A stretch of DNA of 63,573 nucleotides, the filler included, from Craspedostauros australis (Eukaryota): assembly GCA_030167865.1 (NCBI GenBank). It is 25 parts of 25 records of this genome, joined end to end, with 100 filler letters (N's around TTAATTAATTAA, not from the genome) between each part and the next. Parts side by side here need not be neighbours in the genome. Positions count along the whole stretch, not along the records: positions 26,236 to 34,124 come from JALAGF010002056.1; 24 more parts are not named here. One strand, given 5' to 3'. The position numbers were made by a program, and so were the translations under genes. How positions within the stretch are numbered: position 1 is the stretch's first letter; the number at the start of each line of letters is the position of its first letter. Positions 1 to 63,573 of the stretch are shown piece after piece. The notes under the pieces were generated by a model. It was not told the DNA's origin. It did no database searches and was given only the letters and a program-made list of their open reading frames with translations.

Positions 1-1959
1 GATCTGATCGTGCGTTCCAGCGGCGATGTTGGACAGCAACCAGCAGGTCTGCTGTTTGATGAATTCCTGTGTGATGTCGAATGGTGTGCGGCATGGTGCG
101 TGTGTGATGATGTGACGAGCGGTGTGATTGTGAGTGTGACCATTTGTGTGAGTGTGAGCACGAGTAAATTGTGGTTGGTTTGAAGATCATTGACACAGCG
201 ACAGCCAAAACGACAACAAGGACGACACCAAAAGGCAAAGACGACAGGCAATTCATTGCACTAATCCGCCCGCCGTCATATTGTCACCGTCAGGCAATCG
301 TTGCCATTTCAGTTCAGCGAGAGCATTGTTGGACACTTACCTGTGGGCGTTCCAGCAGCATCTTGGCATGCTTCAGAACTCCCGCATTCAGCACCGTTTG
401 CGTCTGCATGTCGTTGCCTGTGACGAAGTTACCCAAGCATTGGACAGTTGGTGCGACGATTGCCGACGACGGATGCTCCAACAGTCCCACGAGTGCGTGC
501 GTGATGCCGCTGTCCATCACCTTCTGGATGCTTCCGTCTTCGCCGCCGCTGATGTACGACAGGCCCCAGATGGCGTGCACCTTCACGTCCTTCTTGCATT
601 CTATGTCCTTCTTGCATTCTATGCCAACAAGCAGGCATGTCAATGGCTTGATGACTTCTTGAATGATCTCCAGGCTTGGTGCTGGCTTTCCACTGCAGAG
701 CTTGGAGATGGCCCAAGTCACGCTGGCCAAGAGCGACAAGTTAGCTGGAAAATAGATGTTTCGGATCATCGGCGTGAGGACTTGCTGCTGCAAGAGGGAG
801 TCTCTGTCGGCTGGGTTGTTGCCAGCAATGTTGCCGAGCGCCCGAAAGCACTGTTCGCGGATGTCGGCGTTGGCGTTGCCCATGTGCTTGATGAGGGATG
901 AGACAACGCCGCTCTGCACAGCGATGTTGGTATGGTGAGTGGAACTGCAAGGTGGAGATCATCGTGATCGTCATCGTGATCGTCATCGATATCGTCGTTG
1001 CATTTTGTATGTGGTGGTGATTGTTGCAGCGGTTGCGAGTATCATCGTTGCCATCGCGGGAAAAGAGAAGATGAAGTGAGATTGATTGCGAAATGTCATA
1101 AGAGTCAGGACAAATGGAGAGAGACATCAATATCCACTCTCCATCATGAGCGCGTGGTCGGATCGTCGTTCATTGAACATCCATCGCGTGCATCCGAGCA
1201 TGCGAAATGAGAATGGAGGTGCACGTCCATTCTGCTTCGAGCCATCATGCTCGCACATTGCGCCGTCGTCAATAATATCCCTACTTACGTGATGTCCGCC
1301 AACGCCCACGCGGTTTCGAACACGAGATCAGCCGGTGCTTCGTCGTCGCTCATGTACTGCACGAGGAGCTTCATGGCTCCAGACTCCACCACCTGATGCA
1401 CTGGCGGGTTGTGCTCCACCGATAGCATTCGACAGATATTTTTGACGCACTGGATTCTGTTTTGTTCCGTGCAGCCTGGATTGCGGAGAGATGTCATGAT
1501 CTGTGGCAAGCCAGCGACAGTTGGTGTCGTCGCAACTGCGCCGGTCGATTCCATGGTTGCGGGTTGCGATGCGGACGCGGCTGGGGTGCGTGTGCGGCGC
1601 TTGCTCATCTTGTCCTCCTTCTTCTGCTTGCGCAGCATGGTTCTTGTTTCCCGTCGACGGCGACTTTCCGCCAGGTTAGCTCTTGCTACCTTGATAGCCT
1701 TGCGTTGGTCTGCGCCATCGTCGTTGTCATCAGTTGGTTGGTTGGTTGGTTTGATTGTTTGTTTGTTTGATCGTTGATGCGAAAGGGATGGAAAGTGTGA
1801 GAAGGGCTTGCTTATCAGTTGTTCATCTTCCTGGATTGATTGTTCGATCGTTGCGTTGTTCAAAATGAGGAGCGTTCATCACACAGATGCTTGTTGCCAT
1901 TCCAACAGACAGTAGCAAACGCAAAGACACACATACATACCTGCGCGTGCTGAGATCAT
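1..1959 (-). CDS. Importin subunit alpha-like protein, spliced, 3' partial. Proposed exons: 1959-1941, 1709-1289, 944-341, 66-1
   Basis: IBB-like motif ESRRRRE...LRKQKKEDKMSKRR. ARM motifs CRMLSVEHNPPV, FETAWAL, ALGNIAG, WGLSYIS, CLGNFVTGNDMQTQ, CWLLSNIAAGTHDQI. Donors GTATG (1940), GTAAG (1288), GTAAG (340) and CAG acceptors (1710, 945, 67) keep the frame. The first exon is least certain. Confidence 0.9.
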
Positions 1960-2044
1960 GGTGGCTAGTGTTGTTGTTGTTGTTGCTGCTGCTGCCGCTG
2001 CTGGTTGTGGGCGAGTGAGAATGTGGGGGATGAGATTCTCTCTG

Positions 2045-2111
2045 TTTTGTGGTTCTGGACTTTGTGGTTCTGGACTTTGTGGTTCTTGACTTTGTGGTTC
2101 TTGACTTTGTG
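2045..2111. repeat. 15-bp tandem repeat (TTTGTGGTTCT[G/T]GAC), about 4.5 copies, running to the contig end
   Basis: Read directly. Confidence 0.9.
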
Positions 2112-2211
2112 NNNNNNNNNNNNNNNNNNNNNNNNNNNNNNNNNNNNNNNNNNNNTTAATTAATTAANNNNNNNNNNNNNNNNNNNNNNNNNNNNNNNNN
2201 NNNNNNNNNNN
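2112..2211. other. Artificial contig linker N-TTAATTAATTAA-N. It recurs 24 times, starting at 2112, 5022, 6853, 8117, 11621, 15116, 16227, 17883, 21776, 23113, 24385, 26136, 34125, 36417, 39642, 44117, 45270, 46922, 48140, 50435, 52909, 54042, 55615 and 57191
   Basis: Identical 100-nt N-padded spacer with stops in all six frames. Confidence 0.99.
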
Positions 2212-2254
2212 ATGGCACACACAACATACTACACAGCACACTACACAACACACT

Positions 2255-2560
2255 CACACTCACCCTCGCACTCAAACACACACTCACTCACACACACACT
2301 AACCCTCGCACTCAAACACACACTCAAACACACACACACACTAACCCTCGCACTCAGACACACACTCAAACACGCACACACACTAACCCTCGCACTCAGA
2401 CACACACACACACTAACCCTCGCACTCAGACACACACACACACTAACCCTCGCACTCAGACACACACTCACACTCGCACTCAGACACACACTCACACTCA
2501 GACACACACACACACTAACCCTCGCACTCAGACACACACTCACACTCACACAGTCACAGC
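2255..2560 (+). repeat. CA-rich minisatellite with unit of about 30 bp (CTAACCCTCGCACTCAGACACACACACACA) embedding a telomere-like CTAACCCT
   Basis: About 6 copies with CTAACCCT plus degenerate ones. Same sequence reverse-complemented at about 5580-5885. Confidence 0.9.
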
Positions 2561-3001
2561 GAACAACACACAACGACTGTACACACACTACACACTCACA
2601 CTACACACTCACACTACACACTCACACACTCGCACAACACACAACGAACAACGTACAGACCAATGACTGTACACACACTACACAACACCCAAACGGACGA
2701 AGGGCAGACCAATTATCCACAACCCAATCCACTACGGACGACGTACGGACGGTAATGTACCACCCAATTCACCATTTCCCGCAACTCCCAAATGTACAAC
2801 CCAATGCCCATGTCCCACAGCTCCCAAAATACCCCTAACAACACCAAAATAGTGACAAACTTCAACACCCCACAGCTCGCTCAATATCCATCCGTTGACA
2901 AAAGCGAGCGTCACTACAGCCACCCAAGAGCCCACTCCACACCATCGCAACCAAAAGAGCCAAAAATATCATCCTTGACTTTCAGAGGTTCCGGCTTTTA
3001 T

Positions 3002-3033
3002 AAACCCTAACCCTAACCCTAACCCTAACCCTA
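3002..3033 (+). repeat. Interstitial telomeric tract AA(CCCTAA)5. Shorter same-orientation tracts at about 3069-3077 and 4058-4072
   Basis: Read directly: taaaccctaaccctaaccctaaccctaaccctaag. Confidence 0.95.
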
Positions 3034-3092
3034 AGTAGCCGCAATAGTGTCCACAGGTGCAACCAATCAAACCCTAATGTACGAGGATTTAA

Positions 3093-3304
3093 CACGGTGA
3101 CGTACGACGGCCAGACCGAACTTTGGGTCGATTGACGGACGAAGTACAGACGTTTGTATGGGCGCGCAATACATACGGTCGACGTACGGACGTTTTTGTA
3201 TGGAAAATGTCGATGATCCGTAACTCCCCGAAAGTGCGGGCGAATGTTCATCATCCGTAACTCCCAAACAACACGAGATACTACGAGCCACGCGATACAC
3301 CGTG
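3093..3304. mobile_element. Putative 212-bp MITE with CACGGTG/CACCGTG termini between TTAA sites
   Basis: TTAA(3089-3092)CACGGTG...CACCGTG TTAA(3305-3308). Internal direct repeat ATCCGTAACTCCC. The inverted repeat is short. Confidence 0.5.
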
Positions 3305-3639
3305 TTAAACATGTACAGCACACTACACCATGATGAACACATGCTCACGTACATCTATGTGTACACACACACGCAACGTGTCCATACGTACACGTCAATA
3401 CTTCTACCATCTTCAACGGACCACTACAAGGTGAGATATTGATGTTCAAAGTACTCAACATCAACCAGTACTTGCAATACACAGTGTCATGTACATGTAT
3501 GCACACACACATGTTCACCGTGACCATACGCACATGTGACAACAAGAACGACACTGTGAATCGACTTGGTGATGGAGATAGTGATGCCTGAGTACAACAC
3601 AAACAACATGTGATACCACGTGCAACCACGTTAATGTGA

Positions 3640-3720
3640 GATGAACATCGTCAATGGCAGATGAACATTGTCAATGGCAAATGAACTATCTGTCAACATC
3701 AAATGAACTATTGTNAACAC
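3640..3720. repeat. Degenerate 20-22 bp tandem repeat (ATGAACATTGTCAATGGCA-like), 4 copies
   Basis: Read directly. Confidence 0.75.
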
Positions 3721-4434
3721 ATTCCAACTACAGGAGGATGGCACAAGTCCCATGAAATGGCTGACTTGTGGGGGAGGAGGGGGAAGTCAACACCATCAAC
3801 TGTGATACTCACACATCCACGTGCTCACACACACACACACCACAACACACATGATAACACAGTATGCCACATGTGACTATGACACTGCACACCATGACAC
3901 ATAATATCACATGACAATCCAGGACACAACTCGTTCAATGGTGACACATGACAGTGCATGGATACATGTCAGTTGCTGTGATCACCAGTCTTCGATTGAG
4001 TTGAAATGTCACTTTTTGAAATAACACGGTGGGCCAATTAAGCTTACAGGTTACTGTAAACCCTAACCCTAATCTGCTTGTCCAACCGTTTCTATGCTAC
4101 ACCACCTCCATGTGATGGGTGGTACTATTGGGGGAATCAAGAAGTGCCCAAAAACAGTTTGGAATGGGTCATCGATATCCAGTGCAAACTGGTGGACTGA
4201 TTTGATGTTGGAAGGCAGAAGCCACACTTGTGATAGCATTCGCTACATGAGGGCCAACACCCATACACCAAATCATAGTCTGTGCATGACATCAAACCAA
4301 TACTTAACGAGCATGGATTGCCATGGTTGTACATGCAAGCATGCTCAACAACCATCCCAATAGCACTCATTTGACAATGTGATGAACACTACTACTCAAA
4401 CCTGCATTCCTCATTGTACCCCTCTCTTCTTACG

Positions 4435-5021
4435 GACAATGACAGACAGCGTTCAACTCAAAGGCCATGATTGCTGCACCTCCCAAGATTATTCATCACA
4501 TGTCTGGAGACTATTCATCACACTTTTGGACATTATTCATCACATGATTGTCCACTATCCATCACACATTCGAGTCCTACTCGTCACACTCGTGAACCAG
4601 GACAAACAGCCCGTCCTCATGAATCAAGAACAACCATGACGACGCTCAACAGGATGTCCTGACGCTAACCCAAACAAGACAATGACGCAAACAACGGCGT
4701 CAGCAGGGCAGTGGACAAGAGCTTCGTCCCATCTGGGAGGACAGCATGCGCCCCTCCTACGGACAAAAACAACTGCAGGTTTGGAACTTCAGAAAGGGTC
4801 ACTACGACCGCAGGTTTGGGACATCACCGAAGGTGACACCAATTGTAAACAAGTGGAAACGAGATGTCACGAGGTAAAGAGCTGAAATATATGACAAGAT
4901 AGCATGCATGGCTGCAGACCCCTACCACACATATGCAGAAGGGTACAAGTGTGCAGATGCGGACGATGAAGCATCAGGATGAGGGCATGATAGAAGGTGC
5001 AGGAGGATGCATGAGCAAGAC
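4435..5021. mobile_element. LTR family B, decayed partial copy, opposite orientation to 40851-41617
   Basis: Shares GATTGCYGCACCTCCCAA, TTATTCRTCACA repeats, GCGCCCCTCCTACGGACAA and GCAGGTTTGGAAC with the reverse complement of about 41080-41600. Confidence 0.75.
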
Positions 5022-5121
5022 NNNNNNNNNNNNNNNNNNNNNNNNNNNNNNNNNNNNNNNNNNNNTTAATTAATTAANNNNNNNNNNNNNNNNNNNNNNN
5101 NNNNNNNNNNNNNNNNNNNNN

Positions 5122-6852
5122 GTTAGGGTTAGGGTTTATAAAAGCCGGAACCTCTGAAAGTCAAGGATGATATTTTTGGCTCTTTTGGTTGCGATGGTGT
5201 GGAGTGGGCTCTTGGGTGGCTGTAGTGACGCTCGCTTTTGTCAACGGATGGATATTGAGCGAGCTGTGGGGTGTTGAAGTTTGTCACTATTTTGGTGTTG
5301 TTAGGGGTATTTTGGGAGCTGTGGGACATGGGCATTGGGTTGTACATTTGGGAGTTGCGGGAAATGGTGAATTGGGTGGTACATTACCGTCCGTACGTCG
5401 TCCGTAGTGGATTGGGTTGTGGATAATTGGTCTGCCCTTCGTCCGTTTGGGTGTTGTGTAGTGTGTGTACAGTCATTGGTCTGTACGTTGTTCGTTGTGT
5501 GTTGTGCGAGTGTGTGAGTGTGTAGTGTGAGTGTGTAGTGTGAGTGTGTAGTGTGTGTACAGTCGTTGTGTGTTGTTCGCTGTGACTGTGTGAGTGTGAG
5601 TGTGTGTCTGAGTGCGAGGGTTAGTGTGTGTGTGTGTCTGAGTGTGAGTGTGTGTCTGAGTGCGAGTGTGAGTGTGTGTCTGAGTGCGAGGGTTAGTGTG
5701 TGTGTGTGTCTGAGTGCGAGGGTTAGTGTGTGTGTGTGTCTGAGTGCGAGGGTTAGTGTGTGTGCGTGTTTGAGTGTGTGTCTGAGTGCGAGGGTTAGTG
5801 TGTGTGTGTGTTTGAGTGTGTGTTTGAGTGCGAGGGTTAGTGTGTGTGTGAGTGAGTGTGTGTTTGAGTGCGAGGGTGAGTGTGAGTGTGTTGTGTAGTG
5901 TGCTGTGTAGTATGTTGTGTGTGCCATTGCTGCTCATGTGTATCTTGGGTGTGGTAATGTCCTTGTACTATGGTTTATGGTGCATTGGCATGTTGTGTGA
6001 TCAAGTTTTGGCTTTGTGGGCATTGTTCGGGCACTTGTGTGTGCGTGTTTTTGCTGCCAGTGTGTTGGGGGCTATTAGCAACATTCTTTTGGGGGTTGTT
6101 GTGCATTGGGTGTAGTGAGCTGTATCTTGATGTATGATTGGTGCTGTCAAGTGTTAGGGTGATGCTTTTGTGTCCTGGATTATCATGCTTTGGCCTGTAG
6201 TGAGCAGTGTCTTAGTGTATGATGGGTCCTGGAAATTGCTTTGGTTTTGTGTGTTTGGTTATCATGCATGGGTGTGTAGTGAGCAGTTGGTGACATGTTG
6301 TGTCATGGCCTTGTCTCTGTGCATGCTTTGTGTGTCTTGTGTGCCTTTGCTACTCGTGTATTGAGGGTTATGGGTTATTAGTGATGCTGTATCTTGGGTT
6401 TTTGTGCATTTCCTTGTTGTGAGCAGTGTGTGAACAGTGTATGGGCAGTGTGTTGTGATTTGGCCATTCAAGCTTGTAGGGAACCGTGTGATCAGTGTGT
6501 GTGCACTGTCTGTGTGCTGTCTGTGTGTGTGTGTTGGCCAGTGAGTGAGGGGCTGGAAGTGACTGCAAGTGTGATCCAACATGGTCCATCTTTGAGTCTG
6601 ATAATGAGTATCATGGAGTAGCCAACCGCATGTGCCACACGTGTATCATGTCATGAGTGTTATGGGGTGTGTATGAACGTTGTTGGATGTGTGATTACCG
6701 CAATAGGCAGTGGTGAGAGACTATCCGGAAATGTGTGCAAGTGTGGGATGTTGGGGTGTTGGGGTTTTGTGATCCAACATGGTCCACTTTGGAGTGTGAC
6801 AACGAGCATCATGGAGTATCCGACCGCATGTGATACACTTGGTCCATGTCAA
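5122..6852 (-). repeat. GT-rich repeat contig. 5122-5927 is the reverse complement of 2212-3017 and starts inside the TTAGGG tract. A direct repeat of about 73 bp lies at about 6570 and 6769
   Basis: Identical ORF-track translations on opposite strands. GTGATCCAACATGGTCCA...CATGGAGTA...ACCGCATGTG occurs twice. Confidence 0.9.
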
Positions 6853-6952
6853 NNNNNNNNNNNNNNNNNNNNNNNNNNNNNNNNNNNNNNNNNNNNTTAA
6901 TTAATTAANNNNNNNNNNNNNNNNNNNNNNNNNNNNNNNNNNNNNNNNNNNN

Positions 6953-8116
6953 ACTTCCAGTCTTCTCGAAGAGTATCAGGGAGAAACGATCGTATTCGAC
7001 AAGTCCTCCTGCAAACTCAGCGGAATCCTGGGAAGCAACGATCGCAATGCAATCGTAGCGAACTACAAGAAATCCACAAGGTTGCCAACATCCGTTGGCT
7101 ACAGCGCCGACAACATTCATGATGTGCCAGCTGCACTAACGTCCATCGTCTCTACCGTATCGGACCACAATGTGAATCTCACCCAACCGCAAAAGGAACT
7201 TCTTCGATGGCACTATCGTCTAGGACACTTATCCTTCAGTCGAGTGAAGTTCCTGCTGCGTTCGGGTGCACTCACTGGGTCAGAATCGTCTAGAAAGATG
7301 CACACAGCTGCNNNNNNNNNNNNNNNNNNNNNNNNNNNNNNNNNNNNNNNNNNNNNNNNNNNNNNNNNNNNNNNNNNNNNNNNNNNNNNNNNNNNNNNNN
7401 NNNNNNNNNNNNNNNNNNNNNNNNNNNNNNNNNNNNNNNNNNNNNNNNNNNNNNNNNNNNNNNNNNNNNNNNNCGGTCGAACACCAGGACGCCTCTTCTC
7501 AGGACGAGGCAAAGGTGATCCAAACGAAATGTACAAAGGCGGAGCCATCTTCGTCGATCACGCCTCCGGATACATTCATGTGGAACCAGTAGCAGCGCTG
7601 ACCACGCACGCTACCCTCGAAGCCAAGGAACGGTTCGAACTGATGTGCCGAGATGTGGGAGTTCCCGTGCGATCCTATCTATCGGATAACGCAACTACCT
7701 TCACCTCACCCGAATATTCCAAGCACCTTGAGATATTCCATCAAGTCCATCGATTCGCAGGTGTCGGCGCACATCATCACAACGGAATCGCCGAGCGCAG
7801 TATTCGAACAATTGTCTCAATGGCTCGAACCATGATGATGCACCAAAGCATCCATTGGCCAACCATATTTGACGCTCAACTGTGGCCAATGGCCGTAGTG
7901 CACGCAGCGTACATCTACAATCGCGTGCCTAACCCCGCCACAGGCCTCACACCTTACGATGTTCTTTCACGCATTCGTCTCCCCCTCAAGCAACTTCATA
8001 ACCTGCACGTATGGGGCAGCCCAGTCTATGTCCTTAACAAAGCACTGGCCGACGGACGAAAGATACCTCGATGGGAACCAAGAGGAGAAAGATACGTGAA
8101 CATGGGTCTATCCACG
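6953..8116 (+). mobile_element. Ty1/Copia (CoDi-like) pol fragment: gag-pre-integrase and integrase core
   Basis: LLRWHYRLGHLSF, GGAIFVDHASGYIHV, YLSDNA, GVGAHHHNGIAERSIR, LHVWGSPVYVL, RWEPRG. Confidence 0.93.
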
Positions 8117-8217
8117 NNNNNNNNNNNNNNNNNNNNNNNNNNNNNNNNNNNNNNNNNNNNTTAATTAATTAANNNNNNNNNNNNNNNNNNNNNNNNNNNN
8201 NNNNNNNNNNNNNNNNC

Positions 8218-8766
8218 GAGAAGTTTTCCTATTTGGTGGTCCAAAAGCGGCTGGCGAACAAGGGCGCGAAGACTGCAACGAATGCGCGCCATGGCAATGA
8301 CAATGACGATGATGATGCTGTCCAGCATCACGAAAGCAAGATGGAGAATGCCACCAAGATCCTTGCCAACTTGCACCGGGGCGCGAAAGATCAACACATC
8401 CCGACGTTGGAGAAGTACTATCAGCAGGCGATCGATTTGGAAGAGGAATTTGTGGAGGTGGACGATGACGAGTTGGGATTGGANNNNNNNNNNNNNNNNN
8501 NNNNNNNNNNNNNNNNNNNNNNNNNNNNNNNNNNNNNNNNNNNNNNNNNNNNNCATGTGTACATTGACTACTGCGCTGCTCCGGGACGCATCATCCGTGG
8601 TCGGGTCACGAAGAGCATGAACGACTACGCGCCAGGCATCTACGCGTCCGCGCGCAAGAGCAGGTGGGGTGGATACTGGCCAGACACCATGGAGAAGGTA
8701 TTCTCCCAAGAACAGAAGCAGCAACAAGATGAAGATGAACGGAGTACGAGCCAGTCGTGCAAGTGA
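8218..8766 (+). CDS. Mitochondrial Rsm22/METTL17 family protein, C-terminal part (haplotype A, internal N gap)
   Basis: EKFSYLVVQK; HVYIDYC...GRIIRGRVTKS; YASARKSRWGGYWP. Confidence 0.8.
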   Translation, partial: EKFSYLVVQKRLANKGAKTATNARHGNDNDDDDAVQHHESKMENATKILANLHRGAKDQHIPTLEKYYQQAIDLEEEFVEVDDDELGLXXXXXXXXXXXXXXXXXXXXXXXXHVYIDYCAAPGRIIRGRVTKSMNDYAPGIYASARKSRWGGYWPDTMEKVFSQEQKQQQDEDERSTSQSCK

Positions 8767-8844
8767 GAAACGCTTGTACGAGCAAGAGTATTGGGAGAAT
8801 ATGGTAGTCTATCTGCACTTGGACGACTTAAGTTCAACATGGCA

Positions 8845-11094
8845 TCATGGCATGTGAAGCGCAGTGACCCCTTCGTTGTTTTTGAGATCAATCTTGATGT
8901 CAGTTCCATCCAGTTCTAACAAATATTCAGAAATGTTGGCGTAGCCCTTTGCGCAAGCAATGTGCAGCGGCGTGTTGCCGTCATTGTTTTGGATGTTGAA
9001 GTCCCAGTGATCTTGTTTGTGTTTCGATAGAGCCCTGACAATGCCAATGTCTCCACGTTCACAAGCAACATGAAGCGCAGTGTCGCCGTTGGCGTTTTGA
9101 ATGTTCACCCTGACAGTCCTTGGGAACAGTTTCATGGTTTCGTCAACTTCTATCTCGTCGCAAATGCGCAAGAGAACATGAAGCGCCGTGTCTCCCTTCT
9201 TGTTTTGCAGGTTGAAGTTAATGCTTGCACGATTCTTGGATATCAGAGATTCGAGTCCTCTGTTATCGATCTTGTTCCAAAATGTCTCTGTGTGGAACGG
9301 CGCATCATCGTCGGTGAATGGTATGCTTGGGTCAATGTTCCCACCGCAGGACTCCTTCAAAAAGTCTCTGAAATCTTCCCGGTCGAGGCGCTGTAAGGCA
9401 ATATGAAACGGGGTCTCACCTTGGTGGTTCCGCAAGTTGAAGTCGAATCTGTCCCGACCTCCTCTGAGCAAACACCAGATCCCAGTGCCATAATATCTCC
9501 GAACCGCAATATGAAGCGGAGTGTCGCCATCGTTGTTTTGGATGTTCACGTCGACATGTGACTCCTTGAGAGAAACGATAGCGTAAGCAATATCTGCGCG
9601 ATAACCCCGATGTTCGCAAGCAAGATGGAGCGGGGCGTTCCCTTCGTTGTTTCGGATGTTCCAGTCGATGTTGCCCTTGGACGCTTCCAGCAACTCATGG
9701 AAGGTATCTTCACACTTACGTCTGCATGCGACATGAACAGGAGTATCGCCCTTGTTGTTTTGGATGTTAAAGTCAATCGCGTTTGCGTATGTGGACAGCA
9801 AGAGATCGTCGGAGTAGTGCGTTCCAATCTGTAAGGCAAGATGCATAGGAGTGTCGCCGTCGTTGTTTCGAACATTGACATCCAGTAAGCCTTTGCTTGA
9901 TGCAAGCAAAGCTTCGAGTTGCCGCGATCTATCCTTTCCACAGGCATAGTGAAGGGCTGTATTTCCATCATTGTCTTGGATGTTGACGTCAATCACGTCG
10001 TTGCGATGTTCCAACAATGAAGACAGAATGGATTCGCCGCCGTACCAGCATGCTAGGTGGAGCACTGTTCCGCCTCCATTGTCTTTCAGGTTGACGCTAT
10101 CGTTGAATTGGTCAAACTTCTGAAGGTGTTCCATCGCATCCAAAGAATCAGAGTACACGACTTGGTGAAGCGGAGTTTGTCCGTAATTGTTTTGGATCTT
10201 GATGCTGGAGTCCGCTGGATCCGACTCTACCATGCACTTCACCATGGTACTCATTTTCCCGTGGCAGGCAACGTGCAACGCAGTCTCCTCTTGCGTATTC
10301 CTGGCGCTGAAATCGAGACTGACTCTCTCAGCCTCGATCAGCCACTTGAAAACATCCACATGGCCACCCCGGCAAGCATGATGAAACGCTGTGTCGTTGT
10401 TTCGTCCGCTTCTTTCATTCACATCAATATCCAATTGCTCTGTTTCAATCAAGTATTTCACCAAGTCCACATGGCCATGACTGCAAGCAGCATGAAAAGG
10501 GGACAACGCATCTTCGCCATGCAGGTTGACATCCACATGGAACGCGCCCGATTCAGTCAAGTACTCAACAATCTCTTGCCATCCAAGTGCGCAGGCACAT
10601 CCGAATGGAGTCTCACCAGCTTTGTTCATCACGTTGATGTCAATGGTGTCATCGTGTGACTCAACCAAGAATCTCACCATGTCCATGCTCCCGCGGCGAC
10701 ATGCAAGATGCAGAGCTGTGTCACCATTCGCGCCTTGCGAGTTGATATCCATATTGAAGCGGGCTGATTTGGCCAGATACTGAGCCACACTAGTGTGCCC
10801 CATCGCACAAACGACTTGCCATGGTGTTTGGCCATTTGTATTCTTGATGGTGAAGTCGATGCTCTCTGGAATGGACTCAACCAAGTGCTCAACCACGCCC
10901 AAGTGCCCCTCCATGCAAGCGAGATGAAATGGGGTATTGCCTTGTTCGTCTTTGGTGATTATGCTGCCGTTGTGTTGGTCAGCCGGGACCAGGAGCCGGA
11001 CTCTGTCCAGTTTGCCTGATCGGCAAGCATTGTGAAGGACAGAAAAGGCACGAGCCCATCGACCCAGTGGAAACGACATGATGATGAGGAACAC
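8845..11094 (-). CDS. Ankyrin-repeat protein of about 749 aa, roughly 20 repeats (version A). Start uncertain; possible upstream exon at about 11292-11520
   Basis: Recurrent N..G[DN]T[PA]LH.AC motifs over one long ORF. Confidence 0.92.
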   Translation of the reverse strand: MFLIIMSFPLGRWARAFSVLHNACRSGKLDRVRLLVPADQHNGSIITKDEQGNTPFHLACMEGHLGVVEHLVESIPESIDFTIKNTNGQTPWQVVCAMGHTSVAQYLAKSARFNMDINSQGANGDTALHLACRRGSMDMVRFLVESHDDTIDINVMNKAGETPFGCACALGWQEIVEYLTESGAFHVDVNLHGEDALSPFHAACSHGHVDLVKYLIETEQLDIDVNERSGRNNDTAFHHACRGGHVDVFKWLIEAERVSLDFSARNTQEETALHVACHGKMSTMVKCMVESDPADSSIKIQNNYGQTPLHQVVYSDSLDAMEHLQKFDQFNDSVNLKDNGGGTVLHLACWYGGESILSSLLEHRNDVIDVNIQDNDGNTALHYACGKDRSRQLEALLASSKGLLDVNVRNNDGDTPMHLALQIGTHYSDDLLLSTYANAIDFNIQNNKGDTPVHVACRRKCEDTFHELLEASKGNIDWNIRNNEGNAPLHLACEHRGYRADIAYAIVSLKESHVDVNIQNNDGDTPLHIAVRRYYGTGIWCLLRGGRDRFDFNLRNHQGETPFHIALQRLDREDFRDFLKESCGGNIDPSIPFTDDDAPFHTETFWNKIDNRGLESLISKNRASINFNLQNKKGDTALHVLLRICDEIEVDETMKLFPRTVRVNIQNANGDTALHVACERGDIGIVRALSKHKQDHWDFNIQNNDGNTPLHIACAKGYANISEYLLELDGTDIKIDLKNNEGVTALHMP

Positions 11095-11721
11095 AGTCGT
11101 AGAAAACGTGTGGACTCGACGTGCGTGCTGTGGTGAAAGGTTTGATTGTGTTTGGTGGTGTTGTCAGTGCGTGCATAGTAATATGAGGTATCAAGGGGAA
11201 CGAAGGTGGAGGATCAAGGTGCAAAGTGAGGAATCGCGTGCAATCAGCAGCGCATGTGAATGATTCTAAACCATGGCGCTTGAACATACTACCTGTGAGA
11301 TGATTGAACTCACTGGTTTCATGGAGAGATAGTGGAATGTGGTTGGTTCTGGCGATGAGCTGCCACCTACTTCTGCTGCTTCTGCTCTCGAGTCCCTTGA
11401 GTCCTCAAGCTCGATGACTACCTGGCTCAATTTATGAGATTGATTTGCGAGTTTGTCAATCGCAACACCCAAATCGATGTTGCACGCCTTGATAGCGTGT
11501 TGTGTGCTCGTTGATTCCAAACATCGTGGTCTCCACGATGTTCACAAGACATGACAAACGTGACGGTGACATGATGTTGTGTTTCTGTGATGTGCGCACA
11601 TCTCAGGTTTTGATTGGAACNNNNNNNNNNNNNNNNNNNNNNNNNNNNNNNNNNNNNNNNNNNNTTAATTAATTAANNNNNNNNNNNNNNNNNNNNNNNN
11701 NNNNNNNNNNNNNNNNNNNNC

Positions 11722-12270
11722 GAGAAGTTTTCCTATTTGGTGGTCCAAAAGCGGCTGGCGAACAAGGGCGCGAAGACTGCAACGAATGCGCGCCATGGCA
11801 ATGACAATGACGATGATGATGCTGTCCAGCATCACGAAAGCAAGATGGAGAATGCCACCAAGATCCTTGCCAACTTGCACCGGGGCGCGAAAGATCAACA
11901 CATCCCGACGTTGGAGAAGTACTATCAGCAGGCGATCGATTTGGAAGAGGAATTTGTGGAGGTGGACGATGACGAGTTGGGATTGGAACTGTTACACGGC
12001 GACGACAACCGCGGGGCATTCGGCCGCATCGTCCATGCGCCATTGAAGAAGCGCGGTCATGTGTACATTGACTACTGCGCTGCTCCGGGACGCATCATCC
12101 GTGGTCGGGTCACGAAGAGCATGAACGACTACGCGCCAGGCATCTACGCGTCCGCGCGCAAGAGCAGGTGGGGTGGATACTGGCCAGACACCATGGAGAA
12201 GGTATTCTCCCAAGAACAAAAACAGCAGCAAGATGAAGATGACCAGAGCACGAGCCAGTCGTGCAAGTGA
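11722..12270 (+). CDS. Mitochondrial Rsm22/METTL17 family protein, C-terminal part (haplotype B)
   Basis: EKFSYLV; FGRIVHAPLKKRGHVYIDYC; ARKSRWGGYWP. Confidence 0.85.
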   Translation, partial: EKFSYLVVQKRLANKGAKTATNARHGNDNDDDDAVQHHESKMENATKILANLHRGAKDQHIPTLEKYYQQAIDLEEEFVEVDDDELGLELLHGDDNRGAFGRIVHAPLKKRGHVYIDYCAAPGRIIRGRVTKSMNDYAPGIYASARKSRWGGYWPDTMEKVFSQEQKQQQDEDDQSTSQSCK

Positions 12271-12348
12271 GAAACGCTTGTACGAGTAAGTGTATTGGGA
12301 GAATATGGTAATCTATCTGCACTTGGACGACTTAAATTCAACATGGCG

Positions 12349-14589
12349 TCATGGCATGTGAAGCGCAGTGACCCCATCGCTGTTTTTTAGATCAATCTTG
12401 ATGTCAGCTCCGTCCAGTTCTAACAAATATTCAGAAATGTTGGCGTAGCCCTTTGCGCAAGCAATGTGCAGCGGCGTGTTGCCGTCATTATTTTGGATGT
12501 TGAAGTCCCAGTGATCTTGTTTGTATTTCGATAGAGCCCTGACAATGCGAATGTCTCCACGCTCACAAGCAGCATGAAGGGCAGTGTCGCCGTTGGCGTT
12601 TTGAATGTTCACCCTGACAGTCCTTGGGAACAGTTTCATGGCTTCGTCAACTTTCCTCTCGTCGCAAATGCGCAAGAGAACATGAAGCGCCGTGTCTCCC
12701 TTCTTGTTTTGCCTGTTGAAGTTAATGCTTGCCCGATTCTTGGATATCAGAGATTCAAGTCCTCTGCCATCGATCTTGTTCCAAAATGTCTCTGTGTGGA
12801 ACGGCGCATCATCGTCGGTGAATGGTATGCTTGGGTCAATGTTCCCACCGCGGCACTCTGATAAAAAGTACCTGAAGTCTCCCCGGTCGAGACGCTGTAA
12901 GGCAATATGAAACGGGGTCTCACCTTGGTGGTTCCGCAAGTTGAAGTCGAATCTGTCCCGACCTCTTCCTAGCAAACACCAGATGTTGGTGCCATAATAT
13001 CCCCGAACCGCAATATGAAGCGGAGCGTCGCCATCGTTGTTTTGGATGTTCACGTCGACATGTGACTCCTTGAGAGAAACGATAGCGTAAGCAATATCTG
13101 CGCGATAACCCTGATGTTTGCAAGCAACATGGAGCAGGGCGTTCCCTTCGTTGTTTCGGATGTTCCAGTCGATGTTGCCCTTGGACGCTTCCAGCAACTT
13201 ACGAAAGGTGTCTCGACACTCACGTCTGCATGCGACATGAACAGGAGTATCACCCTTGTTGTTTTGGATGTTAAAGTCAATCGCGTTTGCGTATGTGGAC
13301 AGCAAGAGACGGCAGGAGGCGTGCTGTAAGGCAAGATGGATAGGAGTGTCGCCGTCGTTGTTTCGAACATTGACATCCAGTAAGCCTTTGCTTGATGCAA
13401 CCAAAACTTCCAGTTGTCGCGAGCAATCGTTTCCACACGCATAGTGAAGGGCTGTATTTCCATCATTGTCTTTGATGTTGACGTCAATCACGTCGTTGCG
13501 ACGTTCCAACAATGAAGACAGCATGGATGCGTCACCGTACCGGCATGCTAGGTGGAGCACTGTTCTGCCTCCATTGTCTTTCAGGTTGACGCTATCGTTG
13601 AATTGGTCAAACTTCTGAAGGTATTCCATCGCATCCAAAGGAACGTAGTGCACGACTTGGTGAAGCGGAGTTTGTCCGTATTTGTTTTGGATCTTGATGC
13701 TGGAGCTCGCTGGATCCGACTCTACCATGCACTTCACCATGGTACTACTTTTCTCGCGGCAGGCAACGTGCAACGCAGTCTCCCCGTACGTATTCCTGGC
13801 GCTGAAATCGAGACTGACTCTCTCGGACTTGGTTAGCCACTTGAAAACATCCACATGGCCACCCCGGCAAGCATGATGAAACGCTGTGTCGTTGTCTCGC
13901 CCGCTTCTTCCATTCGCATCAATATCCAATTGCTCTGTTTCAATCAAATGTTTCACCAAGTCCACATGGCCATGACTGCAAGCAGCATGGAAAGGGGACA
14001 ACGCATCTTCGCCATGCAGGTTGACATCCACATTGAGCACGCCCGATTCAGTCAAGTACTCAACAATCTCTTGCCATCCAAGTGCGCAGGCACATCCGAA
14101 TGGAGTCTCGCCAGCTTTGTTCATCACGTTGACGTCCAAGGTGTCATCGTGTGACTCAACCAAGAAGCTCACCATGCCCGTGCTCCCGCGGCGACATGCA
14201 AGATGCAGGACTGTGTCACCATTTGCGTCTTGCGAGTTGATATCCATATTGAAGCGCACTGATTTGGCCAGATACTGAGCCACACTAGTGTGCCCCATCG
14301 CACAAACGACTTGCCATGGTGTTTGGCCACTTGTATTCTTGATGGTGAAGTCGATGCTCTCTGGAATGGACTCAATCAAGTGCTCAACCACGCCCAAGTG
14401 CCCCTCCATGCAAGCGAGATGAAATGGTGTGTTGCCTTGTTCGTCTTTGGTGTTTATGTTGTCGTTGTGTTGGTCAGCCGGGACCAGGAGCCGGACTCTG
14501 TCCAGTTTGCCTGATCGACAAGCATTGTGAAGGACAGAAAAGGCACGAGCCCATCGACCCAGTGGAAACGACATGATGATGAGGAACAC
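12349..14589 (-). CDS. Ankyrin-repeat protein of about 746 aa (version B of 8845-11094)
   Basis: Colinear with version A, with a 3-aa deletion and many substitutions. Confidence 0.92.
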   Translation of the reverse strand: MFLIIMSFPLGRWARAFSVLHNACRSGKLDRVRLLVPADQHNDNINTKDEQGNTPFHLACMEGHLGVVEHLIESIPESIDFTIKNTSGQTPWQVVCAMGHTSVAQYLAKSVRFNMDINSQDANGDTVLHLACRRGSTGMVSFLVESHDDTLDVNVMNKAGETPFGCACALGWQEIVEYLTESGVLNVDVNLHGEDALSPFHAACSHGHVDLVKHLIETEQLDIDANGRSGRDNDTAFHHACRGGHVDVFKWLTKSERVSLDFSARNTYGETALHVACREKSSTMVKCMVESDPASSSIKIQNKYGQTPLHQVVHYVPLDAMEYLQKFDQFNDSVNLKDNGGRTVLHLACRYGDASMLSSLLERRNDVIDVNIKDNDGNTALHYACGNDCSRQLEVLVASSKGLLDVNVRNNDGDTPIHLALQHASCRLLLSTYANAIDFNIQNNKGDTPVHVACRRECRDTFRKLLEASKGNIDWNIRNNEGNALLHVACKHQGYRADIAYAIVSLKESHVDVNIQNNDGDAPLHIAVRGYYGTNIWCLLGRGRDRFDFNLRNHQGETPFHIALQRLDRGDFRYFLSECRGGNIDPSIPFTDDDAPFHTETFWNKIDGRGLESLISKNRASINFNRQNKKGDTALHVLLRICDERKVDEAMKLFPRTVRVNIQNANGDTALHAACERGDIRIVRALSKYKQDHWDFNIQNNDGNTPLHIACAKGYANISEYLLELDGADIKIDLKNSDGVTALHMP

Positions 14590-15215
14590 AGTCGTAGAAA
14601 ACGTGTGGACTCGACGTGCGTGCTGTGGTGAAAGGTTTGATTGTGTTTGGTGGTGTTGTCAGTGCGTGCATAGTAATATGAGGTATCAAGGGGAACGAAG
14701 GTGGAGGATCAAGGTGCAAAGTGAGGAATCGCGTGCAATCAGCAGCGCATGTGAATGATTCTAAACCATGGCGCTTGAACATACTACCTGTGAGATGATT
14801 GAACTCACTGGTTTCATGGAGAGATAGTGGAATGTGGTTGGTTCTGGCGATGAGCTGCCACCTACTTCTGCTGCTTCTGCTCTCGAGTCCCTTGAGTCCT
14901 CAAGCTCGATGACTACCTGGCTCAATTTATGAGATTGATTTGCGAGTTTGTCAATCGCAACACCCAAATCGATGTTGCACGCCTTGATAGCGTGTTGTGT
15001 GCTCGTTGATTCCAAACATCGTGGTCTCCACGATGTTCACAAGACATGACAAACGTGACGGTGACATGATGTTGTGTTTCTGTGATGTGCGCACATCTCA
15101 GGTTTTGATTGGAACNNNNNNNNNNNNNNNNNNNNNNNNNNNNNNNNNNNNNNNNNNNNTTAATTAATTAANNNNNNNNNNNNNNNNNNNNNNNNNNNNN
15201 NNNNNNNNNNNNNNN

Positions 15216-16226
15216 ATCAGGAGGACCAACTGATTCCTTGCTGCCTGTGATCTCCAGTGCTTGGAAGTACAGTTCACCCTTCTTGCGAGAGATTTTGTTT
15301 TTATCATGAATGTACCTGTACTCCGTTGGCGAGACCCAAGTTCGCTTGTACGTAGTCTTCTGCGCTGGGACCATGCGCCCAACACGCTCGAAGTTCACCC
15401 GATACGCCTTTCCTCCTTGCTCAAAGCAGTTATCTGTTGGGGCAAATGCTGTTGATGCAATTGCCATGGTCTTATCAATGTGGCACTTGTGGTGCACAGC
15501 ATGGTCAACAGGCTTAACTCCCATCTGGGGCACATGTTTGAGATGCTTGCGAGTGACAATGGAGTAGAACCACTTTTCGTCCATGTGGACAAGGACAACC
15601 TGCACTTTCTTGAAGAGCTTAGCCGATTCCCAGAACACACAGAAGTCCTTAGCCCAGATGTCGCGCTTTGCTGTAGTGGTGCCATTGATCATAGGGAGTA
15701 TTCTTGTAGAATGGTACTCGCTGCCTTCCAATCCCATGACGAAGTTGCAAATACTCTTCGGACCAACGATTTGCGGGTTTCCGCTGCCTGCCAGTTTCCA
15801 AGCAATTNCGTCCCACGAGNTTGCGCCATTGCACNGTCGCAACACATCCTGGAGCTCAAATTGCAGNAAGGGACCACGCTCCAACCACAAATCAGCCAGT
15901 GCTTTTGCGGATGCCAGCTCTTGAGGCGAAGCAGAGGCATAGGCAGAAGCGATTTCGTCATTCTCGAACTGTTGGCCTGGATGTTTAAGACGTAGTTGTT
16001 TCGCAAAGGCTGCACGCTGTGTGAAATGCTGTCGTTGTTTGATGGGGCAGGTGAAGATGCTGCTGCCTGCGTCACTTCGCTTCTTGCATTCGAGCGTCTC
16101 CGTTTGGAATGTCACAATGTTGCGTCTCACTGTGGTGCGATTGATACCCCATGCATGGGCGATCAACTCTGCATGTGCTGGAATCCCACCCAAATTGAAA
16201 TAGAGAACAGTGTAGTTCCGATTGTC
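15216..16226 (-). mobile_element. IS630/Tc1/mariner transposase fragment resembling the plant/stramenopile DD39D type
   Basis: VLVHMDEKWFY (first catalytic Asp) followed by HKCHIDKTMAI. N-terminal HTH-like IAHAWGINRTTVRR. Confidence 0.7.
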
Positions 16227-16326
16227 NNNNNNNNNNNNNNNNNNNNNNNNNNNNNNNNNNNNNNNNNNNNTTAATTAATTAANNNNNNNNNNNNNNNNNN
16301 NNNNNNNNNNNNNNNNNNNNNNNNNN

Positions 16327-17882
16327 ATCAGTTGAGGCTGTTGAGTGATCTTGTTGAAATCTGGATGAGCAAGACAAGCCTTTGTATTTTGAGATACCAC
16401 TCTCATTGCCGCATCTTCCAACACTGAACAGCTGTGTTGATGGGCGAATATCAGCGTATCAATCATGGTGTCCTTTGTGAGGTGCTTGCGAGCCAACTCT
16501 GCTTCAAGAACAAGCTTGAGTCGCCAGAAGCCGAACTCGTTGGCCACAAGGATCAGCTGCTGCAGATCGTGTTGTCCATTGAGGATGGGAGTTGGCTGGT
16601 CATCGCCANCGNCATGNTCGCTCTCATCGAAGGATATNTCCCCCTTGTAGATGCATTCGATGACATGGCGGACATATTTGGGTTGGAGGTCAGGAAGAGC
16701 CACGGTTGTTTGGATGGAGTCAGTGATCGGATCAGCGACAGGATCAGAGACAGGGACAGCGACAGGGTCAGCGACAGGATCAGTGAGAGACTCGTCCCAC
16801 GACGATGACAGCGAGGATGATGATGACGGTGGGGATGATGGCTTGGTCAAAGATACATGGTGGATTCCAGAGTCGATCAATGTTTGGATCGATGGGACGG
16901 TGACCACAAGGACTCCGCTGTTTGCCTTGATCGGTTGTTGTCGGTCGCCTTGTCCACACAGGAAAACGATGTCTGCGTTCGCCTCGGTACGAACAGCGCT
17001 GCAACGATCTTGGCCGATGCTGATGTTGGTCGTTGTGTTGATGTTCGACTTGTTGTGCTTGGTTGTTGCTGTGGCAGTGCTTGTGATGCTTCGTTTGTGA
17101 AGCTGTAGTTGTGAGCTCAGGTGACTGAGACGCTCCATGATCGATCTCATCATGTTGATCTGATGTGTTGGATCGATCACATCGAGGGGTGTTCTGTTGT
17201 TGTTGTTCTTGATGTCGATATCGATGTTAGCGTTGGCTGATTCGATGAGGCACTTGACGCAGTCAGAATGACCTTCGGAGCATGCGAGATGAAGGGGAGT
17301 GTCACCATCGTTGTTTTTGCAGTTGGCGTTGGCCTTCGCAGAGTCGACGAGGTACTTGACACACTCCAGATGACCATTGTAGCATGCTAGATGAAGAGGA
17401 GTGTCATCATTGTCGTTGATGCAGTTGGCGTTGACCTTCGCAGAGTCGACGAGGTACTTGACACATTCGAGATGACCATTGTGGCATGCCAGATGAAGAG
17501 GAGTGTCATCATCTTCGTTTTCGCAGTTGGCATCGGCCTTCGCAGAGTCGACCAGGTACTTGGCACACTCGAGATGACCATATTCGCATGCCAGATGAAG
17601 AGGAGTGGAATCATCTTCGTCTTTGCAGTTGGCATCGGCCTTCGCAGAGTCGACGAGGTACTTGACACATTCGAGATGACCTTCGGAGCATGCCAGATGA
17701 AGAGGAGTGTTACCATCGTCGTCTTCCCAGTTGGCGTCGGCCTTCGCAGACTCGACGAGGTACTTGGCACACTCTAGATGGCCATTTTGGCATGCCAGAT
17801 GAAGAGGAGTGTCATCATTGTGGTTGATGCAGTTGGCATCGGCCTTCGCAGAGTCGACGAGGTACTTGACACACTCCAGATG
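16327..17882 (-). CDS. Ankyrin-repeat plus BTB/POZ protein, partial at both ends. One continuous frame (the ORF track starts late at 17180)
   Basis: Manual translation gives HLECVKYLVDSAKADANC...TPLHLAC x6 at 102-bp period, running in frame into RTPLDVIDPTHQ...ADIVFLCG...VIECIYKG...LILVANEFGFWRLKLVLEAEL. Confidence 0.88.
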
Positions 17883-18044
17883 NNNNNNNNNNNNNNNNNN
17901 NNNNNNNNNNNNNNNNNNNNNNNNNNTTAATTAATTAANNNNNNNNNNNNNNNNNNNNNNNNNNNNNNNNNNNNNNNNNNNNAACAGAATGGCTGTTCGG
18001 ACACGAGTCGGTTTCTTGAACCGTTGTGGGGTGTGTTGCAGAGT

Positions 18045-18261
18045 GTCCGCTTTCATCGGACTCGCCAGACCTTTGTCGGACTATGGTACTTTCATCGAAC
18101 TGGTCTTAGTTTCATCGAACTGGTCGTACTTTCATCGAACAGGTGTTACTTTCATCGAACAGGTGTTACTTTCATCGAACTGGTGGTACTTTCATCGAAC
18201 TGGTGGTACTTTCATCGAAGTGATGGTACTTTCATCGAACTGGTGGTACTTTCATCGAACT
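18045..18261. repeat. 20-bp minisatellite (TGGTGGTACTTTCATCGAAC), 9 good and 2 degenerate copies
   Basis: TTCATCGAA at exact 20-bp spacing from 18091 to 18251. Confidence 0.95.
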
Positions 18262-18316
18262 TGTGTTCGTTGGAAGGTGTTCGGTATTCAAACGAAATGA
18301 CGTTAAATGCGTTAAA

Positions 18317-20446
18317 CTACAAATTCAATGGTGGTCCATTGAGTCCACCCAGATTTCGTTTGGGGCATTTTGGGATTAGTCCATGTGGTCGAACGCAAAC
18401 ACCATCGAGTTTCAGCCAAATTCCCGTGTCTTGCAGGGAATCAATGAGCCTGTCGGCGGTGCAGGTCGCACCGTACCAAGCGCAGAAGTCGGCATCCATC
18501 AGCCATTTGGTATCGTGCTTCCATTCCGTATCGTTGCGCGTGCTGTAGTACAACGATGCCAGCGCGTACCGCTGTTTCACATGGGGTGCTGTGGCATTCA
18601 CATCGCTGTCGGGTGAGTCAACGGCATCGTTGAAGAAGGCGATGTCCGATAGCAACCACTGGAATGCCTTGTACTGTGGTGACGACGTATCGTCCAAGAC
18701 TCCTGGATTAATGGCTGCAGTTTCCGCTTTCAGCCAGTCTGTGAATTCCGAGCGAAGAATTTCAGGATCTCTTGGTGCTTCTGTCGGCCCACTGGTGCTT
18801 ACTTCTCGCTTTGTGTCGCTGCTGCCATCGATACTGTTGTTGCTGTTTGTGTTGCTATCGCCACTCGATCCTCCTGATGACACCAGGACCACCGCGACAA
18901 TCAGCATGATAACAATCGCCACGCATATGCAGCCGATCAGCATGTACATGCGTCGCTTGTGCGCTAACAATTGTTCGCTGTTGCTGCTGGTGTCATCGTC
19001 GCAACCCTGCTTCATCATGGTGTTCTCACGATTGCCCACCACGGCTTCATCGGCATTCGGAGATCTGCTCTCGTGAATGGTCGTCACTTCCGTGGCATGG
19101 ACGGCGTGGCCGATGATGGTCTGGCGGATCTGCTCTTGGAGATCATCTGTCGCGACGGCGTTGGTGATCGATAGACGCACGCCTTCGGCGCTTGACACCT
19201 GCATGGTCTCCACATCAACATCCACCGGATTAGGTGCCTCGGTCGAGTTTCCACCTTTGTGAGGGGCGCCAATGAAGCACAGGTCGCTGTTTGTGCTGCT
19301 ACGTGATTCGACCAAACCAACAGTGCCGCTATTCGGCGGAGCTACAAAGAGGTTCTCTTCATCATGGCTTTGCCTGCTCTTGACGTCGTTGATGGGGTCA
19401 TTCTCGTGTTTCTCGTTTTGTTCTCTGTGCCCGTTGTCATGGTTGTTGTCGGTGTCGTTCCGGCTCATTGCTGGAGCGTCAGCTTGAGAATACAAGGCGA
19501 TCTTTGCGCTGACTCTGTCTGCGTTGTCTTCAAGCATTGGTGGAATGCCAACAGAAGATACATCGGCGGAGCCAGATGAACGGTGTCTGTCCAAACGGTG
19601 TGGCGGCGTCATTTGCTTGGCACGTTGTGGTGAGAACATTGGCGATCTGTGCGTGATATTGGCACCAGCTTTGCGCCTGGGACTGCCGCTTGGGATGCCC
19701 CTGCTCCTGGTGGCGCCAGGGCCACTTGCATTATTCGTGCCCGATGTTCTACTTCCTTTTGATACGTCCGCTATGCTTGTAACACCAGGATCCGAGGATC
19801 TCGAAGCACGATTCTCTTGCTCCATCTTCGCACGACAGCGCCGGTCATACGACCGAGATCCGCGCTTGGATGTGGACGCAGGTGTCAGTGGCGCGGTCAA
19901 GAACGAGGAGCGCGACTCGGCAGGATCTTCAACTGAGAAACTTGTGACGCTCTCATGTGCATTGAAAATCCCGGGCGATGATGAAACCGCGGAGCCACGT
20001 GGAGCACTCGATCTGATGTTGCCACGGTTGGTGTTCGGGGACGAGAAGGAGGTGGAGGAGGCAGAGTCTGCGTTGCTTTCCGTTGTGGGGCTCAAGAATT
20101 GCTGGCACCGATCGCGGACCGATGGGTCAGTTCGTCGGCGTTGCAGTTCCAAGCTTTCCGCGGCGCTGATGCCATCGCCATGGCGCTGGTTCTGGTGACG
20201 TCGTTCCTCAATAGATCTCCCAACGGATGCGTTCACGTTTGCCAATGGCAACGTCGGTGTCGGCGTTGATGGTGGTGTTGATGTCGATGTTAGCACTGCC
20301 CCTGTGGGCGAAACTCGTGCGTTGGTTGATGGTGCTGGAGGTGAATCTCCGCCACGATCGCTTGTGTCCATGAGGATCAGGGAGTCGCTGTCCAACCGGA
20401 CGGGAGCATCGGGGTGCTTGCGCTCCGCCGAGCCACGCAACGCCAT
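18317..20446 (-). CDS. Diatom-type LRR receptor-like membrane protein, N-terminal part: long S-rich region, one TM helix and the LRR N-cap. No LRRs in this contig
   Basis: TM segment MYMLIGCICVAIVIMLIVAVVLV. Family motifs SPQYKAFQWL, KQRYALASLYYST, WLMDADFCAWYGATC. Confidence 0.8.
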   Translation of the reverse strand: MALRGSAERKHPDAPVRLDSDSLILMDTSDRGGDSPPAPSTNARVSPTGAVLTSTSTPPSTPTPTLPLANVNASVGRSIEERRHQNQRHGDGISAAESLELQRRRTDPSVRDRCQQFLSPTTESNADSASSTSFSSPNTNRGNIRSSAPRGSAVSSSPGIFNAHESVTSFSVEDPAESRSSFLTAPLTPASTSKRGSRSYDRRCRAKMEQENRASRSSDPGVTSIADVSKGSRTSGTNNASGPGATRSRGIPSGSPRRKAGANITHRSPMFSPQRAKQMTPPHRLDRHRSSGSADVSSVGIPPMLEDNADRVSAKIALYSQADAPAMSRNDTDNNHDNGHREQNEKHENDPINDVKSRQSHDEENLFVAPPNSGTVGLVESRSSTNSDLCFIGAPHKGGNSTEAPNPVDVDVETMQVSSAEGVRLSITNAVATDDLQEQIRQTIIGHAVHATEVTTIHESRSPNADEAVVGNRENTMMKQGCDDDTSSNSEQLLAHKRRMYMLIGCICVAIVIMLIVAVVLVSSGGSSGDSNTNSNNSIDGSSDTKREVSTSGPTEAPRDPEILRSEFTDWLKAETAAINPGVLDDTSSPQYKAFQWLLSDIAFFNDAVDSPDSDVNATAPHVKQRYALASLYYSTRNDTEWKHDTKWLMDADFCAWYGATCTADRLIDSLQDTGIWLKLDGVCVRPHGLIPKCPKRNLGGLNGPPLNL

Positions 20447-20509
20447 GGTTGATTCTGACGGCAGCAGTGTTTGTGCTGGCTATTGTGCTCTGGGTATCGT
20501 ATGCTGTGG

Positions 20510-20592
20510 ATCGTATCCTGTGTGTTGTGTCCTGTGTGTTTTGTCCTGTGTGTTGTGTCCTGTGTGTTGTGTCCTGTGTGCTGTGTGTTGTG
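20510..20592. repeat. 14-bp microsatellite-like repeat (TGTGTTGTGTCCTG) upstream of the LRR-like gene
   Basis: Read directly. Confidence 0.8.
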
Positions 20593-21875
20593 ATTGCTGC
20601 CTTCCGTCCCCCACCCGAGAGGGCGCCAAGGAACCTCTTCTGCGAAAGTTATGTCTCGTCTGCGACAGCTGCCTCCTCTTTGCGGAGGCGCGGATGTAAC
20701 CACATCTCCAATGCTCTCTGGGGCTGTTCTGCTTCAATGGGAGCGAATTCGTTTTGACGATCTCATTGTCATTTTGTGAGGGAGTGACAATTTCCAGCTT
20801 CCCTTCAGAAATCACAGTAAACAGAGCACATGATACGCACGATCGTGGATAGAATAAAGTCCAGACACGCTGCGACGTTGCCACGACCCTTGCTTCGCCA
20901 CCCATCGTCACGCGCCTTCGTATCCGAACTCGACTACGACCTGCGTTCATGTCACCAAGGAGAGGCAGCGATGGGGAGAGAAACAGGAGACGGCTCTCGC
21001 GAGCACAAGGGACAATGTCTGGATAAATCACAAGTCGGACTGCTTCCATACGCGGTCATGGGGCCTGTTCAACTGTCCCTTGGTGTCCTATTCCTTGGCT
21101 CTTTCACAAGCCAGGCATTGTTGCTCTTGCCAGCGATGCGGTGTTGACGGGCGAAGAGTAGAATACTTTCTCATGCGAGAGCAGCATAGGTTTTATCATC
21201 TCTCTGCGATCCAGCCTCCTTTCGTCTCTCGTGCTGGATCTCCAGAATTGCCAACGACAGAGGACATGTGACTCCTGATGGGGTCGATGCCAGCACAACT
21301 ACGTGTATCCCTTTACGACCTATCGCCCAATAATTGGGCGATAAACAAATCGAAATCAGTTATTCAAACTTTTGACCCCAACGCCTACGAGTGGGAACCT
21401 CTTTTCTTTACATATTATTAATCTTCTCGAGCTCCTCTTTCCAACCATGCTATCACATTTATATATCTGTTACTGTCTTTAGGTTGATATAGTTGCCTAA
21501 AGTACTCGTGAATCGATTTTGAGCTGCGGGACTGTCGCTCATTCCATTGGCGAGACGCGAATCGCCAAATTGGCGAGGTCGCATTTTCGTTTTTCGAATC
21601 CGCTTCCTTGCCAACACCCACACGTCATGCCTTTGTTGTTACGTATCAGCATGCCTCTTGCTACCAATGTGCTGCTTGCGGGTTGTGGTGCCTGCTTCTC
21701 TTACCGTGCAACGAGCATCGCATCATGTGAGCATCACAGCATCGCAACATCACAGGATGGCTGCATCACAACATCNNNNNNNNNNNNNNNNNNNNNNNNN
21801 NNNNNNNNNNNNNNNNNNNTTAATTAATTAANNNNNNNNNNNNNNNNNNNNNNNNNNNNNNNNNNNNNNNNNNNN

Positions 21876-23112
21876 TAGAGCTCCGACGTTGTCGCAGCCC
21901 ACCACCACTGCGCCAGCGGTGATGCCGTAGACTTCACAGACCGTAGCCACTATCACGAGAACTCCATACATACCCGCAAGCTCTGCTCGGTGGGACTGCA
22001 TGGTTCCGTCCGTAGCAGGTGCCAAGTTCGTTATCAGAAGCTGTGCCGTTTCGCCATTGCACTTTGCGAGGAGTACCGCGCCCGACGCGCCTGTACCGTT
22101 GGCCACAGACCCGTCGCTGCACGCCATGAGCGTACCTCGCTGGGCTGCCTTGGCCACTGTGTCCCAGCTGCCTTGAATTTCGTATCGCCGAACTGACCAT
22201 TTCTTCGACGATGGCAGCCTCACCAACGCTTCGTCCATGCCTACCGAGTTCGCTCGGTCGGGCTGGATTCCTTGCGCTGTATTCGTGATGATGAGCTGTG
22301 CTCCCTGCCAGTAGCCGTCGGCCACATGTGATGCCTCGTCTGCGTTCCCTTCCATGAGTTCGTAGGCCCGTCGCCTGCCCCGCTGTGGCACCCGTCGAAA
22401 CTGCTGCTGTGATAGCGGTAGGCTCACTCTGTCACTGGCTGGGTCCCAGAACACCTCCGGCCGTTGCGACGAGTACTCGTTCCAATCTCCCAGCGCTTGC
22501 CCCAACCTTGCCGACTGGGTGCGTGACGCTTGGAAGAGGCCTCGGATGGCTTGACTCCACAAGCGCCAACTTGCGCTGCCAATGCTTCCCACTGGCGGCC
22601 ACCGCATACAAGATTGCCGAAGAGGGATGCGACCTGGCTGTTCCGCCGCTGGGTGAAGATTGCGACCGTCCGCCGTGACGATGTCCGACATCCAAAATAC
22701 TTGCTTGGATATCCTGCATAGATTGACAATTCGCTCTGCTTGTTGCCCGAGCTTGAGGGCTTTGATGCGCACCATGATTGGCGCATCACTTTCTCGTGGG
22801 GCGTGCAGTATCCGGTTCTCCCACTGCACTGTAATGCCCACCCTCTTTGTCTCCAGCCACACAGCCTTCATCCAGGATTCCGACGCGAGATGGCTCCATG
22901 CGCTAGGCTCCATGCTCATCACATCCGGTACTCCGACTTGAATTGTCATCAACTCCACCAGAGTGTGCATGAGCTTTCCCGTCAGCGTGCTCCGCATCCA
23001 ATGCCGCGCTAGGGCTTCGAGATGTTTCGTTACTTGCACATAGTACAGGTGATGCACCTCCATGCCCAGCCCTTCTGACGGCCCGAATATGATCTTTCTC
23101 GACATGTTACGC
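21876..23112 (-). mobile_element. Non-LTR retrotransposon ORF fragment (post-RT region and start of RNase H), resembling the diatom Ambal-type LINEs
   Basis: IIFGPSEGLGM, SWMKAVW, VNLCR...VFWMSDIVTADG, ACSDGSV, SHRAELAG, GCDNVGAL. Confidence 0.85.
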
Positions 23113-23212
23113 NNNNNNNNNNNNNNNNNNNNNNNNNNNNNNNNNNNNNNNNNNNNTTAATTAATTAANNNNNNNNNNNNNNNNNNNNNNNNNNNNNNNN
23201 NNNNNNNNNNNN

Positions 23213-24384
23213 CGACGGGCCTACGAACTCATGGAAGGGAACGCAGACGAGGCATCACATGTGGCCGACGGCTACTGGCAGGGAGCACAGCTCATCATCA
23301 CGAATACAGCGCAAGGAATCCAGCCCGACCGAGCGAACTCGGTAGGCATGGACGAAGCGTTGGTGAGGCTGCCATCGTCGAAGAAATGGTCAGTTCGGCG
23401 ATACGAAATTCAAGGCAGCTGGGACACAGTGGCCAAGGCAGCCCAGCGAGGTACGCTCATGGCGTGCAGCGACGGGTCTGTGGCCAACGGTACAGGCGCG
23501 TCGGGCGCGGTACTCCTCGCAAAGTGCAATGGCGAAACGGCACAGCTTCTGATAACGAACTTGGCACCTGCTACGGACGGAACCATGCAGTCCCACCGAG
23601 CAGAGCTTGCGGGTATGTATGGAGTTCTCGTGATAGTGGCTACGGTCTGTGAAGTCTACGGCATCACCGCTGGCGCAGTGGTGGTGGGCTGCGACAACGT
23701 CGGAGCTCTACATGCCCTGGACCCGGAATGGAGCCTGTCACCCACGTCAACTGACGCCGATATGCTGCGGGCGGTAAGAAATCTCCGCCATGAAATATCC
23801 ATCCGAGTCAATGGGCGCCATGTTAAGGGGCATCAGGACGATCAAGCCAGCTGGAATTCCCTCGACCAATGGGCGCACATGAACATCATCGCGGACAAGT
23901 TGGCANCAGCAGCGAGGCTTTCGTTGCCAGCCTCGGCGGTCTATGGTGGCCATATACATGGAGAAAGAGTCTCGTTCACGAACCAAAGGAAGTTGACACG
24001 GATAGCATACAGGACAGTGGCGCACGCTCCAACATTCAGGGAATCGGTACAAGTGCTGGCATCCAGAAAGGTGGTGGATCAAGCCATACATGTGGCGTGG
24101 GACGCGGTAGGGACAGCTCTTCGGGAGCTCAGCTTCACCTGACGCCTGCTGACCGTCAAACTAATCACAGGAGAGGCTCCAATGGGGTCGCGAATGAAGC
24201 GGTGGGGTCTCAGGCAGTCAGATGCGTGTCCCAGCTGCGACGCACGAGAGGACGCGCAGCATTTCTGGCGATGCCCAGGAGAGGATCGCCGAGGAGTCGC
24301 ACGTCGTCATCTGAAGGACATTGGCAGGTGGCTCAGGCGATATCCTACAGCGCCGGGGGTCACTACTGTCATTCTGGCCATCCT
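23213..24384 (+). mobile_element. Same LINE: RNase H and C-terminal CCHC zinc finger, with an in-frame TGA at 24140-24142
   Basis: SDGS / RAELAG / CDN / HVKGHQDD / NIIADKLA. After the stop: CPSCDAREDAQHFWRC. 23213-23710 is the reverse complement of 21876-22373. Confidence 0.88.
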
Positions 24385-24484
24385 NNNNNNNNNNNNNNNN
24401 NNNNNNNNNNNNNNNNNNNNNNNNNNNNTTAATTAATTAANNNNNNNNNNNNNNNNNNNNNNNNNNNNNNNNNNNNNNNNNNNN

Positions 24485-26135
24485 TGGTGTCCATGGGGAT
24501 CTTGGCATCTTCGATCTGCTGTCACATCTGTTGCTGGACGTGCTCGGTCTCGGATCATGCCTATCAAGGGACGCTCTCGTCATTCGTGCTGGCGGTGGGC
24601 TTGGAGAAGGGGGAAGGTGTTGCGGAAGATGATGAAGCAGCCTCTCATGGTATCACGCTTGATGCCGCTACCATGGTTGATGTTGTCGTCGTTGCCGGTG
24701 AGGCAGTAGGCACAGTTGCCAAAGTATTGCTGCAGGATGGGATCTTGTTCCATTGTGTTCGTTTGGTCGCCGCTACTTCTGCTGCTACTACTCCCGCTGC
24801 TACTGTCGCTGTCCTCTTTGGCGACATCCTGAATGGCGTGCCGGATGCGGATGCCAGAGTACACAGCCACCGAATTGCGTTTGTTGCCTGCTGAAGACCG
24901 CACATTGCCATCACCACTGCCATTACCATTGCCGGCACCAGCGCCGTTGATGTACTGCTTGATGATGATGCCAATGCCACTCCAGCCCATCACAATATCA
25001 TGCCAGTACGGCCCTTCCCTCGTTCCATCTTCAAATGCGAGATGGGTGGCATCTCACTCTGCCGTATTTGACATTCCACATCCAACACCTGCTTGCTGAG
25101 ATGCACGGGCGTCACCTCCAGCTCCTCCATCAGCTTCTCCTGCAGCGCCTCCTACAAGGCTCACCGCATGATGGAGGCTGGTCCGCCATGACCTCGCCAT
25201 CCTCCTGGATCAGCGCTTTCGTCGTGACGTCACTCCGCATCCATAATCATCTGTCTGAGATTGAAGTGCAGCAGCTGGACCTCCTCGTTGGATGAGATCG
25301 AGCTGGTGGTCTTGGATCGCACGGTCATCAATAGCAGCGCGACATCGGCCACCGCACGCTGTATGCTGCACACTGCACGCTGCAGTGACAGTGACGGATA
25401 GATCTGCTTCAGCACTGCCACGTTGTCATGCCGCTGTTGAGCTGCGCGCCCGCAGCTGCGACGACGTCCAATTCTGCTCTCGCATCGGAGCATGTCACAT
25501 CAATGATGTGTGCCATGATGTGTGCAATGTTGTCCGCAGTGGTATTGATATTGTTGTAATCAATGTCGCCAGCCTGATCACTGTCGCCAGCCTGATCACT
25601 GTCGCCATTGACATCGTCGTCATCGCTGCCCTTGCTGTCGCCGTTTCTCTCGTACTAATGTGGTCCAACGACAAAGGCCAACGATTCTTGTTGCTAGAAT
25701 GGTCTCAGTCGTTTCTGTCCTGCGATCTGAACCTTCAACGTCAGCCGCACAAATGGCATGGCACATTCATTGGATTAGAACGAGTCGATGACATCCAATA
25801 TGGCAGTCATCTCATTCTCTGCATTCAGCACCAACGGACAGCCACAAGCGATGGGTTCCATGATGCTGTGCCCTGGACTGCAAGCCAACTGCAAGCCGTC
25901 ATGAGAGCTGCTGGTGGCAAGCACCACTGCATTTGCTTGGATAGAATCGTGCGGATCGTCTCCAACATGAAGGATGAAATCGCCATCATCGAGTGGATCC
26001 ATTGCGGTCACTATCCAATTTGTGAGTACCTGGAGTTTAGTGGACGTGTCGCTATCCTCCACATCCTCGGTGCTGCCATCGGTATTGTCGGCACTGGTGT
26101 TCAGTCTTTCGGTCAACGCGTCACCCAGAGGTTGC
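24485..26135 (-). pseudogene. Decayed coding-like sequence with stops and frameshifts; weak BTB-like fragment at about 25900-26010
   Basis: DGDFILHVGDDPHDSIQANAVVLA resembles the BTB start ADIVFLCGQGDRQQPIKANSGVL. No intact minus-strand ORF. Confidence 0.3.
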
Positions 26136-26235
26136 NNNNNNNNNNNNNNNNNNNNNNNNNNNNNNNNNNNNNNNNNNNNTTAATTAATTAANNNNNNNNN
26201 NNNNNNNNNNNNNNNNNNNNNNNNNNNNNNNNNNN

Positions 26236-26863
26236 GGATGCCCCTCATGTTCCACTTGTTCGACATCATGCGCGTCAATACTTGGATTGCATTCAATCAC
26301 CTGGCAAGAGAGCAAGATCAATTGGGGAGCAAGGCATTCATGATCGAGATGATTGAGGCTCTGGTCCGCAAAGGGAATGAAGCAGATTTGATGGCAACAA
26401 GGGCAAGCCACCAGAGAGTCCCACACACCATTCGAACAAGGAATCGGATGAGCTCCTGCTCTCCAAAGCTGCCCAGATCGAGGTTGGAGGGGAGATTTGA
26501 AGATCACAAGGAGATCATCAGCAGGGACAGAAGCCAGAAGACTTGCAGATACTGTTCTTACCTTAAAGCAAAAGCAAAGCTCGAAGGCAGGCCAGCACAT
26601 GAACCAAGCAGAGTCAGAAGGATGTGCAGTGTGTGTGGAATCCATGTCTGTAAGCTGCACTGGAATGTATTTCATGGGAAGGATGATGAGAGTACAATCA
26701 ACTCTGACAAAAGTGAACTGACCATTACAGTCTAAAATCCAGTTTAGAGAAAAGTACAGAACTAGTTTTTATACGTAGGACATGGTAAGAAAAAGCCGTA
26801 GAAATCTAACACGGAGGCTTTATAATGGATCTGACAGATCCTTTATGGCTGGTCCAGTAAGGG
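26236..26863 (+). mobile_element. piggyBac-like transposon 3' end: transposase C-terminus (to 26735) and terminus ...CCAGTAAGGG
   Basis: PLMFHLFDIMRVNTWI (end of DDD core), Cys-rich domain CRYC...CSVCGIHVCKLHWNVFH, subterminal palindrome GGATCTGACAGATCC, GGG terminus. Confidence 0.8.
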
Positions 26864-27225
26864 ATATGCTCCTCAGATCCTTTCACTACAACATACCTCG
26901 ATTCCCTCCATGCCAATGACTACTGCACTACTGCTGTAGTCCTGACGTGTATATCCAACCTGCTTCAACTCAAGCAAGGGAATCTAAGAGTGAGCTCCAG
27001 CCACTGCCATTGCTTCATGACTGCCACCATTGAGTGTCATGAACTGCACTGCAGTCTATCTACATGTGAGGAGAGCAAGGAACTGCAATAATTGCCTACC
27101 CTCAAGCACTGAACCAAGTACATCAGTGCAGGGTCCCATCAAGCTGTGTGACATCGTTTCTTCACCCTACCAACACTATAAGCTAAATCATCATCAACAG
27201 ACAAGTATTAGCTACAAATATCAAG
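26864..27225 (+). repeat. Repeat family C (possibly LTR-derived), partial copy
   Basis: Colinear with 54725-55080 (CACTACAACATACCTCGATTCC, GCTTCAACTCAAGCAA, CATCAGTGCAGGGTC, CATCGTTTCTTCACCCTAC). Confidence 0.8.
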
Positions 27226-27242
27226 ATGTCCATGTGAGTATA

Positions 27243-28007
27243 TGTCGAGATGTATGTGAATATGTGCATCGTTCACCCGTTATTCTCTCATACGCACTTG
27301 GACGGTACAACGACATTCGTGTCAATAGTATGCTGTGATTCGTCAGAATCACAGTGGAAATGGAACACACGAAACCGAGCAGAATTTCTGGAGGAAATTT
27401 GCAATCAACGATTTCTGAGAGAATTGGAAATATCGTCCGTCCATCCATCAATGGTACCAAGAGAATCTCGAGGTACTTCCCAACTAAACCTCAGATGACA
27501 ATATCATCTGACAGACTACTGCATCACCAATGGAACGTGACATCTGGAGAGCAGAAGGACGCCTACTGATGTTGACAGGATGTCATTGTGTCACCATGTC
27601 GACATCTGTCTCCATATCAGAGCAGGAGACAAAGATCCGATGACCCATGAAGATCATGGATACTGAAGGTGAACTTCAAATGGTAAGTACTCATGGAGTA
27701 GGAACCAGTACTGAACGAACGGAGTATCGAATGTGGAGTACACATCAAACACGAAGTATCATGTAGTACAAATGCATGATGTTAAGAGAGAGAGAGAGAA
27801 TACGAAGAGTAGCGAGAGAGCATCTCGCACACCGACTCATAGTCAGAGACTGTATCTACGAAACAGACAAACACGCCAAGAGCATCGGGCAAGAGAGAGG
27901 ACACTGAGAGGATCAGAGTACTGATGTAATGAAATAGCAAACAGAACGACTATCAACCAACACCATCTTCCACGATCGTGGGCTTCAGTGAGCGGAACTT
28001 GCCAACA
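27243..28007 (+). mobile_element. Solo LTR, family A (about 765 bp, TG...CCAACA)
   Basis: 3' half matches the LTR before gag at 48240-48806. 5' end matches the reverse complement ending at 34734. No clean TSD. Confidence 0.8.
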
Positions 28008-30511
28008 CATACTCTGCTCTCCTTCAAAGGTGCTCAGCGTCAATCATTATCGCTATCATCATCAGCATTGTTATAATAAGTGATGTTATCTTGCATGGAG
28101 CACTTCACACCACTCTACTTTACTTCACCACTATGTCCAACTTCATTACCACCACCATCTCACTCTTCGTTGATCATGTTTGTTCTACTGTTGCTTGTTG
28201 CTTGTTCATGATGGCGAGTGTTACGTGACGTGGATCGTCGGTTGGATGATGCTGACGACAATATCTTGCAGCGCAGGGGCGGCGTACCCATGGATCTGTT
28301 CGCCGAAGGCTCGTCTTCTGTGCCTTCGTTCTACCATGCAACGCTCGGCTTCTTGCCTGGAGCGCACAAACTGAGAGCAAGAGGAGCAGTCGCCGTTGCG
28401 CACCCCACGGCTGCTGGAGGTACTCGTCGTGCGTTCGAAGTTTCGGTTCAACATCGCGCGCTGACGCAACGGTGGAGGTGATTTCGGTGCGTCCAAGGGC
28501 GCGAAATCGTTCCTGGAGGCCGAACGTGATCTAACAGATGTCGAATGCGAGGTAAATCTGGAACGATGCTATCGACGCCCAGTGGCATTGATCTTGCAGC
28601 GACGGACGCAGCTGGATGAGTCGAGTTCTGTGACGATTGTGACGGTGAAAGCCGATCGCTTTCGTTTCACTCGTTTGGTAGATCGATGTGGGCTCGCCGG
28701 CCGCTTGTCGACGAGCTGCTCATGCTGTGGAAGATGCTGATGTTCAAGGAGGTTGGAGATTTCTGGTTGTCCGACATGTTTTGCATTCACAGCTTACATG
28801 GTAGTATTGTACGTAGTCGTAGTTATCTTGCTCATCCCTCAAGGGGATCGTTTCAAGCATGTCCAGTGATGACTGATTGAACGAATACTCACCATTGCAG
28901 GCTAATTCGTTCATGTTGGCGGCATTGTTGCAGTGAGCTATTGTAGTTGTAAACAACGGCGTGCACCATTTGGAGCTGCTCGAGGGTGACTCCATGACTC
29001 CCATGAGGATAGTGAAGACGGAGTTGACCAAGGAAGAGAGGGGGTGTTTCTGGAGGCTGTGGTGCCATCGGGGCCGACAAGGGTGATCATTCCGTGAAGC
29101 ACCAGAGTCCACTGAGCTGACGCTTGTCTCTCTCTCTCTTGCATCGTTCTTGGCCGATCATGCTGCTGCTGTTGGTGTTGCTCTTGTTTGTGATGTGGGT
29201 GCTGTGCATGATATTCATTGATTTGCTGAGTTGCTTGCGTCTGAGTTGTTGGTGATTCTGATGCAGATGCTGATTTGTGAGAGGAGGACTGACGGGAACG
29301 AAGAGACTTGAAGATCTCGCACGATGAGGACGCCACAAGATGGATGGGGATTCATCGCCAATGCTGAGAGTAGCAGCCATATACATTTGAACACCCTGGC
29401 GCGATCGTTTGGATGTTGCACAGGCGTTCGCCAAGAGCAATCGATCTGGTTTGGCATCTTCAGGGACGTTGCAGGTTCTCAACTGCGACAGCACCTCCTG
29501 TTGTGGGGGGACCATTTGTGTTGTGGTTGCAAGCATCCGTGGATGCTGGTGCTCTTGTCTATTGATGGCTCATGGGACAACCACTGTGGCAATATGAGTG
29601 ATGGAATGCTGGAGTATTGGCATATGGAAATGGGGGATCATCCTATCCCTCCATCATCAGGAGCGCCGATGACTCGCTGGTCAAACTTGTTGGGAACACG
29701 ATCGTTCATTTCAGCGCCTTCATACGTACTCGTAGTAGTACAATGCATCGCGCATTTCCCATGTGCGGTTCTCAGGCAACCATGTTGCCGATTGGACTCC
29801 TTGGGGGATACGCGTACATCGTGACGTGCGATGGTTGCAATTGAGATTGTGATCATCTTGGTGTTCTCCCCATCGCATCATCGCTGTTGGCGTCATCATC
29901 ACTTTCGTGGTCGTTTCGAGTTGACGATCAGTCCTTCTCGTTTGAACGCCTTTCTGACGTGTCCTTCTCATGAAAGAAGCTAATAAAGTACTTCATTGAC
30001 ACACAGAATTCGTGAAATTGGGAACATCTCGGCACACGCAAAAGTGGTGAAGTGAGAATCCACGATTCCCATTTGCGGTGTTCTCGTGTTCGCAACGGCG
30101 ATCTTGTGGGGGTGTGTCGTGTTCTGTTCCTTCTTCTCGTTGTTGTGTGCGCCAGTTCGCAGTCAGCAAAAGGAAGGATCCCCACTCTCCGCACAGCGCT
30201 GGTCCCTCTCCCAAACCAGGGTGCGATCAAGAAGCAGACAAACAGAGAAACGAGGAGAGAAACGGGAGAACATTGAAACGAGGCAACCGCACACACCGCT
30301 CAACCCCATACTCCAACACATCAACAACAGACATCGAACTGCCACTCATATTCATCACACAGTGCATGGTACTCACGCAAATACAAGGTAGCACAGACAC
30401 ACCATCGATATCTCTGCCATAGATAGCTCGAACTTCGCACTTCCTCGACAGCCAATCCAACACCAATCGTCCAACGTCAATCGTCGAGCAACCATCGACC
30501 ATCCTCTCACA

Positions 30512-33234
30512 ATGCAGAGTGTTACAAACAAACAACTCCTTTGGGCTGCCGAGGCAGGTGACTTGTCAGTGTTAAAGGAATGGAACAAGCAGAACAAGAC
30601 ACGGAACGAAGGAGTTGATGTCAACTGCGAAGACGACTATGGTCGGTCTCCTCTTCATAAGGCATGCTTACGTGGCCACCTGGAGTGTGTGAAGTACCTC
30701 ATCGAATCATGTGGGGCGAACATCAACTGCAAAGACGACGATGGCTGGACTCCCCTTCATTGGACATGCAATAGCAGCCAGCTGCAATGTGCCAAGTACC
30801 TCATCGAATCATGTGAGGCGAACATTGACAGCAAAACCAGCGATGGTTTCACTCCCCTTCATTTTGCATGCCGCAGCAGCCACCTTGAGTGTGCGAAGTA
30901 CCTCATCGAATCATGCAAGGCAAACATCAACGGCAAAACCAGCAATGGTTCCACTCCCCTTCATTGGGCATGCCGGAACGGTCAGCTGGAGTGGGCTGAG
31001 CACATCATCAAATCCTGCGGGGCGAACATCAACTGCAAAGACAACAATGGTTCCACTCCCCTTCATTGGGCATGCCGCAGCGGCCAGCTGGAGTGTGCGA
31101 AGTACCTCATCGAATCATGTGGCGCGAACATCAATGGCCAAAACAACCATGGTTGGACTCCCCTTCATTGGGCATGCCGCATCGGCCAGCTGGAGTGTGT
31201 GAAGCACCTCATCGAATCATGCGGGGCGAACATCAACTGCAAAGACGACAATGATTCCACTCCCCTCCATCACACATTCATGGATGGCCAGCTAGAGTGT
31301 GTGAAGTACCTCATCGAATCATGTGGAGCGAACATCAACTGCAAAGACAACAATGATTCCACTCCCCTTCATTGGGCTTGCCACAACGGCCATCTGGAGT
31401 GTATCGAGTACCTCATCGAATCATGTGGGGCGAACATCAACTGCCAAAACAACCATGGTGACACTCCCCTTCATTGTGCATGCCGCTATGACCAGCTGGA
31501 GTGTATCGAGTACCTCATCAAAGCATGTGGGGCCAATGCCAATTGCGAAGACGACGATCGTGACACTCCCCTTCATTTTGCATGCTGCATCGGCCAGCTG
31601 GAGTGTGTGAAATACCTCATTGAATCATTTGAGGCGAACATCAACTGCGAAGACAACCATGGCTTCACTCCCCTTCAATATGCACACTGCAGCGACGAGC
31701 TGAAGTGTATCGATTACCTTGTCAAATCATGTGGGGCGAACATCAACGGCAAAACCAGCGATGGTTTCACTCCCCTTCATTTTGCATGCCCCAGCGGCCA
31801 CCTGGAGTGTGTGAAGTACCTCATCGAATCATGTGGGGCCAACGCCAATGGCGAAGATGACGATTGTGACACTCCCCTTCATCTTGCATGCTGCATCGGC
31901 CAGCTGGAGTGTGTGAAATACCTCATCGAATCATTTGAGGCGAACATCAACTGCGAAGACAACCATGGCTTCACTCCCCTTCAATATGCACACTGCAGCG
32001 ACGAGCTGAAGTGTATCGATTACCTTGTCAAATCATGTGAAGCGGACATCAACTGCAAAACCAGCGATGGTTTCACTCCCATTCATTTTGCATTTGGCAG
32101 CGGCCACCTTGAGTGTGTGAAGTACCTCATCAAATCATGTGGGGCCAACGCCAATGGCGAAGACGACGATCGTGACACTCCCCTTCATTATGCATGCCGC
32201 AACGGCAAGTTGGAGTGTATCGAGTCCCTCATTGGAGGAGTTTCGCCTTCAGCTTACCCACAACTGCAACAACGCTCGCAACAAAACGAGCAAGAGAATG
32301 AACAACTGCAGCAACAGTTGAAGCTAAAGGAACACAAGAATGAACAACTGCAACAACAGTTGAGAAAGCAGTTGAAACGGAAGAAGCAAGAGAATGAACA
32401 CAAACACGGCAACCACAAGAGGACCAAAATCAACAGTGGAGAAGACTGGCTCAGATCCTTCCGAACCAAGAACAGGGCAGACACCATCTTTTGTATGGAC
32501 AGGGCGACGACCAGCCACCAATCAAGGCAAACATCGAAGTCCTCATGGTCACCGTCCCATCCATTCAGACACTGATCAACTCTGGAATCCAACATCAGAA
32601 GGCGAATGATGGCACTGAAGACCGCACGGCCCCCATGCAATCAGCCATCTCTCTTCCCAACTTTCAATCAAAACACGTTCGACATGTCCTCCAATACATC
32701 TACACAGGCGAGATATCGTTCGACAGCAACACTCATGACGACACTGACAATGATGATGCAAATCAGCCAACTCCCACCCTCAATGGACAGGACGATCTGC
32801 AACAGCTGATCCTTGTGGCCAACGAGTTCGGCTTCTGGCGACTCAAGCTTGTTCTTGAAGCGGAGTTGGCCCGCAAGCATCTCACAGAGGACACCATGAT
32901 AGACGCATTGATTTTTGCCGATCAACACAACTGCGTGGTGTTGAAGGATATGGCGGTGAGAATGGCAGCTGAAAGTGAGAAAGATATGTTCACTCATCTA
33001 GATTTAAGCAAGCTGATTCTACAACCCCAACTGATGACGGAGATCCAGGTGTTTTGCAGTGGGAGAGCCAAGAGTGAGGGTATTGATGATGAGTACAGCC
33101 GTATGTCCATGATGGAGCTGCACAACGTTGTCGATGAGGATGAGGGTACAGCACAAGTGGATTCATTCATGGATTGGGCAACATTGGTGGACTTCGTCCG
33201 CTCCATGAGAACCAGCTCTATGAGAACCAATTGA
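30512..33234 (+). CDS. Ankyrin-repeat (16 x 34 aa), coiled coil and BTB/POZ protein, split by a 1-nt frameshift at 32489-32492
   Basis: 102-bp repeats TPLH.AC..G.LECVKYLIESCGANINC. Adding one T gives ADTIFLYGQGDDQPPIKAN, matching the paralogue ADIVFLCGQGDRQQPIKAN. The block LQQLILVANEFGFWRLKLVLEAELARKHLT is shared. Confidence 0.88.
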
Positions 33235-33817
33235 TCCAAAGTGATTGTGGTGGACGGCACTGCCGAGGAAGAGGAGTGAAGTGTCAGACCATACCAAATC
33301 ATAACAGCAGTCTTCGAGAAGTGAACGCATGACAGAATTGAGTTGATGGATAAAAATAGTTGTCAGAATAGTCATTAGGACAATAACTGTGTGAAAGGAA
33401 CTGGAGCAACTTGAGATCCAATCATTGAATGGTGCGTCCGCCATGCCTTCACTGTCGCCTTTGGTGATGTGCACAGCATGCTGCTCTGCATGCTGCTCCA
33501 TGCAGTCCCGTATCGTTCGCAGCACGGTCTGGCTAATCCGCGAGATACGCATGGTCTTCTGTGCATGAATTGCAGATGATCCCGGTTGGTGTAAGGCACG
33601 TTTGGTGTGCAGCATCATTGGCCAATGCGACATGAAGACGATGGTTCAGCCACCGCTGTCATCGTGGTTGTCATGCCAATCATATGATTTCCGCGTTCGT
33701 TGGTGTCAATGATGTGGAAGGAGCTGCGTGGGAAACGATGGCGGACCCCGCGGGCATCATACATGGCTTGTAGGAATCGAGTCCAACTTGATGAAGTGGA
33801 GCCTATTGCGACTGTCA

Positions 33818-33822
33818 GCTTG

Positions 33823-33854
<32 letters not shown>

Positions 33855-33864
33855 GGTGGTGGTG
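33818..33864. repeat. Compound microsatellite, about (TTG)7(GTG)8
   Basis: Read directly. Confidence 0.9.
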
Positions 33865-34224
33865 CAGTTCGTGCATGATGTCGTGCAAGGCACACGCGTA
33901 TGCCAGCAGCTGCATGGTTTCGTTGTGGTCGACAAAGATAACGAGCAATGGGAGAAGTCGCCGACATCATTACACACAATTTCTTTCATCTGTGGATGGG
34001 ACGAGACAGTGCCTCTGTCTCATCGTTTGGGGTTTGTGGCAGCGACGCGTCGCTTTGAGCATCGGTATGAACAAGCGTGGCTAGTTGTGGTGCGTGCTGT
34101 GGAAACTGAGGAACATCTCCGAACNNNNNNNNNNNNNNNNNNNNNNNNNNNNNNNNNNNNNNNNNNNNTTAATTAATTAANNNNNNNNNNNNNNNNNNNN
34201 NNNNNNNNNNNNNNNNNNNNNNNN

Positions 34225-34734
34225 CTACTCTGTGAGTATTCGCCAATGTCTCATCTGAACTCCTCCTTGCATATCCACAATCTTGATGTCACTTGGTCAT
34301 TGAATCTTTGCCTTCTTGATCTGATGTGGAGACAGATGTTGATGTGGTGACATGATGACATCCTGTTGATGCCAGCTGTTGTCTTCCATGATCCTTCAGA
34401 TTCCATATTCCATCGATGATGCAGTGGTATGGCGAGGATATCATCATTTGAGGTTTAGTTATGAAATACATCGATCCTTGCTCGATGTCATGCATTTCTG
34501 TTAGTTGATGGACAGACTGCATTCCTGATGCTCTCAGAAATGATTGTTCACAAATGTCCTTCCGAAATTCTGATTTTTTGTGTGTGCCGATTTTGTGATG
34601 TGATTTCGATCAACCACAGATCATTCACAGATCAATCACAGATCACTCACGACACAAATGTTTGCGCCGCTTGTGCGTAGATCATACAAGAACAATGGGT
34701 GAGCAATGCACATACACATATGTACATTCCAACA
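34225..34734 (-). mobile_element. LTR family A partial copy abutting or inserted in a Copia RT
   Basis: Reverse complement begins TGTTGGAATGTACATATGTG and contains ACTAAACCTCAAATGA and ACATCTGTCTCCACATCAGATCAAGAAGGCAAAGAT as in 48240-48806. Confidence 0.8.
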
Positions 34735-36113
34735 GGCAAGGCAGCAATCACAGGGCACACATTCACGGCTACTCTGGCTGCTACGGATTTCTGGCTGTTC
34801 TTTGCTGTCACAACCATGGAGAACAAGACCATCTACAGCGCTGACGTTTACAATGCATTTGCTGAGGCTTCTTGTGGTGCACAGAAGTACTACATGCATG
34901 TTGACAGCCCCTTTGCTGACTGGTGGCAGTCGTAGGGACGCGCACCCATTCCGTGTGGCTGCATGACTCTCATCAACAAGAATCTTCAGGGTCATTCCTG
35001 AGCACTATGGCAGTGGGCGGTACACATTGATGCACAGCTGCAGCGCATGGGTTTCAGGCCCATCATGCATGCTCTATGCCTATACCGCGGCGCTTACAAA
35101 GAACACGACATGCTCTTTCTATGTCAGGTTGATGACTTTGCCATTGCATGCAGCGATGTAGCGGCTTGCTCCACGATCTGCGATGAGCTTGGATTCGTTC
35201 CTGTTCATTCCCATGAAATAATTCAGCGTTCTCCAACACTTCATTGGTGCGGATCTGATCCAAACTTCCACACATGTCTCCATCCACAATAGTACACGTC
35301 TCAATAAGGTTTTCAAATGGCATGAGCAGAAGAAGATGAATGGTGCGCTCACTCCAATGGATGATGGCAATGCGCACATATGCAAGCTGGATGATTCGGA
35401 AGCCTTGGATGCATGCGGCCTCAAGCAGGCACAGGCAGACATTGAATGCTATTGTGAGGCTATTGGCAAACTCATCTGTCCCATGATCACCTGTAGGCCA
35501 GCCATCGCTTTTCCCATCGTGAAACTCTTGCAATTCTTGGCNAGGCTGGCCATAGATCATTTCGCTGTCGCCAAGCAGGTTTCTCGATATCTCTTCCACA
35601 CTCCCGCTCAAGGCATCGCGCTGCATTGCACCGACGCTGTCCCTGCACTACCGCCCATGCCTGTTCCAGCCAAGCAAATGCCAGCGCATGATGATGTATT
35701 TGGCCATCCAGCAGAACAACCCAATGTCCTCTAAAGGTATGCTGACAGTGATTGTGCCATGGACACTCAGCAACAACAGTCAGTGTTGTCCATCGTTTTC
35801 CATCTCGCTGCTGCTGCCGTCGCATGGAAACCGAGAGTGCAGATCACGGTCGCCATGTTCAGCACAGAGGCTGAACTTCTCTGTGCTTCCGATGCTGGTC
35901 GCATGGCATGATGCATTCGTTGCATCCTTGGCAAGCTTGGTGTACTTCAGCGGCGTGGTACGGTGCTGTATGAGAACAACTGAATTGCGCTCATGATGGC
36001 CAACGCACGGCAGCCCTCGCGTCGCACACACCATGGCGCCATTCGACATTTTGCTGTTCAACAGTGGGTGGAAAACAACCACATTGCGTTCGCAGAAACT
36101 TGTCTGCTTTGAT
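34735..36113 (+). pseudogene. Degenerate Copia (CoDi-like) reverse transcriptase and RNase H
   Basis: ENKTIYSADVYNAFAEA, LCQVDDFAIAC, CRPAIAF, YADSDCA, AVAWK...FSTEAE, VLYENN; several stops and frameshifts. Confidence 0.88.
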
Positions 36114-36516
36114 NNNNNNNNNNNNNNNNNNNNNNNNNNNNNNNNNNNNNNNNNNNNNNNNNNNNNNNNNNNNNNNNNNNNNNNNNNNNNNNNNGTGTGG
36201 CCAGCAACATGAAGCGAGCGGCGGCTGCAACTGAATAGAGTAGTTACATACTTTCGGATCGTTTGGTCGTCCCAGTCCATCAATTGTAGCGGGTGTCACA
36301 GTCTGGAAATTTTCCATCTGTGTGGACAGAGGCTTCACGCTTTTACTCCACCTCACACCGAAATCATAATTCTTGTGTTCTCTGCTTTGTACAGGCTCTC
36401 ACACCATGCACTCATCNNNNNNNNNNNNNNNNNNNNNNNNNNNNNNNNNNNNNNNNNNNNTTAATTAATTAANNNNNNNNNNNNNNNNNNNNNNNNNNNN
36501 NNNNNNNNNNNNNNNN

Positions 36517-38890
36517 CACCGCAAAATGGACTGCAACCTGGCACGGCAAATGACACAGAAACGAGACAGCAAGCGCACGCTTGTGAGTTCACAGAAGGAT
36601 GACCAGGAACCACGAGCAGGTGATTCCTCTATTTGTGTTGGCGATTTGCGTGCATGGAACAGAGACACCGAATGCATGACTGTGGGTGTCGCGCCCGTCG
36701 GATGACAACGAAAGCGGGTCCAACGCCGAGAAACACTCGGTGCTGTGTGAAGGACATGAACGACGCAGAAACCAACGCAGAACCAAACGACCACANNNNN
36801 NNNNNNNNNNNNNNNNNNNCACAAACGCCAACAACAACTCCCATTGGAGTACTATCGATACCACTTGCGTGTTTTTTGCATCGTCCTGACAGCATTGGTC
36901 GTATCAGTCTGATGCGGGGAAATGCTCGTGAACAAGTGCATAAAAACAGCCTTTTTTTTGAGCGACGACTATTTCCCCTGCTCCCAGGACGCGTCGACAT
37001 CATCGAATGTGCACATCCTGCGCCTGTTCTGCAAAACGGTCATGAAGTGCCGGTTCGCATCTCTTTTTGCTCCCCCATGACGCCATCACTGATGGGTATT
37101 TGTGCAACGGCGTTTCGACGGAAATTCTTTTCTCCACCGAAACAGAGAATACGATCAACTCAATCGCGCACCATCGACACATCCACGCCTTGACGAAGGA
37201 GGATCCGTCTTCACTGCACTTGCCCGCGCTCCCCATGCAGTCATCGCAGACACAGTCGCAACAATACAGAAGTGCAACACCCTCTTGTGCTGTGGTGACG
37301 TGTTGATGGCGATTTGACTTCTGCCAATGGTGCATGTAGTGGCTCCTCATTGTTCTCCCTGACGCCGCTGTGTTGCTTGCGAAAAGAGGGAGAATTGTTC
37401 AAATTTCTGCAGTGTGCATGGAGATCGCGACATCATTGTGAGATTATTGGATGGATGCCTTGTTCTTCCCCAACTCTTCGGGTGTGAGCGTCAACTCCAA
37501 TCCAGCCGTTGCCACCACCCACGTCATACCATCCGAATGCATTGAAGTACGACTAACGCAGAACCTCCTCGTGTCTGGCCATCGGCATCGTCATCACTGA
37601 TCGCAGGTATCGCACGTGTATGAGTATCGCAGCAGCACACACTGTCACACAGGGCAAACCAAAGGAAAGCCAACGCCCGCGGTGACACCAGCCAGTTGCG
37701 TGCAGGCTTGTGCACAAGTCGCGTCATCGCGTTGTGTACTGTAGTGATACATGAACAATCATGTCATCGTAACCATGCCAGTACAATACAAGCCAAGATG
37801 AGCAGTACTATTGGAATGACAATCATCTTGCTATTGTAACACACAAGTGCAGAAGTGTCTGTACAATACACCACATCAATGGCAACTGGTTTGTGACCTG
37901 AATAGAGCGCGAGCAGAGCAGGGTGGAGTAGAGTATTGGAGGAGGAGAGGAGTAGCTATCAGTGCAACAATGCACGAATGTGCCAACAACCATGGTTCAC
38001 TTCCATTTTGTGACGACAGCGGCAGCATGTTTGTGTGGTTCTGCTCTCGGGGCACATTGTGTGTTGTGTTGTTTGGGGCACACAGAGATGGACAAACTCA
38101 TATCACGGAGAACACATGCTTTGTCGCCCTCTTCGAAATCAAAGAACACTGCCCGCGACCAATGAGCTTGTGTTCGAGGAGGCACAGTTGAAGTTCGTCA
38201 AACACTGTCGTCGCCGCAAAATGTACCGCAACCGGACGGGGCGAATGGCACAGAAACGAGACTACTGGCGCGTGTTTTTGGGTCCGCGCCAGAATGCCGC
38301 ACGAGATCAACGCACAACAGAAATGGCTCAAAACCACCACCAAACCATGCACGACGCAAGCCATGGCAACGCAGTGGGGTCGGCATCGGTGGTGTATTGC
38401 TTCAAAACATGCATCACAATGCATTCGTTGACAGGAGGATGATCAGCAACCACGAGCAGTTGATTCCTCTATTTGTGTTGGCGATTTGCGCTCGATCGAA
38501 CAGAGACACCGAATGCATGAGTGTTTGTTTCATGCCCGTCGGATGACAGTGCAAGCGAGTCCAACGCCGAGAAGCACTCGGCGCTGTGTGAAGGGCATGA
38601 ACGACGCAGAAACCAGCGACGAACCAAACCACCACAGTTGGCGCCACCAAAACCAAGGAGCACAAACGCCGACAAAAGGAAGCAGGACGACAAACGCGAG
38701 CTCTGCTTGTTCGAAATCAGCTGTGTGGAACTCGCACAGAAATACTATCGATACTACTTGCGCTGAACTGCATTGTCGCAATTGTGTTGGTCATATCAGT
38801 CCAAAGTTAGGGAAGCAGTCCGTGAACAAATGCAGAAAATACGCTCTTTTTTTTGCAGGACGTCTATTTCTCCTGCTCCCCGTTGTTGTT
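36517..38890. repeat. Diverged direct repeat pair: about 36517-36990 and about 38210-38890
   Basis: Shared CGCAAAATG...CACAGAAACGAGAC, AACCACGAGCAG.TGATTCCTCTATTTGTGTTGGCGATTTGCG, TCCAACGCCGAGAA, CATGAACGACGCAGAAACCA, TACTATCGATAC. Confidence 0.8.
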
Positions 38891-39359
38891 GCTGTTTTGA
38901 GCTGTGGTCCTCGAAATTGTGTGTTCTCTCCTGCTCTGGAAGGATTCTGTTGCTGACACATGCTCACGGACGTAGCCACTTCTATACCGGTGGCGCGTAG
39001 GAGTCATTGCACAAGACCGGATGACTGCACCGGTCGATTGCCAGACGGTCCGACTCGGATGATCTCACAACACAACTACCTGGCTGGCTTGTCCTCAACG
39101 CGGACAAAAGGCATGACGTCATTGACGGTCAATGTCAGACTTCGATGGTAACCAACGGCAATGATGTTGCGACAGGTTCGGTGTTGCGTTGATTCCTCGC
39201 GTTGTGGACGAGTTGGCTCTGTTGTGTGCTTTCTCTGGTGTGTATTGTGTCAAGCAGCAAAGCATTGGTGGTGCCATCACTACATGTTGGCCACAACAGC
39301 CACACTTGTGAATACTACACAACATGATATTATGTAATGTATTGGAGCACAGTGACTTA

Positions 39360-39641
39360 TGTTGGAAATCCGGGGTAACCCAGCCTTATTAGTTATATCT
39401 GGTTACCTATTCCTGTTGTTGCATTCTTGGAACTGTGAGCATAACATCTTCAGCTCTTCCAATTCCATTTGCCATAGCATGTATAATCCACAGTAACATC
39501 ATGTCATACTGTTGCCTTCATGCTGTCTTCATGCTGTCTTCATCATGCATTCTCGCCTGTATTCATCGATCCTTTCATCAGGCATCTCCATCATGCATCT
39601 CATCATGCATATCATCATCTACATTCATGCGGTACGATTCC
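39360..39641. mobile_element. LTR family B terminal portion
   Basis: Begins TGTTGGAAATCCGGGGTAACCCAG. Confidence 0.85.
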
Positions 39642-39741
39642 NNNNNNNNNNNNNNNNNNNNNNNNNNNNNNNNNNNNNNNNNNNNTTAATTAATTAANNN
39701 NNNNNNNNNNNNNNNNNNNNNNNNNNNNNNNNNNNNNNNNN

Positions 39742-40054
39742 GCGAAATGAAACTACTGAAATGCATGATGAGATGCATGCAGAGAGCAGGAGATGGAATA
39801 TCTGAGATGAATGATAAGATGCACCGATACTGCAAGATGAGATGTACATGAAGTGCATGATGCATGACATGATGAAGCAGGAGACAGCACTACATGAGCA
39901 AGGGCAAGACTGTGTGCTACTGTGGATTATGTATGTTGTGGCAAATGAAATTGAAAGAGATGGAGATGTTGTACTCACAGTTCCAACAATGCAACAACAG
40001 GAATAGGTAATCAGATACTACTACTAGAGACTGGGTTACCCCGGATTTCCAACA
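39742..40054. mobile_element. LTR family B terminal portion interrupting the LRR domain
   Basis: Ends CTGGGTTACCCCGGATTTCCAACA. The LRR consensus breaks at exactly this point (LELEEN|CWKSG). Confidence 0.85.
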
Positions 40055-40850
40055 GTTCTCTTCCAGCTCAAGACCTGCCAAAGATGCAAATAGACCAATT
40101 TCGGATGGAAACTGCCCAGTGAAGCCGTTGAAATTCAGGTCAAGATGTCGCAATGCTGTCAATCGACCAATCTGAGAAGGAAGTGGTCCAGTGAAGCTGT
40201 TGTAATCCAGGCCAAGGCGTGCCAATGATGTCAGCAGGCCAATCTCGGATGGAAGCTGCCCAGTGAAGCCGTTGTAAACCAGGTCAAGGCATGCCAATGA
40301 TGTCAGCAGACCAATTTTGGATGGAAGCTGTCCAGTGAAGTCATTGTAATCCAGATCAAGATGTCGCATTGCTGTCAATCGACCAATCTGAGAAGGAAGT
40401 GGTCCAGCGAAGTTGTTGGAATCCAGGTCAAGACGTGTCAATTGTGTAAGTTGATGTATTTCTGACGGAAACGCACCTCGCAGTTCCATGTACACTAGAG
40501 TTAGCTCTGATAGCATACTCAACATGCCAATGTGACTGAAGATGATACCATCGATCTGTCCGCGAGTGCTGGAAGTCGTTTCCATTGACCATTGCTCAAG
40601 GTGTGAGAGATGATACAGGGCTGGATCGAGCGTGCCCTGCATGCCTTTGTCACCCAAAGCTACTTGTACCACATGGCCATTATCGCATGTCACACCACCA
40701 GAGGAAGAGTGCCAGTTGCACAGGTCAGTATCTGATAGAAAGCCCATCTTGTCGTTCCAATTGGCTCCATCGAGTGAAAAGTACATGCTCGCTACTACAT
40801 AGTATTCCAACAGGTGTGATGCATAGGCCTGCGCATTTCCTGTGATCATT

Positions 40851-41617
40851 TGTTGGAAATCCGGGGTTATTGTTAGTACTGTAATCAAATCCGCTGTTAG
40901 AAACTGTACCGTTTTAGAACTGTGAGCACAATCTCACTTTCTCTTCCGATTTCATTCTTCATGGTAGGCATCTGTCGCGGTGGCGACACGGGGCGTCCTG
41001 TTGTTCTTAGGTGCTTCTCTCCCCATTCATCATGCTCTGTTCTTGCTTCCTTGTCCTGGCATCGTTGTTGCTTGCCTCTGCATCGTTGTAGCTGTCTACG
41101 CTCGCATGGTAGGGATCTGCAGTCCTGAGCACTTGCCTATCACATGTTTCCGTCGTTGATCTCATGACGCCATCGTCCTACGATCGATGTCAACCTTGGT
41201 GATGTTCCAAACCTGCGGATGTTCTGATCCTTTCTGATGTTCCAAACCTGCAGATGTTCTTGTCCGTAGGAGGGGCGCGTGCTGTCCTCTGAAGGGGGTG
41301 CGTCACTTGCCCATCGGTCGGCTGTTCTGATCGACGTCGTCGTCTGCATGGTTGCTATGGTTGGTTTGGTATTGGGACCTCCTGATCCGCCATGGGTGTC
41401 GTCCTTACGTTACCAGAGGACAGACTACCCTCCTTGCGGTAGTACAGGTGTCAATTGCGTCCGTATCCTTAGTCATAGTCATAATGACATGGTATACAAA
41501 GGTGTGACAAATAGTCTCCGAACATGTGACGAATAATATTCAAAGCTGTGACGAATAATGTTGGGAGGTGCGGCAATCACGGGTATTACAACAAAGTCGT
41601 ACCCTCAATTCCTAACA
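40851..41617. mobile_element. Solo LTR, family B, 767 bp, TGTTGG...CTAACA, with 6-bp TSD ATCATT
   Basis: ATCATT at 40845-40850 and 41618-41623. Confidence 0.9.
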
Positions 41618-41768
41618 ATCATTGATGTGAGGTATTGGTGGTTGCCGTTTGCCATCCAGTTCAACGTCTGGTGCGCGGTACTGGTTGGGTTGGCGAGTAT
41701 GGCTGTATCGATGAAGGTAGGCTCTTCTTGGAGTGTGGGCAGGAGCACCTCCCAAATGGTGAAGAAAG

Positions 41769-41940
41769 TGACAATTCTCACTGAATTCCTAACTTCTTAC
41801 TTCTTTACTAATCGTACTAGTCAAAATACTGGTCGGAGGTTGTCCTCGGACAACATTCACAAATAAACAACAAGAGCTCCGACCAGGGCACGCAACACCA
41901 GGCCAATACGTCTACCATAGTTGCTTGTGCATGTTTGACA
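41769..41940. mobile_element. 172-bp solo LTR or TRIM-like insert, TG...CA, with 5-bp TSD GAAAG
   Basis: GAAAG at 41764-41768 and 41941-41945; removal restores the host frame. Confidence 0.85.
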
Positions 41941-41979
41941 GAAAGCATCCGATTGATCGGAGCTGTACGTTGGGTTCGA

Positions 41980-42437
41980 CGAGGGTAGATCACTCGGTAT
42001 ATCCGAGGGTAGATCACTTGGTACATCCGAGGGTAGATCACTTGGCATATCCGAGGGTAAATCACTTGGTACATCCGAGGGTAGATCACTTGGTACATCC
42101 GAGGGTCGATCACTTGGTACATCCGAGGGTAGATCACTTGGTACATCCGAGGGTAGATCACTCGGCATATCCGAGGGTAGATCACTCGGCATATCCGAGG
42201 GCAAATCACTCGGTACATCCGAGGGTCGATCACTTGGTACATCCGAGGGTAGATCACTTGGCATATCCGAGGGCAAATCACTCGGTACATCCGAGGGTAA
42301 ATCACTCGGCATATCCGAGGGTAAATCACTCGGTATATCCGAGGGCAGATCACTTGGTATATCCAAGGGTAGATCACTTGGTACATCCGAGGGTAGATCA
42401 CTCGGTATATCCGAGGGCAGACCACTCGGTATATCCG
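41980..42437 (-). repeat. 12/24-bp coding tandem repeat encoding PSD[I/V/M]PSD[L/R], about 38 tetrapeptides
   Basis: CCGAGGGTAGATCACTTGGTACAT units. Confidence 0.95.
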
Positions 42438-43451
42438 TGGGTGTGTGGGTTGGATTTTGTGATGGCTGATCAAGGGGGCCATCTGCGGTGGGCGGATTTC
42501 TCCTGCTGCCATCTATGTTGCTGTTGCTGCTGTTCTCGCCACTGGGGGAGAACACTACTCCTGCTGCAATGGCACCAGCTACGCCGACGACCAGGAACAC
42601 CACAGTAACAACACCTTTCCAGCTCCATCCTGCAGGATTATCACCATTTTCAGGGACGACCTCTGGAACTGCATCTGGAAGATCGATTTCATTCTCTGAG
42701 CTATCATCAGGGTTGTGTTGATGTCCTGGTGTTTGAGTTTCGAACAGTCGCGAAATCCTATGCAATTCCCTTTGCGTTTCAGCTATCCTTTGAGCTTGCA
42801 GTTCTGCTTCAGACGCGGTTGAGGCAATGGGAGCTGTGGGAGCAGTGGGAGCAATGGGGATTTCTGGCGGCAGTTCTGCTTCAGACGCATCATGTGTTGT
42901 CTCTTCATCCATTGTTGGGTATGAATTTGGCTGCGGCTGCGGCTGTGTAGTTGGGCTGTGCGTCGGTTGCACCAGCGACGAAGATGTGAATGGCACATGC
43001 GCAATACTTGGGCTCTCTCTGCCTCTCTCGAGATCGTGAGTGGTGGTGGTCACTGGAATAGGTTGTTGATGTATTGTGGGGGTGAGGAAATAAGATGCTC
43101 CAAACGATTTCAGGCATGCCAACAAGATCAATGTTGGGCGAGGCAGAGAGAGCAACTTCGCTTCTCTGCAGCAACAATCCCTTGATCGCACTAACCAGTG
43201 ACGTCGTGGTGGCATTTGCACCACGTTTGTCATTTGCATCCGTGGCGATGATAGTGGGCAGCTGAGGTGTCAACCATTGGTAGTGGTGCCCTTTCGTACC
43301 GTTTCGTACGCATTGGTGCTGTATCGTCCCCCATCGCACACGCTGTACTCGTACCACGCACTCTGACACTCATCCTTCTACTTCCACAGATGTTCTTTGC
43401 TTTCACGCACACGGACCGAACAGCCAAAGCGGTAATACTCGTCCGCTTCTT

Positions 43452-43502
43452 TGATCGCATGCTATGATCGCATGCTATGATCGCATGCTATGATCGCATG
43501 CT
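43452..43502. repeat. 13-bp tandem repeat TGATCGCATGCTA, about 4 copies, with an extra copy at about 43591
   Basis: Read directly. Confidence 0.9.
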
Positions 43503-44216
43503 CGGAAGGCGAACTACCAACAAGACGTAGAGGAATGAGTATTCAATGCGAACAGAGAAACAGAAGCCAAAGCAGACTCATCCGCTCCTATGATCGCATG
43601 CTAGGTCGCACCCTCGGAAGGCGATGGGTCCAGTACAGGTAACGAAAGAGGTAGGTCGGAGGGCAATGCCATCCATGCGAGTACACACCTCTCTACTGTA
43701 CACTCCAATCGTGTCCGCCAGTGACCTCCAAAGGCTCCTTTTGAGCGTTGCGTCGATGATCCCTTCGACATGAACTCTGCAACGATGACGATGAGAACGA
43801 TTTCCGAAGAAAGTGAGATGATACATTCTATTTACCGTATATCCCGCCCAACAACAAACAGTCCGACCTTCAGCCGTTCCATCGACAGAGAAACCAAACA
43901 AACGCGCCAACAATTAGAGGGATATCGCATTTCACATTCACACCCCTCCATTCATGTCACATGTGGCACTCACGTTCGGATTTCACTTTGGTACTCGTGA
44001 CTCGTTCGTGACCTACACAGAAAGACGACCAGTATGACTGAATCGGCTTCTCTTCTGTAGAATATAGTTCGAGTTTAGACTGATATGATCTGAATGCTTC
44101 GTTGCAGGTTATCGCANNNNNNNNNNNNNNNNNNNNNNNNNNNNNNNNNNNNNNNNNNNNTTAATTAATTAANNNNNNNNNNNNNNNNNNNNNNNNNNNN
44201 NNNNNNNNNNNNNNNN

Positions 44217-45269
44217 CGACGCGGACAGAGCCAGGTACGTCGGCAGCTTATCCGACAGACATCTCGCGTTCGACAAGATGAGCTGGGCCATCTCACGTCC
44301 CAAAGACAGATTGCCCAGGCCCAGCTCCACCTTCGATCGCGTCTCGAATAGACGCAAGGTCAGATCGTAGTGATCCACCCACTGGCTTGCACGATCCAAT
44401 GCCTGATTGGATTGGCCATCGAAGTGGGTCAGCTTGCACCAGGCGCGATGTGCATTCTGCAAATAGATGGAAGCGGCTGACAGAGCGGCCTTGCTCAACG
44501 CCAACTCGCCGATCTCAGTGTTGAGAGTGGTGATGTAGAGATGGTCCTTGCTCGGTGCGCTGTTGATGTGATCCGCAGCCACGAACAGCAGAGCCTCGTC
44601 TTCCAGGATGGTTCTTTCGATATCATCTGTGTTGTCGGTCTCCGTTTGGAACTCTCGGAGCTCCTCGTTGGCTTCACACTGCTTCCACACCTCGATGATC
44701 CGCTTGCCGATCCTTCCTCTCATTCGATTGCGTTCCTCACCGTATTCTATCAGCTCGTATGCCGCTTGCTGGATCCGATCGTGAACAAAGGCATACCGGA
44801 GCTCCGACGATGCCGATGGCTTGAGCACCTTCTCCTTCACACCCCCGTCCAGGATCTGCTGCAGCTGAGAGATGCTGAGCGACTCCATAGCGCTGGCGCT
44901 GCCGTTGGCAGTGGCACTACCATTGGTGGTCCCATTGCACGATGCTGGACCGTGCTCGATATGACCATCATCATGACCTTCCAGAACGTTGCCGTGCAGG
45001 ATGGCGAGCAGCGTGTAGATATGAAACTCGGAACGTTGGAGGTAGGATGCCACCGTCAGCACACAGCGCAACATGGAGCATGACAGCTGCTGCAGCTTGA
45101 GGGTCATCATCTGGACGACGGAGTCGGCGATCATTGGCAGCGGATCTCCATCTTCCGCTTTGACGTGGTTGAAGTTCCACTCCCACTGGAAGAAGATGCG
45201 TGAGTAGACCAGACAGTTGTGCCTCTCGAGCTGTTCCAATGCTTGCATCATGAAGAGCCAGTTGCCGTG
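44217..45269 (-). CDS. COG3899-type STAND/AAA ATPase family protein, middle part
   Basis: HGNWLFMMQAL (GNPFF-like), YAFVHDRIQQAAYELI, ADHIN, GELALSKAALSAASIYL, QWVDHYDLTLRL. Confidence 0.85.
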
Positions 45270-45369
45270 NNNNNNNNNNNNNNNNNNNNNNNNNNNNNNN
45301 NNNNNNNNNNNNNTTAATTAATTAANNNNNNNNNNNNNNNNNNNNNNNNNNNNNNNNNNNNNNNNNNNN

Positions 45370-46921
45370 AATGCACATCGCGCCTGGTGCAAGCTGACCC
45401 ACTTCGATGGCCAATCCAATCAGGCATTGGATCGTGCAAGCCAGTGGGTGGATCACTACGATCTGACCTTGCGTCTATTCGAGACGCGATCGAAGGTGGA
45501 GCTGGGCCTGGGCAATCTGTCTTTGGGACGTGAGATGGCCCAGCTCATCTTGTCGAACGCGAGATGTCTGTCGGATAAGCTGCCGACGTACCTGGCTCTG
45601 TCCGCGTCGTTGGGACGCGAGAACCTGCTGGTGGACGCGTTCGAGTCCGCGAGATCTCCATTGGTGAAGGCGGGTATGTTCCCTGCCCGTTTCTACATGG
45701 TCCACTTCTTGCGAGACATGGGGAAGATCAAGTCATTCTTCCGCAATGTGACAGACGATGAGATCTTGGGCTTGCCGCGTGTGACTGACACGGAGACCGT
45801 GTATTCATTCCGGTTGCTGCAAGAGATCGCTGTCCGTGCAATCCTGATAGGCGAGATGGTGCAGTTTCTGGCTGCCGTTGGGAAGCTCGTGCGGTGGATC
45901 ATGAAGAATGGGATCAACGGAGATTGTGGATACACCTTGGCTGTGTACGCGCTCATCACCTCCACAACCGGGGATCACGAAGGCAGTGTTCGATTCGCGA
46001 ATCTGGCCCACCGCATTCTGGATGAGATCCCTGGCAACAACGTACGCGCTGGTTGGGTTTACCTCACAAACAACCTGTACGTATACTCAATCTACAAGGA
46101 TCCTGTCGACATCATCGCATCATACCAGCAAGGATATCGAGTTTCGATGGGGGATGGTGATTTCGAGACGGGCTTTCTGAATTGGCAACTTGGTGTGATG
46201 CATGCCTACACCACAAGTTGCAACCTGGGCCAGATCCTGACCAACGGCGAGTCCATGCTCAACCAAGCCACTGTGTACCGTGTGGAAGGTGTGATTGGTA
46301 TGGGTTCCGAGATCATCCGGCTGATCCGGTTTCTCGCAAGTTCGTACAAGGAGATGGATTGGGAGAGCTTCAAGAACGAGGACACGGCGGGCGAAGGAAG
46401 TAACAAGGGCAGCAACAATGACGACACCATCAAGTCAACGACTGACCAAGACAGCCTTGAGGAGACGTCAACAGATGAAACGGACATCGAGATGTCTGAA
46501 TCTGACCTCAAGACACGCGCCACGTTCCGGTTCTGGGCCAAGACGCAGATGGCGCTCATGTTCTTCCAGTACGAGCTGGCAGAAGCCTTCATCAAGAAGT
46601 ACTGGGAGGCATCAGCGCACGACAAGAGCTACGAAAACGAAATGTGGAGACCGTTTCTGTCCGGTCTGATCGCATCTGGCCTCTACCGCAAGACACGACG
46701 GCCGGGATATCGGATGAAGCTGCGCAAGATGTACAAGGCTCTGAAGAAGATGCTCTCCATCCAAGGTTGCAACTGCCGAGACCGGTGCCTGCTGCTCAAG
46801 GCAGAGCTGGTCTCGCTCCAGGGCGGCAAGCTCCCCCACAAGGTGCTGGGGGCTTACAACCTCGCGATCCAGACCGCCTTGCACCATGGCCAAGTCCAGA
46901 CGGCGGCCTTGGGATGCGAGT
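45370..46921 (+). CDS. Same COG3899-type protein, downstream helical (TPR-like) region
   Basis: 45370-45609 is the reverse complement of 44217-44456. Motifs LPRVTD, GYRVSMGDGDFE, LLLKAE, YNLAIQTA...AALGCE. Confidence 0.85.
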
Positions 46922-47021
46922 NNNNNNNNNNNNNNNNNNNNNNNNNNNNNNNNNNNNNNNNNNNNTTAATTAATTAANNNNNNNNNNNNNNNNNNNNNNN
47001 NNNNNNNNNNNNNNNNNNNNN

Positions 47022-48139
47022 CCTTGCTGGAGGCCAGTTCCCACACGCAGACTACAAGTACCGTGTCAAGGAATCTAGTCTCCAGGGCGTAGTCTCGTTT
47101 CTCACCTCCATGTTCCAGTACCGGCCAGGCATCACAAGGAGCGTCAAGTTGGCTGGTGTTCTGTTCCCAGACCTGCCTATCTTCATTCGCGGATCAATAC
47201 CAGAAGAGCAGCTCTTTGCCAAGTACAAGAACACAACAGATGACCCAGTTGGTATGCCTGCCTTCAAGAGTATCCTGACATTGCTCACGCGACGTGGCAA
47301 GTGTCAAACCGGCCTGTCCTCCTTCTACACAGACACTCTGACTGTATTCATGCACTTTCAAAGCATGATCAAGAGAGTCATGGAACTGCTTCGGACTCAG
47401 AACAAGGAACATCAAGACAAAGAGCTTGCGTCTGAACTTCTGGATGAGGCACAGGCCATCATCACGGACAGTGATTCTGTTCTTTCATTTGCGAAATGGG
47501 AATATGCGAACAAGCACCTCAAGGTAAAGCCAACCACGGATAATCTACATTCCGCAGAGTTCGCACTGACAAATGGCTCCCTCCCGTTTGTGAACCAAGC
47601 ATGCAAGCAATGTGCAGATGTCATGACGTTCTTCCCAATTCGCGTTCGCAACTTCATGAAAACTGCCACCAACAGCATCACCGGCAACACGTTTGAATTG
47701 GATCGCATGGCTGCAGCAATTAACCTGTGTGATGACGCGCTGCGCCAGTACATGGCCCACCAAGTGAGACGAAAGGTGCAAGCGCAGAAGATCACGGAGG
47801 AAAAGGAGCGCCTCAAGGATCATCCAGATCGCATCATTGCCGTGCTCGATCACAAGCAACGCATCCTCCCAACGGAGAATCAGGAAGCTCAGAAAGCGTT
47901 TTTCGGAAAAAACGGAATGTCTCTCCTTGGTGTCATGACGATCCAATACAAGAACGGTAAGTTCGAGTACCGATTCATTGACATGGTGATGAAGGGGCGG
48001 AACAAGCAGGATCATGTCCAAGTTGCTGGCGCCATCAAGATTCTACATTCTACCATGCTTCCAAAGCTTCACAAGGGGGTCAAAGAGGTCGTATTCCAAA
48101 GTGATAATGCCAGTTGTTTTGCGAGTCCGGCACTGATGA
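47022..48139 (+). mobile_element. DDE transposase fragment, probably Sola (Sola3-like)
   Basis: VLDHKQRILP..NQEAQKAFFGKNGMS, KQD, FQSDNASCF resemble my recollection of Sola3 motifs (D..MK.LP...RE.Q..FGKRG, SDNAGCY). Confidence 0.55.
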
Positions 48140-48239
48140 NNNNNNNNNNNNNNNNNNNNNNNNNNNNNNNNNNNNNNNNNNNNTTAATTAATTAANNNNN
48201 NNNNNNNNNNNNNNNNNNNNNNNNNNNNNNNNNNNNNNN

Positions 48240-48806
48240 AAAACATGTGATATCAAGTCTGGATTGATATACTTCCCAACTAAACCTCAAATGACGATAC
48301 CCTTGCTGACCCATCACATCATCAATGGAATGTGGAATGACAAGGACCATGGAATCCGACAGCTGACATCAACAAGATGTCATTGTGTCACCACATTGAC
48401 ATCTGTCTCCACATCAGATCAAGAAGGCAAAGATTTGATGACCAAGGGACATCAAGATCATAAATATGCAAGGAGGAATACAGTGTGGATGCATTGGCAA
48501 TTGCTCATGGAGTAGTGAGCCTGTAGATAGTGAAATGCGGAGTACGCATCGAATACGGAATATTGCATGGTGTGAACATGCAATACAAAGAGAGAGAGAG
48601 AGAACATGAGCAAGAGCAAGAGAGTAGCTTGCATACCAACTCATAGTCAGACCATCAAACAGATGTGCTGAGAGCATCGGTCAAAGAAACAGAGTACACC
48701 AAGAGGATTGGAGTAGCAACATAATGAAATAGTAGAGAGAATCAGCACCAGACAACAACACCATCTTCCACGATCGCAAGGTATCCGTTTGCGAAACTTG
48801 CCAACA
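48240..48806 (+). mobile_element. 5' LTR (family A, partial) of a Copia element
   Basis: Ends CTTGCCAACA 82 bp before gag; matches 27243-28007. Confidence 0.85.
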
Positions 48807-48888
48807 CAATTACAAACGTTAGATCAAGGCGAGCCCACGGATCGGATCGTGCAAGGAAGACGAACATCATTCAAGAGCAGCAGGCTGA

Positions 48889-50434
48889 ATGAGCGAGGAA
48901 GAGGAATTGAAAGACATCCCTCTGTCCAATCTGGCTATCAAGCAAGAAGAAGGTGCGAGTGAGACTCAACCTCAAAATGAGAAGGAAGCAGCTGCGGCTA
49001 CTGTCCTATCAGGCACAGAAGCAAGCGCAATCAACGAGACCGAAGAGGAACGGTCTGCAAGACTACACCGTAAGGAGAAGAGGATCCTCAAGGCGATCAA
49101 GCAAGAGGAGACTGGTGTGACGGAGAGCATTCGCACAGCCAAACAGAGTGGGAAAAGTGAGACACCACCAGGAGGAGAATTTGTGACGAAAACAATCTCC
49201 GTGAAACAACTAGCGAAATTCAAAAAAGTGACAACACAGAAACAGACGGAAATCAAGGGCGCGAGCGCACCAACAACGAAACAACAAATCAACATGGCGA
49301 CATCAGCCAACATGAACAAGCAACGCATCAAGGCGCCGATGTTCAGCAGTGAACAGGAAGACTACAGCGCATGGGAGTCTCAAGCGAAGGCGTACGCTTG
49401 TGCACAGAAGACGAGAGACGTGATGTTGGGCAAGACCAAGGTCCCAACAGTGAGTGAGATCGCGGCAGCCGCCGACGATGCCAAGGAAGCGATGGAAGAG
49501 ATCTACGAGCTGGGATGCGACTGCTTCAGCGATCTGATCCTCATGATGGATGCAGAGAAAGGAAAAGGCAAGCAGGCCATCCAGTACATCAACCAGTGCA
49601 TCTCCAACGATTATCCCAAAGGAGATCCACACGCAGCGTGGAACGTTCTCGCGGAGAAGTTCCGTCCATCTGATGCAGCGACGAAGATCAAGCTCAAGCA
49701 TCAATTCAACAATGAAAAGATGAAGAGAGACATGGACCCCGACGTCTACATCACGCGACTCGTGCTCCTACACTCGTGTCTCCACGATGTTGGTTACACG
49801 ATCACCGATGAGGAGATGATCATGCAAATCCTCAGCACGGTGAGCAGCGAATACAGAACACACATTGTGAGCTTCCATCATCAACTCACGTTTAATCCGG
49901 AAGTGGTTACCATCAATGCGATCAGAGGAATACTCCGCACAGCACACACTACTCACCAAGGAGGAAAGGCGTACGTCGATGACTTCCAAGACAGCAACAT
50001 GAAGAGCAATGACACCGGCTTCACGAGCACCAGTAACTTCAAGGGGACCTGCCACAACTGTGGTGTGTATGGTCACAGATCTGCGGATTGCCCCGAGCGT
50101 AAGAAATCGAACAACAAGAAAAACAACAACAACAAAATGAACGGAAAGCGCAACAACAACCGCAACAAGGGAAACGGCTTCAACAGGAAGTGCAACTACT
50201 GTGGCATCTTTGGACACTGCGAGGCAGAGCGCCGAAAGAAGAAGTTCAACGAGAAGAAGAAGGCTGACGAGCAGGCCAACACAGCAACACAAGGACATGA
50301 CAAGAGCGGACACAAGATGGTACTCTCAGCAAAGGACATGCCGCTCTGCATGTTGGTGTCTGACAACTACATTGACGACTCCTTCTTCAAAAACTTCGAG
50401 TGCATCAAAAGTGACGACGAAGTACAGGACGATG
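48889..50434 (+). mobile_element. Copia gag ORF with two zinc knuckles, the second degenerate
   Basis: DYSAWE, AWNVLAEKFRP, DPDVYITRL, CHNCGVYGHRSADC, CNYCGIFGHCEAER. Confidence 0.9.
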
Positions 50435-50534
50435 NNNNNNNNNNNNNNNNNNNNNNNNNNNNNNNNNNNNNNNNNNNNTTAATTAATTAANNNNNNNNNN
50501 NNNNNNNNNNNNNNNNNNNNNNNNNNNNNNNNNN

Positions 50535-52908
50535 ACTGCGCCTGTCAAGGCAAAGTTGTTGGCTCAACTCAATGGGATGCGGTTGAAGAAAGGCGAGCAC
50601 CCAGACACGTTCCTAACCGAAATGGAAGTGCTGCGTAATCGCCTCGGTAGTACTGGTATCAAGATAGATATGCAACAGTACCACATGCTCGTACTCAACG
50701 CCCTCGGAAGGGAATACGAGACGGACGTCAAGCTCTTGGAGCTCAAGTTCGACGGTATGGAGAATACCATGACCCTCAAAGACATCCGCGAGGCTGTCAG
50801 TGCCACCTACGACGGCCGATACCTCAAACTCGGCAGCAATAGACGTGAGAACAATAGCAACAAGGAAGAGACTGCATTCGCTGCAGTAGGAGGTTTCAAA
50901 GGTCACTGCCGCAACTGTGGTGCCTACGGCCACAAGAAAGCAGACTGCCGCTCCCCCCCCAAGAAAGACAACGGCAAGAACAAGAAGAGTGGCCAAGGAG
51001 TCAACAACAGCAAGCCCAAGTTCAATGGGGAATATAAGTACTGCGGTAAGAAGGGACACAAGATCCTACAGTGCTTCAAGCTGAAGGCAGCCATGAAAGA
51101 GGCAGACTCGGCTAATGTGGCAACTGATGGGATGGAGGGAAATAACGACGTAGCTCTTGTGATGACAGATGAGTTAATTTGTGTGCCCACCTCAGGAAAC
51201 ACGAACGAATTGGAAAATGTGACCAACTTGTCTGTGAACACAGGCGAGGCGAAAACACGCGACAACAACAGCAACTACCAAGTTGACTCCAAGGTAATGG
51301 AGGACGTCGCCTTTGCAGCCATCGTCGAACAGACTGACACATCTCCCATTCTTTCTTTGAGACCACACAACGTCAACAACAAGATGAGTAACTCCAACCA
51401 AGGACAAGAATCCTACTACGACGCAAGCCTCACCAACGAAGGGGCCACCGACACCGAGGACGTGGATGACGACATGGGCGATGCCAACCGAGAAGAAGCG
51501 GCACGTCGCCCTATCTTCAACTTCGCCCCAGAACTCTCTCGTGTGGACCGCATGATCGGGAACTCGACAGGGCTTACCACCAACACGGCCTGGTGCCCTC
51601 TGTGCCTCAAGCGAGGACCACTCTACGCATGGTGCGTGGAATGCCCCCAAGTTCCTTTCTTCATCCAGCTCCACAATGAGCCGAGTGGCAATGTGCCAAC
51701 CAACGATGAAGAGCGCTCGGAGCGACGCACCAGACTCGAAAGAGCCGGCTCCCTCCGCAACGCTGTGCGAGCATCGTTGAGCAACGTGCTCCAAGCCAAT
51801 GATGTGCGAAACGAACTCGCCCTATTGTGCTACGACGCTGTAGCTACTCACACCGGGGACCGCACTCCACTGATCGAGCCGCGGACGATGTACTTCAAAC
51901 TGCACGAGATCGGGATGCACACCACACTGGGAGTGTGCCGCAACCCATGCAACATCAACAACAGCTTGGAATCCCGTCGCTTCGACCCCCTCCCCAGCGA
52001 TCTGATTTCGCGCTTGACCCACCATGCCGCGAACTCCATCCATTGGACCTATCATCAAGGTGACGGCGGGGTCCGAAACCCAAGTCCAGAACACTGGGTG
52101 CTACCGATCTACTCTGAACAGTCAGAGCAACACGAAGTGGCAATGGTGGTGGGCAACACCGACAACGTCAGCGCAAGGCGCTCCTCCGTCGCACCGGACA
52201 ACGACGAGTCCAACACCTGGCTGGGCGATTCGGGCGCATCGTGCCATCTCACCAACAACGATGAAGGGATGACCAACGTTCGCGTCTCCGATCAGAACGT
52301 GAAGATCGGGAGCGGACGCTTCCTCAAGGTGACCAAGGTGGGGGACAAACGCATGACAGTCATGCAAAGGAACGGAAGGAAGTACAACGTGGTGCTCAAG
52401 TCGGTGAAGTACGTGCCCAAACTTTGGATCAATCTACTGAGCATCAACAAGGCTCTCGAGAGCGGATTCAACATCAGCAACCTCGGCGTCATCATGACTC
52501 TGAAGAAAGGCAAGGCCCGCATCAGCTTTGATCGCATCATGGCGACTCATAGCAACTTCGTCTGCGGAGTGACCATGGTGAACAACGCCAAAACGGACGA
52601 CCAAGCTCATGTTGGTGTGTCAACCGACGCACCAGTCGACATCAACACAATNNNNNNNNNGTTAGGCCACGTTGACGCGTACACCATCTCTCGAACAGCA
52701 GGGAGGTACGGCTGGAACGTGACAGGAAAACTGAACGTGTGTGTTGACTGCGCGATTGGGAAATCGCGACAGAGACCGATGTCGAAAGCAACTCAACAAC
52801 GAGCGAAAGGAGTCGGGGATCGACTGTTCATGGACACATCAAGTGTTCAGACACACAGCCTGGGAAAGGGCAAATACTGGCTTCTTGTGATCGACGATTA
52901 CAGTGACT
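50535..52908 (+). mobile_element. Copia gag, long insert, protease, pre-integrase and start of integrase in one ORF
   Basis: CRNCGAYGHKKADC, WLGDSGASCH, VKYVPKLWINLLS, LGH...CVDCAIGKSRQ, YWLLVIDDYS. Confidence 0.93.
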
Positions 52909-53008
52909 NNNNNNNNNNNNNNNNNNNNNNNNNNNNNNNNNNNNNNNNNNNNTTAATTAATTAANNNNNNNNNNNNNNNNNNNNNNNNNNNNNNNNNNNN
53001 NNNNNNNN

Positions 53009-53170
53009 AATGACCTCAAGATTCATCAATGGAATGTGGAATCGACAGAGCCATGGAATGGTGATGAGTGACATGGACACAGGAGACGTCATTGCCACAT
53101 CATGGGTCATCTCCACATCAGAACAAGATTGCAAAGATGCATGACCGAGAGCTGTCCTTGAACACAGCAA
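53009..53170 (+). mobile_element. LTR family A-related fragment
   Basis: CATCAATGGAATGTGGAAT, CCATGGAAT and CTCCACATCAGA shared with 48318-48420. Confidence 0.55.
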
Positions 53171-54141
53171 CATGAGATACAACTCAATGAAGATAACATA
53201 GATTCAGAAGTCACTCTACCCAATCAGTGCCTTCGTTACACCAGCTCATTGCCATCTTCCTGAAAGACTTGATCTCTCTTGACGGATTCGTGTGATTTCG
53301 CTGTTTACAATAACAGGATAACACAGCTCCTCCACAGGCTGTTCTGACTCTTGAAGGTGGACAGAGGTGTTCAAATGCTCTCACACATGTGTGTGGATGG
53401 TCTTGCTGGACTCGTGAACACAACCACAGATGACCCGTCCGGATCCTTCGAGATGGTATGCAACGTTTTTGGAATTCACTCTGTGTTGATTGTTGTTGCT
53501 GAGCCAAGGCTGCTTCATCTGGAAGGAGAATAAGTTCAAAGAGGACAGGCTTGTTAGGCTTGGTGCTTTGAAGATTGTGCTGGACAAGGGGCAAAGGAGG
53601 GAGGATTCGAATTCATCTTCCATGCTGCGACCATTGAGGTTGGGATCAGCAGGGAAGATGTGAGCTGATGCATCCTGGCAGTTCACATGGAAGANNNNNN
53701 NNNNNNNNGTCTGTGTGGAATGGAATAACACTGTCCCTGGTAGTTTATCATTGTGCACCTGGGACGGAAAGTTGTTGCACAAGTTGCTGTTCAAGGAAAT
53801 CGCCTCCTTGGCAATGATAGGCGTCTGCAATCGTTCCCCGCACAACCTTGTGGAAAATGCTACCGACATATGCCGATGAGCATCGCGGACAGTGCCAACG
53901 TTCTGATTGCCCATGGACCAATTTCAAAGGTTGTACATGGGGGAGAATCCAATTGGCAGTGAGCTCTTGTCATGGTCACAAGGTCACAATCATGTTGGCT
54001 GTGGAGGATGGGACCCAGTTTGCTCAAATCCAGCCGACTTGNNNNNNNNNNNNNNNNNNNNNNNNNNNNNNNNNNNNNNNNNNNNTTAATTAATTAANNN
54101 NNNNNNNNNNNNNNNNNNNNNNNNNNNNNNNNNNNNNNNNN

Positions 54142-54540
54142 CAATCTTCCATGCATCTTGGGTCAGTGGACTTGGTTTCATCTTCAGTCCATACTCTCTC
54201 GTGTCCCATACGAACTTCATGACTCAAAGCATTTCCTTGTATGCTGCGGCTGTTGGTCCATCCAACACCTTGGTCAATTCTCGCACTGCATTGGCGATGT
54301 CGGGTCGAGAGTGTTTCACCAGGTATAGCAGCATACCTACTCCGCTTCGGTATCTGCTGTGTCGCTGCTTGTCCACTTTGGGTGCATCGCTTTGCCTTTG
54401 GATGCCTTGCCCTGGTGTCCCAGGCGTTCCGTATCGTTGCAGCTTCACCACATCACTTCCGAACGTATCGATGATGTTCTTTAGGATGTGTGGTTTGTTC
54501 ACCCAACAGTTCGTCTTGTCATGGTTGAAGATGATAGTTG
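54142..54540 (-). mobile_element. Copia RT C-terminal fragment
   Basis: YRSGVGMLLYLVKHSRPDIANAVRELTK. Confidence 0.92.
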
Positions 54541-54724
54541 AGATTCAATGAGGGACAGACTATTACCGAACACGGTATCAACCCGATGGGAGAAATTCTT
54601 GTTTTGGCGCGAAATCTTCCGACTTGATCGACCACCAAATCTTTTCTCCTCCTTCCTCTCCTCCATTCACGAATCCATCATGACCCAAACCTGACCGACC
54701 TGACTCACATCCCACCTGGGAACT

Positions 54725-55080
54725 ATATGCTCTTCAGATCCTCCTCACTACAACATACCTCGATTCCTTCATGCTGATGACCACCACACTACCACCGTGG
54801 TCTCAACATACGTATCCAACTTGCTTCAACTCAAGCAATGGAATCCGAGGGTCAGCTTCAGCCACAGCCACTGTTTCATGACCGTCATCACTGATTGTCA
54901 TGACCTACACTGCAGCGTAACTACATGTGCGGAGAGCAAAGTACTGTATTGATTGTCTACTCCGCTGCACTGAATCAAGTGCATCAGTGCAGGGTCTCGC
55001 CAAGTTGTGTGGCATCGTTTCTTCACCCTACTAACACCAATAAGCTAACTCATAATAACAGACAAGGATTAGCTACAAAG
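54725..55080 (+). repeat. Repeat family C copy; the full element probably spans about 54545-55215
   Basis: Colinear with 26864-27225. Confidence 0.75.
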
Positions 55081-55214
55081 CACTCTACTACTCATCGTTA
55101 CAAGTTATAACTCTTCAATCAGTACACCTCTCTTGAACTGCATCACACGGCTATCCCGAAGCCGGCAGATTCACGAGGCATTCTCCACCGATTCGCGACG
55201 CCTACGCACGAATC

Positions 55215-55614
55215 CTAACTGTTGGTCACATTTTTGACCTCAACGGGGTCGTTTTCGAGCTCGTCGGTGGGGAAACACACCAATTCTTCATTGTTGACCG
55301 ACTTGTCTTCGTCGGGTAACCACATTGATTCATCGGTCATCACGAGACCGATTTCGTCTTCTTCGTCGTTAGCGGGCATCCACATGGGTTCATCTACCAC
55401 GACGAACGCGGCGTTGTCTGCCGCGGTGTCTTCGGGTAGCCACATCGGTTCATTGACCATCACGAGGGCGACGTCGTCTGTTCCGTCCATACCGTCGGTG
55501 GCCACGTTGGCGGCGTCGGCTGCTCTCATTGCTGCCTTCAACTTGAAGCACTCGAGGATCTTGTGTCCCTTCTTACCGCAGTACTTGCAGTTTCCGTTGA
55601 ACTTAGTCTTGTCC
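55215..55614 (-). mobile_element. Copia gag knuckle and linker fragment, same family as 50535-52908
   Basis: KFNGNCKYCGKKGHKILECFKLKAAMRAADAANVATDGM. Confidence 0.88.
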
Positions 55615-55714
55615 NNNNNNNNNNNNNNNNNNNNNNNNNNNNNNNNNNNNNNNNNNNNTTAATTAATTAANNNNNNNNNNNNNNNNNNNNNNNNNNNNNN
55701 NNNNNNNNNNNNNN

Positions 55715-56398
55715 AATCTGTTATCAGTCTGTACCGTTTTAGAACTGTGAGTACAACATGCTCATCTCCTTTCAATTCCAATTCACAACAAGCATGATCC
55801 GCAGTAGCCACCCGAGGTTACACCCTTTAGCTTGGCTCCTTTCGTCTGCATCTTCATCTTGCTTTCACCGTGGTTCATCGTTTGCTTGGCTGAGGATTGG
55901 AGAGCACCTACATTCGTCAAGTTCATACTTGTAGACCTGCAGGTACCTCTCCTTCGGTCTCCTGTCACCTCACTGGTCCCACTTCATTTCAGTTCCTCCC
56001 TCCGGTCATCGCGATGGTTGCCTTTGGATGCTTGGGACTTATTGTCATCTGGATCGTGGTCTTGGGTGAGTAGGGATCGCCTCTGTTTCGCTTTCTCACA
56101 TTAGGTTCTCAGGGACGCGTCGACTTGTTCAGATATATTGGTTGTCGCGCTCATTTGATTCACTCAGGGCTGGTGTGTTGCCATCCTCATAGATCTCTCC
56201 GTTCCCGACCGTTATCGGGACATGGCCGAGTAGGCCACTGGATGAGGGTGCTTGGATGTCGCATAAGACAGGTAAGGCCATTGGGCTGTCCGAGTGCAAC
56301 TGGTCGATTGCTAGGTTGCGGTTTGTCTGGGAGATGCTATTGGGGGTTGCGGCAATCGTGGGGTATCTTTGCACTTAATACCATTCCGGTTCCAGTCA
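55715..56398. mobile_element. LTR family B-related copy
   Basis: CTGTACCGTTTTAGAACTGTGAG as at about 40905; TTGGG.G.TGCGGCAATC..GGGTAT near the end as at about 41560; ends in CA. Confidence 0.7.
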
Positions 56399-56404
56399 GT
56401 CCTC

Positions 56405-57190
56405 ATGGGAGCTGCGGTAGAATACGGTATCTTTGCAAAGTCGTACCCCCGATTCCTGACAGACATCACCAACACCAACACCACTGAGCACGAGATCATC
56501 CACAAGTCCATCCAAACCAAGTCCTTCATCGAACACATCAAGTACATCGTCGAACTCAAGGCCCACACCGTCTTCTCCACCTGGTACAACGACAAGGGAA
56601 AGGCAATCAACAACTACACCTTCCAGCAGCTCTGGGATGAAGCCGGCCAATGCGCTCACCTCCTCCGCAACAAATGGGGCATCAACAAAGGCGACCGTGT
56701 CGTCCTCTGCTACGACTTCGGTCTGCACTTCTTCGCCATCTTCCTGGGATGCCTCCGTGCAGGAGTGACTGCCGTGCTGGTCTATCCTCCCGGACCTCCG
56801 CTTGTCAAGTCGCTCACCAAGATGAACAAGGTGATCGAGGATTGCGCTCCGTCACTCATCCTCACCCAAACATCCATCAACCTCCTTCGAGCCGCCGATC
56901 GTGCCAACCCAACATCCAAGAGCCGCGCCATGTGGCCAAGCGGGGTGAAGTACCAAGTCACCGATCGCATCATTCGCCATGATGGCTTCATCANGGACAA
57001 GACCAACGGCAAGAACAAGCGAGCCAAGAAAAGCTTCCTTTCCAGCCTCATCTCTGGCCGTTCATCGTCGCCACCGCCTTCATTCGATGAACCCAACATG
57101 GTGGGATCGGATCTGGCGTTCCTTCAGTACACGTCTGGCAGTACCGGCAACCCCAAGGGCGTCATGGTGACCCACGACGCCCTGAGAGCC
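56405..57190 (+). CDS. Fatty acyl-AMP ligase (FAAL)-like adenylation domain, partial
   Basis: YTFQQLW, GDRVVLCY..GLHFFAIFLGCLRAGVTAVLVYPP, DLAFLQYTSGSTGNPKGVMVTH. Confidence 0.88.
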
Positions 57191-58026
57191 NNNNNNNNNN
57201 NNNNNNNNNNNNNNNNNNNNNNNNNNNNNNNNNNTTAATTAATTAANNNNNNNNNNNNNNNNNNNNNNNNNNNNNNNNNNNNNNNNNNNNAGAACATACG
57301 AGCTCATCCTCGTTGTTGACTGGCTTCGAGCAAGGATATTCAAGCAACCTACTTCCACGCTTGAGATCTTCGAACGTGCACAATTCACGAGCCGATTGCA
57401 TACAACTTCCAGCACCCGTATGATGATATGGTCCCACCTATACTTGCGTGGGACATGTGGATTTCTTTCTTTGCCTTTGCGAAACTGGTATTTTTTCCGC
57501 TGACGATCGTCAGCGTGGGGGGGGTGTTGGCATACCCATGGGCCTGACGAAGGACAGACGGTCCGCAAGGCCCTCACACAGGAGGAGACACAGAGCCATC
57601 CGTCTCCTGTCCTCATAATACTCTCCGATCCTCATCCTACACACAGTATAACATCATAGCATCACACTATCACCCTCACGATACTGACAGAAACCACCGC
57701 ATGAGAAAGGAAAGGAGTCTGACTGTAATACTCGTAGAGTGGTTGCCTTGGGCTAATTTCGAAGGCAAGCGATGCAAGGATCATCCTCTACGGAAGAAAC
57801 TGCCTGCGATTGTCTACGTTTCGCTGATTGCAACGCCATCAAGCTCTTGTTGTGGTCTGGTCAAGATGTCTACATTGGTATCTTTTTAGACTTTTCGCTC
57901 ATGTCAAAGATACCTCCCGATGTTCCAGACATGTCGCGGCAGTCATACCACGAACCCTCTCCGACTAAGAGAACGCGGCGGCTGCCGGTGGCGACGAGAC
58001 AAGTCTTCCCATCACATTCATGTGGC

Positions 58027-58062
58027 ATCACATCACATCACATCACATCACATCACATCACA
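58027..58062. repeat. (CATCA)7 microsatellite
   Basis: Read directly. Confidence 0.9.
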
Positions 58063-58279
58063 CCGCATCGCACCGCAACACGTTCCGTTTCTCCGTTTCG
58101 TACAAATTAATCCAGGAGGACGTAGCCAGAAACACATTCGCTTCAGACGATAGGGAACACCGAACCTTCATTCCGCCAGTCGGGCAGAGAACATCGTTGT
58201 TGCCCTGCAAGAACAAGCCAACACTCCAATCCAAACTTCACAGAGAGATCCCGAGTTTGGGCGATCAATTCACAGCACC

Positions 58280-59341
58280 ATGAAGACCAACACTTCCAAC
58301 AGTCGTGCTGTCGCCGCATACCTCGCGGTGCTTTGCATCTCCTGCGACATCACCAGGCTGGTGCGTGCAGCTGCTTCCGAGCAAGCCATCGTTGACGTGC
58401 AAGATCTGGCAGACACGCTTGATCCCTACACGGAAAGCGTCCCGACAATCCTATCTGAAGAACTCAATCTCGACCTGGACACCTCCGTTCTGGGCGTCGA
58501 AGGATTAGATGCGTACGAGGGCAGAATCGAGGTTACTGTGGACAATCAGTGCCAGTACACTTTAATGCTGGAGTTCAAGAAACCAGCAGACCTTCCAGAG
58601 GGTGAACACGGCTTCACAGGCGTGTGCAGCGGAAACAAAGAAGCACCGAATGGACAACCCTATCACAAGCAAACTCAGCACTGGCAAAGGCTGTCGCTAC
58701 CAATGAAGCAAGCCACAGGCATCGACCATATCGTCATTGACTGGAAGCCATGCGGCGACAATCCCCCAACACTGCGCCAACCACGTTGGGATATTGTCTC
58801 CTACTATGTTCCACCGGAGTACCGCACCATCATGACTTGTCCCGATGACGAGATGGCGACCAACGCCATACCACCGATCTGCTCACCGCTGCAATCCACA
58901 GACAAAGGCCGGGCCATGTTCAGCCTCCCTGTCCTGTGGCAACAGGTCGACCGCATTGCCAACATGCCGATCAAGTACTTTCCAAACGTAGCGCAACCGC
59001 AAGCTGTGGAGTATGAAGGGTTGTTGTCGTACAACCCCGAGCAGTCGCCAGCAACCGTCGACGACGTGATCCTCCCTCGTCACCATATGTCCAGCTACGA
59101 TGGTGATGTCATCTCATCGCGAATGATAGTTCCCTTCAGGCATTTCCAAGGCACTTCCATCACTGAAGCATCAGGAGCCTATGCTTACGTCCAGAAAAGC
59201 AAGAAACGTCTCGCCAAATCATGGGCCGCAGAGTCCAACAAGAACAACGATGGTCTCATCCGAATTCGGCTTTCAGGAGAATCGGGTCTATGCCAAGCTG
59301 AATACAATGCTGCTGTCGCCAGCGCTATTTCCTCTCCATAG
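58280..59341 (+). CDS. Predicted secreted protein, 353 aa, DUF5602/TTHB210-like
   Basis: Signal-like N-terminus (AVAAYLAVLCISC...VRA|AA). GIDHIVIDWKPCG...PRWDIVSY resembles the DWNP.GH...PHFD.HFY motif. Confidence 0.6.
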   Translation: MKTNTSNSRAVAAYLAVLCISCDITRLVRAAASEQAIVDVQDLADTLDPYTESVPTILSEELNLDLDTSVLGVEGLDAYEGRIEVTVDNQCQYTLMLEFKKPADLPEGEHGFTGVCSGNKEAPNGQPYHKQTQHWQRLSLPMKQATGIDHIVIDWKPCGDNPPTLRQPRWDIVSYYVPPEYRTIMTCPDDEMATNAIPPICSPLQSTDKGRAMFSLPVLWQQVDRIANMPIKYFPNVAQPQAVEYEGLLSYNPEQSPATVDDVILPRHHMSSYDGDVISSRMIVPFRHFQGTSITEASGAYAYVQKSKKRLAKSWAAESNKNNDGLIRIRLSGESGLCQAEYNAAVASAISSP

Positions 59342-60088
59342 AAACTCGTGGACAGAACGGATTTTACAAAGGGCCTTGCAGTTATGCGCCATGACACACC
59401 GCAAGAGCAGAAGTATGCAAAGATATCGTATCCAAGTTCCATGGGTGCGTCCCAGCAGATCAACCGTCACTGCTGCAGCTCAAGGGGATCGGGAAGGTGC
59501 TTGCAGACCTGTTGGCGACAGTCAACGCACCACACGTTCATCATGAGATGGCCAAGGCGACACCAACAGCAACGGAGGCGGAAACAGCGGAGGCGGCAAC
59601 AACAGCGGAAGAGCCAACCGACAAAACGGATAGAGATTGCATTCGTATGAACACCTCAACAGGGTGAAGCATCTCACGCACTCAATGAACTGCAACTAAT
59701 TTAGTGCTGCATTCAGAACAACAGCACTACCCGTTTGTGCGTGTAAACGAATGAAACATCAATGCATGTGCGATCGGCGACTTCTTCCAGTAAAGTCGCA
59801 ACTTGTCCAGCAATCCTTCTCCATTCCTCCATCGCAACAGGCTACCAATATTCTGCCTTCCTGGTCGTCGTTCAGGAATGTTGGAGATGATCTATCATAC
59901 TCCTACTAAGTTCCTCTCTGGAATAGTTGCCCCCAGCCGGATCGCACCTGCGGCAACAGCCACCACACCAGGATCGTGGTTTTCCTCTCGCCTCTTTTGT
60001 GATTGGTGCCTTGCAATCCTTATCGTTGCATTCGTACGTAGCCGCCGTGACCTCCACAATCTTCGCAACCACAGTCGCTGCCCCAACC

Positions 60089-63000
60089 TCAGAAAGTGCC
60101 AGAGATCAGCATCTTGGCACGGATCTCATCCTGCGGATTGTACGACACGCTGTGCAAGAGACGGATCATCTCAGACCTGCTGTTGGGGTGGCCCCATTTC
60201 TCCAGCACCATGCCTTCCATCTGCTTCCCGTAGCACACCGCCTTCAAACATGAAGCACGGGATCCAGGCCTCCCGCCATTCTCGGTACGATCCCCTTTGC
60301 GACCTCGACCTCGACCTTGACCGCCGTCGTTTGCAAGCCCGGAAGCGCTGCCACTGCCATTGCCGTTGGTATTCGCACTTGCAAGGTCTTTCAAGACGCC
60401 ACGGAGCTCCTCGAGCACCTGGCCAAACACGGTCGATTCCGTGGCCAGCTCGCGCAGGTTCGAGTCGGTCAGATCCTTCTGCGTGCGAATCCAATCCAAC
60501 CACAGCTGCGTATCGCACCACAGGCAGTAAGACCACAGCTCGGCGGCCATCCGCTGCGACCAGGATTCATCCTCCACGCACGAGCACACCATCAGCGCAA
60601 TGAAGCACAGGCGGACGCGTTCCTCGGTGTGGCTCGTCTTGCCGAGCTTGTCCAGAGCGACCTTGACAAGTTGGTGCGGGGCCATCAGCGCTTCTGATCC
60701 TGTGGTCACGCGGGCCTCGGCTTCGCTATCCATCGCGTTGCTGGATTCGCCTTCCGTCAGCATCTGCTGACAATTCACGAGGTCCAAACGCCGCTCGATG
60801 TCATCACCGCGATCCAGCACGCTTCGGCTCTTGGTCACGTTCAACCTCTGCGACAGCTTGGCCATGCTCAAGGACCACAGGATGTTCTTTGTCGTGGCGG
60901 CCATCCCCTTTGCGCCCTCTTGACGGTCGCCTGTGATGTCATCGGCACGATTGGCATCATCGACATCATCGACACCGGCACATCGATGCAGCAACGAATC
61001 AGTGGCGCCGTCGTAATCACCCTGCCGGATGTGCTGGACCCATCGGTACGGTCGCAATCGCTCATCTTGCCTGAGGAGGGCGTTGAGGTCCTTCGGCGAG
61101 TGCCTTCCGTAGTTCAGCACGTGACCGAACATGCCCTTGTCGACGTGCCACTGCAGCACGAACTGGGCAAAGGTGGATCCGGACAGCAGATCGACCTGTT
61201 CCGTTTCATCCAGCAACCGATCCAGCGCATACGAGGATGCATCTCGCTTCTTCTCGTGATCGGCGGATATCTGGCAGATGGCCTCGAAGTGACCATACTG
61301 CACGGACAGGTCGAACGCCGTCTCATCGTCGCCTCCGTTGATCATCCGCAACAACCCAATGCACAGCACCTTCACCTTGGCATACTGCTTCTTCGAGTCT
61401 CTGTCGCTGTCTTCGCAAGACTCTCCGAACGACCGAAGGGTGGCTGCCACCACCGTCTCCGCCTGATCCATGTCCAACCCCACGCCCAGTGACGCCTCGC
61501 GTCGGAGGTGCTTGATCTGCCGCAGCAGCACCGACTGGAAGGATGGATGACTCAGGAATGGTCGGAACTCGCCCGCGGCGGTGCTGGATCCAAACTCGAA
61601 TGGCTGGTCGTCAGGGACGTCGTAGAATGTGACGGCGCGCTCATCCCTGTAGAATGAAGCCATGTGCAGACAGTGGTGCAGCCACGAGGCCCATGTTGGA
61701 GCATGCGGCCAGTTGGTCTGCTCCTCCTGCGTCAGGATCTTCAACAGCCAATCTGCGATGTCATATGACTGCAGCTTGGAGAGCTGGTCCTGCTCCCACG
61801 ACCCCTCCGCTCGGTGATTGCTCAAGGTATCAAAGACGGCCAGCTGCTGACCGATTGACAGAAGCTGGTATCGGCAGGTTGTTGACAGAGATCGGTACAG
61901 TCCGCCGTTCTGCAGCAGCTGGATGAGCGTGGCGTGCCATTCCAGCGGGTTCTGGGCCGATGACTTGTCCACCTTGTGCTGCAGCTCCTTGGCGAAAGCG
62001 ATCACGGCCACCTCCAGGTCCTCAGCATCGGCCTGCGTGAGGCTGGGTGGCAGCAGACGTCCGTTGATGATGGATTCGTCCGTGTTCTGATAGGACTGCC
62101 AAAAGACCGATCGCAGATGAGACATGAGGGTTTGGATGAGTGCCATGCTGGCTGGGGTTGCGCTGTCGCCGCTTCGGAGCCGTTTGATTGGAGGACCGAA
62201 TTTGGAGGACCTGGAACGAATGAGACGGACGCGGATTCCCAATCCCGATGTTGTGATCGCGGTGAAGCCATGTGTGACGGTATCCTTTGCGAATGCATCT
62301 GGTAGCAGGGCGGGAACTTGCGTGGTTGGCAAGTCAACCTCATGGATGATGTCTCCCTCTTGCTGATTGCCGTCAGCACTGTGAACGACATCGCTGTCGC
62401 TGTCGCGGTTGCTGTTGTCCCTGTTGCTGGTATTGTTGATGTTATTGTTGCTCGAAACTGCCATGATGATGTTGGTGTTGTGGTTGATGGAGTTGGATGC
62501 CAGCGAGCAGAATGATCCGTAGACGATGCCATTCGCAGCTGATAGCAGTGCCAGCACCTGGACGTGAGAGGGAACTGCAAAGCGTGAGAGCCACTGTGCC
62601 CGAACTAACCGGAACGATGGTGGAGACCGAGACTTGGCATTGCCAGAACTGCTGTTACTGTTGTCGGTGGTGGCGGTGGTGTCAGAGATGATTGTACCTT
62701 CCAACCAAAAGAGCTTGGACTCGTTGCCACGGTTGGCACGGACGATTGCATGGATGGAATCATGCTCTTTGTTACCACCCATCATGGTATCATCAGACAT
62801 CTCAATTCCACTCGACGATGCCAACGATGATGACGATGGTGCATCGCTGAGAGTGACTCGAATGACGTTGATGCTGACGTTGCCATTGTTGCTGAGACCT
62901 CCTGCAAACAGCCATGGTTGTTGGGCAGTCAATTGGCGGTTGTTGTGATTGACGAGGAGATTCCCGATCTGGCACGCAGCGAAAGATGCGTGGTGGGCAT

Positions 63001-63571
63001 CTGCCACGGTTGGAGTGATCATCCATCGGGTGACATCTCCCGGTGACGTGACCGAGTACATCGTGTAAACTCCACCCTTGGTCGACGATGGGGTGGATTT
63101 GATGATGATCTGTTGGATGGGATGACCGATGCTCGGTGTCTTGCCACTGCCACTGCCAACACCGGTGCCATATGAAACGGTGGACACCAATCCAGATGCG
63201 ATGCGTGACAGAATCCCGGATGAAGCAGAGCTATCCTGCATCAGACGAACGTGTAAGCCGGCGGGAACGAGAGTATGCGTGATCCAGTACAGTCTACCCC
63301 ACGATGTTCCGATCACCACGATCCCACCATTTGGCGAGATGGACAGCGTCGTCGCGCTCTCCCCTTCCTCCAGATCGATGCGCACAGTGGTCGTCTTGCC
63401 AGGCAGAGGCAACCGAGAGTGCAGATCAGCCTTGGTGATCTTCCTCAGTGTCAAGATCCCGGTTGCGGCATGCAGAGCGAAGAGGTTGACTGCATCTCCG
63501 CGATCCCCAATCGATGCTCGCAGACCCAGGAAGATGCGTTGGTCTGTAGCGTTGGTAGCCGCCGGGCTATC
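60089..63571 (-). CDS. NUP133: Nuclear pore protein Nup133-like, 5' partial (frame open to the window end)
   Basis: More than 1150 aa; beta-rich N-terminal half and helical C-terminal half. AFDLSVQYGHFEAICQI, YRWVQHIRQGDYDGATDSLL and LSMAKLS match Nup133 C-terminal motifs. Confidence 0.75.
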   Translation of the reverse strand, partial: DSPAATNATDQRIFLGLRASIGDRGDAVNLFALHAATGILTLRKITKADLHSRLPLPGKTTTVRIDLEEGESATTLSISPNGGIVVIGTSWGRLYWITHTLVPAGLHVRLMQDSSASSGILSRIASGLVSTVSYGTGVGSGSGKTPSIGHPIQQIIIKSTPSSTKGGVYTMYSVTSPGDVTRWMITPTVADAHHASFAACQIGNLLVNHNNRQLTAQQPWLFAGGLSNNGNVSINVIRVTLSDAPSSSSLASSSGIEMSDDTMMGGNKEHDSIHAIVRANRGNESKLFWLEGTIISDTTATTDNSNSSSGNAKSRSPPSFRLVRAQWLSRFAVPSHVQVLALLSAANGIVYGSFCSLASNSINHNTNIIMAVSSNNNINNTSNRDNSNRDSDSDVVHSADGNQQEGDIIHEVDLPTTQVPALLPDAFAKDTVTHGFTAITTSGLGIRVRLIRSRSSKFGPPIKRLRSGDSATPASMALIQTLMSHLRSVFWQSYQNTDESIINGRLLPPSLTQADAEDLEVAVIAFAKELQHKVDKSSAQNPLEWHATLIQLLQNGGLYRSLSTTCRYQLLSIGQQLAVFDTLSNHRAEGSWEQDQLSKLQSYDIADWLLKILTQEEQTNWPHAPTWASWLHHCLHMASFYRDERAVTFYDVPDDQPFEFGSSTAAGEFRPFLSHPSFQSVLLRQIKHLRREASLGVGLDMDQAETVVAATLRSFGESCEDSDRDSKKQYAKVKVLCIGLLRMINGGDDETAFDLSVQYGHFEAICQISADHEKKRDASSYALDRLLDETEQVDLLSGSTFAQFVLQWHVDKGMFGHVLNYGRHSPKDLNALLRQDERLRPYRWVQHIRQGDYDGATDSLLHRCAGVDDVDDANRADDITGDRQEGAKGMAATTKNILWSLSMAKLSQRLNVTKSRSVLDRGDDIERRLDLVNCQQMLTEGESSNAMDSEAEARVTTGSEALMAPHQLVKVALDKLGKTSHTEERVRLCFIALMVCSCVEDESWSQRMAAELWSYCLWCDTQLWLDWIRTQKDLTDSNLRELATESTVFGQVLEELRGVLKDLASANTNGNGSGSASGLANDGGQGRGRGRKGDRTENGGRPGSRASCLKAVCYGKQMEGMVLEKWGHPNSRSEMIRLLHSVSYNPQDEIRAKMLISGTF

Positions 63572-63573
63572 GG

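Follow-up and report, generated by a model that had tools for sequence, protein, structure and literature searches.

We found that positions 30512-33234, on the plus strand of the window (the whole stretch of Craspedostauros australis DNA analysed here, 63,573 nucleotides with filler), hold a single-exon gene whose product would consist, in order, of an N-terminal cap, 16 ankyrin repeats of 34 residues, a linker, a BTB-BACK domain of the SPOP/BPM type and a degenerate SAP-like tail. The reading that we favor, with a probability of roughly 60%, is that it encodes a lineage-specific cullin-3-type substrate adaptor whose ankyrin array expanded recently and which belongs to a multicopy family of diatoms. 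The combination of an ankyrin array and a BTB domain, proposed in a first-pass annotation of this DNA, was borne out by Pfam Ank matches and by the homology and fold of the BTB-BACK part; taken as a whole, the observation made in that annotation was confirmed in part, and its interpretation was partly supported. The span that it gave does contain both parts, but not in a single open frame: the ankyrin ORF (30512-32575) is in frame 2 and the BTB ORF (32491-33234) is in frame 1, and its gene model overlooked the frameshift between them, a 1-base gap relative to a paralogue. The features are as follows.

30512..30622, plus strand: start codon (the ORF's first ATG) and capping half-repeat at the N-terminus, residues 1-37
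30623..32254, plus strand: 16 ankyrin repeats in tandem, each with 102 bp (34 residues), from Tandem Repeats Finder, Pfam Ank and a table of the units
31541..32152, plus strand: two copies of a 306-bp three-repeat block, from pairwise identities and the 306-bp period of Tandem Repeats Finder
32255..32437, plus strand: Q/E/K-rich linker, from the translation
32438..32491, plus strand: first BTB elements (GEDWLRSFRTKNRADTIF), in the ankyrin frame and collinear with the paralogue and with the C. australis protein P0094
32489..32492, plus strand: frameshift site, one base missing from a T run in comparison with relatives, from the alignment, an X1 contig and the reading frames
32491..32892, plus strand: remainder of the BTB domain, in frame 1, from Pfam BTB, AlphaFold2 and Foldseek
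32764..32901, plus strand: tract nearly identical to the paralogue, from dS and DNA alignment
32893..33060, plus strand: BACK/3-box-like helical hairpins, from Pfam, model helices and alignment with SPOP
33103..33231, plus strand: C-terminal helix-loop-helix, a degenerate SAP-like tail, from alignment with relatives
33232..33276, plus strand: TGA stop, then in-frame SKVIVVDGTAEEEE, from likeness to the tail of P0003
16327..17882, minus strand: second family member (the paralogue), on another contig and cut at both ends by contig joins, from tblastn, its translation (P0001) and Pfam

Tandem Repeats Finder reported a 102-bp period at 30621-32232 (15.8 copies, 77% matches, 0% indels) and a second, 306-bp super-period (83% matches). 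The translated ORF 30512-32575 reads as the N-terminal cap followed by 16 units in which TPLH-type anchors are spaced exactly 34 residues apart, unit i starting at 30623+102(i-1) and unit 16 serving as the C-terminal cap. The Pfam Ank profile matched 16 stretches (E=1.8e-152, 486.7 bits) and Ank_2 scored 544.7 bits, exceeding the Pfam threshold and placing the units in the ankyrin repeat family (PF00023/PF12796). A low-confidence single-sequence AlphaFold2 model of the array (pLDDT 63), from which the helix positions alone were taken, has helices at unit positions 10-16 and 20-30; cap helices were predicted, also at low confidence, at residues 6-15 and 18-30. Over residues 1-64 the protein shares 60% identity with the N-terminus of P0094, whose start coincides with its own. 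The linker is 63% identical to that of P0094, including a basic cluster (KRKK...HKRTK, residues 622-639, 32375-32428), and may act as a coiled coil with a nuclear-localization signal. An Rfam search of the contig gave no match.

The first-pass annotation described 16 repeats on a shared, near-invariant DNA scaffold. The repeats are real and in register, and every hairpin and helix-1 string that it listed was found in the translation, but "near-invariant" overstated the likeness, as mean pairwise DNA identity among repeats 1-15 is 77% (range 67-97%) and protein identity averages 58%. An exact copy of the 12-mer ACTCCCCTTCAT is present in 11 of the 16 units; the 48-mer offered as the scaffold is exact in one, and is found with at most 5 mismatches in 8 and with at most 8 mismatches in 11. 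At T9, P10, L11, A14, L20, L26, S29 and A32, one and the same synonymous codon recurs in 11-14 of 15 repeats, and the leucine codons CTT, CTG and CTC are used at three different unit positions. Because the leucine codon differs by position and synonymous codons are kept, the likeness of the repeats reflects shared DNA ancestry, not codon bias. By comparison, an unrelated 17-repeat ankyrin gene within the window shows 24% inter-repeat identity, and relatives from elsewhere carry 1-7 recognizable units with 18-51% mutual identity. P0094 has 1 ankyrin unit as against 16 in the focal gene, and it may be a collapsed transcript assembly.

The C-terminal part is, by homology and by its modeled fold, a BTB-BACK domain of the SPOP/BPM type. 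Its start, GEDWLRSFRTKNRADTIF, is collinear with ...ANADIVFLCGQGD in the paralogue and ...RTDTIFLCGQGD in P0094. Pfam BTB (PF00651) scored 20.1 bits on the focal copy, under the 20.5 cut-off, and the match is confined to profile positions 52-84 because the domain is split by the frameshift; in eight ANK-BTB relatives the same profile scored 24-34 bits over positions of about 4-109. The AlphaFold2 model of the C-terminal part (pLDDT 88.1, pTM 0.84), from which the first helix and strand, being encoded in the other frame, are absent, had SPOP BTB and BTB-BACK chains as its top PDB matches in Foldseek, with 17 matches at E<=1e-3. The comparison with SPOP BTB 4j8z_A gave a TM score of 0.69 (target-normalized) and an rmsd of 2.7 over 175 columns, and the modeled domain thus has the BTB fold as judged against solved BTB domains. 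The KBTBD2-CUL3 and vaccinia A55-CUL3 complexes stood lower in the list, and NPR1 was among the weaker fold matches (7tad). The loop between alpha3 and beta4 carries a family-specific insertion. Pfam BACK_BPM_SPOP reached 17.9 bits (cut-off 27.4) at ORF residues 136-162, and Pfam BACK on the paralogue reached 17.4 bits (cut-off 20.9); the BACK helices of the AlphaFold2 model, within residues 136-189, aligned with SPOP BTB-BACK chains. The tail, with modeled helices at 207-216 and 229-246, can be aligned, column for column, to the C-terminal ends of SAP-matching relatives (Pfam SAP was found in 7 of the 30 relatives scanned); Pfam SAP (PF02037) had no match on the focal copy at E<=0.1, and we do not assign the tail to the SAP family.

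The gene belongs to a small family, so far from a diatom and from environmental or JGI sequences. The annotation had spoken of a diatom family, and the family is indeed multicopy, as seen from the paralogue in the window and from contigs of run X1, with the closest named relative coming from a diatom. The paralogue has at least 6 similar 34-residue ankyrin units, the linker and the BTB-BACK in one continuous frame, and P0094 likewise has ankyrin, linker and BTB in one continuous frame. In run X1, whose label as RNA is a guess only, 907 of 30,610 contigs fell on this 3.2 kb at >=90% identity; runs X2 and X3 yielded nothing for the locus. A phmmer search with the C-terminal 247 residues against 1.84 billion representatives returned 91 matches at E<=1e-3, 17 of them at E<=1e-10. 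Thirty of these matches were scanned with Pfam: 8 carried ANK and BTB, 14 carried MATH (mostly as MATH-BTB-BACK_BPM_SPOP proteins) and 8 had BTB without either. Searches for homologous proteins produced P0003, P0004 and P0094 only, no relative was found in metagenome contigs scanned with the single protein and with the smaller alignment A2, and a literature search by title or abstract found no description of a diatom ANK-BTB family. A predicted complex of two copies of the P0004 BTB-BACK (residues 342-560) scored 0.00 and gave no verdict.

The array is young. The two copies of the three-repeat block, R10-12 (31541-31846) and R13-15 (31847-32152), are 90% identical across 102 amino acids and, in DNA, 95% (R10/R13), 97% (R11/R14) and 92% (R12/R15) identical, and they represent the most recent duplication in the array. 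dS was 0.33 inside the focal array and 0.29 inside that of the paralogue, as against 0.75 between the two arrays and 0.65 between their BTB-BACKs. Since dS is about 0.3 within the arrays and 0.65-0.75 between the genes, the arrays are younger than the gene duplication; the focal array arose recently through in-register tandem duplication, the 306-bp block being one of the units duplicated, after the split from the paralogue. The annotation had called the repeats homogenized. In the sense used for fungal repeats of high internal conservation, which is >85% identity over >=100 amino acids (PMC4986451; Dyrka et al. 2014), the word fits R10-12/R13-15 alone, and the array as a whole, at 58% in protein and 77% in DNA, lies below that level. 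In a Sawyer-type permutation test the sum of squared fragment lengths was greater than in all 2000 permutations, with and without R13-15, although as a test for mosaic tracts it is confounded by adjacent low-variability sites, which mimic the signal without recombination.

Variation between the repeats is focused on ligand-binding positions, as the annotation had stated. The six positions randomized in DARPins, which we take to be unit positions 3, 5, 6, 8, 16 and 17, rank 8, 6, 5, 3, 1 and 4 of 34 in amino-acid entropy across repeats 1-15, and entropy is higher at these positions than at the others (Mann-Whitney p=2.3e-4). A GY codon model on repeats 1-15 gave a whole-unit omega of 1.0, with 5.5 for the six DARPin positions (2dlnL=5.7, p=0.017 against 1), 5.7 for the six ANK-N5C positions (p=0.02), 0.46 for 14 core positions (below 1, p=0.017) and 1.26 for the remaining 13 (not significant), values that for the binding face draw on 6-7 codons in 15 short paralogous units, with a tree from the same data and with likely recombination outside the model. 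At unit positions 3, 5 and 6, pS was 0 and pN was 0.24-0.34. Since the duplications, the fold-determining codons have been conserved, and the binding-face codons have undergone replacement changes faster than silent ones. The annotation had held that a dN/dS of 1 or less at the binding positions would speak against it; the value was about 5.5 (LRT p about 0.02). Among the youngest duplicates, 3 of 11 replacements fell on the 7 binding-face codons of 34, approximately the share expected by chance.

These values have to be set against ordinary ankyrin-repeat evolution, with no adaptive diversification and no role as a fast-evolving receptor, an explanation to which we give somewhat less than even odds. 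In that case constraint would limit change to exposed positions and new repeats would be under relaxed selection. Variation of the binding face is described in PMC4308713 as a general feature of natural ankyrin repeats and as the basis of library design, which copied their entropy peaks, the highest entropy lying at positions 2, 3, 5, 10 and 13. PMC5120217 reports rapid divergence between repeat copies as universal across life, and the whole-unit omega of 1.0 is also consistent with the general relaxation of repeats after duplication that it describes. The omega of 1.26 at the 13 other surface positions, and the lack of enrichment of binding positions among the changes in the youngest duplicates, point the same way. 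Relaxation alone, however, gives an omega of at most 1, and it does not account for a value of about 5.5 at positions chosen a priori, nor for zero silent differences at three binding codons despite many replacements. At the other extreme is a hypervariable immune or allorecognition receptor family, in which conserved ankyrin repeats are shuffled and targets are fed to ubiquitination; this we regard as unlikely. It would agree with the multicopy family and the many variants of 90-99% identity in run X1, with array turnover after the gene duplication, with the binding-face omega above 1 and with the long shared tracts that exceeded all 2000 column permutations, and it has a precedent in the ANK/TPR/WD arrays of fungal NLRs (PMC4986451). 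Contigs of run X1 also join repeats in orders unlike that of the window, with short sides of 20-39 letters, but these joints are perhaps paralogues or assembly artefacts. Furthermore, the protein identity within the array is far under the fungal level, the permutation signal is confounded by clustered low-variability sites, and the protein has no death or signaling domain. An extended form of the idea, to which we would give similarly long odds, is that a lineage-specific family of diatom cullin-3 receptors had the MATH domain of SPOP-like adaptors replaced by a modular array, remade time and again as its repeats were duplicated and exchanged, with positive selection on the binding face, for germline-diversified recognition of non-self or of fast-evolving targets. 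If true, this would be a protist counterpart of the highly conserved repeats of fungal NLRs and of the expanded MATH-BTB families, with viral, bacterial or mating-related targets sent to ubiquitination. Involvement in defence or self-recognition would be noteworthy, but at present it is no more than a possibility.

The adaptor reading itself turns on the BTB-BACK. Judged from homology, the product most likely serves a cullin-3 RING ubiquitin ligase as its substrate-recognition subunit: cullin-3 would be bound by the BTB-BACK, the ankyrin array would sit where SPOP and the plant BPM proteins have their MATH domain, and the target would be held by the concave face of the ankyrin solenoid. That the BTB is of a Cullin-3-recruiting type, as the annotation proposed, is consistent with its predicted SPOP/BPM kind, the solved relatives of which are cullin-3 adaptors. 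In known complexes a phi-x-E motif in the alpha3/beta4 loop inserts into cullin-3, and the largest buried surface belongs to the phi residue (PMC3616122). The focal copy has I-Q-H and the paralogue I-H-H at this place, the hydrophobic residue being kept and the Glu lost, and the third position is N, D, T or P in the rest of the family members compared, in an alignment that is uncertain past the motif owing to the long insertion. The absent Glu and the variable insertion in the cullin-3-contacting loop would suit a BTB-BACK protein that does not recruit cullin-3 and is a nuclear or chromatin scaffold or regulator, oligomerizing through BTB and binding its partners via the ankyrin array, as in many BTB proteins; the conserved basic cluster of the linker and the SAP-like tail may likewise hint at a nuclear, nucleic-acid-associated role. 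We consider such a scaffold unlikely, given that the phi residue is retained as Ile, that a BACK/3-box follows the BTB as it does in cullin-3 adaptors, and that the nearest solved relatives and folds (SPOP, KBTBD2, KBTBD4, KEAP1, KLHL) are all adaptors of this kind.

Whether this copy is intact bears on all of the above. The DNA alignment with the paralogue has a 1-base gap at about 32490, P0094 likewise runs through without a break, and a single contig of run X1 shows an additional C behind 32490, at a depth of 60.3 of 158.6; to bring the ankyrin and BTB frames together, one base has to be inserted at about 32490. Past the TGA, the in-frame SKVIVVDGTAEEEE resembles the genuine C-terminal tail of the relative P0003, VIEIDGTAEEER, and the stop may therefore be premature by about 14 codons. 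Given the missing base and the possibly early stop, the full protein may not be made from the focal copy, which is either mis-assembled or mis-sequenced at the T run or a pseudogene of very recent origin in a family that is otherwise functional. A young ANK-BTB pseudogene, in which the frameshift and early stop are real and the raised dN/dS is partly decay, seems to us possible but rather improbable. The gap is seen relative to the paralogue, P0094 and the one X1 contig alike, the X1 depth without the extra base (about 98 of 158.6) means that the frameshifted form, or a similar paralogue, exists in that run too, and the tail homologous to that of P0003 behind TGA at 33232 and the whole-unit omega of 1.0 would also fit. 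On the other hand, purifying selection acts on the core codons (omega 0.46, p=0.017), and the 2-kb ankyrin frame is open across 16 repeats, so that any inactivation would be very recent. In addition, the T run lies in a low-quality draft of short contigs with scattered single N's, where single-base errors are common, and the truncated acidic tail is not conserved among family members.

An intron in place of the frameshift was rejected: the only nearby GT...AG pair seen, 32493...32568, spans 76 nt, which is the wrong length class, its removal would delete conserved BTB strands, and collinearity with the paralogue and with P0094 is kept across the site.

The closest known systems are SPOP and the BPM proteins, which share the BTB and BACK/3-box subtype and a recognition domain N-terminal to BTB; in sequence, the ANK-BTB group is followed most closely by MATH-BTB-BACK_BPM_SPOP proteins, the best fold matches are SPOP chains, and MATH-BTB families are likewise reported to be expanded in some lineages (PMC4091423, PMC6883508). 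They differ in having a MATH domain in place of the 16-repeat array and Q-rich linker, and the focal protein differs from them in its long alpha3/beta4 insertion, in the His at the place of the phi-x-E Glu and in an identity to SPOP of 17-19%. ABTB1/BTBD11 (ANK-BTB) and NPR1 (BTB-ANK) also pair an ankyrin recognition array with a cullin-docking module. The same pairing is found in the ASB proteins (ANK-SOCS box, CUL5) and the poxviral ANK/F-box proteins (PMC3779351, PMC4353913). All four groups have another docking module or domain order, and none of them was among the relatives returned by our sequence searches. The fungal NLRs (HET-E/D/R, Pa_3_8560) resemble the focal gene in their tandem ankyrin units of 33-34 residues related in DNA, and in varying on the concave face, at the inner helix and the hairpin, where signs of positive selection are reported for them in PMC4986451 and may be present in the focal array too; unlike them, the focal protein has no NACHT/NB-ARC or death domain, its output domain being BTB-BACK. 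The units are near the ankyrin consensus, DARPin and ANK-N5C chains were among the strong PDB sequence matches, and the positions randomized in these designs are the variable positions here, a coincidence that arises because the designs copied natural variability. In contrast to DARPins, the unit is one residue longer (34 as against 33), the additional one standing before the G-A-N loop, it is rich in Cys (unit positions 2, 15, 22 and 30), and its framework is far from invariant.

We conclude that this is a modest variation on known adaptor types, a lineage-specific gene family and not a new kind of system. To our knowledge, almost nothing is known of the substrate receptors of diatom ubiquitin ligases, and the family members, if functional, would be candidates for the study of target-specific protein degradation in diatoms. 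They would then couple SPOP-type cullin-3 docking to a quite different and easily expandable recognition domain. The gene also offers a compact natural ankyrin array soon after its expansion, with fold positions conserved and binding-face positions diverging.

Two minor observations concern the 3' part of the gene. A 15-bp tandem duplication lies at 33200-33229, just 5' of the stop. Within the BTB-BACK, the tract at 32764-32901 has a dS of 0.22 relative to the paralogue, with about 0.9 in both flanks, which looks like gene conversion between family members; the bin 32761-32867 has the highest summed depth in run X1.

The ankyrin-BTB feature at 30512-33234 (+) is real and is a gene, one member of a lineage-specific multicopy family. 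Judged from sequence and model comparisons, its product is most likely a SPOP-like cullin-3 substrate adaptor with a recently expanded ankyrin array as its recognition domain. The gene lies within contig piece 26236-34124. The window strings together unplaced contigs, with an artificial linker (44 N, TTAATTAATTAA, 44 N) between each and the next, so adjacency across joins carries no meaning, and since the focal piece is bounded by joins, genes past them are not physical neighbours of the focal gene.

Other features of the window (coordinates, strand, description)
2112-2211, 34125-34224 and about 30 further sites, no strand, linker joins
17882-16327, -, second family member (paralogue), on a different contig, with at least six 34-residue units
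8845-11163 and 12349-14658, -, unrelated ankyrin gene in two near-identical copies (alleles or recent duplicates), control for the focal array
6905-8161, 48889-50487 and 50487-52961, +, Copia-type LTR retrotransposon fragments (gag-pre-integrase, Retrotran_gag_2 with zinc knuckle, Pol beta-barrel domain)
39920-40933, -, leucine-rich-repeat ORF
41860-43269, -, ORF with PT repeats
56315-57235, +, AMP-binding enzyme fragment

Tandem Repeats Finder detected a 102-bp period at 30621-32232 (15.8 copies, 77% matches, zero indels) and a 306-bp super-period in the same array (83% matches). The translation of ORF 30512-32575 begins with an N-terminal cap, after which come 16 units at an exact 34-residue spacing, and Pfam reported 16 ankyrin stretches in this ORF (E=1.8e-152). 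The unit is one residue longer than the canonical 33, and it is unusually Cys-rich, with Cys at unit positions 2, 15, 22 and 30 in 10-15 of the 16 units. The first-pass annotation had described a near-invariant DNA scaffold with changing hairpin and helix-1 residues. All of the hairpin and helix-1 strings that it quoted were found in the translation, and the repeats are alike at the DNA level, but their uniformity is lower than described: any two of repeats 1-15 share 77% DNA identity on average (range 67-97%), inter-repeat protein identity averages 58%, and of the two scaffold words quoted, the 12-mer occurs without mismatch in 11 of 16 units and the 48-mer in only one (five or fewer mismatches in 8 of 16). 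The likeness is placed at the DNA level because the same codon is kept at degenerate residues; conserved four- and six-fold degenerate residues have an identical codon in 11-14 of 15 repeats, and Leu is encoded by CTT, CTG and CTC at three separate unit positions. In the control ankyrin gene, which carries roughly 17 repeats of 36-38 residues, inter-repeat protein identity is just 24%.

A duplicated 306-bp block makes up units 10-12 and 13-15; its two copies have DNA identities of 95%, 97% and 92%, unit by unit, and a protein identity of 90% over 102 residues. The units of the paralogue share 82% DNA identity among themselves and just 67% with the focal units. The dS within arrays (focal 0.33, paralogue 0.29) is lower than that between the genes (0.75 between arrays, 0.65 between BTB-BACK regions), so the expansion or homogenisation of each array came later than the separation of the genes. 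In the BTB region, a tract of about 138 bp (32764-32901) is near-identical in the two genes, with a dS of 0.22 versus about 0.9 in both flanks, and suggests gene conversion or exchange among family members. The tract also has the highest summed depth among bins in X1, a sequencing run compared with the locus. Long shared tracts among the repeats gave an observed value above all 2000 permutations; this result is confounded and is not counted as evidence, because low-variability sites cluster.

The unit was aligned to DARPin numbering by anchoring on TPLH. The positions that Binz et al. reportedly randomised in 2003 (2, 3, 5, 13, 14 and 33) correspond to unit positions 5, 6, 8, 16, 17 and 3, whose entropy ranks are 6, 5, 3, 1, 4 and 8 of 34 (Mann-Whitney p=2.3e-4); unit position 13, equivalent to ankyrin position 10, is second in variability. 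A single-sequence model (low confidence, pLDDT 63) has helices spanning unit positions 10-16 and 20-30, which would place positions 13 and 16 within helix 1 and positions 5-8 within the preceding hairpin. According to one study (PMC4308713), designed ankyrin libraries took their variable-position pattern from natural proteins, and the ANK-N5C library randomised position 10 among others because natural ankyrin repeats vary most at 2, 3, 5, 10 and 13; this shows that the binding-face variability pattern is generic for ankyrin repeats. The description of the protein as a "natural DARPin" is true in that variability falls at the randomised positions, but what it describes is largely usual ankyrin-repeat behaviour.

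Selection was estimated from repeats 1-15 only, with the C-cap unit 16 excluded throughout. Nei-Gojobori averages gave a framework dS of about 0.31 and a dN/dS of about 1.5 at binding positions versus 0.57 elsewhere, and a Goldman-Yang codon model was fitted to the 15 units with a fixed ML tree.

Goldman-Yang omega by set of unit positions, compared with omega=1
6 DARPin positions: omega 5.5, 2dlnL=5.7, p=0.017
6 ANK-N5C positions: omega 5.7, p=0.02
14 a-priori core positions: omega 0.46, below 1, p=0.017
13 remaining positions: omega 1.26, not significant
All 34 positions: omega 1.0, no difference (lnL equal at omega=1)

With omega at 5.5-5.7, dN/dS at the binding positions lies above 1, the side expected by the proposal of diversifying receptors. 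The evidence is thin, because the estimates come from few codons in short paralogous units, the tree was built on those data too, and repeats have probably exchanged sequence. Fast divergence of repeat copies is also described, in PMC5120217, as a universal post-duplication phase. The youngest duplicates, units 10-12 and 13-15, differ by 11 replacement and 5 silent changes; just 3 of the 11 replacements are at the 7 binding-face codons, about as many as chance would put there.

The focal copy alone scored under the Pfam cut-offs for both BTB (20.1 bits, cut-off 20.5) and BACK_BPM_SPOP (17.9 bits, cut-off 27.4). A phmmer search of 1.84 billion representatives returned 91 relatives of the C-terminal domain at E<=1e-3, 17 of them at E<=1e-10; among 30 relatives scanned, 8 were ANK+BTB proteins (BTB at 24-34 bits), 14 had MATH, in most cases as MATH-BTB-BACK_BPM_SPOP, and 8 had BTB without ANK or MATH. 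The best PDB fold matches of an AlphaFold2 model of the domain (33 aligned sequences, pLDDT 88.1, pTM 0.84) were SPOP BTB and BTB-BACK chains (4j8z_A: TM 0.69, rmsd 2.7, 175 columns), with further cullin-3 adaptors, and two complexes that contain cullin-3, at lower ranks. A PDB profile search also placed SPOP first, which is not independent evidence because the profile contains MATH-BTB rows. We take the SPOP residue aligned with a conserved Ile of the focal domain to be the phi of the phi-x-E cullin-3 motif. After this Ile the alignment has Q-H in the focal copy, H-H in the paralogue, and then an insertion that varies; the domain thus retains one defining cullin-3 contact and lacks another. 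The linker basic cluster KRKK...HKRT is conserved in P0094, the closest named relative, a protein of the diatom Craspedostauros australis; we infer a nuclear location of the focal protein. A Pfam SAP domain is found at the C-terminal end of 7 of the 30 scanned relatives, and in relatives it is the SAP segments to which the final 40 residues of the focal protein align, although Pfam gave no SAP match on those 40 residues. P0029, P0032-P0034, P0036, P0039 and P0040 are more distant (MATH-)BTB-BACK relatives with a terminal Pfam SAP, a combination for which no discussion was found in the papers surveyed.

At >=90% identity, 907 of 30,610 X1 contigs matched the focal 3.2 kb (172 at >=99%, 293 at 95-99% and 442 at 90-95%), which points to many close variants of the gene in that organism; that X1 is RNA is a guess only. 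Two X1 pieces have zero differences to the window (30444-30583 and 32205-32324). Outside X1 the family is rare: word-indexed protein searches returned just three proteins, and scans returned no relatives in metagenome contigs. Searches of the literature turned up no described ANK-BTB family in diatoms. In relatives from elsewhere, 1-7 units of 34 residues are recognisable, with 18-51% mutual identity. At both ends P0094 runs collinear with the focal gene, sharing its N-terminus, linker and BTB, yet it has one ankyrin unit versus 16 (compared with window 30512-32490), either a real, extreme difference in repeat number or an array collapse in short-read transcript assembly. A fungal-NLR-like, immune or allorecognition role of the family is a speculative possibility.

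The ankyrin ORF and the BTB ORF (32491-33234) do not share a reading frame, a discrepancy for which an intron does not account. A single frame crosses the junction in both the paralogue (...ADIVFLCGQGD...) and P0094 (...TDTIFLCGQGD...), DNA alignment with the paralogue places a 1-base gap within a T run at 32490/32491, and one X1 contig has an extra C exactly at this gap (depth 60.3 of 158.6). The focal copy as assembled is therefore frameshifted, short by one base. The cause is either an error of the draft, which is of low quality, or inactivation in the very recent past. After the stop at 33232, the in-frame sequence SKVIVVDGTAEEEE resembles the true tail of P0003, another relative; this tail is not conserved in the family. 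A 15-bp tandem duplication (SMRTS/SMRTN) is present just upstream of the TGA stop, within 33200-33276.
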